From Macrostomum lignano (Eukaryota): 64,000 nt of DNA. The notes under the pieces are model-generated. The model was not told where the DNA came from, did no database searches, and saw nothing but the letters and a program-made list of their open reading frames with translations. The DNA is taken from positions 434,001 to 498,000 of the forward strand of contig NIVC01000162.1 of NCBI GenBank assembly GCA_002269645.1, given 5' to 3'. Positions within the stretch are counted from its first letter, which is position 1; every line of letters begins with the position of its first letter. Below, one piece after another: positions 1 to 64,000 of the stretch. A program made the translations under genes and the position numbers.

Positions 1-829
1 AGCAAGTTGTTTGCCACTTGGCTGATCCATTCAGATGACACTGGTACAGGAAATTGGGATTCACGTTTCTTGGAACAGTGATGCGCACTTGTGGTGGCCT
101 GCCAGCCGATCTCAAGAATTCAACTCAAATCATGGCTCCACACACAAGCGAATTCCGGTTTTCTGAGGAGCCCACGTGTGTGCCCTACTGCCCCAAGGCG
201 GGCCGAAACGTGATGTTGCTGTCCACCATGCATCACGATAGACAATTGCTTCCCAATGGCAAGACTGTAGCAATAGGCACGTACTACAATTCTACCAAGA
301 GTGGCACGGACACCTGCAACAGGATGTTCCGCACATCCGACTGCTAGCGAAAGTGCGACTCATGCGAGAAGGCAATCTTCTCCGGCGGCGTACTCAACAT
401 AGCAGCTGTGAATGCCGCTGCTATCTGAAGACTGGCGCACCCGGAGCTCTGCACCTCGCCGACTATCGCAACGAGTTCCAGCGCAAGGCAGTTGCGCAAC
501 TTCTGCAACCTCTGATCGAGGAGCGCTCGCAATCAGCCGCTCTTCTTCAGAATCTGTCCAATCATCACCGGCTGATGTTCCAGCTCGCAGGTTGTCGAAT
601 CAACGACGAGCAAATGAAGGAACAGGCACGTGAAGCGGCGGCTGTGGTGTCAGTTGGTGGCAGAAAGCGCTGTGCAACATGCGCGAGACAAAAGTCAAAG
701 GACGAGAAGCGTGCCTTGAGTGCGACCACAAGGAAGTGTTGCATGTGTGACGAAGGAATTTGCCGAAGACACACTGCGATGGAAGAGACAGTGAGTCACC
801 ATTACTGCGCACGTTGTGCACCAAATTAA
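1..829 (+). pseudogene. piggyBac-family (PGBD4-like) transposase remnant, 3' part
   Basis: Frame of ORF 54-347 has VMLLSTMHH and YYNSTKSGTD (piggyBac third catalytic Asp region). After TAG at 345-347 the same frame reads RKC..IFSGGVLNIAAVNA, then shifts into ORF 353-829 with RNEFQRKAVAQLLQPLIEER and the Cys-rich C-terminus RKRCATC..CCMCDEGICRRH..HYCARC. In-frame stops and a frameshift indicate decay; no TTAA-flanked TIR found. Confidence 0.8.
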
Positions 830-1730
830 ATAGTGCCAATTGACTCCGCTTTTGTGTCTATGTGTCGGTGTTTAGATCCTTCCGCTCTGAATATGCTGTA
901 ATATCATTTTGGACAAATTAAATATTTTATATTCTTCAGGCGCCAATTAAATCTGTAACTCTCCGATTTAACATGGTGCAAAAGCATTGTATAATACGCA
1001 GACATGCCTGGTTTGGTGCCTTGATAGAAAAAGCACGATGTTGGGGGTGTCAGCTCGTCGGGGCCTCGTGGTGGCACTCCGTTGAAGGTCCCGAAGGTCG
1101 CCTGTATGTCTACAGGTCAGCCTAGAGGGTCGCCATCGTCCATTTCATTCACCGATTATGTCTACTGACTGAATGCTGCATGCAGAAGAGGATTGTTCCA
1201 CTTCAGTTTTGGGAACGCAGCCGTCTCTGAGATAACCGATCGGGTGCTTTTGTTGAGGGTCCCGACGGTCGCCGCCGCTGCTCCAGACGGTGATGAAGGG
1301 GACCCTGGGGCCTGGGATGCTGAGAACAAAGGCCTCTACGACTGATATGCATAGTTTGTTAAGCCGACATGGTTTCATGCTGAGATTTTGTGAGCAGAAA
1401 ATTTCTGCCAATGTTGGTGGTTTTTTGCCACCGGACACCCTGAGGAGAATCGTTGAATATCTCGACGATGCCGATTTTTCTTGATTCTCAAAGTTGTTTC
1501 ATCGAATAGAGCGGAAAATTTTAGCCGTGTTCTGTATTTTCATGGCAATTGTTAGAATATTTTTGGAGATACAGACAAAGGAAAAATGTGTGTATTTGAA
1601 ATACACCCCCATGGTCTTTCTACTATTAAAGGAAGACGACGTTCTTCATAAAAAAATTTTACAACCAGCGATTCGAAACCAGGGAAGCCTTTTCTGTTCT
1701 TGTCGGTCAAATGTCCTGGGAGCGCGAGAT

Positions 1731-1842
1731 TTTCCCACAGGAGGATTCCCCGCAGGAAGCTTTCCTACAGGAGGGTTCCCCGCAGGAAGCTTTCCTACAG
1801 GAGGTTCCCCACAGGAAGCTTTCCTACAGGAGGGTTCCCCGC
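1731..1842. repeat. short ~30-bp tandem repeat (ttccccgcaggaagctttcctacaggagg), about 3.5 copies
   Basis: Directly visible; produces the GGFPAGSFPT repeat in ORF 1494-1982. Confidence 0.8.
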
Positions 1843-2519
1843 GAGAATTAGGGTTTGCTTTTGTAGTTTCTCTAATGGTAAGAAACTTTAGCGAAGAAAG
1901 AGAACGGGTTCATTCGACCCATTTTTCTAAACTTAGCAGTGTTCTGTCAGGTGTTAATCTTTTAGTATCCTTTGAAATATAACATTGTTTCCGTTAGCAG
2001 TTCCTTATGTCTGTCGACCGAAAACCTAGCGCACATTCTCTCTACGAAGGCCTTCACACGGAACTACGAAATCTCCCTTGGGAGAATTTTCCCATAGTCA
2101 GAATCACGAGAAACCTCAGCAGCCTCTTAGCTCAATTGAGTCCACTCTCTATATTTATCTGCCCCTGGGCAGCGCCCCGCAGTGCCTGAGAGTGGAAGGA
2201 GTTTCACATGGAGTAGCGGCGCCTTCTGAACGTTAAGAGCTCGGGATTAAAGAATTGGAAATTTTCTGGCTTATTGGCCTCTCAGCTCCTCTTCTTTAAA
2301 CCCCGCCTGTTTTCTGGCGCTGTCTTGGTCTATGGAATACCACTGATAGTGATGTTGAAGCTTAGAGCTGGGAGCCTTTGTTTTATTATTCCCCTGGTCC
2401 TCAGTTGTTTCGGGGTGGTCTGCGTCGAAAGGTCTTACCTCGAGAATGTGTGTTTCCTCTTACGAGTACGTAGTCTCTACACAATGCCCAGTCATGAAAA
2501 GCTAAAGCAGAAGACGATA

Positions 2520-3110
2520 CACTCTTCTTGACTGGTGATGGTCGCTCGCCCGGTAGCCCTTAGGTAGCGGATGAGCTGACAGAGATTCTCGGGCCGGAAA
2601 ACGTCAGAGGGTTTGGGTCGAGGTAGGTGAGCTTGTCTTAAGTAAAGGCGGGGCATTCGCAGATGAAGTGCTCCGCATTCGCAACACAGAAGGGGCATTC
2701 TTTGCTACGGATTTTTCCCTGGAAGTAAGGATGTCTGGCGAAACAGGTAGGGCCCGTGAGGGCCATGGTTAATCTGAATCCCTGATGTCCCTGCGGTTGA
2801 GTCTAAGCAGGGCCCGTGAGGGCCATGGTTAATCTGAATCCCTGATGTCCCAGCGGTTGAGTCTAAGCAGGGCCCTGCGGAGGGCGGGCGGACAGGGGAC
2901 AGCCGCACGGGATTGCCGGCAGTCTGGTCGAGCCAGCCTTGACCAGACGATCGACCAACTCGAGCTTTGGGACACCTTGTTGGATGCGCTTAAGCGTTTA
3001 AGCTGCGCGTTGCAGTCGAGGACTGTACGCGAGCAGGTGGTGTTGCCCTCAAGGGCATGGATCGCCGCTTGACTGTCTGGTTGTCTGGAGGATGATCGTA
3101 CCAAAAACTC
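2520..3110 (-). mobile_element. decayed non-LTR retrotransposon (I/LOA/R1-group LINE) fragment: RNase H piece plus C-terminal CCHC zinc knuckle
   Basis: Minus strand reads DSQAAIHALEGNTTCSRTVLDCNAQLKRLSASNKV (LINE RNase H DSQAA motif), then CRQSR..ALLRLNR, LTGPTCFARH..KECPFC..AEHFICECPAF and LCQLIRYLRATGR, across several frames with stops. An internal 60-bp tandem duplication lies at 2749-2868. Confidence 0.75.
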
Positions 3111-4795
3111 GCTGATAACAATCGCAAATCACGGGTGCAAATTTCTCTGAAGGCATCTTTTTTATTCTTAGCGCTAGTATTGATAAATCTATCAAAAGTT
3201 TTTACCTTGGGGGGGGGGTGGGGCAGACAAAGAATCTTGCTTATGGCTGCGGGCCAGATGAGAGAAAAAGGAGAGGCGAGAGAGATGGGAGAAGAGCGTG
3301 GAGATGAGATGGAAGGAGAGAAGAGAGGTGAGATGAGATGAGACCAACCTTAAGCGGGCCACATTGCTGTTGCGAAGTTTCAAGAACCCGAAGGCCGGAT
3401 AGAGAGGCTTCGAAGGATGAAGTTTGCCGACCCCTGCACTAAATCTACCATTCACAGAGGCTGCACTCACAAGGTTATCAAGCTGATTTTCGTGAAATTC
3501 TGCCGGAGAAAGGTCCCGGCAAAATTTCAGTTTTTCTTTTTATGTATTTTTTCTAGACAGTTCGACCGGATTTGTCTATGGCAAAACCCTATTCATTGCT
3601 ATGCAGAAAAGTAAATATTCGAGAAATCTTGTCTGGGTATACAAACTACCCGGTACTTCAGACGAAGGTAAATGGCATTTTAAGCAAACTGCAGGTTACT
3701 GTTACTTCAGTCTCTCTGTTCCTCTTTTTAGCTTCATCTCGTTCGAATCAACAAAAACGAGTCCCTCAAAGCCTGAGAGGACTTCGATTTTCCCCATTCA
3801 CCTGACGTCTCCATCGCCTTTGCTATCGACTATTTCTGGCGAGTGCCTGCATGCAATATGATGCAGTTGCAGTGACGCCCTGGCTGGACTGCAGGCTCGC
3901 ATGCTAGCATGTAGACATGTATGTAGTCTGTCAGGAATTGTAGATGAAAATTCACGATTCGCTCAATTTACAACACGCTCAGGTTTCAGTTGCTACTTTG
4001 AAACTTATCTCTATATTCGCTTAGGTATTTTTATCACTGAATTTTATCGTCAAGATGTCACTTGGACAATCCTGCTGCTGAATTGATTGGTCAATCTGGT
4101 CAATATGGCTCCGCTTATCTGCTGGTTACGGATTCATTGTCCTAATCCAGAGCAATAATAATAATAATAGTAGTTACGCCCCACGCCAGCCACAGAAGTG
4201 GCCAAAAGGGGGGAGCGTCAAATCGCGCGTTTCAGAGCTAGGTCTCTAATGTGCTTCACACCGGCCGCCTGGCTGGGTGCTCGCGCATTTTCAAAAAGGC
4301 GGTCGACGTAGCGGGCTGATCGTCCCTGGCCACGCCTGCGCGGTCCCTGCGGGGTCCACAGCAGGACGTCCTGCAGCGGCTCTGGGCAGTAGGCTTCGGC
4401 CCGGATGACATGTCCGGCCAGCCGCAGAGCAACTTTCAGTCACCGTCCGTCCTCGAATCGCATCCGACACTTGTTGTTGAGCTGCTGGCCCTACAAATTC
4501 CTGTAAAAATACTGCAAAAGATGGGTTTGAACACTGTTGCTGAACTGAACCGCTTTAATCCGAACTTTAAAAGGGAGCGTATAGCTCCGATGCGGATTTT
4601 AAGCCTGCAGTAAATGACAGTTTATTTGTCTTAAGAGTTCACAAAGAGAAACAACTTTAGAGAGGACAGTATATGCTATAATACTGGGACACAGTGCAGG
4701 CTGCCAGCAAGTCGCCGATAAATTCAGATCAGAACTTGTTTAGTCCCATATACGCCTGTCTGGCTTGCAAAACTGCAGCAATCCTGCTTAATATA

Positions 4796-5760
4796 TCAAT
4801 CTTGAGTAGGATTTTGAGTGATGTAATCTAAGAAACTCGGATGCATATTGCCATCGAAACGCTTGCCGAACATTCCCCCGTTGAACCGCTTGCCGAACAT
4901 TCCACCGTTGAACCGCTTGCCGAACATTCCACCGTTGAACCGCTTGCCGAACATTCCTCCGTTGAACCGCTTGCCGAACATTACCCCGTTGAACCGCTTG
5001 CCGAACATTCCACCGTTGAACCGCTTGCCGAACATTCCACCGTTGAACCGCTTGCCGAACATTCCACCGTTGAACCGCTTGCCGAACATTCCTCCGTTGA
5101 ACCGCTTGCCGAACATTACCCCGTTGAACCGCTTGCCGAACATTCCACCGTTGAACCGCTTGCCGAACATTCCACCGTTGAACCGCTTGCCGAACATTCC
5201 ACCGTTGAACCGCTTGCCGAACATTCCCCGTTGAACCGCTTGCCGAACATTCCACCGTTGAACCGCTTGCCGAACATTCCACCGTTGAACCGCTTGCCGA
5301 ACATTCCACCGTTGAACCGCTTGCCGAACATTCCACCGTTGAACCGCTTGCCGAACATTCCCCCGTTGAACCGCTTGCCGAACATTCCACCGTTGAACCG
5401 CTTGCCGAACATTCCTCCGTTGAACCGCTTGCCGAACATTCCCCCGTTGAACCGCTTGCCGAACATTCCTCCGTTGAACCGCTTGCCGAACATTCCACCG
5501 TTGAACCGCTTGCCGAACATTCCACCGTTGAACCGCTTGCCGAACATTCCCCCGTTGAACCGCTTGCCGAACATTCCTCCGTTGAACCGCTTGCCGAACA
5601 TTCCTCCGTTAAATTTCTTAACTTGGTTTGCAGCCAACGCCTGCTGTGTCGCATGCTCAGCGTTGTGAGGAATCACTTCAGTGTCCGCTAGCGAACAGAA
5701 TGGAATGGATGCCAAAATGGCAGCTACAGCACCCAGAACAAGTATATGTCGACTAGCCAT
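4796..5760 (-). CDS. neuropeptide precursor (FNGGMF-amide / FNGVMF-amide), single coding exon, one 1-nt deletion at 5226-5229
   Basis: Hydrophobic signal peptide MASRHILVLGAVAAILASIPFCSLA, a KK site, then 28 copies of FNG(G/V)MF-G-KR (amidation Gly plus dibasic cleavage), and tail FDGNMHPSFLDYITQNPTQD-TGA. The array 4859-5613 is 755 nt = 28x27-1. Unit variation is mostly at the third position of the first Gly codon (GGT/GGG/GGA). Confidence 0.87.
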
Positions 5761-6333
5761 GTTTAATCGCGACAGATCGTCTGCAGTCTATGCAGTCTAA
5801 GCCTCTCAATTTGTTGACCATGCTAAGAGCACCAGCTACACTGCATATTTATACGAAAGAGGAATTCAAACCATCTCCTGTCCCACGAGGCATGATTGGT
5901 CGAGCTCCTGCTCAGAATTCTAGTCATTGAGAGCTTATTCGTTACAAGTTACAACCGCTCCGAAATCAGAGTCAGTTATTACTGCCCAAGTTTTCAGTTG
6001 TTGCATGCAATGCGCAGGAAAAAATGAATAAATTTTAAAGCAGGCAAAACGCGATTCTGTCTCAAATATATGCAATTTAGATTAGCACACAGAATTTATA
6101 CAACCATTTTTCTCTCAACTATCGTACGAGTACTTCAACTTTCCTTCCCTGGTGAACGCAACCTAGAAATGGCCAAGATCCATATTTGGGACTCGATGAT
6201 GATGGAAGCGCACGGGAGGAATCGCGCCAGCTTCCTGTCCTGGGGGGACTGCTGAATTGGTGAAAATTAACTTTCGGCACGCAGAGTCTCCAAGATGATA
6301 GTCTAAAAAAGTTTGTTAGTTTTTAAAACAACC

Positions 6334-6677
6334 CAGGGGTGTCACCATGCATTTTATGGTAGGGGGGAGCCAAGAATTCTACGTGACTAAATTTCTACAG
6401 TATTTTGGAAATCTGCATGGGTTCTAGCTAGAGCTCATTTTGGCGCCGCAGACACTGGCGCCACAGGCCTCATTTTTTGCACCTCAAGCACTCATTTTTT
6501 CACAGTTTTGGCGCTGAGACACTCGTTTTGGCGCTGAAGGCGTTGTTATATTTTGGCGCCCTGAAACAAAATTTGTTATTTGCATAGGTGGGGCTTGGGG
6601 GTGACAAAGTAATGGCATGTCCCCACATAGCTTTTACTAGGGGGGGGGACATGTATCCGCCGGTGGCGACGCCCCTG
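6334..6677. mobile_element. hAT-like non-autonomous element (MITE)
   Basis: 14-bp TIRs CAGGGGTGTCACCA (6334-6347) and TGGCGACGCCCCTG (6664-6677), 12/14 match. Flanking 8-mers AAACAACC / CACCAACC match 6/8 (possible eroded 8-bp TSD). Confidence 0.5.
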
Positions 6678-7325
6678 CACCAACCTATAGCTCGTAAATT
6701 CTATAGATGTACGAGCATAGCTCACGGACAGCCGAACTAATTTGCGCGAGCATAGGCCACGCCGCTGACAGAATCCGGGGGCTGCAGACAGTGCATGCTT
6801 GCAGCATCAGTAGCAGCACCCGCACCGGCTGTGAGCAGTCGTATACAACTCGGCGCGGATAATGTGGCCTGCCAGTTGGAGTTGCCAAAGGCGCAACAGG
6901 TTGCTTAGACTGACCAGACTGCCTTGAAATTGTGGCCTATGGCAAGCCATGATGAGACAAATTAAGTACTCCAGCTCATTTAACTTCTCCTCCGCTGGGA
7001 GTTCCGATTTTTTAATTAAATTATCTTAAAACATTGCACACCAATTTCCCCCGACTTGAACACGAGTAAACGAGCGTTTAAAAGTCGCAAAGCACAATAT
7101 TTAGAGTAGAAACGAGTAGTTAACGATAAGGATTGGTAAAATAAAAGCTTATCAAGATATTTATTGATTTTTAAATACATTCAATAGTTAAACGCTTTAA
7201 GTTTCAGATTAATGGAGAATTGTTCAATATTCAAAAGTTATGATTCAATAAAACGAAAACGTTATGTTATGTAAAGAACATTTTTTTTACAAATTTTCTA
7301 CACACTCTACTGTTGTTTGACCAAG

Positions 7326-8314
7326 TCAGTAGTAAGGAACAGTGTTTGGCACCACAACAACCGGCACACTGCTGTGGTGCACCACGTAGGCTGACACGCT
7401 GCCCAGCACCGTGCGCCGAACAGTGCCGAGTCCACGGCTACCCACCACCAGGAGGTCCGCGCCTCGATCCTCGGCCAGCTTAACAATGGCCGGGCCGGGA
7501 CCGCCGCAGTATTCGCACAGCCAGCGAGCGTCGGTCAGGTTGTACGGCAGGCACCAGTCGGATGTGACTTTGCGCTCCAGCTGGCGCGCTGAGGCCACTA
7601 TTGAATGCCAGACCTGAGTGTGTCAGATGTGCGGTTGGCATGCGCGCTTTTGGTGGACTGCGTGTGCTTATAGGCTCACCAAGGATGAGGTGCTGTTGCA
7701 GACAGACCATGTGAACCAGCGGCCCTACTATGACCCCTATGACCCGAAGACCCATGGATCTGAAGACTCAATAACCCTATGACCCTGTGATCTGACCACC
7801 CTGTGACCCAGCGGCCCAATGACCCTGTGAACCAGTGGCCTAATGACCTAAGAGTAAGACCCAATGACCCTGTGACTGTGACCTATGACCCTGTAACCCC
7901 ATTACCCTGTGATCCAATGACCCTGTGACCCCATGACTCTGATCTAATTACCAGCTGTGACCCAATCCAATGCCCTATGATCTAACGGCTGTAACCTAGT
8001 ATTTGGCCTACTAGCCACTAGCCAGCACTCATCGATTAAATATATCATATCATATCATATCAATACTCATAGATCGACCTGTCCCCCTCCCCACTCACCT
8101 GACTCGGGTCACTCCACAAGCCCGAAGGTGGCGCTTCGACGTGCAGAAAAGTCACGTGATCGCCCCGTCGATACAGCCGCCGCATGAAGTAGTCGAACGC
8201 CCGCTTAGATTGCTCGCCGCCGTCCACAGCGATGGCGACAACTCGAGATGAGCTGTTGTCGAATTTCTGTTTCTCGCTAACAGCTGTGATTTGCTGTTGC
8301 TGCTCGGGCTCCAT
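7326..8314 (-). CDS. universal stress protein (UspA domain), exons 8314-8099 and 7613-7326
   Basis: [18 protein letters not shown] (USP strand 1/helix 1) and [38 protein letters not shown] (G-2x-G-9x-GS ATP-binding motif). Donor CAG|GTGAGT at 8098 and acceptor CTCAG| at 7614, both phase 0. Confidence 0.92.
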
Positions 8315-9249
8315 GTTCTCGGGTGCTTTGGAACTTAACTTAGACTTAGGAATTTAACTATTTTGTTATTACAGTCAACTCTGGTTAGATTGTTTGTCAC
8401 ACCAACCAAGGGCCAGCCAGACAGAACTGGCCTGCGCTTCTCTATTTAGTTGATTCTAGGGCGTGCATCTTGCTCTGTCTCGTGTGTGGGGTGCCGGCTT
8501 TCTTATCTCTCTGCCGACGCCTGCCCTTGCTAAGTGCGCTTAGAATGTACATTGTCCCGGGCAGTGTACATTATTTTATTAATAGACTTCGACTTTTGCC
8601 TCCAACCCCATTTTTATCGGTTTGGCTGGACGGAAAACAGACCTAGATTAAGGAATGGTTTTTTGCCTTTCTTTTATTAATTATTTGTACTTTTTGACAG
8701 AATACATCGATCATCTTTGATTCTTTGACGTTTGTTATAAAATCACGCAATTTTAGCTGATTATACATTAACTTCCTTTGGTAAATATTAGGACTGCAAA
8801 TGCAACAAGAGTAATATAGCTCGTAAATAAACGAAGCATAAAAATCGTGTTAAAACGCGTTCCTAATTTTGTTTAACGCTTCGCTTATAAATAAATCGCT
8901 TTTAAATTGTTCAGGGAACATTTCAAAGGTGTCTTTGTTTTACCTTTAAAAGTAGAAATACTTTATTTTGATGCATTTTATAGAATATTAACCACACTTT
9001 CAAGCGCAGTATCCTGAGGAAGATAGTAATTGGTTAGTGCCATAAGAGATTAAAACACTGATTTTTTGTATTTAGGATTCTCAAGGAGGTAAATTACATG
9101 CACGAGACATGCTGAGCAAAGCTAATTGGTTAAACAGAAAGTGGCAGAGAGTTACAGAGCGGCTCAGATTGGTGCAGAATCTAATTTTCGTATTCTCAAT
9201 GTGTGCATGCCAAAGCTTGAATTCACTGCAGTTGCAGCTGTCACTAGTC

Positions 9250-11655
9250 CTACATCAGTGTCGACTGGGTCGCTGCAAAGTGACTGTAGGCTGCGAATCC
9301 GGCAGCAGCAGCAGTGATGCAGCCGCCGCTGCCACCGACGCTGCCGTCGTTCCCGTTGACGCCGCCTTGATAGCCCGCAGCAGGGCCGCCGTAGCCGTAG
9401 CCGTAGCCGTAACCATAGCCGTAGCTATAACCGTAGCCTGCCTGCGCCTGGGTCCGATCCCAGCTGCCAAGCTGATGCTGCTGATGTTGCAGCGCCTGCT
9501 GCTGCGGCTGCTGCTGTTCCGCTGGCTGATAGAAACGAGGCAGCTGCTCCTCAGCCTTCGACTGCTCAGCAACCGCGGCCTCGGCTTGAGCAGGTGAATC
9601 AATACCAGCCGCCTTAGGCGCTGCCATCTGCCGCAGCGCCTTCTCCGTTCGTTTCCGCTCCACGATCAGCGCGCAGCCGTCGCATCTGCAGGCCAGGAAC
9701 GGGCAGCGCCGCTTATGACCGCGCCACTCCACTGACAGGCCGTGGTTGCGGCACTTGCGGCAGTGCGCGGTCAACGGCGAGGCTGCTGCTGCTGCTGCTG
9801 ACGACTCGGTCGCAGCATTGGGGTTCGGCGACGCCGAGGTCGGCGGCTGAAGGTCCGGCAGCGCGCCGCGCTGGTCCCTGTACATCGCAATCTGCCTGGC
9901 GACCACCCGGCGACTTCGATCGACCATTCGGCAGGCCTGGCAGCCGCAGGTCAGGTAGGGGCACAGCTTCTTGTGCCGCCGCACCGGGGCTTTGAGGCCG
10001 TGGGCTCGGCACTTGCGGCACAGGTAATCGGACCGAATGCTGCCCCCGCCGCTGCTGGCTGCGTGTTGGATGGCCTCGGTCGAGCTGAAATGGGTCGAGT
10101 TGGAGATTCACTGCAGGTTGATACAGATGAAGATGCTGCAATGTTAGTTGTTTTTTTCAGTAACTTGTCTGTCCCGCAAATCCACTCAATCTCACATTGA
10201 TCCATGATCGCACCCTGAGATTCCCCACTTCACGCACCTACACGCCATCTCAATCCTTTAAGACTCCAAGTAACACGTCAAGCGATCCCCAATCCTAACC
10301 TAATAAGACATCCACAGCCTCACTCCAAGTCTCCAAGATATCTCAAAACACAACTGAAGAGATCCGAACTCTCGCTCCAAGATCCAATACTGAAGGTCCC
10401 AATCTCACCCAAGAGATCCTGATCTCACCCAAGAGATCCTGATCTCACCCAAGAGATCCTGATCTCACCCAAGAGATCCTGATCTCACCCAAGAGATCCT
10501 GATCTCACCCAAGAGATCCTGATCTCACCCAAGAGATCCTGATCTCACCCAAGAGATCCTGATCTCACCCAAGAGATCCTGATCTCACCCAAGAGATCCT
10601 GATCTCACCCAAGAGATCCTGATCTCACCCAAGAGATCCTGATCTCACCCAAGAGATCCTGATCTCACCCAAGAGATCCTGATCTCACCCAAGAGATCCT
10701 GATCTCACCCAAGAGATTCTGATCTCACCCAAGAGATCCTGATCTCACCCAAGAGATCCTGATCTCACCCAAGAGATCCTGATCTCACCCAAGAGATCCT
10801 GATCTCACCCAAGAGATCCCAATCTCACCCAAGAGATCCTGATTTCAGCCAAGAGATCCCAATCTCACCCAAGAGATCCTGATTTCAGCCAAGAGATCCC
10901 AATCTCACCCAAGAGATCCTGATCTCACCCAAGAGATCCCAATCTCACCCAAGAGATCCTGATCTCACCCAAGAGATCCCAATCTCACCCAAGAGATCCC
11001 AATCTCACCCAAGAGATCCTGATCTCACCCAAGAGATCCTGATCTCACCCAAGAGATCCTGATCTCACCCAACAGATCTCAATCCCACTCAAGAGATCCC
11101 AATCTCACCCCAATCTCACCCCAACAGATCTCAATCTCACCCCAGCAGATCTCAATCTCACCCCAGCCGATCCCTATCTCACCCAAAGAGATCCCCAATT
11201 TCACCCAAAGAGATCCACAATCTCACCGAAGAGATCCCGATCTCACCCCAATCTCACTTCAAAATTCCAATGACACACAAATAGATCCCAATCTCACCCA
11301 AAAGATCCCGATCTCACCCAACAGATCCCAATCTCACTGTAGAGGAGACCTATCACACTTGAAGATATCTTTAATCTCATGCTATTAGATCCCAATGTCA
11401 CCTGAAGGGTTAAAAGATTCATTTTCTCATTTCTAAGAGCTGGAATCTCACCCACCTAAGACCCATATCTCAAAATCCACTCGTGCATTAAATTACAATA
11501 AATGAAAAAAATAAATGTATAAAAGCTACTCACTGCACTTCATTTGGTGTTGATGGCGAAGCTTCAGACTTGACAGTGAACAATTCCAAGCTGAACTGCT
11601 GCGGATGCTGGCACTGCTGATGCTGCTGATGCTGGAAGCTGGACTGTTGGTACAT
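9250..11655 (-). CDS. Dmrt/doublesex-mab-3-related transcription factor with two DM domains; exons 11655-11534 and 10084-9250 (~318 aa)
   Basis: DM1 CRKCRAHGLKAPVRRHKKLCPYLTCGCQAC and DM2 CRKCRNHGLSVEWRGHKRRCPFLACRCDGC both fit C2HC-HC3. Exon 1 starts MYQQSSFQHQQ and ends CA|GTGAGT; acceptor TTTCAG|C at 10085. The phase-2 join gives CAC and keeps the frame. Confidence 0.92.
10395..11360. repeat. 20-bp minisatellite GATCTCACCCAAGAGATCCT in intron 1 of the DM gene
   Basis: About 30 near-perfect copies at 10401-11070, degenerating distally. Confidence 0.95.
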
Positions 11656-11889
11656 TTTCGTCTGTCTGTTGAAATTGAAACAGTATCCAATATTGTTACT
11701 GTAATATCGAACTTATATATATATAGCTTCTTAAATTTATGATAGCATTTCGGAGGATTTTCTTTCCCTCTCCACAGTCGATTGGGTCCGGACGAATCCT
11801 ATTGGTTGGCGCCCCACCCCAACCTCCGCCCGCTCCCGCTCGAATCAATCCATGGATCCATAGGGGGAGCGCACTATGGAAACATCCCA

Positions 11890-13122
11890 ATCATCCCAAT
11901 CTCACCTTGATAGATCCACAATCTCACCCCAAAATATCTAAAATCTAACCCTAAGAATCCACAATCTCGCTCCAAGAGATCCACAATCACACCTTGATAG
12001 ATCCACAATCTCTCTCCAAGAGATATAAAATCTCACCTGAGAGATTCACAGTCTCAACCTAAGAAACCGCAATGTCACTCTTAAAAGATCCACAACCTCA
12101 CCTTGAAAGATCCACAATCTTCTCTTGATAGATCCACAACCTCACCTTGAAAGATCCACAATCTCCTCTTGATAGATCCACAACCTCACCTTGAAAGATC
12201 CACAATCTCCTCCTGATAAGATCCACAACCTCACCTGAAAAGATCCACAATCTCACTTCAAGAGATCTACAATCTCACCCAAAGAGATCCCCAATCTCAC
12301 TCCAAGAGATCCACAATCTCACCCAAAGAGATCCCCAATCTCACCCAAAGAGATCCACAATCTCATCCAAAAATGCCCACAATCTCACCCAAAGAAATCC
12401 ACAATCTCATCCAAAAATGCCCACAATCTCACCCAAAGAGATCCACAATCTCACCCAAAGAGATCCACAATCTCACCCAAAGAGATCCACAATCTCATCC
12501 AAAAATGTCCACAATCTCACCCAAAGAGATCCACAATCTCACCCAAAGAGATCCACAATCTCACCCAAAGAGATCCACAATCTCACTCCAAGAGATCCAC
12601 AATCTCACTCCAAGAGATCCACAATCTCACTCTAAGAGATTCACAATCTCACCCAAAGAGATCCACAATCTCATCCAAAAATGTCCACAATCTCACCCAA
12701 AGAAATCTACAATCTCACCCAAAGAGATCCACAATCTCACCCAAAGAGATCCACAATCTCACCCAAAGAGATCCACAATCTCACTCCAAGAGATCCACAA
12801 TCTCACTCCAAGAGATCCACAATCTCACTCTAAGAGATTCACAATCTCACCCAAAGAGATCCACAATCTCATCCAAAAATGTCCACAATCTCACCCAAAG
12901 AAATCTACAATCTCACTCAAAGAGATCCACAATCTCACTCAAAGAGATTCAAAATCTCACTCCAAGAGATTCAAAATCTCACTCCAAGAGATCCACAATC
13001 TCACTCCAAGAGATCCAAAATCTCACCCAAAGAGATCCACAATCTCACTCCAAGAGATCCAAAATTTCACCCAAAGAGATCCACAATCTCACTCCAAGAG
13101 ATCCAACATCTCACCCAAAGAG
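11890..13122. repeat. 22-bp minisatellite CAATCTCACCCAAAGAGATCCA (left part)
   Basis: Directly visible; same core as the 20-bp intronic array. Confidence 0.95.
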
Positions 13123-13627
13123 AACTACGACAATTAACGCCCCAGTTTAACCGCCCAAATTTTGCGGCCGACAATTTCACCCAAAAATCTACTTACTTAT
13201 TTTGCCAATAAATTTCATTTATATTCCTTCACATTTAAACCACTAGCTACCTCTTGCAGCATGGTTCATTGCATTTTGCTGTAGCCCCTAAGCCACTTCA
13301 ACATTGAAAACTTTACAGTCTATTTTTACTTTGTACAGTCTGTACTATTTGTAGAGTCTGCAGTATAACTCTAAGGGATTTTTTACCAGAATATTTTCTG
13401 TTAGAACAGATCTTCCTCAAAAACCCTTCCTTAGAGTAATGTATAGTCAGTATGCATTTTTATAAACTATCTGGAAATTTCACCTCCTTAAAAAGTCTCA
13501 AATAACATAATAAGAGGTAGCATATTCACAGTTTTAAGAATAGCCACCCTTGCTGCAGAAAATAGGGTGATCAAATTGTTGGTCCCAAATATCCCGGTGA
13601 AATTGTGGCGGTCAATTGTCGGTTTCC
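13123..13627. mobile_element. putative non-autonomous TIR element inserted into the 22-bp satellite
   Basis: AT-rich non-satellite insert bounded by imperfect inverted ends (CGACAATT 13128-13135 vs AATTGTCG 13614-13621) with internal ACAATTTCACC sub-repeats at both ends. The satellite resumes in register afterwards. Confidence 0.5.
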
Positions 13628-14420
13628 CCCAAAGAGATCTACAATCTCACCCAAAGAGATCCACAATCTTACCCAAAAAGATACACAATCTCACCCAAAG
13701 AGATCCACAATCTCACCCAAAGAGATCCACAATCTCACTCAAAGAGCTCCATAATCTCACCCAAAGAGATCTACAATCTCACCCAAAGAGATCTACAAAC
13801 TCACCCAAAGAGATCCACAATCTAACTCAAAGAGATCCACAATCTCATCCAAAAATGTCCACAATCTCACCCAAAGAGATCCACAATCTCACTCAAAGAA
13901 CTCCATAATCTCACCCAAAGAGATCCACAATCTCACCCAAAGAGCTCCACAAACTCACTCAAAGAGCTCCATAATCTCACCCAAAGAGATCCACAATCTC
14001 ATCCAAAGAGATCTACAATCTCACCCAAAGAGATCTACAATCTCACCCAAAGAGCTCTACAATCTCACCCAAAGAGCTCCATAATCTCACTCAAAGAGCT
14101 CCACAATCTCACCCAAAGAGATCTACAATCTCATCCAAAGAGATCTACAATCTCACCCAAAGAGATCCACAATCTCACCCAAAGAGCTCCACAATCTCAC
14201 TCAAAGAGCTCCATAATCTCACCCAAAGAGATCCACAATCTCACCCAAAAAGATACACAATCTCACCCAAAGAGATCCACAATCTCACCCAAAGAGATCC
14301 ACAAACTCACCCAAAGAGCTCCACAATCTCACCCAAAGAGATCCACAATCTCAACCAAAGAGATCCACAATCTCACCCAAAGAGATCTACAATCTCACCC
14401 CAAGAGATCTAAAATCCCTC
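13628..14420. repeat. 22-bp minisatellite (right part)
   Basis: Same unit as 11890-13122. Confidence 0.95.
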
Positions 14421-15073
14421 TGCAAGAGATCCACCATCTCAACTTGAAAGATCCCTAATCCCACCCGAAAAAGTTCCCAATCTCACTACGAGATGCCTCC
14501 TGTCTCACCCAAGAGACCTCCAATCTCACAGCAACTCCCGCTGGAATCAGTCTATGGATAGGAGGGCGGTGCGAAGTGAAACAATAGCGGCTATAGTCAA
14601 GTGCCCAGTCATACCCTGGCTTCCAGTCCGCTGGACCACTCCCTAGCACAAAAATATTGGAGCTCCACCTCTCTTCAGTGCCCCATTCAATCTGTGCGTT
14701 GCGAGAGCCGCCCCAAAATTTGAATAGAGTATCAATCCTGAGGGTGCTGATTGCTAATTGCCGGTGCGCTTACGCCTAACCGAGTGTCCCGCCTCCGCAC
14801 CTGTGTCTCATTCTGGTCCTCAGCTCCACCCACCTCTTCAGCTCGGAGCTCCGCCTGTGCCGCCTCCGCCTTTGGCCGCTACGCGTTGTTCAGCCCTTCA
14901 GGCGGTCTCACGCGAGCCGTGTCCCCCCGCCCTGCCCCCAATTTTCCCTGCCTCTCTCGGGTGCTTTCTAAATATCGTTTGCAAAATCTTGCTTTTCTCA
15001 TGACCATTTTAATCCATATCTGCCGTTCTATGCGCTCATTTTCTATGTTTAAAATCAGTCTCCACTTATTGCC

Positions 15074-15410
15074 CTCTTCCCCTCTTCCCCTCTTCCCCTC
15101 TTCCCCTCTTCCCCTCTTCCCCTCTTCCCCTCTTCCCCTCTTCCCCTCTTCCCCTCTTTCCCTCTTTCCCTCCGCCCTCTTCCCCTCTTTCCCTCTTCCC
15201 CTCTTTCCCTCTTCCCCTCTTCCCCTCTTCCCCTCCGCCCTCATCCCCTCTTCCCCTCTTCCCCTCCGCCCTCTTCCCCTCCGCCCTCTTCCCCTCTTTC
15301 CCTCTTCCCCTCTTTCCCTCTTCCCCTCTTCCCCTCTTCCCCTCCGCCCTCATCCCCTCTTCCCCTCTTCCCCTCCGCCCTCCTTCCCTCTTCCAATTCT
15401 CCCTCCTTCC
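15074..15410. repeat. polypyrimidine (CCCTCTTC)n tract
   Basis: Roughly 330 bp of nearly pure C/T on the + strand. Confidence 0.9.
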
Positions 15411-15708
15411 ACTCTGGCCTTCTTGCCCTATTCTTACTACGGAATAGTATTCTATTAATTACATGTCTTAGATTTTAATCATTTTGGCCCCATATATATA
15501 TATATTATTTTCAAGGGACACTTCACTGTTTCTTTTTCAACGGCTTCATCAAAATGACTATGTGAATTGAGCCTGTCCCCGCGCACATTCGGTACATTTT
15601 AAGCAGTGGATACACTGCGGCATGCTGTGCTCAAATCACTCCAGCGATTGAACTGGAGTTCCGTTTCCCCGTTGGCTCGGTGAATCAGCCGTACTTTCCT
15701 CGTAATTA

Positions 15709-16335
15709 TTGGTTGCTGCATTGGTTGCCGATTCAAGTATTGGTTGCCGATTCAAGTATTGGTTGCCGATTCAAGTATTGGTTGCCGATTCAAGTATTGG
15801 TTGCCGATTCAAGTATTGGTTGCCGATTCAAGTATTGGTTGCCGATTCAAGTATTGGTTGCCGATTCAAGTATTGGTTGCCGATTCAAGTATTGGTTGCC
15901 GATTCAAGTATTGGTTGCCGATTCAAGTATTGGTTGCCGATTCAAGTATTGGTTGCCGATTCAAGTATTGGTTGCCGATTCAAGTATTGGTTGCCGATTC
16001 AAGTATTGGTTGCCGATTCAAGTATTGGTTGCCGATTCAAGTATTGGTTGCCGATTCAAGTATTGGTTGCCGATTCAAGTATTGGTTGCCGATTCAAGTA
16101 TTGGTTGCCGATTCAAGTATTGGTTGCCGATTCAAGTATTGGTTGCCGATTCAAGTATTGGTTGCCGATTCAAGTATTGGTTGCCGATTCAAGTATTGGT
16201 TGCCGATTCAAGTATTGGTTGCCGATTCAAGTATTGGTTGCCGATTCAAGTATTGGTTGCCGATTCAAGTATTGGTTGCCGATTCAAGTATTGGTTGCCG
16301 ATTCAAGTATTGGTTGCCGATTCAAGTATTGGTTG
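15709..16335. repeat. 19-bp minisatellite ATTCAAGTATTGGTTGCCG, ~32 identical copies
   Basis: Period of 19 nt; explains the three overlapping WLPIQVLVADSSIGCRFKY ORFs. Confidence 0.97.
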
Positions 16336-16547
16336 TCACCTTCAACTGCCAAGCTGGCGGACTGGGCTGTATTCAAATTCATTTCATAATCTAACACTTT
16401 CTGAATGACAACTTTCAACATTGGTTTTAATGGACTTGATCATTTTCTAATTTGGTATTTTCAAGATCATGTACGTTATGAATTACATTATAAATTGAGT
16501 ACTGTCTCAATTTAGATAATTTCCCAATCTGTTACTTTCCTCGTCAG

Positions 16548-17280
16548 GTCCTTTCTTAATAAGATACTTTCTTGATCAGGTACTTTCTTGATCAGGTGCT
16601 TTCTTGATCAGGTACTTTCTTGATCAGGTACTTTCTTAATCAGGTACTTTCTTAATCAGGTACTTTCTTGATCAGGTACTTTCTTGATCAGGTACTTTCT
16701 TAATCAGGTACTTTCTTGATCAGGTACTTTCTTGATCAGGTACTTTCTTGATCAGGTACTTTCTTGATCAGGTACTATCTTGATCAGGTACTTTCTTGAT
16801 CAGGTACTTTCTTAATCAGGTACTTTCTTAATCAGGTACTTTCTTGATCAGGTACTTTCTTTATCAGGTACTTTCTTTATCAGGTACTTTCTTAATCAGG
16901 TACTTTCTTGATCAGGTACTTTCTTGATCAGGTACTTTCTTAATCAGATACTTTCTTGATCAGGTACTTTCTTAATCAGATACTTTCTTGATCAGGTACT
17001 TTCTTGATCAGGTACTTTCTTGATCAGGTACTTTCTTGATCAGGTACTTTCTTAATCAGATACTTTCTTGATCAGGTACTTTCTTAATCAGATACTTTCT
17101 TGATCAGGTACTTTCTTGATCAGGTACTTTCTTGATCAGGTACTTTCTTGATCAGGTACTTTCTTGATCAGGTACTTTCTTAATCAGATACTTTCTTAAT
17201 CAGGTACTTTCTTAATCAGATACTTTCTTAATCAGATCCTTTCTTAATCAGATACTTTCTTGATCAGGTACTTTCTTAGT
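16548..17280. repeat. 16-bp minisatellite TACTTTCTT(G/A)ATCAGG
   Basis: About 45 copies, directly visible. Confidence 0.95.
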
Positions 17281-18039
17281 CGCTTACCATACAGAATACT
17301 TGCTAAATTCAGTTCGAGATTCTCAGCCGAGAATCCAACACGTCTTGATCCCTGCCACTGCCATTTGCCTCAGTTGCCATCCACAATCGAACTCACAAAC
17401 GCCGACTGTCGAGTGCAATCGGGATGCGGTAGTTCACCTGACAAATGACCCAACCTGAGCTTTTTCCCCTCAAAAGTCTGGCAGCTCATGAATACATAAT
17501 GATGCCTGGCATGCGCTACCATCATCTTCTTGACGGCTATCGCCAACAATGATCTCTCGGTTCTGAGAGGCGCGGACAGGTAATATTGTATGTCATCAAT
17601 TAAAATCAAAATATATACAAACCCGCCTCTGCCGGGCCCCATCACCCCTAGGGGTAGGCGAGTTCGATGCTCGGTTGGCAACAAGAACTCGAAGCCTCCA
17701 GGTGAAAACCTATGGCTAATGTCTATTTTTTTTCTCTCGATGGGTATCGCCTTGATTTTTCCCGCGCGCGCGCGCTTGTCAAGTGGGGTCGAGTCGGGGC
17801 GTCGGTGGGTTCTACATTTTTCATCCAACGATTCATCTTTCATAAATTCGAGCGAGATGTCTGCTAACCCCCCCCCCGCTCGTCCCGCCCCCTTGCCGCC
17901 CCGCCTCAATTATCTCAGCTCTGCATCAATAATGTTGCTGTTTGGAGTGGCAAAGAGTTTACCCAAATTTTTTATTCTCTGCAGAATTCTGTCTGCATCA
18001 TTTCTTATAGACATAACAGGACTGTTTTGTCTTTAGTTT

Positions 18040-18440
18040 CAATCATTCAATTCCCATTCGGTTTCTCCCTTTATTTCTCATTTTATTCCCCATTCTATTT
18101 TTCATTCGATTGCTTATTCCATTTCTCATTATATTTCTTATTCTATTTCTCATTCTATTAGCTACTCCCTCTATTTATTACTCTATTTCTCACTCTACTT
18201 CTCATTTTATTTCCCACTCTATTTCTCATTCTATTTTCCCATTCTATTTCCCACTCTATTTCTCATTCTATTTCCCTATTCTGTTTCGCATTCAATTTCT
18301 CCATCTATTCCTCTTTTTATTTCTCATTCTATTTCTCATTCTATTCCTTATTCTATTTCCTCATTCTATTTCGCATTCGATTTCTCCATCTATTCCTCAT
18401 TCTATTTCTCATTCTACTTCCTCTTTTATTTCCCATTCCA
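18040..18440. repeat. low-complexity (TATTTCTCATTC)-like tract
   Basis: Degenerate ~12-bp units. Confidence 0.7.
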
Positions 18441-18890
18441 TTCGCCACACGGATATCAGATTCCAGCTACTTTTTTGTCGCACAGCCTCCGTTATTGTTC
18501 GCCCCAGCATCCTCATTCAGTTCATATTCTCGAAGGCGGGCGCGATCAGCCAATATAAGATCAGCTTCGTGCGTGCAGATCGAGGCGCCTCGTGCCCACC
18601 TGCACAGCACTGGACCGCAGCTTTGGTGCCAGTTTAGGCTTCATTACGGCTGCGTGCGCTCCAACCCGCCGGTCTGGAACGCCTTCCCATCCGTGCCCCT
18701 GACTGCTCCTGGTCACGGCTGGCTGGCTCGATCGGCCTCGCCAATTGATGTCCATAGGAAGTATTTATGGCCAGTGTAGTCTAACTTTTCTCTTCCTTCA
18801 GGCGGTGTTCGACTGTCTTGCTGTTGCACCTTGGGTATCAGGTTGCATGCTGAGTGCCTGACCAGGCTCTGCGTCAGAAAGTCTGATTAT

Positions 18891-19315
<425 letters not shown>

Positions 19316-19779
19316 ATAAAGCAACATGTGACAAGTCTGTCGCTGCTAAGCAGTGCTGTGGAGCCAGACAATGTGCACTGTAACTGCCTGCCAGTCATAT
19401 GACAGTTAGGCTTGACCTCAACTCAACACGCAGGAATCGCGAGTGATTGACAAGTATAGCGGGACAGCTCGAGTTTTAATTATTTCGAGGGACATGTACC
19501 TGAGGAACAGCAGAGTTTATTTCACGCGGCATCCCGCAGCGACAGATGAAGTTATTGAATACTTAATTGATATTACAACAACAGCAATTGGCGCTGGTCC
19601 CCATCATAAATACACCACAAGCTGCTGCATAAGCGTGCGATGAGTTTGACAGAAGCTCAGTCTCTGGGACACTCGCTGTCTATGTCTTGAAGCTGCGAAC
19701 TTCTTTATAAAGAATTTATTATGCTACATATGAGTATGACACGATAGTAGGATAATCATACGCAAAAAGAATCTCTATC

Positions 19780-20947
19780 ATGTCCAGTGTACATGCGGAT
19801 GCCGAAGACGGCTCTAACACCGCAGCCCTCCAGCAGCCGCAGCACCTGGTGTTCGTGTACGGCACCCTGAAGTCCGGCCAGCCTAATAACGCACGCCTGC
19901 TTGAGTACATGGACTCGGATATTAGTGTCGTTGGCAAGGCCGTCACCAGGTACCCATATCCGCTGGTGCTTGCCACTGACTACAATGTGCCCTTCCTGAT
20001 TAACGAGATCTGCTACACGGCCAAGGTATTTTTTACGGTTTGATGGACAGGTAGCCATGCAGATAGGTAGATAGGTTGATAGATTGATACATTCGATTGA
20101 TAGTGGGGCGGAGCAGCGGTGAACGCGTCTGACTCTCGCCTAACGACCCCTGGTTCGATTCCATGAGGCCCCATGAGGCCAACCCCCATTGCACAGAGAG
20201 AGTACGTGTACATGCCTGACGATTGGAAAGTCAGGGCCGATGTACACCCAGTATGAGCGTGTGCATGAATGCGTGCCTGCGTACTGTATTGGCGCGGCGG
20301 TACGAGTTATGCGAGTTGAAATAGATTGGTAGATTAAGTAATTGATATTCTTTACTTTTGGATTGATTGAGAGATTGATAAGTGTCTGACAAAACCAAAT
20401 TTAGCATCAATCGATGGCGTTCCGAGTTATCTTTCACTTTGGCTGATGCATACAATCTATGTGCGATATTTATTTTACTCTTACTTTCTCGAGTTGGCTA
20501 CTTTAAGTAGAAGAATGCGATCCGGTTTTTACTATCGAATAATTGCCAGAGAGTGAGCGGCGAGCTATTCAGCGTCTCCAGCCACGCGTTGGCCTTCCTC
20601 GACTACGTCGAGTCCACGCCCACGCTCTACTGCGCGAGCGCATCGAGGTGGACCTTCAGATCGCGACCGCTGCTGATCCGCCAGACGACGTTGCTAGTTC
20701 GGCAGAAACCGGCCAGCCGGGCAAACAGCCTTCGGAGCTCATGGACTCGGCGGCGTCCGTTGAATCCCGCTGGTGCTGGTGCTACTTCCTGGCGCATCAT
20801 AATCCCAATCTGGTGGCGCCGCCGTTTTATAGCGAGTACGACAGCGCCAAGACCCCGATGAGGCTCAACATCCAGTCGCTGACTCAGCAAGATGAGGAAC
20901 AGATAAAACGCGTCATCGCCAAGGAGGTGCAGATCATGCCGATGTGA
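19780..20947 (+). CDS. GGACT: gamma-glutamylamine cyclotransferase (AIG2/GGCT fold); exons 19780-20025 and 20550-20947, 1-nt deletion at ~20630
   Basis: HLVFVYGTLKSGQPN, YPLVLATDYNVPFL, VSGELFSV..LAFLDYVES.PTLY, then after a 1-nt shift RERIEV..WCYFL..LVAPPFYSEYDS. Donor AAG|GTATTT at 20026 and acceptor GCCAG| at 20549, phase 0. Confidence 0.88.
20103..20280 (+). mobile_element. tRNA-derived SINE-like element in the GGACT intron
   Basis: A-box-like GGGGCGGAGCAGCGG and B-box GGTTCGATTCC at 20152-20162, without a full cloverleaf. The body 20190-20262 is repeated at 31761-31828. Confidence 0.55.
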
Positions 20948-22090
20948 AACCCGATTTGCGCTTTTAGCACGCTGGGCTGAAGATTTATGTTTTATTGTAT
21001 AATATAGTGTTTTAAATTTCTATAGCTTTACAGTAATTTTTGCGAATTGTGAATTTCATACAAGGTACACGTTAACAAGAACAGAAAGAATAAAACAACG
21101 CTGCAACGCAGCTGGCACAACAGCTGTAATTATCGCTGATGTGTCTTAGAGTGAAAAATAATGACTTGAAGAAACCACTAAAATGGCAGCTACTAAAGTG
21201 GCAGCTATCTTTACGAGGGATTTTACACTGCATGAAAATTACACAAATGAATATCGAGCGCGGCTCGATCTTGTCAATCTGGAATTAAGGGGAGCAACTT
21301 TTAACAGCTGCTTGAGCTGAACCACGTCAGTGATTTTTTGTATGTTTTCACACATTTATCATAAAATTTTGCCAAATAGAATGATAAAAAAATCAAGTCA
21401 AAGTGGCCCGTCAAAACTAAAATATCAAATTTATATTTGTTTTTAAAAACGCCCTGCATAAAATTTATGCAGGGCAAAAATCACAATCGTTATAACGTAT
21501 CCATTTTCTGACAAGTAAAAAAATATTCAAACAAATAGCCATTAAAAGTTAACTTTGCATTAAAACGAACATCTGACTACTGATATATACAACTAATTGA
21601 GGATATAAAAATCGATTGAATAACGCGAAGTTATGAAACTGATAAATAAAAGCTTGCGGATTTTTAAATCTATTTATGTGTAAATAATAACAAACACTTT
21701 TTTATTCAGCTAATAAAGCTTGTTTCTGGTGTGCAAAAAGCGACATTTATTTTAGTTGAACTTCATATTTGCAAACTATAACGCATGTATGTGAATATTT
21801 TAGATTATTTTTGTAAATTTGAAAGACATTTTGCTGCAAAATGCCAGCTATTTGCGAAGTAAGTTACGTGCGTCAGTGGGGTCAGTGCAAGATGCTTTAC
21901 AAAGATAATTTTTTATGATTTTGTTTTTATTGGAAGATTTATTTGACTACTTTTTTAATGCTAAAAATCCTGAAATCTAATGCAATTATGCAACCAGTAT
22001 GGATTTTAAGCAGAATTATCGGACTTGCTCGCTAATCATGAGTTTACAACAGAACATGGTGTCGCGGACTGTCGCCGAGTCGGATGCCGA

Positions 22091-22384
22091 GATGGCAATG
22101 GCTAGAGTTCCGGCACCGGAACCCGTTTTCTAGCGGCTATGGATCTGGCAGTGCCATTATAATATAGACAGAACATTATATTTTTCTTTCTACAGGTGGC
22201 TGATATTGAGATTTCGTTCTATATAAGATTTAAGACATGATAAGATTCGAAACAAGATGCTTCTAATGCTCAGACTTCTTAAGATATGTTCTTAGTAGTG
22301 TTTTCATATGCTTTTATATGGCACTGCTGGATCCATAGCTGTTAGAAAATGGGTTCCGGTGCTGGAACTCTAGCCATTGCCATC
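22091..22384. mobile_element. MITE with ~70-bp TIRs (GATGGCAATGGCTAGAGTTCC...)
   Basis: 22091-22160 is the near-exact reverse complement of ~22315-22384. Confidence 0.8.
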
Positions 22385-24523
22385 GGAGATACTAGACTAG
22401 AATTAGGTCAATCAGATTCAGTTATTATGAAGGCATGCCAATGAATTTATATAGACAATAGGTAGGCCAACAATAATCATGTATATGTAAACCTAAGCTC
22501 ATGAGTATAAGTCTGTGGCCATATAGTATGTCCAATAAATAGAAATAATTTTATTGATTAGAAAATTCTATTTTTCCATGGCATTGTTTGCATTATGAAT
22601 AGCTTTGCCTATGTTAGGCCCTATGTAATTATTTTGTGATTTATTACCATTTGCTAGGTAATGGTTGTTTGAGAGCTTTTAATATATAATATAATTCTCT
22701 TCTATTGACCAAATTAAATTTTTACCTTATGATATGAACTAGGCCTAGGCCTATGCCTAATTTAATCAATATCCCTAAACTAAGAGGGTCAATTTTTTGT
22801 TTTTGATAATTGATAATATAAGAATATTGGCTTATTGTAGCTAGGAAAGGAAAGTAGCCAGATAGAAAAAAAATAGACATTCTATAAGCTTATACCATAC
22901 TCAGGAAGGTGGCCTGCACGCGGGAATTTTCCCGCGTGCACAAGCCACGCTAAAATTTTGGCGTGCAAAGTTGGCGTGCAAATAGGGGTCTCAAGCCACG
23001 CCTAAATTTTCAGCGTACAAGTTTTTTACTTGGCGTGTAACCTTGGCGTGCAATTACAAACTGACAGTATATCAACAAGTCAGATATAGATGTATACACT
23101 ATATATATATAATATATAAAGTTAAACGTGAACAATTGAATTTGAATATTGATTAAACCAACTAGTTGAGGCTACAGCCTAGCCTACAGCCAGGCCAACA
23201 CTCTATAGCCTACATTAAAATTAAAATATCCAATAACTTTTAAATGCTCTTATTTTGTGACTCTTGTAGATTTTTAGTTTATTTGTTTCTTGAAATGTGA
23301 AGAAAAAGTTTTTGATACTAACTATGTTCTTTGTAGCAAATTTCCTTTTTTTATATAAACTTTGTTTAAGGTAAGTAGAAAATTTATTTAAAAATAGTAT
23401 CTAATATGGTTAATATTTAAATCACACGTATATGAGGCGTACATGATTTTTGGTATTCAAGATTTTTGGCATGCAACAGAAACCTTATGTTAAAGGTTTT
23501 AAAAAATTGGCGTACATTGGCGTGCACCACGGATTTTTCTATAAATTGATTCCTGCATGCACTTGCAACCTTCCTGACTATGGAGCTTATAGACTATTGA
23601 GGTGGGGCAGAGAAAATTTTCTTGGAATTCCTCAGTTTGAATTTGGTTTGCTGACACCAATGAGATGGGTGAATTCTGCATTTGAATTGCTGCCGACGTT
23701 GAGTTCGCACAAGTTAAATTCGGAAATCGCGCAGACAAATCACAACGAAAGTCTTTTTTTCCTGTTTTACTCCAACTGCCAGGGTCCTCAATTCCGGGGG
23801 GAGGGTAGTTGAATTCTCAGAGCTTTCTTTGAGATGAGAACTTTTGGTTGTTTTATGTCCCACGGGCAAATGACTCAGAATAAAGCTATGGGCTTAATGA
23901 ACGAACTGTTGAATTTAATTAAGTTGTTGTTTATTAACATTGATAATAATGTGGAATAAATAGTAGTTATTGTTTGAGAGTCGGCCTACAGCGATAATGA
24001 ATCCGGCGTGCCAGTGCAGGATAAGCTAAAGTCTAAATGTAAAAGTAAGCAAGTATGAGAAGAGGCAAAACAAGAAAAGCAATAGAGAAAAGGATAAAAC
24101 ACGAAAGCATGAAAATTTAGGCATCAATTTTGCCGTATAAGTAGTATAAAAAATCTTGCCAGGGGGTGGGGCACCCGTGGAAGCAGTAGGTAAAAATTGC
24201 ATTATCACTACTGGATCCCTCCACTGGCCATAACTCAAGCAATGACAAAATTGAGAAAACGAGACATTTGCTTCGCGTGGGGCCGCAGTTGGGGCATAAC
24301 ATGGGGGACAAAACACCAGGTAGGGCAGCACATGGGCCATCCAGTGGCATGACATCAAGAAACACGGAGAATTCATGCCAAAACAAATTAAATTTGAAAT
24401 ATTAAAGAAAATGGTCACAAACTTCAAGCAAAACTGATGAGCAAAAATAGGAGGGGGATTTACTGGGGCAAAATTCAATTCACCAGTTCTTTCAAACCTT
24501 CGTGGTAGACGCCACTACCACAC

Positions 24524-24733
24524 TATAGCAATGGCACTAGTGCTAACTATTATTTAAGCAAGTAATGTAAGGCAGAAGTATAGATTGGGCTTATCTAGTT
24601 CCTAATCTTGCCAGTGCTCTCTACTACCTCTGTCTTTGGACATGGTACTAGTATTTGAAAAGTTGCAATATAGTCACTTGGCAGCCCTGGTTTTAGAAGG
24701 GCTAGCACTGGCATTGGTATTGCCATTGCTATA
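24524..24733. mobile_element. small MITE with 13-bp perfect TIR TATAGCAATGGCA
   Basis: TIR at 24524-24536 and its reverse complement at 24721-24733. Confidence 0.55.
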
Positions 24734-24744
24734 AGCCATTAGTA

Positions 24745-25529
24745 CCATAGTCTAGATCATGCTGGATGCATGCCCAAACCAAAATTCAATATCTACAAAT
24801 AAATGCTGAAAAAATGGAATGCATGCCCATTCTCAAAACTATACTCGTATTGCGACAATAAATTTCCTTTTACATTGTGATAATAAATTACCTTTTTTTA
24901 ATTGTATAATAGATCCATTAATAGATAATTTGGTATCTTTTTTCTACTTCATAATCACTTTTCCACATGATTCTATATATCATAATGCATACTATTTTCT
25001 TAGGAGTAGTCCATGCCAATTGTGCATGCCTACTTTTGGTATACAAGGCCAATGCCAACTCTGGATCATGTAGTATATGCCTAAAATTTGGGCATGCATT
25101 GGCCTTGCGTGCCAAAATTAAGCATGCATAGTTGGCATACATCACTCCTAAGAAAATAGTATGTGTGCATACTTGGCATGCACTTTATAGAATCACGCAT
25201 AAGAGTTTTTGTAAAGTAGAAAAAAAAAAATGAAAATGTTCATTTTTAAGTGCAAATTTCAAGCTTTCCAGTTTTTTCAAGCTCATAAAAGAGCACTTAA
25301 ACAAATCTTTGCATGTATAAATTTTCCACTATAAATAGTATCACCAAAAAAGCTTAAAAAGCAACTAAAGAATCTGGTAATAAGGGTCTATTATGCAATG
25401 TAAAAAAGGTCATTTATTGTCGCAATACTAGCACATTTTTGAGAATGGGCATGCACTACATTTATTGGCATGCATTTGTAATTATTCAATTTTTGTTTGG
25501 GCATGCACCCAGAATGATCTGGACTATGG
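24745..25529. mobile_element. foldback-type element, nearly palindromic over its whole length
   Basis: 24745-24890 pairs with 25390-25529, and 24938-25055 pairs with 25090-25230. Central loop is near 25056-25089. Confidence 0.75.
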
Positions 25530-27219
25530 GGCCAATGCATATCTAAATTTTTTGATACATATTATATGATCCAGAGTATAGCATTAGCAGAGTGAATATT
25601 GTCAATTCTAGCATTTGGAATTTTGGATAGGATGGATAGTGTTGAATCAATGATAGATTTTAAAATGTCATGAGTTACTAGAAAGATTTACTCATTACTG
25701 AATCTTAATTGCTAAATTGTTTGGATTATAATATTTTATTTTATAGTTTTTAACTTTTTCAATTTTAAAATGTTATAAAAATAAAAGGTCAATCTCTGTC
25801 ATTTAAATAATAAAATTGATTAAATCACTAACATTGATTACCTTTTTAGTTTTTAATTCATTTTTAGTATATCTGATTTAGTCTTTTCTATTAGAACTAT
25901 TGTTATTAAAGTAACACTTTGTTATCCTAACCATTAGTCATATTTTTGACACTTATTCTATTAATTCATTAGCTATAGTATAAATATATACACTTTGCTA
26001 TCTACTCTTTAGACATTATCATCTACTTTTTACATGAAATACTTAGCTGTGTGTAACTTTGTTAGACAATTTATATCAATAGTCATAAGAGGCCATACTA
26101 CACCTAAATGCATAAAACTTTGTATATATAGGATAAGACTTAAGACATATATGTATATTACTATGCCATAGCTTAGCTGACAATGCTATCATTGTTAACA
26201 CATGTGCTTGCTATTTTTACTAATTGGTTATTGGCAAAAGCTACAGGTGTCATATTTTCACTTTAACCCATAGTTTGGATTGTGTATTAGTGTATGCTAG
26301 GTCTGTTGGGGAAAAATTATAGGACCTTTTTGTACACCAGGACTAAAATGTTTTTATTATGTATGCCAAAGTTGTTCACCTTTAAGGCATGTGCATCTTT
26401 TAAGTTTGCTCAATTAGAAATTAATTTTTTATTCATGCAGGGTAAAAAAAACTAAAAAATCATGCACTTTTGCAATGTTCATAAGAGAAGAGAAGACAAT
26501 TATAAAAGAAATAATTTTTATACTTCTTATTCACTGAAAATGTAAGAAAATTAAGTTTTTTAGGGCATAAAATTTGACTTTTTTATTATAATTATTTGTT
26601 CCTATTGACAATGTTACATGTAGCATATCTTACATAAAGTCACTTTAATTTTTTGTAGATACTACCATAGATGTAAGCCAACAATTTTCTACTGTGTCAT
26701 GTATGCCAGAATGTATGTTGATGTATGCTGAAAAATGGCAAGTACCCTTGTACACCAAGAAATCCTGGCATATATGTTGCCTTCCAAACTGTGAACTTCA
26801 ACTAGCTATATCTTCATCTAGCTATAGCTTCTTATACATCATAGTTATAAAGAAATTCTGAGAATGTTCTCAGTTCTCTGAGAAATGCACATCTTCCTAT
26901 GTGCACTTTCTCTTGGATCTACTACTAGGGTGGTTGGTTAGTCAAAGCATACCCTATGCCTTTTTTAACCTAAATTGTACCCCAATTCCTCTAAGTAGTG
27001 CAAAGGCATAGACCTTAGTCAACTAAATCAATTGCAGATCCAACATCCAATAAACTGTCTTGAAATTATGTCTTTGAATATTTACTCATGAAATTAATTT
27101 TAGTTTTTATTGCTTAATTTAAGTAAATAAGCAATAAATACAACTATCTAGTGTTAAAACTTAACCCATTGTGCCAAGAAATGTATCCTAAATATATCAA
27201 AACCTGATTAACCGCAGCA

Positions 27220-27582
27220 ATGGCTCCGCGTCGGGAAAAGAAAAAGAGCGCCCTGAAGGACGTTGTCACCCGCGAGTACACCATCAACCTGCACAAGCGC
27301 ATTCACGGCATCGGTTTCAAGCGCCGGGCGCCGCGCGCAATGACGGAGATTCGCAAATTCGCGGAGAGAATGATGGGCACCCCGGACGTGCGGCTGGACA
27401 CCAGGCTGAACAAGTTCGTGTGGAGCCAGGGCGTCCGCAACGTGCCGTTCCGCGTCCGGGTCCGCCTGGCCAGGAAGCGCAATGAGGACGAGGACAGCGC
27501 GCACAAGCTGTACACCTTGGTCACCTACGTGCCCTGCACCGAGTTCAAGGGCAAGCAGACCATCAATGTGGAAGGAGAATAG
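27220..27582 (+). CDS. RPL31: 60S ribosomal protein L31 (eL31), no intron in the CDS
   Basis: [64 protein letters not shown]; full length, 120 aa. Confidence 0.97.
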
Positions 27583-27829
27583 TCGGCTAAATTAGAATCT
27601 GTCACCTGGTTCAACTGACGCTTCGCGTGATTTTAGTTGCTAAGCAGTTTCATTAGTGACCCTTATCGTTAATACACTGCCGGACCTGTGTTGCGGATTG
27701 TTAAAGTCCGAATTGGATTGAAATTATTGTACGGCTTTGACCTCATTTATTTCCTATGCGACTAATTCTTTTTGTTGATAGTTAGCGATTAACTGATGCA
27801 GCAGTTTGTTGAGACTCTGCTATTTTATC

Positions 27830-28776
27830 CCAATCACCCTCTCCCGTTGCCCATTTATCCCCATCACTGCCTCCCGTTGCCCATTTATCCCCATCACTGC
27901 CTCCCGTTGCCCATTTATCCCCATCACTGTCTCCCGTTGCCCATTTATCCCCATCACTGTCTCCCGTTGCCCATTTATCCCCATCACAGCCTCCCGTTGC
28001 CCATTTATCCCCATCACTGCCTCCCGTTGCCCATTTATCCCCATCACTGTCTCCCGTTGCCCATTTATCCCCATCACAGCCTCCCGTTGCCCATTTATCC
28101 CCATCACTGTCTCCCGTTGCCCATTTATCCCCATCACAGCCTCCCGTTGCCCATTTATCCCCATCACTGCCTCCCGTTGCCCATTTATCCCCATCACTGT
28201 CTCCCGTTGCCCATTTATCCCGATCACAGCCTCCTTTGATTATGTATCCCCATCACAGCCTCCCTTTGACGATTTATCACCATCACTGCCTCCCGTGGCC
28301 CATTTATCCCCATTGTCTCCATAGTCCCATTTATCCCTATCACAGCCTCCTTTGCCATTCTGCCATATCCCATTGCATTTTGCCACGTCTCATTACTGCC
28401 TCCCTATTCCCGTTTATCCCCATCTCAGCCTCCCTAATCCCGTTTATCCCCATCTCAGCTATCCACTCCGTTTATCCCCATCTCAGCCTCCCTAATCCCG
28501 TTTATCCCCATCTCAGCCCCTTACTCCCGTTTATCCCCATCTCAGCCCCTTACTCCCGTTTATCCCCATCTCAGCCTCCCTAATCCCGTTTATCCCCATC
28601 TCAGCCTCCCTACTCCCGTTTATCCCCATCGCAGCCTCCCTACTCCCGTTTATCCCCATCTCAGCCTCCCTACTCCCGTTTATCCCCATCTCAGCCTCCC
28701 TACTCCCGTTTATCCCCATCTTAGCCTCCCTACTCCCGTTTATCCCCATCTCAGCCCCTTACTCCCGTTTATCCCC
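27830..28776. repeat. two related 30-bp minisatellites (CCATTTATCCCCATCACTGCCTCCCGTTGC; CCCGTTTATCCCCATCTCAGCCTCCCTACT) between RPL31 and RPS21
   Basis: Directly visible; shared TTTATCCCCATC core. Confidence 0.93.
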
Positions 28777-28790
28777 GAGTCTCCCACGCC

Positions 28791-28847
28791 CCGGAAGTCA
28801 GCCGCACCAAATATGGCCCGGGATTTCCTCTCACCTTTGCAGCCGCA
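28791..28847 (+). promoter_or_regulatory. possible ribosomal-protein promoter elements or splice acceptor upstream of RPS21-like
   Basis: CCGGAAGT (ETS-type motif) at 28791-28798, AAATATGGC (YY1-like), then pyrimidine tract TTTCCTCTCACCTTTGCAG. Motif match only. Confidence 0.3.
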
Positions 28848-28872
28848 ATCGTTCAAGCAGCCCATAGCAACA

Positions 28873-29129
28873 ATGGAGCACTCATTTATCCCACGCAAAT
28901 GCGACGCGACCCAGCGCATCATCGGCCGAAGGACCACGCCTCCATCCAGCTGGCCTTCGCCGAGTTGAACGCTGACGGCCGCATGACCGGCGGCAAGAAG
29001 GTGTTCAACATCAGCGGCGACGTGCGGCGACGCGGCGAGAGCGACATGTCTCTGAATGTGCTGACTAGCGAGCGAGGCATCACCGCCCCGTTCCTGCTCA
29101 AGCTGGACGAGACCAACCGCACGGCCTGA
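28873..29129 (+). CDS. RPS21: 40S ribosomal protein S21 (eS21)-like, divergent, 1-nt deletion at ~28926
   Basis: MEHSFIPRKCDATQRIIG, then a 1-nt shift to PKDHASIQLAFAELNADGRMTG..ISGDVRRRGESDMSL; matches the eS21 motifs PRKC, IIxAKDHASIQ and RRxGESD. Confidence 0.88.
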
Positions 29130-29881
29130 GCATTGTGGCTGATGAACTCAAGACTGACAGACTTCTGTCATTGTCTAACGAGATGCTTTAGTAGTTTAAC
29201 AACTTGAATGCGTTTGGTGTGAAAATAAAAGCACTGAAGGGTTTCTCAATGCGCTGATTCTTTGTGCGGATTACCGTGGATTAATGACGGTGTCTGAGTC
29301 TTGCTTGCTTTTTCTAATTGGATTCTAGATTTAGGATTTTTTAAAATTAGATTTTTCTCATTTGGTTTTACAATCCCCAAATTTTCAAAATCTCAAGCTG
29401 CTGGATTTTTTTATCCCTAAATTTCCCAAATCCCATTCTTTTAAATCCATAAATTTTCCAAATTATCCATCCTTTAAATCCCCTAAAATTCCCCACATCC
29501 CTATCCCTTAAAGTCCCTAAAATTCCCAAATTTCCTAAATCTCTATCCTTTTAAATCCCAAATTTCCCAAATCTCTATCCCCTTCAATTCCAAAGGGCCT
29601 GTCAACTTAAGCTCATAAAGTGGAGCCCGAGTAACCTAGGTACACAAATGATATGTCATTCGGCTCATAGTGACACCAGGAAGCTGATTTTTGGCAAAAG
29701 AGCAACAAAAATCAGACCTGGGATAACGGGAGAACAAGCAAGAGGATAAGAAGGCAGACTTTTCGGCCTACTTTTGTTTTCTTATCGCATAAAAATCGAG
29801 CGAAATTCGATAGTTGCTTACTGAAATCACGTCAGTAGGGTGGCTTGAACATGACAAGCTAAAATTACGCTCAGCAAATAA

Positions 29882-31136
<1,255 letters not shown>

Positions 31137-31760
31137 GCCGGTGTGAACAGACTGCTAGTGAAAGGTGAGCTGATTCGAAGAACAGAGAGAGAGAGAGAGT
31201 TCACACAACTTGAACAAACAGCTGGTGGCGGCTCGCGTCTGTGTCCTATGCGTTGTTAGTTTGTAAGCCTATTTTTTACTAATTTCTGCTTTTCCCCTAC
31301 GAAAGTTCTACGTTAAATTCAGTCTAATTGTAGCGATGCGGAGGGCAGTAGAGACCCCAGTCTGTTGCTGAACAATATCTGATAGATTAAACTAGCATGA
31401 GGGCTTTGTATTCGATGAGTGTTTCAAATACACGCGATTGAGCTTGCAAGCCAACTAATCATATTAATAAGTGTTGGAATTAAAAACCTTTTGTGACGCT
31501 TGAAATGATCGCTAATGTGACTTTTCTTCTTATTTGTTGCTATTTATTTCGTTAAAACTCCTGTCGCACTACTCATTGAAAGTAGAATTAATCGTATTTT
31601 TTAAAGCGGCTATAGAAAACGAAAAAGTAGTTTATTTGTGTAGTGAAAAAAATGCGCTTGTTCTACTTTTCTCAGTAGCAAAGTCATTCAAGTGCAACTT
31701 TTATTACTGAAATTTGTAAAAAACACTAAAATAAAGCGCCTTTATTAGGAACATGGAACC

Positions 31761-31828
31761 TGCACAGAAAGTGTACATGCCTGACGATTAGAAAGTCTGG
31801 GCCACTGTACACCCTGTGTGAGCGTGCG
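31761..31828 (+). mobile_element. 5'-truncated second copy of the SINE-like body seen at 20190-20262
   Basis: TGCACAGA..GTGTACATGCCTGACGATT(A/G)GAAAGTC(T/A)GGGCC..TGTACACCC is shared between the two copies. Confidence 0.6.
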
Positions 31829-32229
31829 TATTGACTTGCCGTCAAAGCTTTCAGGTTCTCGCGCAATTATTACATGAAATTGGTGCAAGCAAATGCGCAG
31901 AAACAGGGGATCGAATCAATCAAGCGTGTCTTGATCTGATTAGCCAGAGCAATTCGCATTGCCTGGCTTGCATTGATTGAGTGCCAGTGCGAAATTGCCA
32001 GAAACACCCTGCAGCTTTCAGCCCCGCGCGAATTTGCTTATGAATCTTATCTGATATCTGCAGTAGAGCATTGCAGTTTACTGCCGATTTTAGAAAACAA
32101 TCGTAGCGTGTTAACAGACCGGTGGGCGTGTCGGCTACAGAAGGAAGCGTGCTAAAATATTGGTTTTAACTTAATTTCGGGTATTAAAAGTAAAATTTCG
32201 CTCAAAAATTACTTCTATAGTGCCAGAAT

Positions 32230-35200
32230 TTATACATAGTGCTCTGTTGAATCTGTCAGTACAGTCGCTGCGCGTAATTCAGCTTGCTGCTGCTGTACAG
32301 ATGTACGCGGCTTTGGCAATGGCAACGGTTTCGGTGACGTCACACCGAGCAGCTCGGAAGCTGATAGGCGTAGAATTGTCGGCGGCCCGTGAAGCTTCCG
32401 GGGTGGAAGCGGAGGGCGGAATGCTGGCTGCGGCGGTTGAAGCTGCTGCTGGTTCGGAAAAGTTTGCAGCCTGTGTGATTTTTGGGGGAGGGTCGCATGA
32501 TTAACTGTTACATGCATGTGCGCGATGTAATGACACTGGTCCCTGTATGTAAATGTGCAGGAGCTGTATCTCCAACTGGCACTGATCTATCTCCAACTGG
32601 CACTGATCTATCTCTGAAACTGGCACTGATATCTCTAACTGGCACTGACAATAACCAACTGGCACTGATCTATCTCTGAAACTGGCACTGATCTATCTCT
32701 GAAACTGGCACTGATCTATCTCTGAAACTGGCACTGATAATAACCAACTGGCACTGATATCTCTAACTGGCACTGATAATAACCAACTGGCACTGATATC
32801 TCTAACTGGCACTGACAATAACCAACTGGCACTGATCTATCTCCAACTGGCACTGATCTATCTCTGAAACTGGCACTGATCTATCTCTGAAACTGGCACT
32901 GATCTATCTCTGAAACTGGCACTGATAATAACCAACTGGCACTGATATCTCTAACTGGCACTGATAATAACCAACTGGCACTGATATCTCCAACTGGCAT
33001 TGATCTATCTCTGAAACTGGCACTGATATCTCTAACTGGCACTGACAATAACCAACTGGCACTGATCTATCTCTAACTGGCACTGATAATAACCAACTGG
33101 CACTGATATCTCTAACTGGCACTGATAATAACCAACTGGCACTGATATCTCCAACTGGCATTGATCTATCTCTGAAACTGGCACTGATATCTCTAACTGG
33201 CACTGACAATAACCAACTGGCACTGATCTATCTCTAACTGGCACTGATCTGTCTCCACATCCGTGACGCACCGCCCGCAACTCGACTGCTGATCGTCCTC
33301 ATCCAGCGACTCCACCGACGCTTGTCTACTCGCACCAACTTTAGTGGACATTGTGGAGTTGGTGGCGGCGCCGCGGTCAGCAGCCGAGGAGGCCGACGTC
33401 GCCGTTGCAGCCGAGCTGCTGCTGACGAGCCGCAGCAGCGCCGGAGCCGGCTGGCTGCAGCAGCTGACGCCGCTACCGCAGGCCCTGCGAGCCGCAGCTG
33501 CCACGAAGAAGGCGACGCCGCCGACCAGCAGGACGGCGACTGCGGCGCCGAGCCCGCCACCGACTGCCGTCGCCGAGGCGGGGATGGCGTTCGCAGAGGT
33601 TGCAGACGCTGGGCGCACCGGGGACGTCTCGTACACTTGGACATCGCCGTCCATGACCACGATGGAGACGGAGAGGCTGCTGATTGCAGCTGCGGCAGCT
33701 TCCGGCAGCAGAATACTGGCTCTTCCGGAGACAATCTGAAGCAAAATGGCTGCGAATGAAGTACCTGGTTGTCCTCGAGGCAGTGCCGAACGAGATAGCA
33801 CTGTAGATAACAGTGAGGTCTATAGATAGAGAGATAGATATAGATAGCAGTATCCTATAGACAGGCACCTCAGAGTGCAGCAGCTGCCGCAGGAAGCATG
33901 AGGATGCACCGCTGCCGCCGCCGCAGACGCGCGCCTCCAACCGGGTGAAGGCGTCCGAGGCGGGCGGCCGGAACTCCAGCCTCAGGGCGTCTGCGGCGGA
34001 TCCGGCGGTTAGCGCCGCAGCCGCGACCGCCACCGACCAGTCCGGGACGGCGGGCAGCCGGCGGGTCACCAGCGGTTCGGCGGCCGACGCGAACTCGCTG
34101 GTCCCGAGCTCGTTCTCCGCTCGCATCCGCAGCTCGTAGGCGGTGTCGGACAGGAGGCCGGACAGGCGAGTCCAGCCGAGCCGGCCGGATTCGTGTCCGG
34201 GATCGGGCAGGCCGGTCACCTCCGTCCAGTTGGCCGAGTTCAGCGGGCGCCACTGCAGCCGGAAGGTCTGGGCGGCGCCCCGGCAGCGGCCGGGCAGCCA
34301 GGCGACCCAGCCGGACACGGCGGTGGCGTTGCCCGGCCACGGACCTCCAGCCGGCGCTTCTGGCGGCCCCGGCGGCGCCAGAGTCAGCGGCGCAAACACA
34401 GCAGCGCCGGCAACGTTGGACACCGTGGCAGAGTAGTCGGCGTAGTCGTTGGGCGTCAGGGAGGAGAACAGCAGCGAGTAGGTGAGGTTCCGCGGCCTGT
34501 CGAGCACCGTCAGGCGGTCGCGGTCGATAGGCGCGCAGCTGCCGCCGCCGGAGCGCGCAAGGCGGCACCAGACGGCGCCAGTCGGAGCCGGACTGGCTGC
34601 GGCCAGCGTCAGCACCAGAGCGGCCGGCTGCCCGACCGCCGTCCAAGAGGTCGTTCGACTGGCTGACTCGAGCAGCCGCGGCGGCGACAGCGGCGTCAGC
34701 GGCACCGCGTCGGAGGCTTCCCCGAAACGGCGGCCGCTGCCCCGGCTGGCGGCCCGGCATCGATAGCGACCGGCCGTCGTCGACGTCAGCGAGTGCACCG
34801 TCAGGATGGCGCCGGTGGCGACCATCGACCAGTTCGACCCAGCGCCGCCGGCTCGCTGCCATTCGAATTCGACTTCGTCGTTTTCGGCGGCGCTGGCGGC
34901 GTTGGGGTTCCCGCCGAAGGCCCGGCAGGCAAGCAGCACGCGAGCTCCTTGCGGGCAGCAGCCGCCGATGCCGCCGCCACCGACGCCGCCGCCTGCGGAC
35001 CACTCGGCGACCGATGCGGCGGCGGATGGCGGGTACAGCACGGCGAGAGTCCGGCTTCGCTGCAGGGCCGGCAGCGGCCGTCCGGAATGGCCGATCGAGC
35101 ACGTGACGTTGGCCGAGTTCAGCGACCGGCCAAGGCCATCAAGGCGGAGGCGGCTGGCCGAGCTGAGGCCGCCGAACAGACCCGGCTCCGTCCAGCTGGT

Positions 35201-37878
35201 GGCCGCCGACAGGCCGGAAGCTGCATCGGGGAGAGTCCAGCTGATGGAGGCGGCCGGGTTGGCCGAGTCTGCCCGGCACAGCAGCTCCAGCGACTCGCCC
35301 TCGAAGGCCGCGGCAGACGAGACCGTCAGGGAGCTGTCCGAGGGCGGGAACTGCACCTGGATGGGTTGGCAGGCGCCGGACTTGATCTACAACTGATCTA
35401 CAGCTGATCTACAACTGATCTACAGCTGATCTGCAGCTGATCTACAACCGATCTACTGCTGATCTGCAGCTGATCTACAACTGATCTACAACTGATCTAC
35501 AGCTGATCTGCAGCTGATCTACAGCTGATCTACAGCTGATCTGCAGCTGACCTACATCTGATCTACAGCTGATCTACAGCTCATCTACAGCTCATCTGCA
35601 GCTGATCTACATCTGATCTGCAGCTGATCTACAGCTAATCTACAGCTCATCTACAGCTCATCTGCAGCTGATCTACATCTGATCTACAGCTGATCTACAG
35701 CTAATCTACAGCTGATCTACAGCTGATCTGCAGCTGATCTACAGCTGATCTGCAGCTGATCTACAGCTGATCTACAGCTGATCTACAGCTGATCAACACC
35801 TGATTGACCCTCATCAACAGCACAGCGAATGCCTCACCCTGAGACTGGCGATTCTCCTGTCAATCTCGGTGCCGAGGTACCTCAGGCTGCACCCCACCGT
35901 CCGGCCGTTCATCTCCTGCCTCAGCCGCAGCCGCAGGCGGGACCAGGCCGCCCGGCCCACCTCCGACGGAGAGGCCACCATTGTCTGGCCGTCGGTCACC
36001 TCGGAAGCCGCTGAATCCCAGGTGGCGGGCGTGGGCAGCCAGTCGATGGCGCTGTCCGGGCTGCTGGGCGCCGATGCCGCGCAGAACACCTCGCCGACGG
36101 TGCCAGCCGGCCCGGCGACCGAGGCCGCCGACTCCGAGGAGTTCAGCGTCATGCGGAGGCCTCCGCCGGTTGGCGGGAAGGGAACCGTCAGCTGCTCCTG
36201 CTGGCTGAGCACCGCAGGCAGCGGCGGGCCGGGCGAGGGCGTGTCGGCCTGGCAGACGACCGCGGCCAGGTTGTCCGCGGGTGACAGCCGCAGCAACGCG
36301 CCCGGCCGCAGCTCCGAGACGTTGGCCTGCCGCGTGTTGAATTGATCTTAAATCCCCAATCCCGGAATTCAAATCGCAATATCCAGAAGCCGGATTTTAA
36401 ATCCTTGAAACTCTGGAACTCTAAATCCCAATCCCGAATCCCAATCCCGAATCCCAATCCCGAATCCCAGTCCCGAATCCCAGTTCCGAATCCCAGTTCC
36501 GAATCCCAGTTCCGAATGCCAGTTCCGAATCCCAGTTCCGAATCCCAGTTCCAAATCCCAATCCCGAATCCCAATCCCAAATCCCAGTTCCGAATCCCAA
36601 TCCCAAATCCCAGTTCCGAATCCCAATCCCGAATCCCAATCCCAAATCCCAGTTCCGAATCCCAATCCCAAATCCCAATCCGAATCCCAATCCCAAATCC
36701 CAGTTCCGAATCCCAATCCCAAATCCCAGTTCCGAATCCCAATCGCGAAATCTCAAACAATCAGCATAAATCCTAAATCCTAGATACGGACGCAGTCATA
36801 CGCGCAGGCACACTCACACAGGAGTTTACAGCGGCCCTGAATTTATTTATCGTTAGGCATGTACACTTCACTGTGCCTTTTGGTTTGGCCCTCAAGGGCG
36901 CTAATTGCACGGGCAGAGCCAAGCCGAGATTTCAGTTTAGCAGACTACGGCCCCCCAATATGAAGATCCGACCATCCCGGAACTGCGCTGTCGCACCTGT
37001 CCGAGTCTCCGAAGCAGCAGCCGCAGCGCGGGCTCCGGCCAGCCGCCCTCGGCCGCACAGTCCAGCGCCGCCGTCCCCGGCACCGACTGGTTGACGATTG
37101 CGCGAACCTCCGTCGGCGGATGGGCGACGTTCAGGACGGCCAGGCCGACGCCGACCCCACCGGCTGCGTTGGTCACCGAGCAGTGATAGTGGCCGGCGTC
37201 TGTCCGGCTCAGGTTGCTTAGCAACAGCCGCGACTCTATGCCGTCCACTGATTGGACGGCGGCGGCACCGGCCGGCAGCGGACGGCCGTCGGCGCGCGAC
37301 CAGACGAAGCTCAGGCCGGCAGCCGCGGCACGGAAGGCTGCGCACCGGCCCACGGCCTGGCCGGTTTCCATGGCTACGGCCGGATCGAAGGCGGCCAGCC
37401 GGACGCCCGGGTCGGACAGGACCCTCAGGCTGGCCGGCGGCTGGCTGGAGTCGCCGGCGTGTCGGCAGCTCCAGTAGCCGTCGAAATCGGCGGCGGCGGC
37501 CTCCGTGATGGTGTACAGGAAGCTGCGGGGCCCGGCCTGCTGGCAGAACAGGCGCAGCAGAGCCGGCCGCTCCGGGCAGGTGTGCACCGAGTCGGAGCAC
37601 ACTCGGTGGCAGTTCTCGAAGCAGGCTGAGCCTGAGGCGGCGCTATCCTCTGCGGCGCTGTCACCGACAAACGGCGCCGGGCAGAAGAGCCGGACGGAGA
37701 AGCTGCTGGAGTTGACGCCTGGAGCCAATTCGCAGGCAAACTGCAGGCTGGCGCCCTGGCGAACGAAAGCGCTGGAGGCTGGGACGCTGGAGTTGATGAG
37801 GAATTGGCCCGTGATTGCCGGTGAAACCACGTGCGGCAGAGCGCACAAGAGCAGGATGAGGCGAAGAGGCGGCTGCAT
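32230..37878 (-). CDS. nephrin/Kirrel/sidestep-like type I membrane IgSF protein (~1187 aa): signal peptide, ~7 Ig, FN3, TM, cytoplasmic tail; exons 37878-36997, 36326-35838, 35356-33869, 33735-33272, 32470-32230
   Basis: Signal MQPPLRLILLLCALPHVVSP; repeated Ig C..W..YxC patterns (e.g. DAGHYHCSVTN, TAGRYRCRA); FN3 PGPPEAP..W..YELRMRAENELG; TM GLGAAVAVLLVGGVAFFVAAAA; C-terminus TEHYV. All four introns are GT-AG with consistent phases 0,0,0,2. Confidence 0.85.
32568..33250. repeat. ~21-bp intronic minisatellite (AACTGGCACTGATCTATCTCT) in IgSF intron 4
   Basis: Directly visible. Confidence 0.93.
35390..35795. repeat. 11-bp intronic repeat (GCTGATCTACA) in IgSF intron 2
   Basis: Directly visible. 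Confidence 0.93.
36420..36745. repeat. ~12-bp intronic repeat (TCCCAATCCCGAA / TCCCAGTTCCGAA) in IgSF intron 1
   Basis: Directly visible. Confidence 0.92.
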
Positions 37879-38059
37879 GGGTGTGGCGGCTGAATAAAAT
37901 TCTTTGAGAAATTTGCTTTACTGAGCGCTCCTTTTATATATAGGCGCCTGTCAGGGCAGACCCTTGATCCACTTACTACTGCTTTCGTTCAGTAGTAGTA
38001 TATATAAATTGTATTCATATTTAGAGCTGTAGAGAGACAGCCATGAAAGAGCCTGTCTA

Positions 38060-41000
38060 ACTTGCCCACTCACTGAATGACTTGCCCACTCACTGAATGA
38101 CTTGCCCACTCACTGAATGACTTGCCCACTCACTGAATGACTTGCCCACTTACTGAATGACTTGTCCACTCACTGAATGACTTGCCCACTCACTGAATGA
38201 CTTGCCCACTCACTGAATGACTTGCCCACTCACTGAATGACTTGCCCACTCACTGAATGACTTGCCCACTCACTGAATGACTTGCCCACTCACTGAATGA
38301 CTTGCCCACTCACTAAATGACTTGCCCACTCACTGAATGACTTGCCCACTCACTGAATGACTTGCCCACTCACTGAATGACTTGCCCACTCACTGAATGA
38401 CTTGCCCACTCACTGAATGACTTGCCCACTCACTGAATGACTTGCCCACTCACTGAATGACTTGCCCACTCACTGAATGACTTGCCCACTCACTGAATGA
38501 CTTGCCCACTCACTGAATGACTTGCCCACTCACTGAATGACTTGCCCACTCACTGAATGACTTGCCCACTCACTGAATGACTTGCCCACTCACTGAATGA
38601 CTTGCCCACTCACTGAATGACTTCCCACTCACTGAATGACTTGCCCACTCACTGAATGACTTGCCCACTCACTGAATGACTTGCCCACTCACTGAATGAC
38701 TTGCCCACTCACTGAATGACTTGCCCACTCACTGAATGACTTGACCACTCACTAAATGACTTGCCCACTCACTAAATGACTTGCCCACTCACTGAATGAC
38801 TTGCCCACTCACTGAATGACTTGCCCACTCACTGAATGACTTGCTCACTCACTGAATGACTTGCCCACTCACTGAATGACTTGCCCACTCACTGAATGAC
38901 TTGCCCACTCACTGAATGACTTGCCCACTCACTGAATGACTTGCCCACTCACTGAATGACTTGCCCACTCACTGAATGACTTGCCCACTCACTGAATGAC
39001 TTGCCCACTCACTGAATGACTTGCCCACTCACTGAATGACTTGCCCACTCACTGAATGACTTGCCCACTCACTGAATGACTTGCCCACTCACTGAATGAC
39101 TGTCCACTCACTGAATGACTTGCCCACTCACTGAATGACTTGCCCACTCACTGAATGACTTGCCCACTCACTGAATGACTTGCCCACTCACTGAATGACT
39201 TGCCCACTCACTGAATGACTTGCCCACTCACTGAATGACTTGCCCACTCACTAAATGACTTGCCCACTCACTGAATGACTTGCCCACTCACTGAATAACC
39301 TGTCCACTCACTGAATGACTTTCCCACTCACTGAATGACTTGCCCACTCACTGAATGACTTTCCCACTCACTGAATGACTTGCCCACTCACTGAATGACC
39401 TGTCCACTCACTGAATGACCTGTCCACTGACCTGTCCACCATTGAATGACCTGTCCACTCACTGAATGACCTGTCCACTGACCTGTCCACCACTGAATGA
39501 CCTGTCCACTCACTGAATGACCTGTCCACTCACTGAATGACCTGTCCACTGACCTGTCCACCACTGAATGACCTGTCCACTCACTGAATGACCTGTCCAC
39601 TCACTGAATGACTTGCCCACTCACTGAATGACTTTCCCACTCACTGAATGACCTGTCCACTCACTGAATGACTTGCCCACTCACTGAATGACTTGCCCAC
39701 TCACTGAATGACTTGCCCACTCACTGAATGACCTGTTCACTCACTGAATGACCTGTCCACTCACTGAATGACCTGTCCACTGACCTGTCCACCACTGAAT
39801 GACCTGTCCACTCACTGAATGACCTGTCCACTCACTGAATGACTTGCCCACTCACTGAATGACTTGCCCACTCACTGAATGACTTGCCCACTCACTGAAT
39901 GACTTGCCCACTCACTGAATGACTTGCCCACTCACTGAATGACTTGCCCACTCACTGAATGACTTGCCCACTCACTGAATGACTTGCCCACTCACTGAAT
40001 GACTTGCCCACTCACTGAATGACTTGCCCACTCACTGAATGACTTGCCCACTCACTGAATGACTTGCCCACTCACTGAATGACTTGCCCACTCACTGAAT
40101 GACTTGCCCACTCACTGAATGACTTGCCCACTCACTGAATGACTTGCCCACTCACTGAATGACTTGCCCACTCACTGAATGACTTGCCCACTCACTGAAT
40201 GACTTGCCCACTCACTGAATGACTTGCCCACTCACTGAATGACTTGCCCACTCACTGAATGACTTGACCACTCACTAAATGACTTGCCCACTCACTAAAT
40301 GACTTGCCCACTCACTGAATGACTTGCCCACTCACTGAATGACTTGCCCACTCACTGAATGACTTGCCCACTCACTGAATGACTTGCCCACTCACTGAAT
40401 GACTTGCCCACTCACTGAATGACTTGCCCACTCACTGAATGACTTGCCCACTCACTGAATGACTTGCCCACTCACTGAATGACTTGCCCACTCACTGAAT
40501 GACTTGCCCACTCACTGAATGACTTGCCCACTCACTGAATGACTTGCCCACTCACTGAATGACTTGCCCACTCACTGAATGACTTGCCCACTCACTGAAT
40601 GACTTGACCACTCACTAAATGACTTGCCCACTCACTGAATGACTTGCCCACTCACTGAATGACTTGCCCACTCACTGAATGACTTGCCCACTCACTGAAT
40701 GACTTGCCCACTCACTGAATGACTTGCCCACTCACTGAATGACTTGCCCACTCACTGAATGACTTGCCCACTCACTGAATGACTTGCCCACTCACTGAAT
40801 GACTTGCCCACTCACTGAATGACTTGCCCACTCACTGAATGACTTGCCCACTCACTGAATGACTTGCCCACTCACTGAATGACCTGTCCACTCACTGAAT
40901 GACTTGCCCACTCACTGAATGACTTTTCACTCACTGAATGACCTGTCCACTCACTGAATGACTTGCCCACTCACTGAATGACTTGCCCACTCACTGAATG

Positions 41001-41252
41001 ACTTGCCCACTCACTGAATGACCTGTTCACTCACTGAATGACCTGTCCACTCACTGAATGACCTGTCCACTGACCTGTCCACCACTGAATGACCTGTCCA
41101 CTCACTGAATGACCTGTCCACTCACTGAATGACCTGTCCACTCACTGAATGACCTGTCCACTCACTGAATGACCTGTCCACTCACTGAATGACCTGTCCA
41201 CTCACTGAATGACCTGTCCACTCACTGAATGACCTGTCCACTCACTGAATGA
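38060..41252. repeat. 20-bp satellite GACTTGCCCACTCACTGAAT, ~160 copies, with GACCTGTCC variants
   Basis: Directly visible; same family at 59155-60585. Confidence 0.98.
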
Positions 41253-41264
41253 ATAAATGCCCAC

Positions 41265-41390
41265 CCCTATCTCCCACTGCTCACCCCTATCTCCCACAGC
41301 TCACCCCATCTCTCACTGCTCACCCCATGTCTCACTGCTCACCCCATCTCTCACTGCTCACCCCATCTCCCACTGCTCACCCCATTCTAC
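41265..41390. repeat. short ~19-20-bp repeat (CTCACCCCATCTCCCACTG)
   Basis: About 6 copies. Confidence 0.8.
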
Positions 41391-42769
41391 CCCCCTGACA
41401 CCTCTATGACCTGACACCTCTGTCCCCCTGAAACTTCAATCCCCGACATCTTTATCCGGCTCCACTCATGGACTCATCATCACAGCCGATGTTAATGACA
41501 GCTTCATTAAGCCTCCCCTTTTTCCGTGCAAGGTGCTAACTTCTCTTGAATCTCCATTTAAATAAAGTTCGGGAGAAATCACACAATACGCAAGAGACCG
41601 GAAGTCATCTAAAAAAGCTCTGTCCGCAGAAGTTACTGTAAATCTTTTAAACTCAAATATCGAATGTATATTTGTGTTTACAAAAAGTCTAAACTTACTA
41701 CACAGGAGGTCTTCGGCATCTCGGGTACAAAAGTTCGTACATGATTGCTTCAGCAGTAATTTTATAATATATAAAATCGATACCCTATACTTTAACAGCC
41801 GTAAGTTTGCAAGTTTCGTTTAAACACTGGCTGAATATTTGTGTACGAGCTACATAATAACTGCCTTATTAAAAGTCCAAAGTAAGCATGCAATTTTTTT
41901 GCAAATTCGAATATTTGTGAAAATTAGTTTAATAATTAATACGCCAGCTCCAAAGCACTTCGTTTTCGAGCATTGAATCCTTTAAATTTTATCAAGAATT
42001 TTTTGTTATTTAAAACAAAATAAAAAACTTTATAATAAAAGTTCCTAGAATATCATTAATGTTTGATACAAATGGTAAAAGCAACAAAATGTTGGACATA
42101 TTTCTGAAAAAATTACATATTATATTAGCCAACAACTATTTTGATGTTTGACCTCTATCACAATCTCTATTTTGTAGCAAGTACCTTCTTGAGGAAGGAA
42201 GAATCTTCTTCTAGTGGTTCTTGTTTTGTAGATTAATATATTAATTCATATAAACAAAGAATAATCAAATATAATCAAAATAAAGGATAGATAAAGCATG
42301 TACTAGATAACTTTTTGCAAGAGTAATCAATCAGATAAATTCATTAATCATTATTAATTTTTTATTCGATTATGTAAAAATATTACATCTACTTATATAA
42401 AAATTGATCGAGAATATTTAACTGCTCAGAAGAAGCAAAATTGATCAAGAAAATAAATCAGTTATTAGCTACTTAAATTCAAAATATTGATTTTGACGAC
42501 GGGGTATTCATAGACACAACACTTAAAATGTGAGGAAAGGAAAGCAGAAAAAAATGTGTTGTTGCTACTCACTTTTTGTGCCTTTTGCGCGTTTTCGTCG
42601 GTTATAAGATTAAAAATTTATACCGGTAAAAACCAAGCTCTCTTCCTTTCATTAAATAAATTGTTCCTCTTGCCACAAATAATAGAACAAATCCTCGCCC
42701 CATTTACATGTACGTGTGAGCACAATTAGTCAGTTATTAGTTAAAAGTCAATTATCATCGAAAACTGCC

Positions 42770-43287
42770 ACCAACAGAAAGCGGAGGAAAAAATCCGGAG
42801 AATTCAGACCAATCAGAAAGCGGAGGAAAAAATCCGGAGAATTCAGACCAATCAGAAAGCGGAGGAAAAAATCCGGAGAATTCAGACCAATCAGAAAGCG
42901 GAGGAAAAATATGGAAAATTCAGACCAATCAGAAAGCGGAGGAAAAAATCTGGAAAATTCAGACCAATCAGAAAGCGGAGGAAAAATCCGGAGAATTCAG
43001 ACCAATCAGAAAGCGGAGGAAAATCCGGAAAATTCAGACTAATCAGAAAGCGGAGGAAAAATCCGGAAAATTCAGACTAATCAGAAAGCGGAGGAAAAAT
43101 CTGGAAAATTCAGACCAATCAGAAAGCGGAGGAAAAAATCTGGAAAATTCAGACCAATCAGAAAGCGGAGGAAAAATCCGGAGAACTCAGACCAATCAGA
43201 AAGCGGAGGAAAAATCCGGAAAATTCAGACCAATCAGAAATTAAGCGGAGGAATAATCCGGAAAATTCAGACCAATCAGAAAGCGGC
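42770..43287. repeat. 38-39-bp tandem array CAGACCAATCAGAAAGCGGAGGAAAAAATCCGGAGAATT, ~13 copies
   Basis: The last unit overlaps the TRPM stop codon. Confidence 0.93.
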
Positions 43288-46200
43288 GCCGTGGTGCTGC
43301 GCGGCCAGCCTCAGCAGCATTCGCTCGGTGGAGCCCAGCATTCGCCTGTTGGCCAAGTCCGTCCAAGCCGGCTGATCGACCTCGCCGAAAACGGTGGCCG
43401 CCGCCAGCAGCTGGTCGCCCATGCTTGAAGTGTAATTCTCGTGCACGTTGACGCAGGCCAGCTCAAGCCAGGCGTTGCTACCCGGATGCGATGGCGGCGA
43501 GACACCCGTGTAGAGCTGGTGGCGGGGAGCAGCAGTGTAAATCGAAACGTTTAATGCCTTGGACAAAAAACCAAAACCTCCCTTTGTGACCATAGACTAT
43601 TCGATTCTAGAATTAATCTCTAATACCGTGTCCATACCCTCTCCACCGTGTCCATACCCTCTCCACTGTGTCCATACCCTCTCCACCGTGTCCATACCCT
43701 CTCCACCGTGTCCATACCCTCTCCACCGTGTCCATACCCTCTCCACCGTGTCCATACCCTCTCCACCGTGTCCATACCCTCTCCACCGTGTCCATACCCT
43801 CTCCACTGTGTCCATATACCCTCTCCACCGTGTCCATACCCTCTCCACCGTGTCCATATACCCTCTCCACCGTGTCCATACCCTCTCCACCGTGTCCATA
43901 TACCCTCTCCACCGTGTCCATATACCCTCTCCACCGTGTCCATACCCTCTCCACCGTGTCCATATACCCTCTCCACCGTGTCCATATACCCTCTCCACCG
44001 TGTCCATACCCTCTCCACCGTGTCCATATACCCTCTCCACCGTGTCCATACCCTCTCCACCGTGTCCATATACCCTCTCCACCGTGTTCATACCCTCTCC
44101 ACCGTGTCCATACCCTCTCCGCTGTCCCTTTCCCTAGCCTCTCCATTCTCACTGCTTATTCTAGTTGATTTCAGCCAGTGCTTCAGTATCCGTAGTTGAA
44201 ATCAATGAGCTCTTCAACTGCTCACCATCTTGGTTGAGGCTTGCCGCAGGCTGCTCAATCTGCGGTCCAGCTGCCTGGGCCCGTCTGGGCGGCCGCGCGA
44301 CTCGGCGACCAGAGCCTCCTGCAGCCAGCCCATCGCCAGCTGCTCGTTGCAGGTGGCGGCTGCCGACTCTGCCGAGCCGCATCGTTCGGGATGCTTGACC
44401 AGGAACTGGGGGCGAGCGGCCGGGGTTCGGGTCGTGTGCTTGGACCCACCAGTCATTGACTTCTCACATTAAATCTCAAAATCCCACACCCTCGATCGAA
44501 AATCCCACACCCTCAATCGAAAATCCCACACCCTCAATCGAAAATCCCACACCCTCAATCGAAAATCCCACACCCTCAATCGAAAATCCCACACCCTCAA
44601 TCGAAATCCCACACCCTCAATCGAAAATCCCACACCCTCAATCGAAAATCCCACACCCTCATCGAAAATCACACACCCTCAATCGAAAATCTCACACCCA
44701 CAATCGAAAATCACACACCCTCAATCGAAAATCCCACACCCTCAATCGAAAATCCCACACCCTCAATCGAAAATCCCACACCCTCAATCGAAAATCCCAC
44801 ACCCTCAATCGAAAATCCCACACCCTCAATCGAAAATCCCACACCCTCAATCGAAAATCCCACAGCCTCAATCGAAAATCCCACACCCTCAATCGAAAAT
44901 CCCACACACTCAATCGAAAATCCCACACCCTCAATCGAAAATCCCACACCCTCATCGAAAATCACACACCCTCAATCGAAAATCCCACACCCACAATCGA
45001 AAATCCCACACCCTCAATCGAAAATCCCACACCCTCAATCGAAAATCCCACACCCTCAATCGAAAATCCCACACCCTCAATCGAAAATCCCACACTCTCA
45101 ATCGAAAATCCCACACCCTCAATCGAAAATCCCACAGCCTCAATCGAAAATCCCACAGCCTCAATCGAAAATCCCACACCCTCAATCGAAAATCCCACAC
45201 ACTCAATCGAAAATCCCACACCCTCAATCGAAAATCCCACACCCTCAATCGAAAATCCCACAGCCTCAATCGAAAATCCCACACCCTCAATCGAAAATCC
45301 CACAGCCTCAATCGAAAACCCCACACCGTCAAAAGTCCCACAACCTCCAGAACGCAAATCCCATTCGCTCACCCAAGGCAGCAGGTGCTCAGCCATGCTG
45401 ACATACTGCAGCACCTTCTGGCTTCCCTTCTTCATCAAATTGTGCTTGTCGTCCCGTTTCCATCTGGTGATGAGCACCACCAGTCCGTGATTTGGTCCCC
45501 ACAGAGGCAGCGGTCCTCGACTGGGCGGTCCAGTGGCGGCCGCGGTATCCTGCGTCGGCGGCGGCAGCGGCCAGCCATCGTCAGTCAGCGGGAAGCCGCC
45601 AACCAGCAGAGAGCGGCGGCTGAAGCCGCGAGCCCGGTCGAATGAATTGAACACTCGACGGCGATTCTCTGGCGTGGTGGCCGTGAGGCTGGGCTCGTCT
45701 CGCTGCCACTCCTGCCAGCTCGCATCGTCTGGGGCCGATGGCTGCGGAATTGGGGAAACAGCTGCCCTTGTCTGTGCCTTGTCCGTGTCTTATCTGTGCC
45801 ATGTCTGTGCCATGTCTGTGCCATGTCTGTGCCTTGTCTGTGCCTTGTCTGTGCATTGTCCGTGTCTTGTCTGTGCCTTGTCCGTGTCTTGTCTGTGCCT
45901 TGTCCGTGTCTTGTCTGTGCCTTGTCCGTGTCTTGTCTGTGCCTTGTCTGTGCCTTGTCCGTGTCTTGTCTGCGTCTTGTCCGTGTCATGTCTGTGTCTT
46001 GTCTGTGCCTTGTCCGTGCCTTGTCTGTGCCTTGTCCGTGCCTTGTCTGTGCCTTGTCCGTGCCTTGTCCGTGCCTTGTCTGTGCCTTGTCCGTGCCTTG
46101 TCCGTGCCTTGTCTGTGCCTTGTCTGCGTCTTGTCCGTGTCTTGTCTGTGCCTTGTCCGTGCCTTGTCTGTGCCTTGTCTGTGCCTTGTCCGTGCCTTGT

Positions 46201-49200
46201 CTGTGCCTTGTCCGTGCCTTGTCTGTGCCTTGTCCGTGCCTTGTCCGTGCCTTGTCTGTGCCTTGTCCGTGCCTTGTCCGTGCCTTGTCTGTGCCTTGTC
46301 TGCGTCTTGTCCGTGTCTTGTCTGTGCCTTGTCTGTGCCTTGTCTGTGCCTTGTCTGTGCCTTGTCCGTGCCTTGTCTGTGCCTTGTCCGTGCCTTGTCT
46401 GTGCCTTGTCCGTGCCTTGTCTGTGCCTTGTCCGTGCCTTGTCTGTGCCTTGTCCGTGCCTTGTCCGTGCCTTTTCTCTTGCAAACTTTTTGTCTTTTTC
46501 ATGCTTCCTGTTTTAGTCCCCTGTCCCCCTGTGTCCCCTGTCCCTGTCCCATGTCCCCAGCCGCACCGGATCGGTCAGGGCATCAGCTGGCGATCGGAAC
46601 GGTTTGGCCCGCAGCATCCGGTGCTCCATCAGCGGCAGAGCCACCCAGGTGAGCTCGGTGGTTAGCGACGAAGAGAATCGACTGCTGGCCCTGGCGCTGG
46701 AGACGTCGATCTCGGACAAGTGCAGCGAGTTGCTGCAGTGGCGAGGAGGGGGTCGGGGGTTCGAGTTTTGTAGGGAAGAGACAGGAGAGATGGCGAATTA
46801 GAGCCGCACCTTCTGCTTCCGGTTGCTTGGGCGGCCTCGGGCTCTCGCGCCGCCTGCCGGGCACCCCGCGGCGCCGCCTGGGCCTGAGCGGGCGACGGCG
46901 CGCGCCTGGAGCCGCCTGTTGAGGCGGCCGCTGCGGCCGGTTTTGGGTGCACATCGATGTTGAACTTGGAGCCTGCGCGGGAGCTGCAATAGAAATCGGT
47001 GGCAGATTGATAAGATAGCAGACACCCCAGGGGAAATACCGGACACCCTAGAGATCGCGGACACGACTGGTGAAATACCGGACAGCCTAGATATCGGACC
47101 CCCAGGTAAAATACCGGACACCTTAGAGATTCCGGACACCCAAGGTGAAATACTGGACACCCAAGGTGAAATACCGGACACCCTAGGTGGAAATACCGGA
47201 CACCCTAGAGATAACGGACACCCCAGGTAAAATACCGGACACCTTAGAGATACCGGACACCCTAGGTGAAATACCGGACACCCCAGGTGAAATACCGGAC
47301 ACCCTAGAGATCGCGGACACCCCAGATAAAATACCGGACAACCCAGGTGAAATACCGGACACCTTCGTAAAATACCGGACACCCTAGAGATAGCGGACAC
47401 CCCAGGTGAAATACTGGACACCCTAGGTGAAATACCGGACACTCTAAAGATATCGGACATCCTAGGTGAAATACCGGACACACTAGAAATAGCGGATACC
47501 CCAAGTGAAATACCGGACACTCTAGAGACATCGGACACCGAGGTGAAATACCGGACACCTACGTAAAATACCGGACACCCTAGAGATAGCGGACACCCCA
47601 GGTGAAATACTGGACACTTAGAGATATCGAACATCCTAGAGATAGCGGACACCCTAGATGAAATACCGGACACCCCAGGTGAAATACCGGACACCCTAGA
47701 GATCGCGGCCACCCAACAAAAGCAACAGCAAGCCAAACAAAAGCTGACCCCATATGCTGCACCAGCTGGTTCAGGCAGTTTAGACAGGCGGTCTGCTGCA
47801 GCTCCATCCTCTGGCCCAGCCTCCGCACTTCCTCTTGCAGTCCGTCGACCCGCTCAGACAATCCGACGCATCTCTCGTCAACATCGTCAATTCGACGCAG
47901 CTGCTTCTCGGTGTCGCGGAGACCCTCGCGGATTCGAACCCGGACCACCGAGTGCATGGTGTCCCAGTCCATGGACTGGGCGGCGGCTGCCGCGGCTGCC
48001 GCGGCCGCAGCGACCGCCGATGCGGTGTTTTCGGTAGTGCCGGCAGCCGACTGCGACGGCAGCTGCAGCTGGCGGCGACCTGCCGGGTCTGATGCATTCG
48101 CTCGCCGGCGCTGCTGATTGGCCTCCTGGCGACGGCGGAGGAACTCCTGCGAGCGGAGGCCCTCCCACTTGGTCAGCTGCTCCTCGCTCACGGCGGAGTC
48201 GCCCACGATGCAGCCTTGTAGGGGGGAGTGATCAGGTGTTTGTGAGCAGGCTGGAGTGATCTGTGTTTGTGAGCAGGCTGGAGTGATCTGTGTTTGTGAG
48301 CAGGCTGGAGTGATCTGTGTTTGTGAGCAGGCTGGAGTGATCTGTGTTTGTGAGCAGGCTGGAGTGATCTGTGTTTGTGAGCAGGCTGGAGTGATGTGTG
48401 TTTGTGAGTAGGCTGGGGTGATCTGTGTTGGTGAGCAGGCTGGAGTGATCTGTGTTGGTGAGCAGGCTGGAGTGATCTGTGTTTGTGAGCAGGCTGGAGT
48501 GATCTGTGTTGGTGAGCAGGCTGGAGTGATCTGTGTTGGTGAGCAGGCTGGAGTGATCTGTGTTTGTGAGCAGGCTGGAGTGATCTGTGTTGGTGAGCAG
48601 GCTGGGGTGATCTGTGTCTGTGAGTAGGCTGGGGTGATCTGTGTCTGTGAGTAGGCTGGGGTGATCTGTGTCTGTGAGTAGGCTGGGGTGATCTGTGTCT
48701 GTGAGTAGGCTGGGGTGATCTGTGTTTGTGAGTAGGCTGGAGTGATCTGTGTTTGTGAGCAGGCTGGGGTGATCTGTGTTGGTGAGCAGGCTGGGGTGAT
48801 CTGTGTCTGTGAGTAGGCTGGAGTGATCTGTGTCTGTGAGCAGGCTGGGGTGATCTGTGTCTGTGAGTAGGCTGGAGTGATCTGTGTTGGTGAGCAGGCT
48901 GGAGTGATCTGTGTTTGTGAGCAGGCTGGAGTGATCTGTGTTGGTGAGCAGGCTGGGGTGATCTGTGTCTGTGAGTAGGCTGGGGTGATCTGTGTCTGTG
49001 AGTAGGCTGGGGTGATCTGTGTTTGTGAGTAGGCTGGAGTGATCTGTGTTTGTGAGCAGGCTGGGGTGATCTGTGTTGGTGAGCAGGCTGGGGTGATCTG
49101 TGTCTGTGAGTAGGCTGGAGTGATCTGTGTCTGTGAGCAGGCTGGGGTGATCTGTGTCTGTGAGTAGGGGTTATGGGGGGAGTCATTTGGTGTCTGTGAG

Positions 49201-52200
49201 CAGGGGCTGTAGGAGCAAGAGCAGCATGAACACACAATGAGACATTTCTGACTAGTGAACTCACGCAAAAATCCTCGAAAATCTGAAATTGTGGTAGTGT
49301 AAGTATATTGTATTAAATAGGTAATAAAAATCTGATATCCATAATTCCCATGAAATTTGATTCCAACTCACTGATACGACACATGAACGGATCTGTTTCA
49401 AATTGGATCCGCCTGCGACGCACACCTAGATAAATTAGCAGAGCCAGATTCCACAGCAGCGACAGAGGCGGCGGCGCAATGCTGCGCTCGGTGTACTCGC
49501 GCATGATTAAGTAGCGCTGTAGAGTCCAGTACTGCATAGAGGAGCTCTGGATGCGCTCGTACGTGTTGCTGGAATGTCATTTGGGTCTCAATGTGCACTC
49601 TGTCGGGGTGGGGTGGGGGTGAGGGTTCCAATGTACACACTTTCTATCCCTCTGTCTGGTTAGTGCGCGGTGAGGGTGAGGGTTTCACTGTACACTCTTT
49701 CTATCCCTCTGTCTGGTTAGTGCGCGGTGAGGGTGAGGGTTTCACTGTACACTCTTTCTATCCCCCTGTCTGGTTAGTGCGCGTTGAGGGTGAGGGTTTC
49801 ACTGTACACTCTTTCTATCCCCCTGTCTGGTTAGTGCGCGTTGAGGGTGAGGGTTTCACTGTACACTCTTTCTATCCCTCTGTCTGGTTAGTGCGCGGTA
49901 AGAATGGGAGCTTCGATCTGAAATTTCGAGCTTGTGAAAGCGACCGGTGGAGAGGGTGGAGTTAAAAAGTAAACATTCAAAGACACTCACGCAAACATGG
50001 CAATTAGCAAGTTGAGAAGCAGCACATTCGTAAAGACTATGTAGAATCCCAATAGGACTGGCGCGATGTAGCGGCCCCAGGAGTCTGGACAGCCGGTCAT
50101 GTTTAGCCTGCAGGCGTCCGCTGAAAATATGATAAAATTTCTATGGCTTATGAAAATTTTAGAAACGATACGAAAACATCGGGGTCAGGCTGGTACAACG
50201 GGGTCAGGAGATGAGACCATACTGTCAGTACATGAGACCATCAGGTCAGGACATGTACTGTCAGGAGATGACGAATCAGTGAGTCAGTTGTCGCCAGCAG
50301 CTGAGGTCCAGATTCGAACTTACACAGCGTGGAAACTGAAAACGAGTCAAATCGAAGTGATTGAGTTTATTTTTACGGTGCCACAGAAGCCGAATTATTT
50401 AATTTGCGGAAAATCTGCTCTCAAGCTCTCACCTTCGCCGCTGATGTAGCCAACTTGTAGTTCGCCAAATGACTCAAAGTAAGCCAGCTTGAGCAGGCTC
50501 ATCACAGCGTCCATCGCTCCGCCCATGTCCGGCGTGGACATTGGGAACATTGTGCTCCACACAAACACTCCGTAGCCAACAACAAAGACCATGAATATGA
50601 CCATGAACGGGATGAGGTCCTCAATGATCTGGTTGGAGATGTGCGGGATTTGAGGCGATCAGTTTGAGTCATAGGCCTTCATTTGTCGTGTGATCTAATA
50701 GTCTAATCTGGATGATGACTCACTAATGATCTGGATGATGACTCACTAATGATCTGGATGATGACTCACTAATGATCTGGATGATGACTCACTAATGATC
50801 TGGATGATGACTCACTAATGATCTGGATGATGACTTACTAATGATCTGGATGATGACTCACTAATAATCTGGATGATGACTCACTAATGATCTGAATGAT
50901 GACTCACTAATGATCTGGATGATGACTCACTAATGATCTGGATGATGACTCACTAATAATCTGGATGATGACTCACTAATGATCTGGATGATGACTCACT
51001 AATGATCTGGATGATGACTTACTAATGATCTGGATGATGACTTACTAATGATCTGGATGATGACTCACCAATGACTCACCACTGTCTAACCAATGACTCA
51101 CCACTATCTAACCAATGACTCACCACTGTCTAACCAATGACTCACCACAGTCTAACCAATGACTCACCATGGTCTGAATCATGACCACCTTTGGCCCCAG
51201 GTTGACATGCACGGAGAAGTTCTGCAGCAGTCGGCAGAAATAGAAGAACAGCGCCAGGCCCAGCAGGATCCGGCAGATTCGCATCATCTTCACGGAGCCG
51301 GTGTCCAGTGCACTGCCCGAGGTGTCCACGCCGAAGATGGAGTCAGGCAGGCCGGGCACGAACCGCAGACCAAACACGATGGCAGCAAGAGTGAAAATCG
51401 CCATTGAGGCAAAGTCCATCAGGTTCCAGCCTTTAGCCAGGTGGCCAGCAACTGACTCGCCGCTCACCAGCAGCTGCTTCACGGCTTCAACCATGAAGGA
51501 CAGCACGAAAACGGCTAGCAGCAGCTGTAGTGGGTTCCACGACTGAGTGGCGTTGCCCACCGTGAATAGAAGGACGTACGAGTACAAGCATAGGAAGCCT
51601 GCGTAAGCAACCTGCGAGTTGGGGAGCGGCGATTGGCTCTCTGCGTAGATCCAGCTGATTGGCTCTTCTCTCCCCAACTCAATGCTGATTGGCTCTTCTC
51701 TCCCCAACTCGATGCTGATTGGCTCTTCTCTCCCCAACTCGATGCTGATTGGCTCTTCTCTCCCCAACTCGATGCTGATTGGCTCTTCTCTCCCCAACTC
51801 GATGCTGATTGGCTCTTCTCTCCCCAACTCGATGCTGATTGGCTCTTCTCTCCCCAACTCAATGCTGATTGGCTTTGCTCTTCCTAACTCGATGCTGATT
51901 GGCTCTTCTCTCCCCAACTCGATGCTGATTGGCTCTTCTCTCCCCAACTCAATGCTGATTGGCTTTGCTCTTCCTAACTCGATGCTAATGGGCTCTTTTC
52001 TCCCCAACTCGATGCTGATTGGCTCTTCTCTCCCCAACTCGATTCTGATTGGCTCCGTACTTACTGTAAGTACTAAGTACAAACTCATAAATCTGTAAAA
52101 GGCCAGCCCAGCCGCATGCGCTCACCGAGGTGTACAGAAAGCGCACCATAGGCGTGGCGTAGAAGTCGTAGGTGTCGCAGACCATCCTGCTGCACAGGCC

Positions 52201-55200
52201 GCGCCGCTGCTCTGACGACTTTGGCTTTGCGGCGACGTTCGCAGCTCCGCTGCCCGGCTTTTGCTCTTCCAACGGCAAGGCCGAGGATTCCTGCTGAGAT
52301 TTTGCACGCGTTGTAGTCGTACATAAACTTCCATTTCTAACAGTGTTCTCCATTTTCTTGACTTTATCCATTTCAACCCAATTCTCCCGATGTCTACCCG
52401 ATTCTCCCGATGTCTACCCGATTCTCCCGATGTCTACCCGATTCTACCGATGTCTACCCGATTCTCCCGATGTCTACCCGATTCTCCCGATGTCTACCTG
52501 ATTCTCCCGATGTCTACCCGTTCTCCCGATGTCTACCCAATTCTCCTGATGTCTACCCAATTCTCCCGATGTCTACCCAATTCTGCCGATGTCTACCCGA
52601 TTCTCCCGATGTCTACCCAATTCTCCCGATGTCTACCCAATTCTGCCGATGTCTACCCAATTCCCAAAATTCTTTCGACTTTCCTCTGCACCCAATCATC
52701 CCCACGTCCCCACCAGCTCTCACCTGATGGTTCCCACCGTCTCTGCGGCCGCCCGGCCGCCGAACCAGCAGCTGCAGCAGCGGCCCCACAAACCAGGGTG
52801 CTGAGCAGCCAACAAGGCCGACCAGCAGGAACTGCAGTCCGCTCAGGTGACCGACAATCCGGCCGCGCCACATCATGTCGAGCAGATTCTGGCAGCTGGG
52901 ATGCGCGATGAAGCTCAGCGAAGTGCCCTCGGCGGCCAGCTCGAAGGAGGTCGCCCCGCCGAAGGTGTGCAGCCGCCTGACAACCGTCATGCTGGCCAGG
53001 CGGGCCTCCTCAGCCCAGCAGTCATTGAGTACTTCGACAGCGAGCTGCTCGAAGCGGGCGGCCTGCAGGTCGAGCTCCGCCCGCATCTGCACGCTGTCGC
53101 AGCAGGCCCGGGCCCGCCGGAGCACCAGGGCGGCCAGCAGAGCGGACGGGATGATCTCGCGCTGGTGCAGGCAGAAGGCCTGGGCGAGGCCGAACCGGCC
53201 AGTCAGCAGGCACCACAGGGTGGCCCGCAGGCCGCCGGACAGGCCGGATTCGATGAGGTGGCCGGGCCGGGTCAGCAGGTGCACCGCGGCCTCGACGTCA
53301 GCCTGGTTGACCGTGTGGCTGGTGCTAGCCGAGCTGGGAGAGGCTCTGGACCCGCTGCGCTTGGCCACCAGGCGCTTGAAGATGCCGCAGCTCTGGTGGG
53401 TTGGGTGGGTTGGGTGGGTTGGGTGGATTGTGGATTGGGTGGTTTGGGTGGGTTGGGTGGATTGGGGGGATGGGTGGGTTGGGTGGGTTGGGTGGATTGT
53501 GGATTGGGTGGGTTGGGTGGGTTGGGTGAATTGTGGATTGGGTGGCTTGGGTGGGTTGGGTGGGTTGGGTGGATTGTGGATTGGGTGGGTTGGGTGGATT
53601 GGGAGGGATGGGTGGGTTGGGTGGGTTGGGTGGATTGTGGATTGGGTGGGTTGGGTGGATTGTGGATTGGGTGGGTTGGGTGGGTTTTGAGGGTTAATGG
53701 GTGACTTTAGATCAGGTCAGTAAAATCCTTACAAAGTCCTCCGCCATGGACATGCCGTACAGCTCCAGCATCAGCGAGTCCTTCACGTAGGCGTTCAAGC
53801 TGAAGCCCTGCTCCACCATCAGCTCGGCGAACTCCGTCTGGTTGTCCCGCAGAGCCTGCAGCATCAGTGGCTCCAGGTCGTTTTGCTGGAGTGGCGGCGG
53901 GTTGAAGAATGTTTGCATCCGCCCCCGATCCTAATTCTCATCCGCCCCCGATCCTAATTCTCATCCGCCCCGATCCTAATTCACATCCGCCCCCGATCCT
54001 AATTCTCATCCGCTCCTAGTTAGTATCTTTATCCGCCCCTAGTTAGTATCTTTATCCGCCCCTAGTTAGTATCTTTATCCGCCCCTAGTTAGTATCTTTA
54101 TCCACTCCTAATTAGTATCTTTATCCACTCCTAATTAGTATCTTTATCCACTCCTAATTAGTATCTTTATCCACTCCTAGTTAGTGTCTTTATCCGCCCC
54201 TAGTTAGTGTCTTTATCCGCCCCTAGTTAGTGTCTTTATCCGCCCCTAGTTAGTATCTTTATCCGCCCCTAGTTAGTATCTTTATCCGTCAATAGTTAGT
54301 ATCTTTATCCGTCAATAGTTAGTATCTTTATCCACCCCTAATGAGTATCTTTATCCGCTCCTAGTTAGTATCTTTATCCATCCCTAATGAGTATCTTTAT
54401 CCGCTCCTAGTTAGTATCTTTATCCACCCCTAATGAGTATCTTTATCCGCTCCTAGTTAGTGTCTTTATCCACCCCTAATGAGTATCTTTATCCGCTCCT
54501 AGTTAGTGTCTTTATCCACCCCTAATGAGTATCTTTATCCGCTCCTAGTTAGTATCTTTATCCACCCCTAATGAGTATCTTTATCCGCTCCTAGTTAGTA
54601 TCTTTATCCACCCCTAATGAGTATCTTTATCCGCTCCTAGTTAGTATCTTTATCCGCCCCTAATGAGTATCCAGATCCGCCCCTAATGAGTATCAGCTCA
54701 CAGTCCATTTCTTGGCATCCGTGAGGATCTTAGTCCTAGCAATGTCGCAGCGATCGATGGACATTGCGATGCGCAGCTGGTCCACATTCAAGACCTCCGA
54801 GTCTTCGCCCGCGGCTTTTTCGCCGTTGCCGCCGGCGTCGTCTCCTGCAGACTGCGGCATTCCCAGCAGCGAGGCGAGAATCTTGGCGTCGAAGTCGGAT
54901 GCCATGTCGTCCTCGACTGAGAACACCTCGATGAGGTGCTGCGCGGCGGCGATCTCCATCAGCATGGAGACCTCCGGCTTCGGGGCCTCCTGATCGCCGC
55001 AGAGCCATTTCTGCAGCGTCACGCTGGCGAGGACCTCCGGGCTGGCGGTGCGCAGAGCCGGATTGTCGATGCGAATCTCGCCGCTCAGCAGGTCAAGCAG
55101 GTAGCAGACCGCGTCGGCCAGGCCGCCGGAGCCGCGAACCAGCACAGCGGAGCAGTGGCGGAGCACCAGGCATCTGGATGGCGGCGGGCGGTAATAGACA

Positions 55201-58200
55201 TTATAGTATTTTCGGGGATTCCAAGAGAGAACCCGAATTTTATAAATAGAAACACGGGAGTTCTATAGTCAGTATCCAGAATATCCAATCAGAGTCAAGA
55301 GGAGTGCTATAAATAGAAACACGGAGTTTTCTATTCATTATCCAGTCTATCCAATCAGATTCAAGTGGGGAGCTATAAATAGAAACAAAGAGTTATTTAG
55401 CTCAGTTTAGTCAGCTCAGTTTTTATTTAGTCAGTATCCAGCCTATCCAATCGTAGTCAAGTGGAAAAGCTAAAAATAGAAACGCGGGAATCCCTAGCAA
55501 ATGTTCAATCAGATGAAAAGTCTGCAAGTATGAAAAGGCTTGAGAATTTAATTCAACGAATATGGAGCTCGATATGTAGCTCAACAAACCTATGCAGGCT
55601 GGCCACATCGTCCAGCGTTCCGTTGGCCAGAATGCAGCAGGCCGGCGCCTGCGGCATCGATTCGTCTAAGCGGCTGAGCAGGGTTTCAATTCGAGTTCGA
55701 ACTTCAACTACCGTGTCGGTCTCGGCGTTGTCGTCGACCATCAGGAAGAAGTTGTGGTTGGGATCAAGGCCAGGCAAAGATCCTGGCACGGCTGGCGGTG
55801 GCTGGTTTGATAAGCCCTGTTTGTTTGAAGTTTAAAAATATAATTTCTTACATTTCTACTTTCAGTAGTTTAATAGGTATTTTTCAGATTTTTAAATTAG
55901 CAATTATATAAAAGGAAACATTGTAATAAAAATTCAATGCTGACCGCAAAGTCTTTGCTGACTAGTTCGGAACGCGAAGGCACCCATTTCCATGGCAACA
56001 CTGCCAGCAGGCTGATCCTATCCTGTCCGTAGGCGTCATTGTAGTCTCTGACCGCCTTGCCAGCCAGTTTAACAATGCCTTTGCTCAGGCCGTCCGTCAC
56101 CACCAGAGAGTCTAAGTAAGGAAATTGAAAGAGATATTGGGCCTGGGGAATCTGTGCAAAGGTTTCAGGGAGACTGTGTCCGCTTGGTCCTTCAATCGTG
56201 TAAGCTACAGGGAGACTGTGTCCGCTTGGTCCTTCAATCATGTAAGCTACAGGGAGACTGTGTCCGCTTGGTCCTTCAATTATGTAAGCTAGAGGGAGAC
56301 TGTGTCCGCTTGGTCCTTCAATTATGTAAGCTACAGGGAGACTGTGTCCACTTGGTCCTTCAATTATGTAAGCTACAGGGAGACTGTGTCCGCTTGGTCC
56401 TTCAATCATGTAAGCTACAGGGAGACTGTGTCCGCTTGGTCCTTCAATTATGTAAGCTAGAGGGAGACTGTGTCCGCTTGGTCCTTCAATTATGTAAGCT
56501 ACAGGGAGACTGTGTCCACTTGGTCCTTCAATTATGTAAGCTACAGGGAGACTGTGTCCGCTTGGTCCTTCAATTATGTAAGCTACAGGGAGACTGTGTC
56601 CACTTGGTCCTTCAATTATGTAAGCTACAGGGAGACTGTGTCCGCTTGGTCCTTCAATCATGTAAGCTAGAGGGAGACTGTGTCCACTTGGTCCTTCAAT
56701 TATGTAAGCTACAGGGAGACTGTGTCCGCTTATTCCTTCAATCATGTAAGCTACAGGGAGACTGTGTCCACTTGGTCCTTCAATTATGTAAGCTACAGGG
56801 AGACTGTGTCCGCTTGGTCCTTCAATCATGTAAGCTACAGGGAGACTGTGACCACTTGGTCCTTCAATTATGTAAGCTACAGGGATTCTGTCCTTCAGGC
56901 AACTGAGTCTCACTTGAGCAGCCGGCCGCCTTCCAGAAGCCCTTCATAAAGACTTTGTTAAAGTCGGTGCGGGTTGACTGCCCGCCCAAGACCGTCACAA
57001 TCATGGAGGGTTGCTGGATGCCCCAGACTTTGTGCAGCAGCCACAACAGCTGGGCATCTTCGGTGAAGCTGGAGATGCGGACGAACTTCGCAAGGAGGAA
57101 ACGGGGATTTGCGATGGTTCAATTGCAGCTGCAGGCAGAATAAACATTGAAAAGTGCACACACTGCACACACTGCACACACTGAACACTGCACACACTGC
57201 ACACACTGCACACTGCACACACTGCACACACTGCACACACTGCACACTGCACACACTGCACACAGTTCACACACTGCACACTGCACACACTGCACACTAC
57301 ACACACTGCACATACTGCACACTGCACACACTGAGCACACTGCACACTACACACACTGCACACACTGCACACTGCACACTGCACACACTGCACACTGCAC
57401 ACAATGCACACTGTACACACTGCACACACTGCACACAATGCACACAATGCACACTGCACACTGCACACACTGCACACACTGAGCACACTGCACACACTGC
57501 ACACTACACACACTGCACATACTGCACACACTGCACACACTGCACACTGCACACACTGAGCACACTGCACACTGCACACACTGCACACACTGCACACTGC
57601 ACACTGCACACACTGCACACTGCACACAATGCACACTGCACACACTGCACACACTGCACACAATGCACACAATGCACACTGCACACTGCACACACTGCAC
57701 ACACTGAGCACACTGCACACACTGCACACACTGCACACTGCACACACTGAGCACACTGCACACTGCACACACTGCACACACTGCACACTGCACACTGCAC
57801 ACACTGCACACTGCACACAATGCACACTGCACACACTGCACACACTGCACACAATGCACACAATGCACACTGCACACACTGCACACACTGAGCACACTGC
57901 ACACTACACACACTGCACATACTGCACACTGCACACACTGAGCACACTGCACACACTGCACACTGCACACTGCACACACTGCACACTGCACACACTGCAC
58001 ACTGCACACTGCACACACTGCACACACTGAGCACACTGCACACACTGCACACACTGAGCACACTGCACACACTGCACACACTGCACACTGAGCACACTGC
58101 ACACACTACACACACTACACACACTGCACACACTGAGCACACTGCAGACAATGCACACTACACATACTGCACACACTGCACACACTGCACACTGCACAAA

Positions 58201-61200
58201 CTGCACACAGTTCACACACTGCACACTGCACACACTGCACACTGCACACACTGCACACACTGCACACACTGCACACACTGCACACTGCACACACTGCACA
58301 CTGCACACACTGCACACACTGCACACACTGAGCACAATGCATACAATGCACACTGCACACTACACACACTGCACATACTGCACACACTGCACACTGCACA
58401 CACTGAGCACACTGAGCACACTGCACACACTGCACACACTGAGCACACTGCACACACTGCACACACTGAGCACACTGCACACTGCACACACTGTACACTG
58501 CACACACTGCACACTGCACACACTGCACACACTGCACACTGCACACTGCACACACTGCACACTGCACACAATGCACACTGCACACACTGCACACACTGCA
58601 CACAATGCACACTGCACACACTACACACACTGCACACACTGAGCACACTGCAGACAATGCACACTGCACACTACACACACTGCACATACTGCACACACTT
58701 CACACACTGCACACACTGAGCACACTGCACACACTGAGCACACTGCACACACGGCACACACTCAGCACACTGCACACACTGCACACACTGAGCACACTGC
58801 ACACACTGAGCACACTGCACACACGGCACACACTCAGCACACTGCACACACTGCACACACTCAGCACACTGCACACACTGAGCACACTGCACACACTGCA
58901 CACACTGAGCACACTGCACACAAGAAGTAAATCGCAGCGCACTTTGGCAGAAAAGTAGTCGGACATCTTCAAGCTGCCGAAAGCGTTGGTGACAACGGGC
59001 ATCAGGTGGGTCTCGGCTGACCAGCTGCCGACTTCCAAGGAAACGAGCGAGGAGTGCTCAAAGTACAGGTGCTCGTCCTGTGGCAGTCCGCAGTGGCACA
59101 GGCCCTCGGCTCTGGGGTGACGAAGTGACAGGGAATGATCTGCCACCTGGGCTGCACTGAATGACCTGTCCACTCACTGAATGACCTGTCCAATCACTGA
59201 ATGACCTGTCCACTCACTGAATGACCTGTCCACTCACTGAATGACCTGTCCAATCACTGAATGACCTGTCCACTCACTGAATGACCTGTCCAATCACTGA
59301 ATGACCTGTCCACTCACTGAATGACCTGTCCAATCACTGAATGACCTGTCCACTCACTGAATGACCTGTCCAATCACTGAATGACCTGTCCACTCACTGA
59401 ATGACCTGTCCAATCACTGAATGACCTGTCCACTCCATGAATGACTTTCCCACTCACTGAATGACTTTATCACTCACTGAATGACTTTCCCACTCACTGA
59501 ATGACCTGTCCACTCACTGAATGACCTGTCCACTCACTGAATGACCTGTCCACTCACTGAATGACTTGCCCACTCACTGAATGACTTGCCCACTCACTGA
59601 ATGACTTTATCACTCCCTGAATGACTTGCCCACTCACTGAATGACCTGTCCACTCACTGAATGACCTGTCCACTCACTGAATGACCTGTCCACTCACTGA
59701 ATGACCTGTCCAATCACTGAATGACCTGTCCAATCACTGAATGACCTGTCCAATCACTGAATGACCTGTCCACTGACCTGTCCACCACTGAATGACCTGT
59801 CCACTCCATGAATGACTTGCCCACTCACTGAATGACTTGTCCACTCACTGAATGACTTGTCCACTCACTGAATGACCTGTCCAATCACTGAATGACTTGC
59901 CCACTCACTGAATGACTTGCCCACTCACTAATTGACTTTATCACTCACTGAATGACTTGCCTACTCACTGAATGACCTGTCTACTCACTGAATGACCTGT
60001 CCACTCACTGAATGACCTGTCCACTGACCTGTCCACCACTGAATGACCTGTCCACTCCATGAATGACTTGCCCACTCACTGAATGACTTGCCCACTCACT
60101 GAATGACTTGCCCACTCACTGAATGACTTGCCCACTCACTGAATGACTTGCCCACTCACTGAATGACTTGCCCACTCACTGAATGACTTGCCCACTCACT
60201 GAATGACTTGCCCACTCACTGAATGACTTGCCCACTCACTGAATGACTTGCCCACTCACTGAATGACTTGCCCACTCACTGAATGACTTGCCCACTCACT
60301 GAATGACTTGCCCACTCACTGAATGACTTGCCCACTCACTGAATGACTTGCCCACTCACTGAATGACTTGCCCACTCACTGAATGACTTGCCCACTCACT
60401 GAATGACTTGCCCACTCACTGAATGACTTGCCCACTCACTGAATGACTTGCCCACTCACTGAATGACTTGCCCACTCACTGAATGACTTGCCCACTCACT
60501 GAATGACTTGCCCACTCACTGAATGACTTGCCCACTCACTGAATGACTTGCCCACTCACTGAATGACTTGCCCACTCACTGAATGACCTAATCCTTGATG
60601 TACTACTGTTAATAAAAGATCCTGCATTACCTTTCAACAAACGTGCAGCACTCCCTCACATCCAGGCACCTGTGCTCGAAGAAGGCGCTGCTCATCTGCG
60701 AGAAAAAAATGGACAAAATGCCAAGAGGCTGGCTTGATGCACATGCCTGGAGCCTACTAGGCTCGTAAAGCGCATGTAGCTGTGAACACCGAACTTACGG
60801 TTTGGTACAGGCTGATTAATTTTTTAACCTCGCTGCGCTTGTTTGCCAGGTCTACCGGTGTCTTGCCGTCCTGAATAGATTGGAAACCGAGTGCTTATCT
60901 GTATGGCATTACGGGTACTGTACTGTACACACGCTCGGAGCACACTGTACTGTACACACACTCGGAGCACACTTTACTGTACACACGCTCGGAGCACACT
61001 GCTGTACACACACTCGGAGCACACTGCTTTACACACACTCGGAGCACACTATACTGTACACACACACGTGGAGCACACTGCTGTACACACACTCGGAGCA
61101 CACTGCTTTACACACACTCGGAGCACACTATACTGTACACACACACGTGGAGCACACTGCTGTACACACACTCGGAGCACACTGCCTTACACACACTCGG

Positions 61201-63664
61201 AGCACACTATACTGTACACACACTCGGAGCACACCATACTGTACACACACACATGGAGTACACTGCTGTACACACATGGAGCACACTGCTGTACACACAC
61301 TCGGAGCACACCATACTGTACACACACACGGAGCACACCATACTGTACACACACACGGAGCACACCATACTGTACACACACACGGAGCACACCATACTGT
61401 ACACACACACGGAGCACACTGCTGTACACACATGGAGCACACTGCTGTACACACACTCGGAGCACACCATACTGTACACACACACGGAGCACACCATACT
61501 GTACACACACACGGAGCACACTGCTGTACACACACATGGAGCACACTGCTGTACACACACATGGAGCACACTGCTGTACACACACTCGGAGCACACCATA
61601 CTGTACACACACACGGAGCACACTATACTGTACACACACTCGGAGCACACCATACTGTACACACACACATAGAGCACACTGCTGTACACACACTCGGAGC
61701 ATACTGCTGTACACACACTCGGAGCACACCATACTGTACACACACACGGAGCACACTGCTGTACACACACACGTGGAGCACACTGCTGTACACACACTCG
61801 GAGCACACTGCTTTACACACACTCGGAGCACACTATACTGTACACACACACGTGGAGCACACTGCTGTACACACGCTCGGAGCACACTGCTGTACACACA
61901 CTCGGAGCACACTGCTTTACACACACTCGGAGCACACTATACTGTACACACACACGTGGAGCACACTGCTGTACACACACTCGGAGCACACTGCTTTACA
62001 CACACTCGGAGCACACTATACTGTACACACACACGTGGAGCACACTGCTGTACACACACTCGGAGCACACTGCCTTACACACACTCGGAGCACACTATAC
62101 TGTACACACACTCGGAGCACACCATACTGTACACACACACATGGAGTACACTGCTGTACACACATGGAGCACACTGCTGTACACACACTCGGAGCACACC
62201 ATACTGTACACACACGGAGCACACCATACTGTACACACACACGGAGCACACCATACTGTACACACACATGGAGCACACTGCTGTACACACACTCGGAGCA
62301 CACCATACTGTACACACACACGGAGCACACTGCTGTACACACACTCGGAGCACACTGCTGTACACACACACGGAGCACACTGCTGTACACACACTCGGAG
62401 CACACTGCTGTACACACACTCGGAGCACACCATACTGTACACACACACGGAGCACACTGCTGTACACACACATGGAGCACACTGCTGTACACACACTTGG
62501 AGCACACCATACTGTACACACACTCGGAGCACACTGCTGTACACACACTCGGAGCACACCATACTGTACACACGCACGGAGCACACTGCTGTACACACAC
62601 TCGGAGCACACCATACTGTACACACACACATGGAGCACACTGCTGTACACACACTCGGAGCACACTGCTGTACACACACTCGGAGCACACCATACTGTAC
62701 ACACACACGGAGCACACTGCTGTACACACACATGGAGCACACTGCTGTACACACACTTGGAGCACACCATACTGTACACACACTCGGAGCACACTGCTGT
62801 ACACACACTCGGAGCACACCATACTGTACACACGCACGGAGCACACTGCTGTACACACACTCGGAGCACACCATACTGTACACACACACATGGAGCACAC
62901 TGCTGTACACACACTCGGAGCACACTGCTGTACACACACTCGGAGCACACCATACTGTACACACACACGGAGCACACTGCTGTACACACACATGGAGCAC
63001 ACTGCTGTACACACACTTGGAGCACACCATACTGTACACATACACGGAGCACACTGCAGTACACACACTAGGAGCACACTGTACTGTACACACACTAGGA
63101 GCACACTGCTGTACACACACTAGGAGCACACTGTACTGTACACACACTAGGAGCACACTGCAGTACACACACATGGAGCACACTGCTGTACACACACTAG
63201 GAGCACACTGCTGTACACACACTCGGAGCACACTGCTGTACACACACTTGGAGCACACTGCTGTACACATACACGGAGCACACTGTACTGCACACACACT
63301 AGGAGCACATTGTACTGTACACACACTCGGAGCACACTGTACTGTACACACATTCGGAGCACACTGTACTGTACACACATTCGGAGCACACTGTACTGTA
63401 CACACACAACTACTACTTAGCTACTAATTTATCACGAATTTGTATTTTAACAGTTGCACTCACCCTGTTTCTGACCGTCCAGTCGAGCCGATCAATCAGG
63501 CACAGCTGGGCTACACAGGCCGGGCCGGCCGCTGCGGCCAGGTGGCACGGCGTGTTGCCATGGCGATCGGCTACCTCGGACTGGCGCGGGATCCGCCTGG
63601 CCAGCTGGCGCACCAGGAACGGGTTGCCAACCAGACAGGCCAGGTGCAGCGGCGTCTCCCCGTC
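43276..63664 (-). CDS. TRPM2-like cation channel with N-terminal ankyrin repeats and C-terminal NUDT9-H domain; 5' end outside the window; ~1710 aa visible
   Basis: Exons: 63664-63464, 60870-60799, 60695-60631, 59111-58943, 57085-56914, 56111-55945, 55816-55590, 55173-54702, 53885-53733, 53392-52724, ~52336-52126 (acceptor uncertain), 51611-51168, 50628-50433, 50120-49991, 49568-49372, 48214-47749, 46983-46810, 46732-46567, 45741-45373, 44405-44226, 43515-43276. Motifs: GETPLHLA and GNTPCHLA (ankyrin); ECCTF..CHCG; WGIQQPSMIVTVLGG; LDPNHNFFLMVD; VRGSGGLAD; LGPKVVMI; FESFGE; NLLIAMF; YWTLQRY (TRP box); RGPLPLWGPNH..ITRWK and NAWLE (NUDT9-H). Phases are continuous except at one junction. Confidence 0.9.
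43628..44110. repeat. 21-23-bp intronic minisatellite (CCCTCTCCACCGTGTCCATAC)
   Basis: Fills the last TRPM intron. Confidence 0.93.
44475..45335. repeat. 21-bp intronic minisatellite (AATCGAAAATCCCACACCCTC)
   Basis: Directly visible. Confidence 0.94.
45770..46475. repeat. 11-bp intronic repeat (CCTTGTC(T/C)GTG)
   Basis: Directly visible. Confidence 0.94.
47020..47710. repeat. ~20-bp intronic minisatellite (GAAATACCGGACACCC(C/T)AGGT family)
   Basis: Directly visible. Confidence 0.9.
48235..49170. repeat. 27-bp intronic minisatellite (GTGATCTGTGTTTGTGAGCAGGCTGGA)
   Basis: About 34 copies. Confidence 0.95.
49618..49898. repeat. 57-bp intronic tandem repeat, ~5 copies
   Basis: Unit GAGGGTTTCACTGTACACTCTTTCTATCCCTCTGTCTGGTTAGTGCGCGGTGAGGGT. 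Confidence 0.9.
50705..51168. repeat. 23-bp (GGATGATGACTCACTAATGATCT) and 22-bp (GACTCACCACTGTCTAACCAAT) intronic arrays
   Basis: Directly visible; the 22-bp array includes the real splice donor at 51167. Confidence 0.92.
51655..52050. repeat. 30-bp intronic minisatellite (GATGCTGATTGGCTCTTCTCTCCCCAACTC)
   Basis: About 13 copies. Confidence 0.93.
52380..52665. repeat. 20-bp intronic minisatellite (ATTCTCCCGATGTCTACCCG)
   Basis: Directly visible. Confidence 0.92.
53395..53692. repeat. G-rich (GGGTT/GGGTG/GGATT)n intronic tract
   Basis: Dense GGG runs on the + strand. Confidence 0.9.
53915..54692. repeat. 23-bp intronic minisatellites (TAGTTAGTATCTTTATCCGCCCC and a related unit)
   Basis: Directly visible. 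Confidence 0.92.
56165..56885. repeat. 42-bp intronic minisatellite (GGGAGACTGTGTCCGCTTGGTCCTTCAATTATGTAAGCTACA), ~17 copies
   Basis: Directly visible. Confidence 0.95.
57150..58922. repeat. (CACTG/CACACTG)n intronic microsatellite mosaic
   Basis: Source of the many CVQC/HTAH ORFs in the track. Confidence 0.96.
59155..60585. repeat. 20-bp satellite GACTTGCCCACTCACTGAAT family, ~70 copies, in a TRPM intron
   Basis: Same unit and variants as 38060-41252. Confidence 0.97.
60915..63410. repeat. ~25-bp intronic minisatellite (GGAGCACACTGCTGTACACACACTC family)
   Basis: Lies between the two ankyrin exons; source of the 747-aa and 726-aa pseudo-ORFs. Confidence 0.96.
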
Positions 63665-63759
63665 CTGAGGAGTCATTTAGAGTGAACTAGTAAAACACTT
63701 TACTGTCTATATGGACAGAGCACCATAGACAACAAAAACCGTTCTTGCTGAATCCCTTG

Positions 63760-64000
63760 AAGAGGGGCTGGCGCCTCCTCTGAAGCTGGCGCTCCTCTGT
63801 TGCTGGCGCCCTTTTCTGTAGCTGGCGCCCCCTCTGTAGCTCGCGCCCCTTTCTGTTAGCTGGCGCCCTTTTCTGTAGCTGGCGCCAACCTCTGTATCTG
63901 GCGCCCCTCTGAAGCTGGCGCTCCCTCTGTAGCTGGCGCCCCCCCTGGAGTAGCTGGTGCCCCCCCCCCCCTTGTAGCTGGTGCCCCATTATAGCTGGTA
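63760..64000. repeat. ~17-20-bp repeat (CTGGCGCCCCT..CTGTAG)
   Basis: Directly visible; runs to the window end. Confidence 0.85.

Follow-up and report, generated by a model that had tools for sequence, protein, structure and literature searches.

The window that we analysed, a 64-kb stretch of DNA, is 100% identical to contig NIVC01000162.1 of the Macrostomum lignano assembly Mlig_3_7 (GCA_002269645.1), and its minus strand carries a predicted precursor gene in which a short peptide unit is repeated in tandem. An earlier note had placed this gene at 4796–5760 and had described a signal peptide, a KK, and an acidic tail, and all of this stands: both ends are exact, from ATG to TGA, and the parts were found by translation and a heuristic signal peptide check.

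5760–4796, minus strand: precursor gene with ATG, signal peptide, KK, 28 tandem 27-nt units, and acidic tail
5847–5853, minus strand: TATA box TATAAAT, 93 nt upstream of the ATG, found by pattern scan; putative promoter element
5686–5760, minus strand: ATG and putative 25-aa signal peptide MASRHILVLGAVAAILASIPFCSLA, probably cleaved between SLA and DT; first ATG after the in-frame stops that a minus-strand scan located upstream of it
5614–5685, minus strand: spacer propeptide DTEVIPHNAEHATQQALAANQV, then dibasic KK; from translation, and identical in all three genomic copies
5236–5613, minus strand: units 1–14, 14 x FNGGMF-GKR, in frame with the ATG (unit parsing; ORF 5116–5760)
5210–5235, minus strand: unit 15, only 26 nt long, with a frame-shifting 1-nt deletion (GGGGGA to GGGGA; unit parsing)
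5116–5118, minus strand: stop codon met by the shifted frame, giving a 214-aa product (ORF 5116–5760 and its translation)
4859–5209, minus strand: units 16–28, 11 x FNGGMF-GKR and 2 x FNGVMF-GKR, in frame only after repair of the deletion
4796–4858, minus strand: acidic C-terminal tail FDGNMHPSFLDYITQNPTQD and TGA, beginning with a degenerate unit (translation)
4621–4626, minus strand: putative poly(A) signal AATAAA, 170 nt past the stop, found by pattern scan

The start codon occupies 5760–5758 and the TGA 4798–4796, and the N-terminal part before the units comprises 49 aa with the KK at its end. The signal peptide call is based on charge, hydropathy, and cleavage-site residues: the n-region of the predicted peptide is basic (R4, H5), its hydrophobic core spans 13 residues (residues 5–17, with Kyte-Doolittle 9-mer means of 2.1–2.8), and small residues stand at positions −3 and −1. 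There is a KK in front of unit 1 and a G-K-R behind each of the 28 units, just as in the paralogs with 15 and 31 units, which bears out the description of a secreted multi-copy precursor with Gly-Lys-Arg signals for amidation and cleavage. The array is surrounded by some 45 non-coding minisatellites that make up about half of the window, and other arrays with a period of 3n are also open there. Rfam gave no match within the 64 kb.

TRF reported a single array at 4856–5610 with a period of 27, 28.0 copies, and 96% matches, and scored no indels, whereas unit parsing resolved 28 units at 5613–4859, 25 of which are intact FNGGMFGKR and two FNGVMFGKR (unit 19 at 5128–5102 and unit 24 at 4993–4967), with unit 15 one nucleotide short. 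As assembled, the ORF that starts at 5760 ends at 5116 after 214 aa and holds only 14 units; the tail and both FNGVMF units lie outside its frame. The earlier count of 28 copies, 26 of FNGGMF and two of FNGVMF, is therefore correct once the frame is restored, but it does not describe the product of the assembled sequence, in which FNGVMF remains untranslated. The same 1-nt deletion is present in unit 15 of the copy on NIVC01001722.1, and there it is repeated in unit 23 within a duplicated block of three units. Since unit 10 is intact in both contigs although its flanks read like those of unit 15, the comparison argues for a real mutation in unit 15 and not for a context-driven consensus error.

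The variation between units is informative with respect to coding. Among 71 full units from three genomic copies, there are six variant types, five of which are synonymous in the coding frame, and only 0–4 would be synonymous in any of the five other frames, so that the coding frame is the best of all six. As 17 of the 81 possible substitutions are synonymous, the binomial probability of five in six is 0.002, and the earlier observation that most unit-to-unit changes are synonymous was thus confirmed quantitatively. The sole non-synonymous variant is GGA to GTA; both frameshifted copies carry it, always beyond the frameshift, and the intact paralog does not have it. The peptide sequence is under purifying selection.

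There are three syntenic copies of the gene, on NIVC01000162.1, NIVC01001722.1, and NIVC01000127.1, each with a Usp-domain gene upstream, in agreement with one copy in each of the three subgenomes that this inbred line has. They differ in the number of units (28, 31, and 15). The frameshift is common to the first two, each of which would still deliver 14 units, while the copy on NIVC01000127.1 has an intact ORF of 615 nt that encodes 204 aa with 15 perfect FNGGMF units. The earlier note had reasoned that a confirmed frameshift with no intact allele would speak against the gene; an intact allele is present in this paralog. Its tail differs from that of the window copy at two residues (P to S and L to F). 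The approximately 700 nt upstream of the gene are 98–100% identical in all three loci, and because the flanks are also this similar, a comparison of coding and flanking divergence between the paralogs is uninformative. A contamination or transfer from a nematode was considered and rejected, as flatworm genes surround it on three M. lignano contigs that are syntenic.

GenBank already carries the gene as BOX15_Mlig004279, a "hypothetical protein" of 114 aa (PAA64743.1, PAA89184.1, and PAA90071.1; UniProt A0A267ET66 and A0A267GVM4), and these three GenBank records agree with the locus in the N-terminus, the repeat unit, and the tail. The annotated model contains five repeat units, versus 28 in the window. 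Gene models of Mlig_3_7 were built from a transcriptome assembly, and an intron could in principle account for the shorter form, but when every single-gap placement that yields the annotated protein was checked at each of the three loci, none of the 128–140 placements had GT..AG ends. As no GT-AG intron can yield it, the 114-aa model is a collapsed-repeat artefact. Mlig004279 is most probably an intronless M. lignano gene that is transcribed, for which the transcript-derived models are indirect evidence. The expectation that the repeat would defeat gene predictors was borne out, with five of 28 units retained in the model; the gene had nevertheless been annotated. An exact look-up found no protein record for the 214-aa ORF as assembled.

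FNGGMFamide had been regarded as an unfamiliar peptide without a named family. We found no paper on it or on Mlig004279 in the searchable literature, but its sequence is close to that of nematode NLP-10 (SIFP-1) and arthropod SIFamide peptides. A protein search with the frame-restored 321-aa query against an index of 5.8 billion proteins returned 4198 candidates, none of which was scored, evidently because the 28 repeats defeat the HMMER composition correction; a de-repeated query of 87 aa gave scoring matches. Exhaustive phmmer searches recovered nematode precursors with …PFSGGMY-GKR, and a profile search gave 77 matches, nearly all of them nematode nlp-10, including "CBR-NLP-10" and NLP-10 of Caenorhabditis elegans, which holds KR-AIPFNGGMY-GKR. 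The ENA protein P0051, which has the nlp-10 architecture, contains three copies of …PFNGGMF-GKR. Most phmmer matches were unrelated, namely tandem-repeat proteins, peptides of the GIWamide, PxFVamide, and LASGLIamide types, and bacterial RFNRGMF repeats, and because unrelated tandem-repeat proteins outscore the nlp-10 matches, the HMMER E-values are unreliable here and were set aside in favor of a motif analysis. Pfam and PDB contributed nothing beyond sub-threshold Gly-repeat noise (prion octapeptide, FG nucleoporin, actinohivin).

For the motif analysis, an nlp-10 scoring matrix was used from which the flatworm sequence and P0051 had been left out. FNGGMF reached 16–17 bits, which corresponds to a random probability of about 1e-6 under a proteome background that is optimistic for Gly/Phe-rich neuropeptides, and FNGSIF, the C-terminal core of SIFamide, reached 6.5–8 bits. 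The six residues of FNGGMF occur at the same positions of the nlp-10 family with frequencies of 62%, 13%, 100%, 100%, 28%, and 8.5%. Only the repeat motif aligns with nematode NLP-10, and the family assignment is that of a six-residue motif in a class of short amidated peptides that converge easily. On this basis, we lean towards the view that FNGGMFamide is a ligand of the SIFamide/NLP-10 (SIFP-1) type. It may be the first NLP-10/SIFamide-like ligand seen in flatworms, judged by its sequence; literature searches for a flatworm ligand of an NPFF/SIFamide-type receptor found none.

Compared with the nematode system, the flatworm gene has in common a signal peptide, a multi-copy layout with G-K-R after each unit, the lack of a Cys-pair domain (only two of 74 nematode precursors have at least two Cys), and the core [FY]-[SN]-G-G-hydrophobic-[YF]-NH2. 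FNGGMF is one residue apart from FNGGMY of C. elegans NLP-10 and identical to the core of P0051. Further C. elegans NLP-10 peptides besides AIPFNGGMYa are STMPFSGGMYa, AAIPFSGGMYa, and GAMPFSGGMYa, and related peptides of Haemonchus contortus are AVMPFSGGLYa and SPMPISGGIFa; for the H. contortus nlp-10 peptides, including SPMPISGGIFamide, the amidation was verified by mass spectrometry (PMC8153747). The nematode peptides differ in that they are longer (9–12 residues), carry a conserved (M/I/L)P ahead of the core, and are separated from one another by variable residues; their precursors contain one to eight copies (median 4), the last of which usually forms the very end of the protein. The flatworm gene, in contrast, encodes 15–31 bare hexapeptides back to back between KR sites, followed by an acidic non-peptide tail, and the Pro-containing N-terminal extension (PPF, MPF, IPF) is absent.

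Arthropod SIFamide, which is AYRKPPFNGSIFa in Drosophila (PMC4022047), ends with FNGSIF-NH2, and this is identical to FNGGMF-NH2 in four of six positions with conservative exchanges in the other two. It likewise has an amidated Phe and G-K-R processing, and FNGGMFamide shows the general C-terminal core aromatic/hydrophobic-[NS]-G-[GS]-hydrophobic-[FY]-NH2. The SIFamide precursors are nevertheless built differently, with one 12-residue peptide right behind the signal peptide, no tandem repetition, and, in the Tribolium sequence, a C-terminal peptide with two Cys, which has no counterpart in the flatworm gene. The SIFamide/FFamide precursors of Spiralia, the super-phylum to which flatworms belong, were compared using Platynereis SIFamide-1 and -2, the nemertean "SIFamide/FF peptide", and mollusc FFamide. 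They agree with the flatworm peptide in that the amidated residue is Phe, position −2 is hydrophobic, and Asn occupies −5 or −4, but they end with …NSLFFa, …NNLLFa, or …SNLFFa without the GG, score weakly against the nlp-10 matrix, and come as two peptides per precursor together with a Cys-pair domain. The canonical layout of one or two peptides and a C-terminal Cys-pair is thus found in Tribolium, Platynereis, molluscs, and nemerteans, and not in the flatworm gene. Because the spiralian SIFamide/FFamide peptides resemble FNGGMFa less than the ecdysozoan ones do, M. lignano may also have a canonical FFamide-type gene. Other spiralian multi-copy precursors share the general build of a signal peptide and tandem, GKR-flanked short peptides (PxFVamide, LASGLI/Vamide, RGWamide, and others; examples compared were P0013, P0014, and P0025, as well as RGWamide), but their motifs are unrelated and none reaches 15–31 perfectly identical units.

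We propose the following pathway. The signal peptide would be removed, and prohormone convertases would then cleave the precursor at KK and KR; the basic residues would be trimmed from the FNGGMF-G units by a carboxypeptidase, and peptidylglycine alpha-amidating monooxygenase would convert the exposed Gly into the C-terminal amide, giving FNGGMF-NH2. These convertase, carboxypeptidase, and amidation steps are established prohormone biochemistry. Each precursor molecule of the intact paralog would yield 15 such peptides, and each one of the window copy, read as assembled, 14. If the core is taken as [FY]-[NS]-G-[GS]-hydrophobic-[FY]-NH2, that is, as the protostome SIFamide/NLP-10 type, release from neurons can be predicted, and the peptide would signal through an NPFF/SIFamide-type GPCR of the flatworm that is orthologous to NPR-35/SIFR-1 of C. 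elegans, which is Gq-coupled. In C. elegans, NLP-10 is the cognate ligand of NPR-35, a Gq-coupled receptor of the NPFF/SIFamide family (PMC11532408; PMC11004728), and GPCRs of the SIFamide type are general in lophotrochozoans (PMC8557429) and have been found in a monogenean flatworm (PMC9645230). The number of units (15, 28, 31) would shift by unequal crossing-over of the 27-nt unit, with selection holding the peptide constant while its copy number changes. The proposal as a whole—a real gene, a processed FNGGMF-NH2, the SIFamide/NLP-10 type, and the pairing with such a receptor—we consider somewhat more plausible than not.

In a genome so rich in tandem repeats, the locus could also be a pseudogene in decay or a minisatellite that is open by chance, and the abundance of minisatellites in the window, the openness of other arrays with 3n periods, and the 1-nt deletions in two of three copies would agree with this. 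What sets the array apart from its neighbors is the in-frame ATG, the signal peptide, the GKR in each unit, the synonymous variation, the TATA box and poly(A) signal, and a transcript-derived GenBank model; moreover, one paralog is wholly intact, the frameshifted copies retain the signal peptide and 14 units, and the peptide fits a known family. A non-coding minisatellite was rejected for the frame-specific constraint, the gene signals, and the transcript model, and the earlier judgement in favor of a coding repeat over a neutral satellite holds. The pseudogene or minisatellite reading is already largely refuted and extremely improbable, and the locus is very probably a genuine precursor of an amidated multi-copy neuropeptide. 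A secreted repetitive peptide could also undergo the same processing and serve a gland, the epidermis, reproduction, or antimicrobial defense; M. lignano is rich in lineage-specific secreted proteins, and Pfam and PDB hold no relative, but Gly-Lys-Arg after each unit and a hexapeptide maintained by synonymous-only variation are hallmarks of neuroendocrine prohormones, and the peptide is nearly identical to nematode neuropeptides verified by mass spectrometry, which makes a non-neuropeptide function improbable.

With regard to the family, the strongest competitor is a lineage-restricted neuropeptide of Macrostomum or of flatworms that has converged on the NLP-10/SIFamide core and acts through an unrelated receptor, such as another GPCR or a peptide-gated DEG/ENaC channel. 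Beyond M. lignano, homologues were found only through the repeat motif, and neither the protein searches nor the planarian prohormone catalogue gave an orthologue in any other flatworm; the parts of the catalogue that were searched contain no peptide of the GGMF, GGLF, GGIF, GGVF, or GGMY type. The precursor departs from the canonical SIFamide layout and lies outside the copy numbers of nematodes, it lacks the Pro-containing extension, the known spiralian SIFamide/FFamide peptides look different, and many spiralian multi-copy peptides are lineage-specific (PMC8557429). Against convergence stand the matrix score and its low random probability, the identity of the hexapeptide with that of P0051 and its one-residue distance from C. 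elegans NLP-10, and the presence in flatworms of a receptor family for which the literature searches gave no flatworm ligand. We regard convergence as possible, though unlikely. An affiliation with buccalin/allatostatin-A or tachykinin peptides is very improbable. The earlier note had pointed to such loose resemblances, as FNGGM recalls the FSGGL of buccalins and the FxGxM pattern of tachykinins, and one nematode nlp-10 homologue bears the automatic UniRef name "Allatostatin"; however, what marks these families is the residue that bears the amide, Leu in buccalins and allatostatin A (…F-x-G-G-L-NH2 or Y/F-x-F-G-L-NH2) and Met or Arg in tachykinins and tachykinin-related peptides (FxGLMamide, FxGxRamide), whereas in FNGGMFamide an extra Phe takes this place, so that the peptide ends with M-F-NH2. 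When aligned at the C-terminus and scored with the nlp-10 matrix, to which FNGGMF conforms, the tachykinin-like core FYGLMM gave about −2 to +2.6 bits and the buccalin core AFSGGL −10 to −21 bits, and the two comparisons do not hold. Furthermore, the matching nematode peptides activate NPR-35, while the allatostatin-A-type NPR-9 is still an orphan (PMC11532408; PMC11004728). The echinoderm SALMFamides were also considered and rejected: of their core S-x-L/F-x-F-NH2, FNGGMF lacks both the Ser at −5 and the Leu/Phe at −3, and NSALMF scored −1 to −7 bits. With an antiserum to the SALMFamide S2, M. lignano showed no specific staining (PMC5947262).

A flatworm ligand of the SIFamide/NLP-10 type would touch on the evolution of the SIFamide family across protostomes. 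The core F-N-G-(G/S)-hydrophobic-(F/Y)-amide would then be ancestral for protostomes, the FFamides of annelids, molluscs, and nemerteans would be derived forms, and precursors with many copies and no Cys would cease to be a peculiarity of nematodes. Neuropeptide dosage, with 15, 28, and 31 copies in three young subgenomes, would moreover evolve via a 27-nt coding minisatellite, by the same process of unequal exchange that spreads the non-coding satellites here. We give this far-reaching reading slightly less than even odds. If the family link should instead be convergent, the gene would be a clean case of a highly amplified lineage-specific neuropeptide whose copy number differs between young subgenomes.

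Few neuropeptide–receptor pairs have been defined in flatworms, and work on anthelmintics pursues peptide GPCRs as targets. In nematodes, SIFamide/NPFF-type signaling affects locomotor arousal, escape, and feeding, and RNAi, transgenesis, and the transparent body of M. lignano make the role of this type of signaling directly testable in a flatworm. FNGGMFamide is an easily synthesized hexapeptide with a specific predicted receptor clade, and the predicted [M+H]+ of FNGGMF-NH2 is 671.297 (687.292 with oxidized Met). For the databases, the 114-aa GenBank and UniProt entry is to be corrected as a collapsed form of precursors of 204 aa and longer, and Mlig004279 illustrates how repeat-rich prohormones are systematically mis-modelled in the M. 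lignano genome.

The gene BOX15_Mlig004279 (5760-4796, minus strand) is a real finding, and its precursor is of the multi-copy amidated neuropeptide type. This core reading of the earlier note is upheld by five features that also set the array apart from the other arrays of the window: a gene frame, a G-K-R after all 28 units, synonymous variation, a transcript-derived model, and a family match. The window copy is organized as follows:

5760, minus: ATG, start of the open reading frame
before the tandem array, minus: N-terminal part, MASRHILVLGAVAAILASIPFCSLADTEVIPHNAEHATQQALAANQVKK
4856-5610: tandem array, found by TRF as one array (period 27, 28.0 copies, 96% matches)
5613-4859, minus: 28 units by unit-by-unit parsing, each F-N-G-G-M-F-G-K-R apart from variants
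5235-5210, minus: unit 15 with 26 nt, the GGGGGA run reading GGGGA (unit parsing)
5128-5102 and 4993-4967, minus: units 19 and 24, FNGVMF by GGA to GTA (unit parsing)
5116, minus: stop met by the as-assembled frame, the frame from the ATG being lost in unit 15
after the array, minus: C-terminal part, FDGNMHPSFLDYITQNPTQD, then TGA at 4798-4796

The predicted signal peptide has a basic n-region, a 13-residue hydrophobic core, and an S-L-A↓D cleavage-type site. A pattern scan of the window copy found in-frame stops immediately upstream of the ATG and a TATAAAT 93 nt 5' of it, and an AATAAA lies 170 nt past the stop codon. As assembled, the product has 214 aa and retains the signal peptide and 14 FNGGMF-GKR units; the first sequence description was accurate overall, but its 26 + 2 copies are obtained only with the frame repaired. 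Prohormones are first processed by signal peptidase, then by prohormone convertases at dibasic sites, followed by carboxypeptidase E-type trimming and the amidation of Gly by PAM. In this precursor, the signal peptide would be removed first, convertases would then cut at the KK and KR sites, and after carboxypeptidase E-type trimming, PAM would amidate the exposed Gly, giving FNGGMF-NH2 (calculated monoisotopic [M+H]+ 671.297) as the predicted mature product, with a 22-residue N-terminal spacer and an acidic C-terminal peptide as predicted by-products.

Simple and tandem repeats constitute 15% of the Macrostomum lignano genome (PMC5730564), and TRF returned 94 rows for the window, roughly 45 distinct arrays with periods of 4-188 that cover about half of the sequence. 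Many of these minisatellites are located within introns of real genes, in keeping with the published proportion. Open frames also run through several arrays whose period is a multiple of three, and an open 27-nt array by itself therefore means little. Among the 71 full-length units of the three genomic copies there are 6 variant types, five of which are synonymous in this frame, versus 0-4 in the other five frames. With 17 of the 81 possible unit substitutions being synonymous, this corresponds to P = 0.002 and bears out the earlier claim of mostly synonymous unit-to-unit change.

Among the other repeats, a second 27-nt array (48225-49168, 35 copies, 94% matches) is contained in an ORF of 562 aa (47580-49268, minus) and would encode a SQTQITPAC/Y nonapeptide repeat that runs on into non-repetitive coiled-coil-like sequence; Pfam matches this ORF to the Spt5 C-terminal nonapeptide repeat (E 5.5e-10), which may be compositional. 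A TRPM-like channel gene (51120-56913, minus; Pfam TRPM2-like domain 52613-53368, SLOG-in-TRPM 55897-56913) contains an open 30-nt array (51654-52055, 'ELGREEPISI') and an open 42-nt array (56166-56885, 'VAYIIEGPSGHSLP'), both in frame with neighbouring exon-like sequence; these may be chance-open intronic repeats or repeat insertions in the protein.

The precursor gene is already in GenBank, mis-modelled as a hypothetical protein. The NIVC01 sequences represent the Mlig_3_7 assembly of line DV1, made from PacBio reads with Canu and Pilon polishing, and its gene annotation derives from a genome-guided transcriptome (PMC5730564). A de-repeated query retrieved two 114-aa 'hypothetical proteins', BOX15_Mlig004279 g2/g4 (PAA64743.1, PAA89184.1, A0A267ET66) and g1 (PAA90071.1, A0A267GVM4), which share the N-terminus and tail of the window precursor and have just five units. 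The annotation covers all 965 nt of the gene, of which the model omits 620 nt, or 23 units minus 1 nt. A spliced intron as the origin of the five-unit model is excluded: at the window locus, the 114-aa protein can be reproduced by 128 single-gap placements, and GT..AG ends occur in none of them, nor in those at the other two loci. The 114-aa protein is thus an artefact of aligning a transcript with collapsed repeats to the genome; it indirectly suggests that the assembled transcripts included one bearing the precursor N-terminus, unit, and tail. That the repeat would upset gene prediction had been anticipated correctly, as the GenBank model has five of the 28 units.

The gene is present in three genomic copies:

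NIVC01000162.1 (window): 28 units, deletion in unit 15
NIVC01001722.1: 31 units, deletion in unit 15 as in the window, recurring in unit 23
NIVC01000127.1: 15 units, intact 615-nt ORF, 204 aa

At all three loci, a gene with a universal-stress-protein (Usp) domain (PF00582) lies directly upstream of the precursor:

Window, about 7326-8314, minus: Usp gene
NIVC01001722.1, 4884-5889 of the locus L005: Usp gene
NIVC01000127.1, 7428-8432 of the locus L007: Usp gene

The NIVC01001722.1 copy can be aligned with the other two only up to about 900 nt upstream of the ATG. Mlig_3_7 derives from a highly inbred line and comprises three subgenomes (S, L1, L2) that are paralogous to one another; blocks present in three copies account for about 70% of it (PMC10733133). 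The copies are thus most likely paralogs belonging to the different subgenomes, and not alleles. The gene offers a clear example of a neuropeptide whose copy number differs between young subgenomes. Elsewhere in the window, a tight housekeeping cluster (27220-30397, plus) of RPL31 (27220-27582, a single 120-aa ORF), RPS21, and NAC-alpha, with a 30-nt minisatellite (27824-28750) between RPL31 and RPS21, is kept on the paralogous contig NIVC01000127.1. About 3.5 kb away from the precursor, a DM-domain (doublesex/mab-3-type) exon (9250-9984, minus; two DM-domain matches, Pfam E 1.2e-19) contains a coding GY repeat (TRF 9388-9438).

The GGGGA deletion could possibly be a PacBio homopolymer error that lay beyond short-read polishing inside the repeat. 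We lean toward a real mutation, because the deletion occurs in two contigs, was copied with a duplicated block (unit 23 of NIVC01001722.1 is within an extra three-unit block resembling a duplicate of units 15-17), and because unit 10, which has the same G-run and neighbouring units as unit 15, is yet intact in both frameshifted contigs. The sole non-synonymous unit variant, Gly to Val, occurs only downstream of the frameshift (window units 19 and 24, units 19 and 27 of NIVC01001722.1) and is absent from the intact copy; this placement is expected if constraint was relaxed once a real frameshift had arisen, though the counts are low. The earlier note would have counted a confirmed frameshift with no intact allele against its reading; whichever origin the deletion has, the NIVC01000127.1 ORF is intact, with FNGGMF in 15/15 units and a tail differing at two residues. 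Judged from their sequences, the frameshifted copies can still deliver 14 peptides each.

FNGGMF, NGGMF, and GGMFamide were not found in the searchable literature of roughly 8.3 million papers, and Pfam and PDB contained no relative of the precursor. Phmmer, run exhaustively against 1.84 billion representative proteins, gave mainly unrelated tandem-repeat proteins, and also two precursors with …PFSGGMY-GKR and …PFSGGVY-GKR, one of them from the nematode Mesorhabditis. A profile of these two and the flatworm protein yielded 77 matches, nearly all from nematodes, including 'CBR-NLP-10' and C. elegans NLP-10 (KR-AIPFNGGMY-GKR-STMPFSGGMY-GKR…AAIPFSGGMY-GKR…GAMPFSGGMY-GR). Another protein, P0051, a 154-aa precursor on contigs of 514-595 nt (ENA ERZ23140454, ERZ23140456, ERZ23184192; loci L008-L010), has the typical nlp-10 layout and contains the exact flatworm hexapeptide in three copies (…LPFNGGMF-GKR, …IPFNGGMF-GKR, …MPFNGGMF-G). 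In 282 GG-core peptides of 74 precursors, the flatworm residues have positional frequencies of F 62%, N 13%, G 100%, G 100%, M 28%, and F 8.5%. With the flatworm and P0051 left out of the position matrix, FNGGMF scores 16-17 bits against it (random hexapeptide P about 1e-6, from a proteome-composition model and thus optimistic), a near-match to NLP-10/SIFamide for a peptide that had first been assigned to no named family. The arthropod SIFamide core FNGSIF reaches 6.5-8 bits (P about 1e-4 under the same optimistic model), and the FFamide cores of spiralians obtain weak scores. No score is reached by the cores of buccalin, tachykinin, and SALMFamide, and the tachykinin/buccalin likeness proposed earlier is not borne out.

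Amidation of the nlp-10 peptides AVMPFSGGLYa and SPMPISGGIFa of H. contortus was verified by mass spectrometry (PMC8153747), and the Gq-coupled NLP-10 receptor NPR-35, of the NPFF/SIFamide family, speeds locomotion in tap/blue-light escape and increases pharyngeal pumping (PMC11532408; PMC11004728). In Drosophila, SIFamide has the sequence AYRKPPFNGSIFa (PMC4022047). Lophotrochozoans are described as generally having SIFamide-type GPCRs (PMC8557429), and a monogenean flatworm yielded one (PMC9645230); in the open literature and the planarian prohormone catalogue, we found no flatworm ligand for this system. On balance, FNGGMFamide is slightly more likely than not to be of SIFamide/NLP-10 type, a well-supported hypothesis from sequence comparison rather than demonstrated membership. 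The main rival, a lineage-specific peptide that converged on the NLP-10/SIFamide core, appears rather unlikely to us. Several differences from the known systems have to be weighed here: canonical SIFamide/FFamide precursors, as in Tribolium, Platynereis SIFamide-1/2, nemerteans, and molluscs, have one or two peptides directly past the signal peptide and then a two-Cys C-terminal domain, whereas the flatworm gene lacks the Cys-pair domain; SIFamide and NLP-10 peptides carry a Pro-containing N-terminal extension that the flatworm peptides do not have; and the 15-31 contiguous copies contrast with 1-8 (median 4) in nematode nlp-10. Spiralian SIFamide/FFamide peptides end in …NSLFFa, …NNLLFa, or …SNLFFa, and the flatworm peptide is closer to the ecdysozoan ones. 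FNGGMF-NH2 allows a specific and cheap ligand/receptor test, in a tractable flatworm, of a signalling system conserved in bilaterians.

The profile search also returned rotifer precursors (P0098 and P0094), from Brachionus calyciflorus and from a JGI relative. They carry four or five units of the LPFE[AT]LNY-GKR type, and their N-terminal parts are rich in Cys; the likeness may be due to chance or may mark a relative of this peptide type among gnathiferans. In view of the pairing of NLP-10 with NPR-35, the automatic UniRef names of two nematode nlp-10 homologues (P0043 and P0074) look mistaken: 'Allatostatin' for the one of Heligmosomoides polygyrus, 'Cholecystokinin' for the one of Globodera pallida.

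Follow-up and report, generated by a model that had tools for sequence, protein, structure and literature searches.

TRPM channels and the related TRPS channels (soromelastatins) are described without ankyrin repeats, and an ankyrin-free ancestor was inferred for them in the largest TRPM phylogeny, which sampled no Platyhelminthes (PMC7306681). TRPS proteins have a divergent TRP box 2 and an intermediate TRP segment, and they group with ced-11 (PMC7306681). N-terminal ankyrin repeats have already been noted in a flatworm TRPM-like channel, TRPM_MCLZ (Smp_333650), the target of meclonazepam (PMC11731825, PMC12861061). TRPM_MCLZ lacks both SLOG/MHR1-2 and the Nudix domain (PMC11731825). We analysed a 64-kb stretch of Macrostomum lignano DNA (hereafter the window), for which a chimeric ANK-SLOG-TRPM-NUDT9H channel had been predicted. 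The ankyrin (ANK) and TRPM exons very likely form one cis-spliced minus-strand gene, which by its sequence would encode an ANK-SLOG-TRPM-NUDT9H subunit of a flatworm-specific TRPM2-like clade.

Gene model and domain order

The M. lignano TRPM2-like gene runs on the minus strand through about 20 exons, from position 63664 to 43276, and most of it lies inside the window. Its 5' part is expected to extend beyond 64000, with at least one further coding exon upstream of the first exon in the window (E1); judging by the paralogues, a single exon of about 130 residues would carry the start codon and the first ankyrin repeat. The domain order is ANK, SLOG/MHR1-2, MHR3-4, six TM helices with the pore, TRP helix, coiled coil and a NUDT9-like C-terminus. 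Exons, all on the minus strand, were located by tblastn with a human TRPM2 sequence, which served as a guide and not as evidence of identity. Every exon with resolved boundaries is open and flanked by GT-AG.

E1 (63464–63664) encodes ankyrin repeats (DGETPLHLAC...GNTPCHLAAAAG...DWTVRNR), and E2 (60799–60870) encodes the last, capping repeat, which aligns with EGKTILNYL of P0177 and SGRSALDCA of P0033. Ankyrin repeats had been predicted in these two exons, and their 91 residues indeed exceed the Pfam cut-offs for Ank_5 (41.3 bits, cut-off 27), Ank_2 (41.0, 27.3), Ank (38.1, 21.1) and Ank_3 (33.2, 22.3). By homology, the ankyrin domain would consist of about four repeats, and the coding sequence of one of these would lie upstream of the window. 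A gene-specific intron of 103 nt (60696–60798, GTAAGT...TTTTTTTCTCGCAG), the sequence of which is unique in the window, leads to E3 (60631–60695). E3 opens with ATG, continues into the TRPM-homologous region (SSAFFEHRCLDVRECCTFVE) and ends in phase 2. Homology to the TRPM2 structures starts at model residues 93–96, i.e. at the start of E3 and at most four residues from its first codon.

The original prediction placed a TRPM N-terminal motif, ECCTF..CHCG, within 60631–63664. ECCTF does lie in this interval, whereas CHCG is encoded outside it by the next exon, E4 (58943–59111), which carries the CHCG...H motif and the onset of MHR1 (NAFGSL). Plus-strand open reading frames in the interval are translations of repeats or antisense to the ANK exon, and nothing else was found among them. 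Tandem repeats fill both large introns, with a 25-nt unit repeated 95 times at 60923–63407 and a 20-nt unit repeated 72 times at 59155–60587.

SLOG/MHR1-2 is encoded by E5 (56914–57085, VTVLGGQ...), E6 (55945–56111, VVTDGLSKGIVKLAG...LAVLPWKW), E7 (55590–55816, LDPNHNFFLMVDD..., with a possible alternative acceptor at 55801) and the first part of E8 (54702–55173), which continues into the MHR. In the spliced model, the corresponding Pfam domain LSDAT_euk scores 99.2 bits (cut-off 25.7) over model residues 168–390. E9 (53733–53885) encodes MHR3, within the Pfam TRPM2-like domain, and E10 (52724–53392) encodes MHR3-4 and the pre-S1 region; MHR3-4 is detected as the Pfam TRPM2 domain PF25508 with 95.5 bits (cut-off 27). 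The pre-S1 linker follows in E11 (52126–52293), whose acceptor is uncertain. The transmembrane region is distributed over E12 (51168–51611, S1-S4 and the S4-S5 linker), E13 (50433–50628, S5 and the pore helix, FGELQVGYISGE) and E14 (49991–50120, S6, FTNVLLLNLLIAMF), and E15 (49372–49568) encodes the TRP helix (YWTLQRYLIMREY). Ion_trans scores 45.5 bits in the spliced model. S1-S6 and the TRP helix align with those of TRPM2/3/4/5/7/8, and the motifs FGELQ, NLLIAMF and YWTLQRY can be read directly in the sequence, FGE being the TRPM-type pore.

The coiled-coil region lies in E16 (47781–48214), with a firm start and an approximate 3' end, and the linker ahead of the NUDT9 homology domain (NUDT9H) lies in E17 (46567–46731), with an approximate 5' boundary. 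The E16/E17 boundary is approximate since the linker is of low complexity and public models disagree on its frame. The NUDT9-like domain begins in E18 (45373–45741, LPLWGPNHGLVVLITRWKRDD), continues through the region of the apparently degenerate Nudix box in E19 (44226–44405) and ends in E20 (43276–43515) with ...AAQHHGAAF and the stop codon. In a PDB sequence search, the C-terminus matched human NUDT9 (1q33, E=1.5e-12, query 65–263) and the NUDT9H domain of Nematostella TRPM2 (6co7, E=1.8e-10), and the Pfam NUDIX model gave no match to it. When the Nudix boxes are aligned across the E18/E19 join, which is placed by homology only, ...GEKISATLKREFGEEA... of NUDT9 stands opposite ...ERCGSAESAAATCNEQL... 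of the window gene. The Nudix box (GX5EX7REUXEEXGU) responsible for ADPR hydrolysis thus looks degenerate or lost in this gene. Among solved structures, the best relative is Nematostella TRPM2 (6co7, E=7.6e-101), followed by zebrafish and human TRPM2, and the best matches of the window gene are all TRPM2-type proteins.

The junction between the ankyrin and TRPM exons

E1 (201 nt) stands between cctcag and gtgagt and has the translation DGETPLHLACLVGNPFLVRQLARRIPRQSEVADRHGNTPCHLAAAAGPACVAQLCLIDRLDWTVRNR. E2 (72 nt, DGKTPVDLANKRSEVKKLISLYQT) lies between attcag and gtaagt, the following 103 nt end in tttttttctcgcag, and E3 (65 nt, MSSAFFEHRCLDVRECCTFVE) is followed by gtaatg. Both joins, E1-E2 and E2-E3, are in phase 0, and the fused frame contains no stop. 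The coordinates originally given for the exons (63664–63464, 60870–60799 and 60695 onward) were thereby reproduced on the minus strand, as were the stop-free phase-0 joins between these three exons and the GTAAGT donor and TTTTTCTCGCAG/ATG acceptor. GTAAGT is rare in the window, with only 10 copies on the entire minus strand, and one of them falls precisely where the last ankyrin repeat stops; this position and the Pfam scores of E1 and E2 go beyond coincidence. This donor (ACC/GTAAGT) matches GT[G/A]AG, the cis-donor motif of M. lignano (PMC8629364). Splicing would leave an ANK-TRPM linker of about 20 residues, compared with about 27 in the paralogues, and retention of the intron would give about 54 residues and an internal stop. 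We consider that cis-splicing of the pre-mRNA probably links the GTAAGT donor at position 60798 with the CAG acceptor at position 60696, a use of the two sites in vivo that the sequence predicts.

Some features of the junction resemble a boundary between genes. In M. lignano, 30% of the genes are trans-spliced to a spliced leader (SL) and the spacing within operons is most often close to 100 bp (PMC8629364); the 103-nt interval is of this order. The first codon after the acceptor is ATG and coincides with the onset of TRPM2 homology, as in a stand-alone TRPM start, and the M. lignano SL, which is 35 nt long, itself ends in ATG. Reading through the E2 donor extends the frame by only 13 codons, up to the TAG that had been predicted near 60760 and that we located at 60760–60758. 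Two transcription units, or an operon, would then consist of an ankyrin gene ending at this TAG and a TRPM gene starting at ATG 60695 after SL addition at 60696. Automated models can also merge neighbouring genes, as in P0040 (vinculin and TRPM), and word-index protein searches gave only fragmentary, frameshifted models for this locus. However, TRPM paralogues have N-terminal ANK exons that are homologous to those of the window gene in both sequence and boundaries. Since ankyrin and TRPM sequences share one exon in these paralogues, a split in the window gene would require a recent gene fission. A perfect GTAAGT placed precisely where the last repeat ends also argues against separate units, and the stretch of approximately 60 nt from the TAG to the acceptor contains neither AATAAA nor ATTAAA. 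The acceptor TCGCAG is one base off the reported trans-splice motif [T/C]TNCAG (PMC8629364) and so does not fit it exactly. Moreover, where an acceptor has a cis donor upstream on the same pre-mRNA, cis-splicing outcompetes trans-splicing (Conrad et al. 1993, as cited in PMC8629364), so that trans-splicing would normally be suppressed here. Two separate units therefore seem very improbable.

The cis-spliced gene is compatible with a second product. A cis-spliced ANK-TRPM mRNA may be accompanied by an ankyrin-less mRNA starting at ATG 60695, produced either by SL trans-splicing, which is frequent in M. lignano (PMC8629364), or through an internal promoter located inside the repeat-filled intron of 2.6 kb. 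The ATG as the first codon of E3 suits such a dual output, as does the restriction of the 103-nt intron, and hence of its acceptor, to the window gene. On the other hand, an internal acceptor that follows a strong cis donor at a distance of 103 nt is a poor trans-splice substrate, and the methionine could simply be an internal residue. We regard this dual output as rather unlikely.

One public model, A0A1I8FFN3 (P0050), covers this gene or a homeologue of it and, as an independent annotation in favour of the fusion, connects the ANK exon with MSSAFFEH. Its sequence is ...CLIDRLDWMVRKQ/MSSAFFEH..., so that the E2 peptide is missing, and its donor for E3 is another one, at 60670. E2 might accordingly be a cassette exon, or be absent from a homeologue, so that E1 is spliced to E3 and the channel has no capping repeat; the frame would be kept because E2 is 72 nt long. 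This model, however, comes from an older, indel-ridden assembly, is frameshifted in E1 and drops the conserved ECCTFVE motif. The splice sites of E2 are good, and every ANK-TRPM relative has a homologue of E2, which makes the omission of this exon quite improbable.

The 103-nt interval might also be a coding linker broken by an indel, or the locus an unexpressed duplicate. The corresponding region is a continuous exon in the paralogues, 103 leaves a remainder of 1 when divided by 3, and the E3 frame is open across the interval as far as the TAA within GTAAGT. The Mlig_3_7 assembly (DV1 line) furthermore keeps duplicated sequences of the large chromosome (PMC8629364). But the interval has a consensus donor, a polypyrimidine tract and a CAG acceptor, the length of the spliced linker agrees with that of the paralogues, and the open, GT-AG-flanked state of the resolved exons does not suggest decay. 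An artefact or a decaying copy is hardly credible, and the cis-spliced single gene remains our preferred explanation.

Flatworm relatives with the same architecture

Relatives were collected by an exhaustive HMMER search with the paralogue P0002 as the query and were then examined with Pfam and by source names. Divergent ankyrin repeats escaped a strict regular expression but were detected by a home-made ANK HMM and by Pfam. In five proteins, from M. lignano and trematodes, an Ank_2 match exceeding the cut-off precedes LSDAT_euk, TRPM2 and Ion_trans. Two are M. lignano paralogues with a NUDT9-like tail, PAA68780.1 (BOX15_Mlig025325g2, 1889 aa) and PAA85706.1 and others (BOX15_Mlig003066g1-3, 1781 aa), and the annotation of both is based on RNA-seq. 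The other three, all annotated as 'TRPM2', are KAG5447154.1 of Clonorchis sinensis, KER24789.1 of Opisthorchis viverrini and KAK4474030.1 of Schistosoma mekongi. Public flatworm protein records already contain this layout. The name 'ANK_REP_REGION' of P0003 and P0004 was rejected as evidence for ankyrin repeats, both being fragments without the N-terminus; they probably owe it to the ankyrin-like MHR3 region.

The N-termini of the window gene and its relatives are colinear, with ankyrin repeats, a linker, CxC..P..H, FGE and the start of SLOG in the same order, and with 35% identity to P0177. The ANK exon has equal boundaries and phase in the window gene and in the paralogue loci L001 (4141–4398) and L002 (to 3158); in all three it starts three codons ahead of xPLH and ends in phase 0 ahead of (D/E/S)G(K/R) in the capping repeat. 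In L001 (4996–5198) and L002 (3771–4022), the capping repeat and the TRPM N-terminus form a single exon. Since the junction lies within one exon, the ANK-TRPM fusion in these paralogues is independent of any splice. Neither paralogue has an intron at the position of the 103-nt intron, and no copies of this intron, which might point to an introner-like origin, were found in the window, L001 or L002. The phase-2 intron ahead of CxCG is kept in L001. The M. lignano paralogues share with the window gene conserved introns ahead of CxCG and the SLOG exon, but their N-termini are only about 30–35% identical to it, and Mlig003066 lacks the CxCG motif and its preceding intron. In the trematode 'TRPM2' proteins, Ank_2 likewise stands N-terminal of LSDAT_euk, TRPM2 and Ion_trans and the C-terminus is NUDT9-like; they differ from the window gene in a longer ANK-SLOG linker (about 150 aa) and in keeping the classic WIP...C.K motif.

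In a rough neighbour-joining (NJ) tree of 1083 columns, the window gene and the two M. lignano ANK-SLOG paralogues group together (87%), with the trematode ANK-SLOG proteins as the sister of this Macrostomum group (69%). The TRPM_MCLZ look-alikes form the next sister group with weak support (53%); they comprise Mlig012389, Mlig019746 and O. viverrini T265_12782, chosen by their architecture, and Smp_333650 itself is not in the tree. The ankyrin-free flatworm TRPM2-like clade, with the probable orthologues of TRPM_PZQ, is separate (100%).

By homology, the ankyrin domain seems to be old within flatworms, and the clade would have gained it before the divergence of macrostomids and trematodes. 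The only peculiarity of the window gene is the additional 103-nt intron, which interrupts the linker joining the last ankyrin repeat to the N-terminal motif of TRPM. A longer history is possible, albeit doubtful. The ankyrin domain may have been gained once, in an early flatworm TRPM2-like channel. The combination of ANK, SLOG and NUDT9H may be a surviving intermediate, from which loss of SLOG and Nudix led to TRPM_MCLZ. In the window gene, a gained intron and ATG may then have created a choice between cis-splicing and SL addition, and thereby ankyrin-bearing and ankyrin-less channels.

The predicted chimera therefore stands as an architecture, given the relatives, the conserved introns, the exon shared in the paralogues and the NUDT9 match, but not as a fresh fusion, since it belongs to an old flatworm family. 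The window gene adds a member to this known but under-described family rather than representing a new type of channel, because related flatworm proteins in public databases already have the ANK-SLOG-TRPM layout. An entire clade of flatworm TRPM2-like channels, complete in all other respects, bears a short ankyrin domain. It seems to be related to TRPM_MCLZ, which is one of the two anthelmintic targets known among flatworm TRPMs. Uncharacterised parasite paralogues of equal build are flagged by the comparison. The clade is also experimentally tractable for learning how an ankyrin module contributes to a SLOG/NUDT9H-gated channel, as transgenesis is possible in M. lignano and heterologous expression of the M. 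lignano TRPM_PZQ has already been achieved. Knowledge of TRP channel mechanism is left unchanged, and the architecture can be read from public annotations.

Comparison with known TRP channels

The product of the window gene would be a channel subunit with ANK, SLOG/MHR1-2, MHR3-4, S1-S6 with the FGE pore, TRP helix, coiled coil and a NUDT9 homology domain, and would presumably function as a tetrameric cation channel. In word-index protein searches, a query with the ANK exons was dominated by generic ANK and TRPN proteins and retrieved TRPN as the first matches outside Macrostomum, through the ankyrin repeats and the generic Ion_trans domain only. A query without ANK retrieved fragmentary M. 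lignano models and TRPM2 of Hydra, fish and Salpingoeca. The N-terminal 267 residues gave no match. The relevant proteins are evidently absent from this index, so the negative results carry no weight.

TRPN/NOMPC, TRPA, TRPC and TRPV resemble the window gene in having N-terminal ankyrin repeats followed by a six-TM TRP core, but they have neither SLOG/MHR nor NUDT9H. TRPN and TRPA carry 14–29 ankyrin repeats. The original prediction that the fusion could confer mechanical, thermal or electrophile sensing was speculation, and it finds no support in an array of about four repeats, which is TRPC/TRPV-like and unlike the long TRPN/TRPA arrays. We consider that the ankyrin domain may act as a peripheral cytoplasmic protein-binding module rather than as a gating spring.

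TRPM2 (Nematostella 6co7, zebrafish 6drk and human 6mix) and canonical TRPMs share with the window gene SLOG/MHR, the TM core, the FG[EQ] pore, the TRP helix and NUDT9H. In the ankyrin position, however, canonical TRPMs have 30–70 unrelated residues, and their overall identity to the window gene is about 22–25%. In comparison with TRPM2, the Nudix box looks unconserved in the window gene. The absence of ankyrin repeats as a TRPM trait does not hold for the window gene or its five relatives; it describes the taxa that have been sampled to date and is not a structural requirement.

TRPM_PZQ (Smp_246790) is, like the window gene, a flatworm TRPM with SLOG and a Nudix-type C-terminus, and no ankyrin repeats were detected in its probable orthologues. 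TRPM_MCLZ and its M. lignano relatives (Mlig012389, Mlig019746 and others) share the N-terminal ankyrin repeats with the window gene, which, unlike TRPM_MCLZ, has both SLOG and NUDT9H.

Exons and domain order of the channel gene

When the sequence and its translation were re-read, the three minus-strand exons of the original prediction and their phase-0 joins were exactly as described. Exon 1 (63664-63464, 201 nt; flanked by cctcag and gtgagt) encodes two ankyrin repeats, and exon 2 (60870-60799, 72 nt; flanked by attcag and gtaagt) encodes DGKTPVDLANKRSEVKKLISLYQT, a C-terminal capping repeat of typical form. Exon 3 (60695-60631, 65 nt) begins with ATG, encodes MSSAFFEHRCLDVRECCTFVE and is preceded by a 103-nt interval terminating in tttttttctcgcag on the minus strand. 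The first half of the predicted motif ECCTF..CHCG is in exon 3, but the CHCG half sits one exon on (59111-58943). The 91 ankyrin residues of exons 1 and 2 exceed the curated cut-offs of four Pfam ANK models; by homology, the domain would comprise about four repeats. Given an in-frame ATG four codons 5' of the exon 1 acceptor (63676-63665, minus strand; ATGACTCCTCAG, then GAC), exon 1 could in principle double as the first coding exon. The paralogues and UniRef A0A1I8FFN3, the same gene or a homeologue, argue for an additional, putative upstream exon.

The nearest database proteins are fragmentary M. lignano models, many segments of which are identical to exons of this gene. The gene model assembled from them and GT-AG rules has about 20 exons, from 63664 to a stop at 43276, with the exon 16/17 boundary as the sole one not fixed. 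Pfam identifies SLOG (LSDAT_euk, 99 bits), a TRPM2-like MHR domain (95 bits) and Ion_trans. Among solved structures, the best matches are the TRPM2 channels of Nematostella (6co7, E=7.6e-101), zebrafish and human; homology to them starts at model residues 93-96, where exon 3 begins. At the C-terminus there are matches to human NUDT9 (1q33, E=1.5e-12) and to the 6co7 NUDT9H; Pfam NUDIX gave none there, and the Nudix box appears degenerate. On these Pfam and PDB matches, the domain order ANK-SLOG-MHR-TM-TRP-coiled coil-NUDT9H is correct, provided that the 60799/60695 join is used.

The ankyrin-TRPM junction in relatives

An exhaustive HMMER search with a paralogue (P0002) as query, followed by Pfam and source look-ups, identified five public flatworm proteins in which ANK precedes SLOG-TRPM2-Ion_trans: the M. 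lignano paralogues PAA68780.1 (Mlig025325g2) and PAA85706.1 (Mlig003066g1), both modelled on the RNA-seq-annotated Mlig_3_7 assembly, and KAG5447154.1 (Clonorchis sinensis), KER24789.1 (Opisthorchis viverrini) and KAK4474030.1 (Schistosoma mekongi). Their N-termini align colinearly with our model through the ANK repeats, linker, CxC..P..H motif, FGE and SLOG start. ANK was not found in the sampled molluscan, brachiopod, nemertean, cnidarian and choanoflagellate relatives. The architecture is not a new chimera but real and conserved, of a kind already known and under-described.

We mapped the exons of the two paralogue loci (L001 and L002, respectively). In all three genes, the ankyrin exon equivalent to exon 1 starts three codons before xPLH and ends in phase 0 directly ahead of the capping repeat's (D/E/S)G(K/R). 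A phase-0 intron ahead of the first SLOG exon is common to all three, and a phase-2 intron ahead of CxCG is shared with L001. A single uninterrupted exon encodes the capping repeat together with the TRPM N-terminus in each paralogue (L001 4996-5198; L002 3771-4022). Given the shared boundaries and introns, and the single-exon junction of the paralogues, the ankyrin exons here are the ancestral 5' portion of this family of TRPM genes rather than a separate gene next to it. A0A1I8FFN3, a frameshifted public model that leaves out exon 2, likewise connects the ankyrin exon to MSSAFFEH. Comparison with paralogues and relatives makes use of the 60799/60695 join likely.

Separate ankyrin and TRPM transcripts were reasonable a priori, since 30% of M. 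lignano genes receive a trans-spliced leader ending in ATG and operon-internal spacing in this species peaks near 100 bp (PMC8629364); the ATG immediately after the acceptor also fits. Read-through of the exon 2 donor reaches a TAG at 60760, 13 codons on. However, two genes would require that one ancestral gene had split recently and that a chance GTAAGT fell precisely at the domain end; this hexamer occurs only 10 times on the minus strand of the entire 64-kb window. Moreover, the available 60 nt contain no poly(A) signal, the acceptor TCGCAG deviates from the reported trans-splice motif, and an upstream cis donor usually beats trans-splicing, making separate genes as the sole output very unlikely. 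This acceptor could conceivably also yield an extra isoform without ankyrin repeats, which would be compatible with the cis-spliced join but is rather unlikely. Exon 2 skipping, as in A0A1I8FFN3, seems improbable, and an artefact or decaying copy extremely so.

A public model of 2116 aa (P0040) carries a vinculin domain ahead of a TRPM channel and is probably a fused gene model; N-terminal extensions of automated TRPM models call for genome-level checking.

Introns and neighbouring genes

The 103-nt intron (60696-60798, minus strand) is peculiar to this gene, with no counterpart in the paralogues and no further copies in the window, L001 or L002. Its removal leaves a linker of about 20 aa, matching in length the about 27 aa of the paralogues. 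The exon 3 frame is open across the entire intron as far as the TAA within GTAAGT (103 mod 3 = 1), and the intron may represent intronisation of former linker coding sequence. The large introns are packed with tandem repeats; long arrays (25-nt x95, 20-nt x72, 9-nt x106), at 60923-63407, 59155-60587, 58005-58922 and in many other introns, make up most of the intron sequence of this gene and yield long spurious ORFs in all frames. The plus strand opposite the junction interval holds repeat translations only.

Immediately downstream, very GC-rich (63-67%) large exons with immunoglobulin and fibronectin-III domains (33476-37917, minus) resemble a cell-adhesion-molecule gene. A DMRT-type transcription factor gene (9253-10107, minus) encodes two copies of the DM (doublesex/mab-3) DNA-binding domain, matched in two stretches by Pfam DM (89.8 bits), and two exons (7329-7622 and 8063-8353, minus) belong to a gene of the universal stress protein (Usp) family. 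A neuropeptide-precursor-like ORF (4791-5787, minus; no Pfam match) has the signal peptide MASRHILVLGAVAAILASIPFCSLA and about 17 tandem FNGGMFGKR copies, after which the frame shifts; dibasic cleavage and amidation would yield FNGGMF-amide.

Place among TRPM channels

Nothing here supports a spring-like or electrophile-sensing role of the ankyrin domain; the most economical guess is a peripheral protein-binding module beneath the MHR ring. A rough NJ tree recovers flatworm TRPM2-like channels as monophyletic (100%). In it, the ANK+SLOG genes cluster together (87% for this gene and its paralogues, 69% with the trematodes added), to which ANK-only, TRPM_MCLZ-like genes, picked by architecture only (Mlig012389, Mlig019746 and O. 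viverrini T265_12782), are sister with weak support (53%). A separate ankyrin-free clade (100%) contains probable TRPM_PZQ orthologues, judged by length only.

Several M. lignano genes encode ANK repeats, MHR3-4 and Ion_trans without SLOG (P0090, P0132, P0139 and cluster members; Mlig012389, Mlig020550, Mlig019746, Mlig014463, Mlig025374 and Mlig032509). They resemble TRPM_MCLZ, a family so far discussed for parasitic flatworms.

Canonical TRPM and TRPS channels were reported to lack ankyrin repeats in a survey that took in no flatworms (PMC7306681). A 2024 review drew InterPro domains, including ankyrin, for other schistosome paralogues, and the ANK+SLOG+Nudix type is absent from its text. 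Flatworm TRPM_MCLZ has N-terminal ankyrin repeats (PMC10788528, PMC11731825, PMC12861061), as does the present gene; TRPM_MCLZ, however, lacks SLOG and Nudix, whereas the present gene combines its ankyrin repeats with SLOG and NUDT9H.
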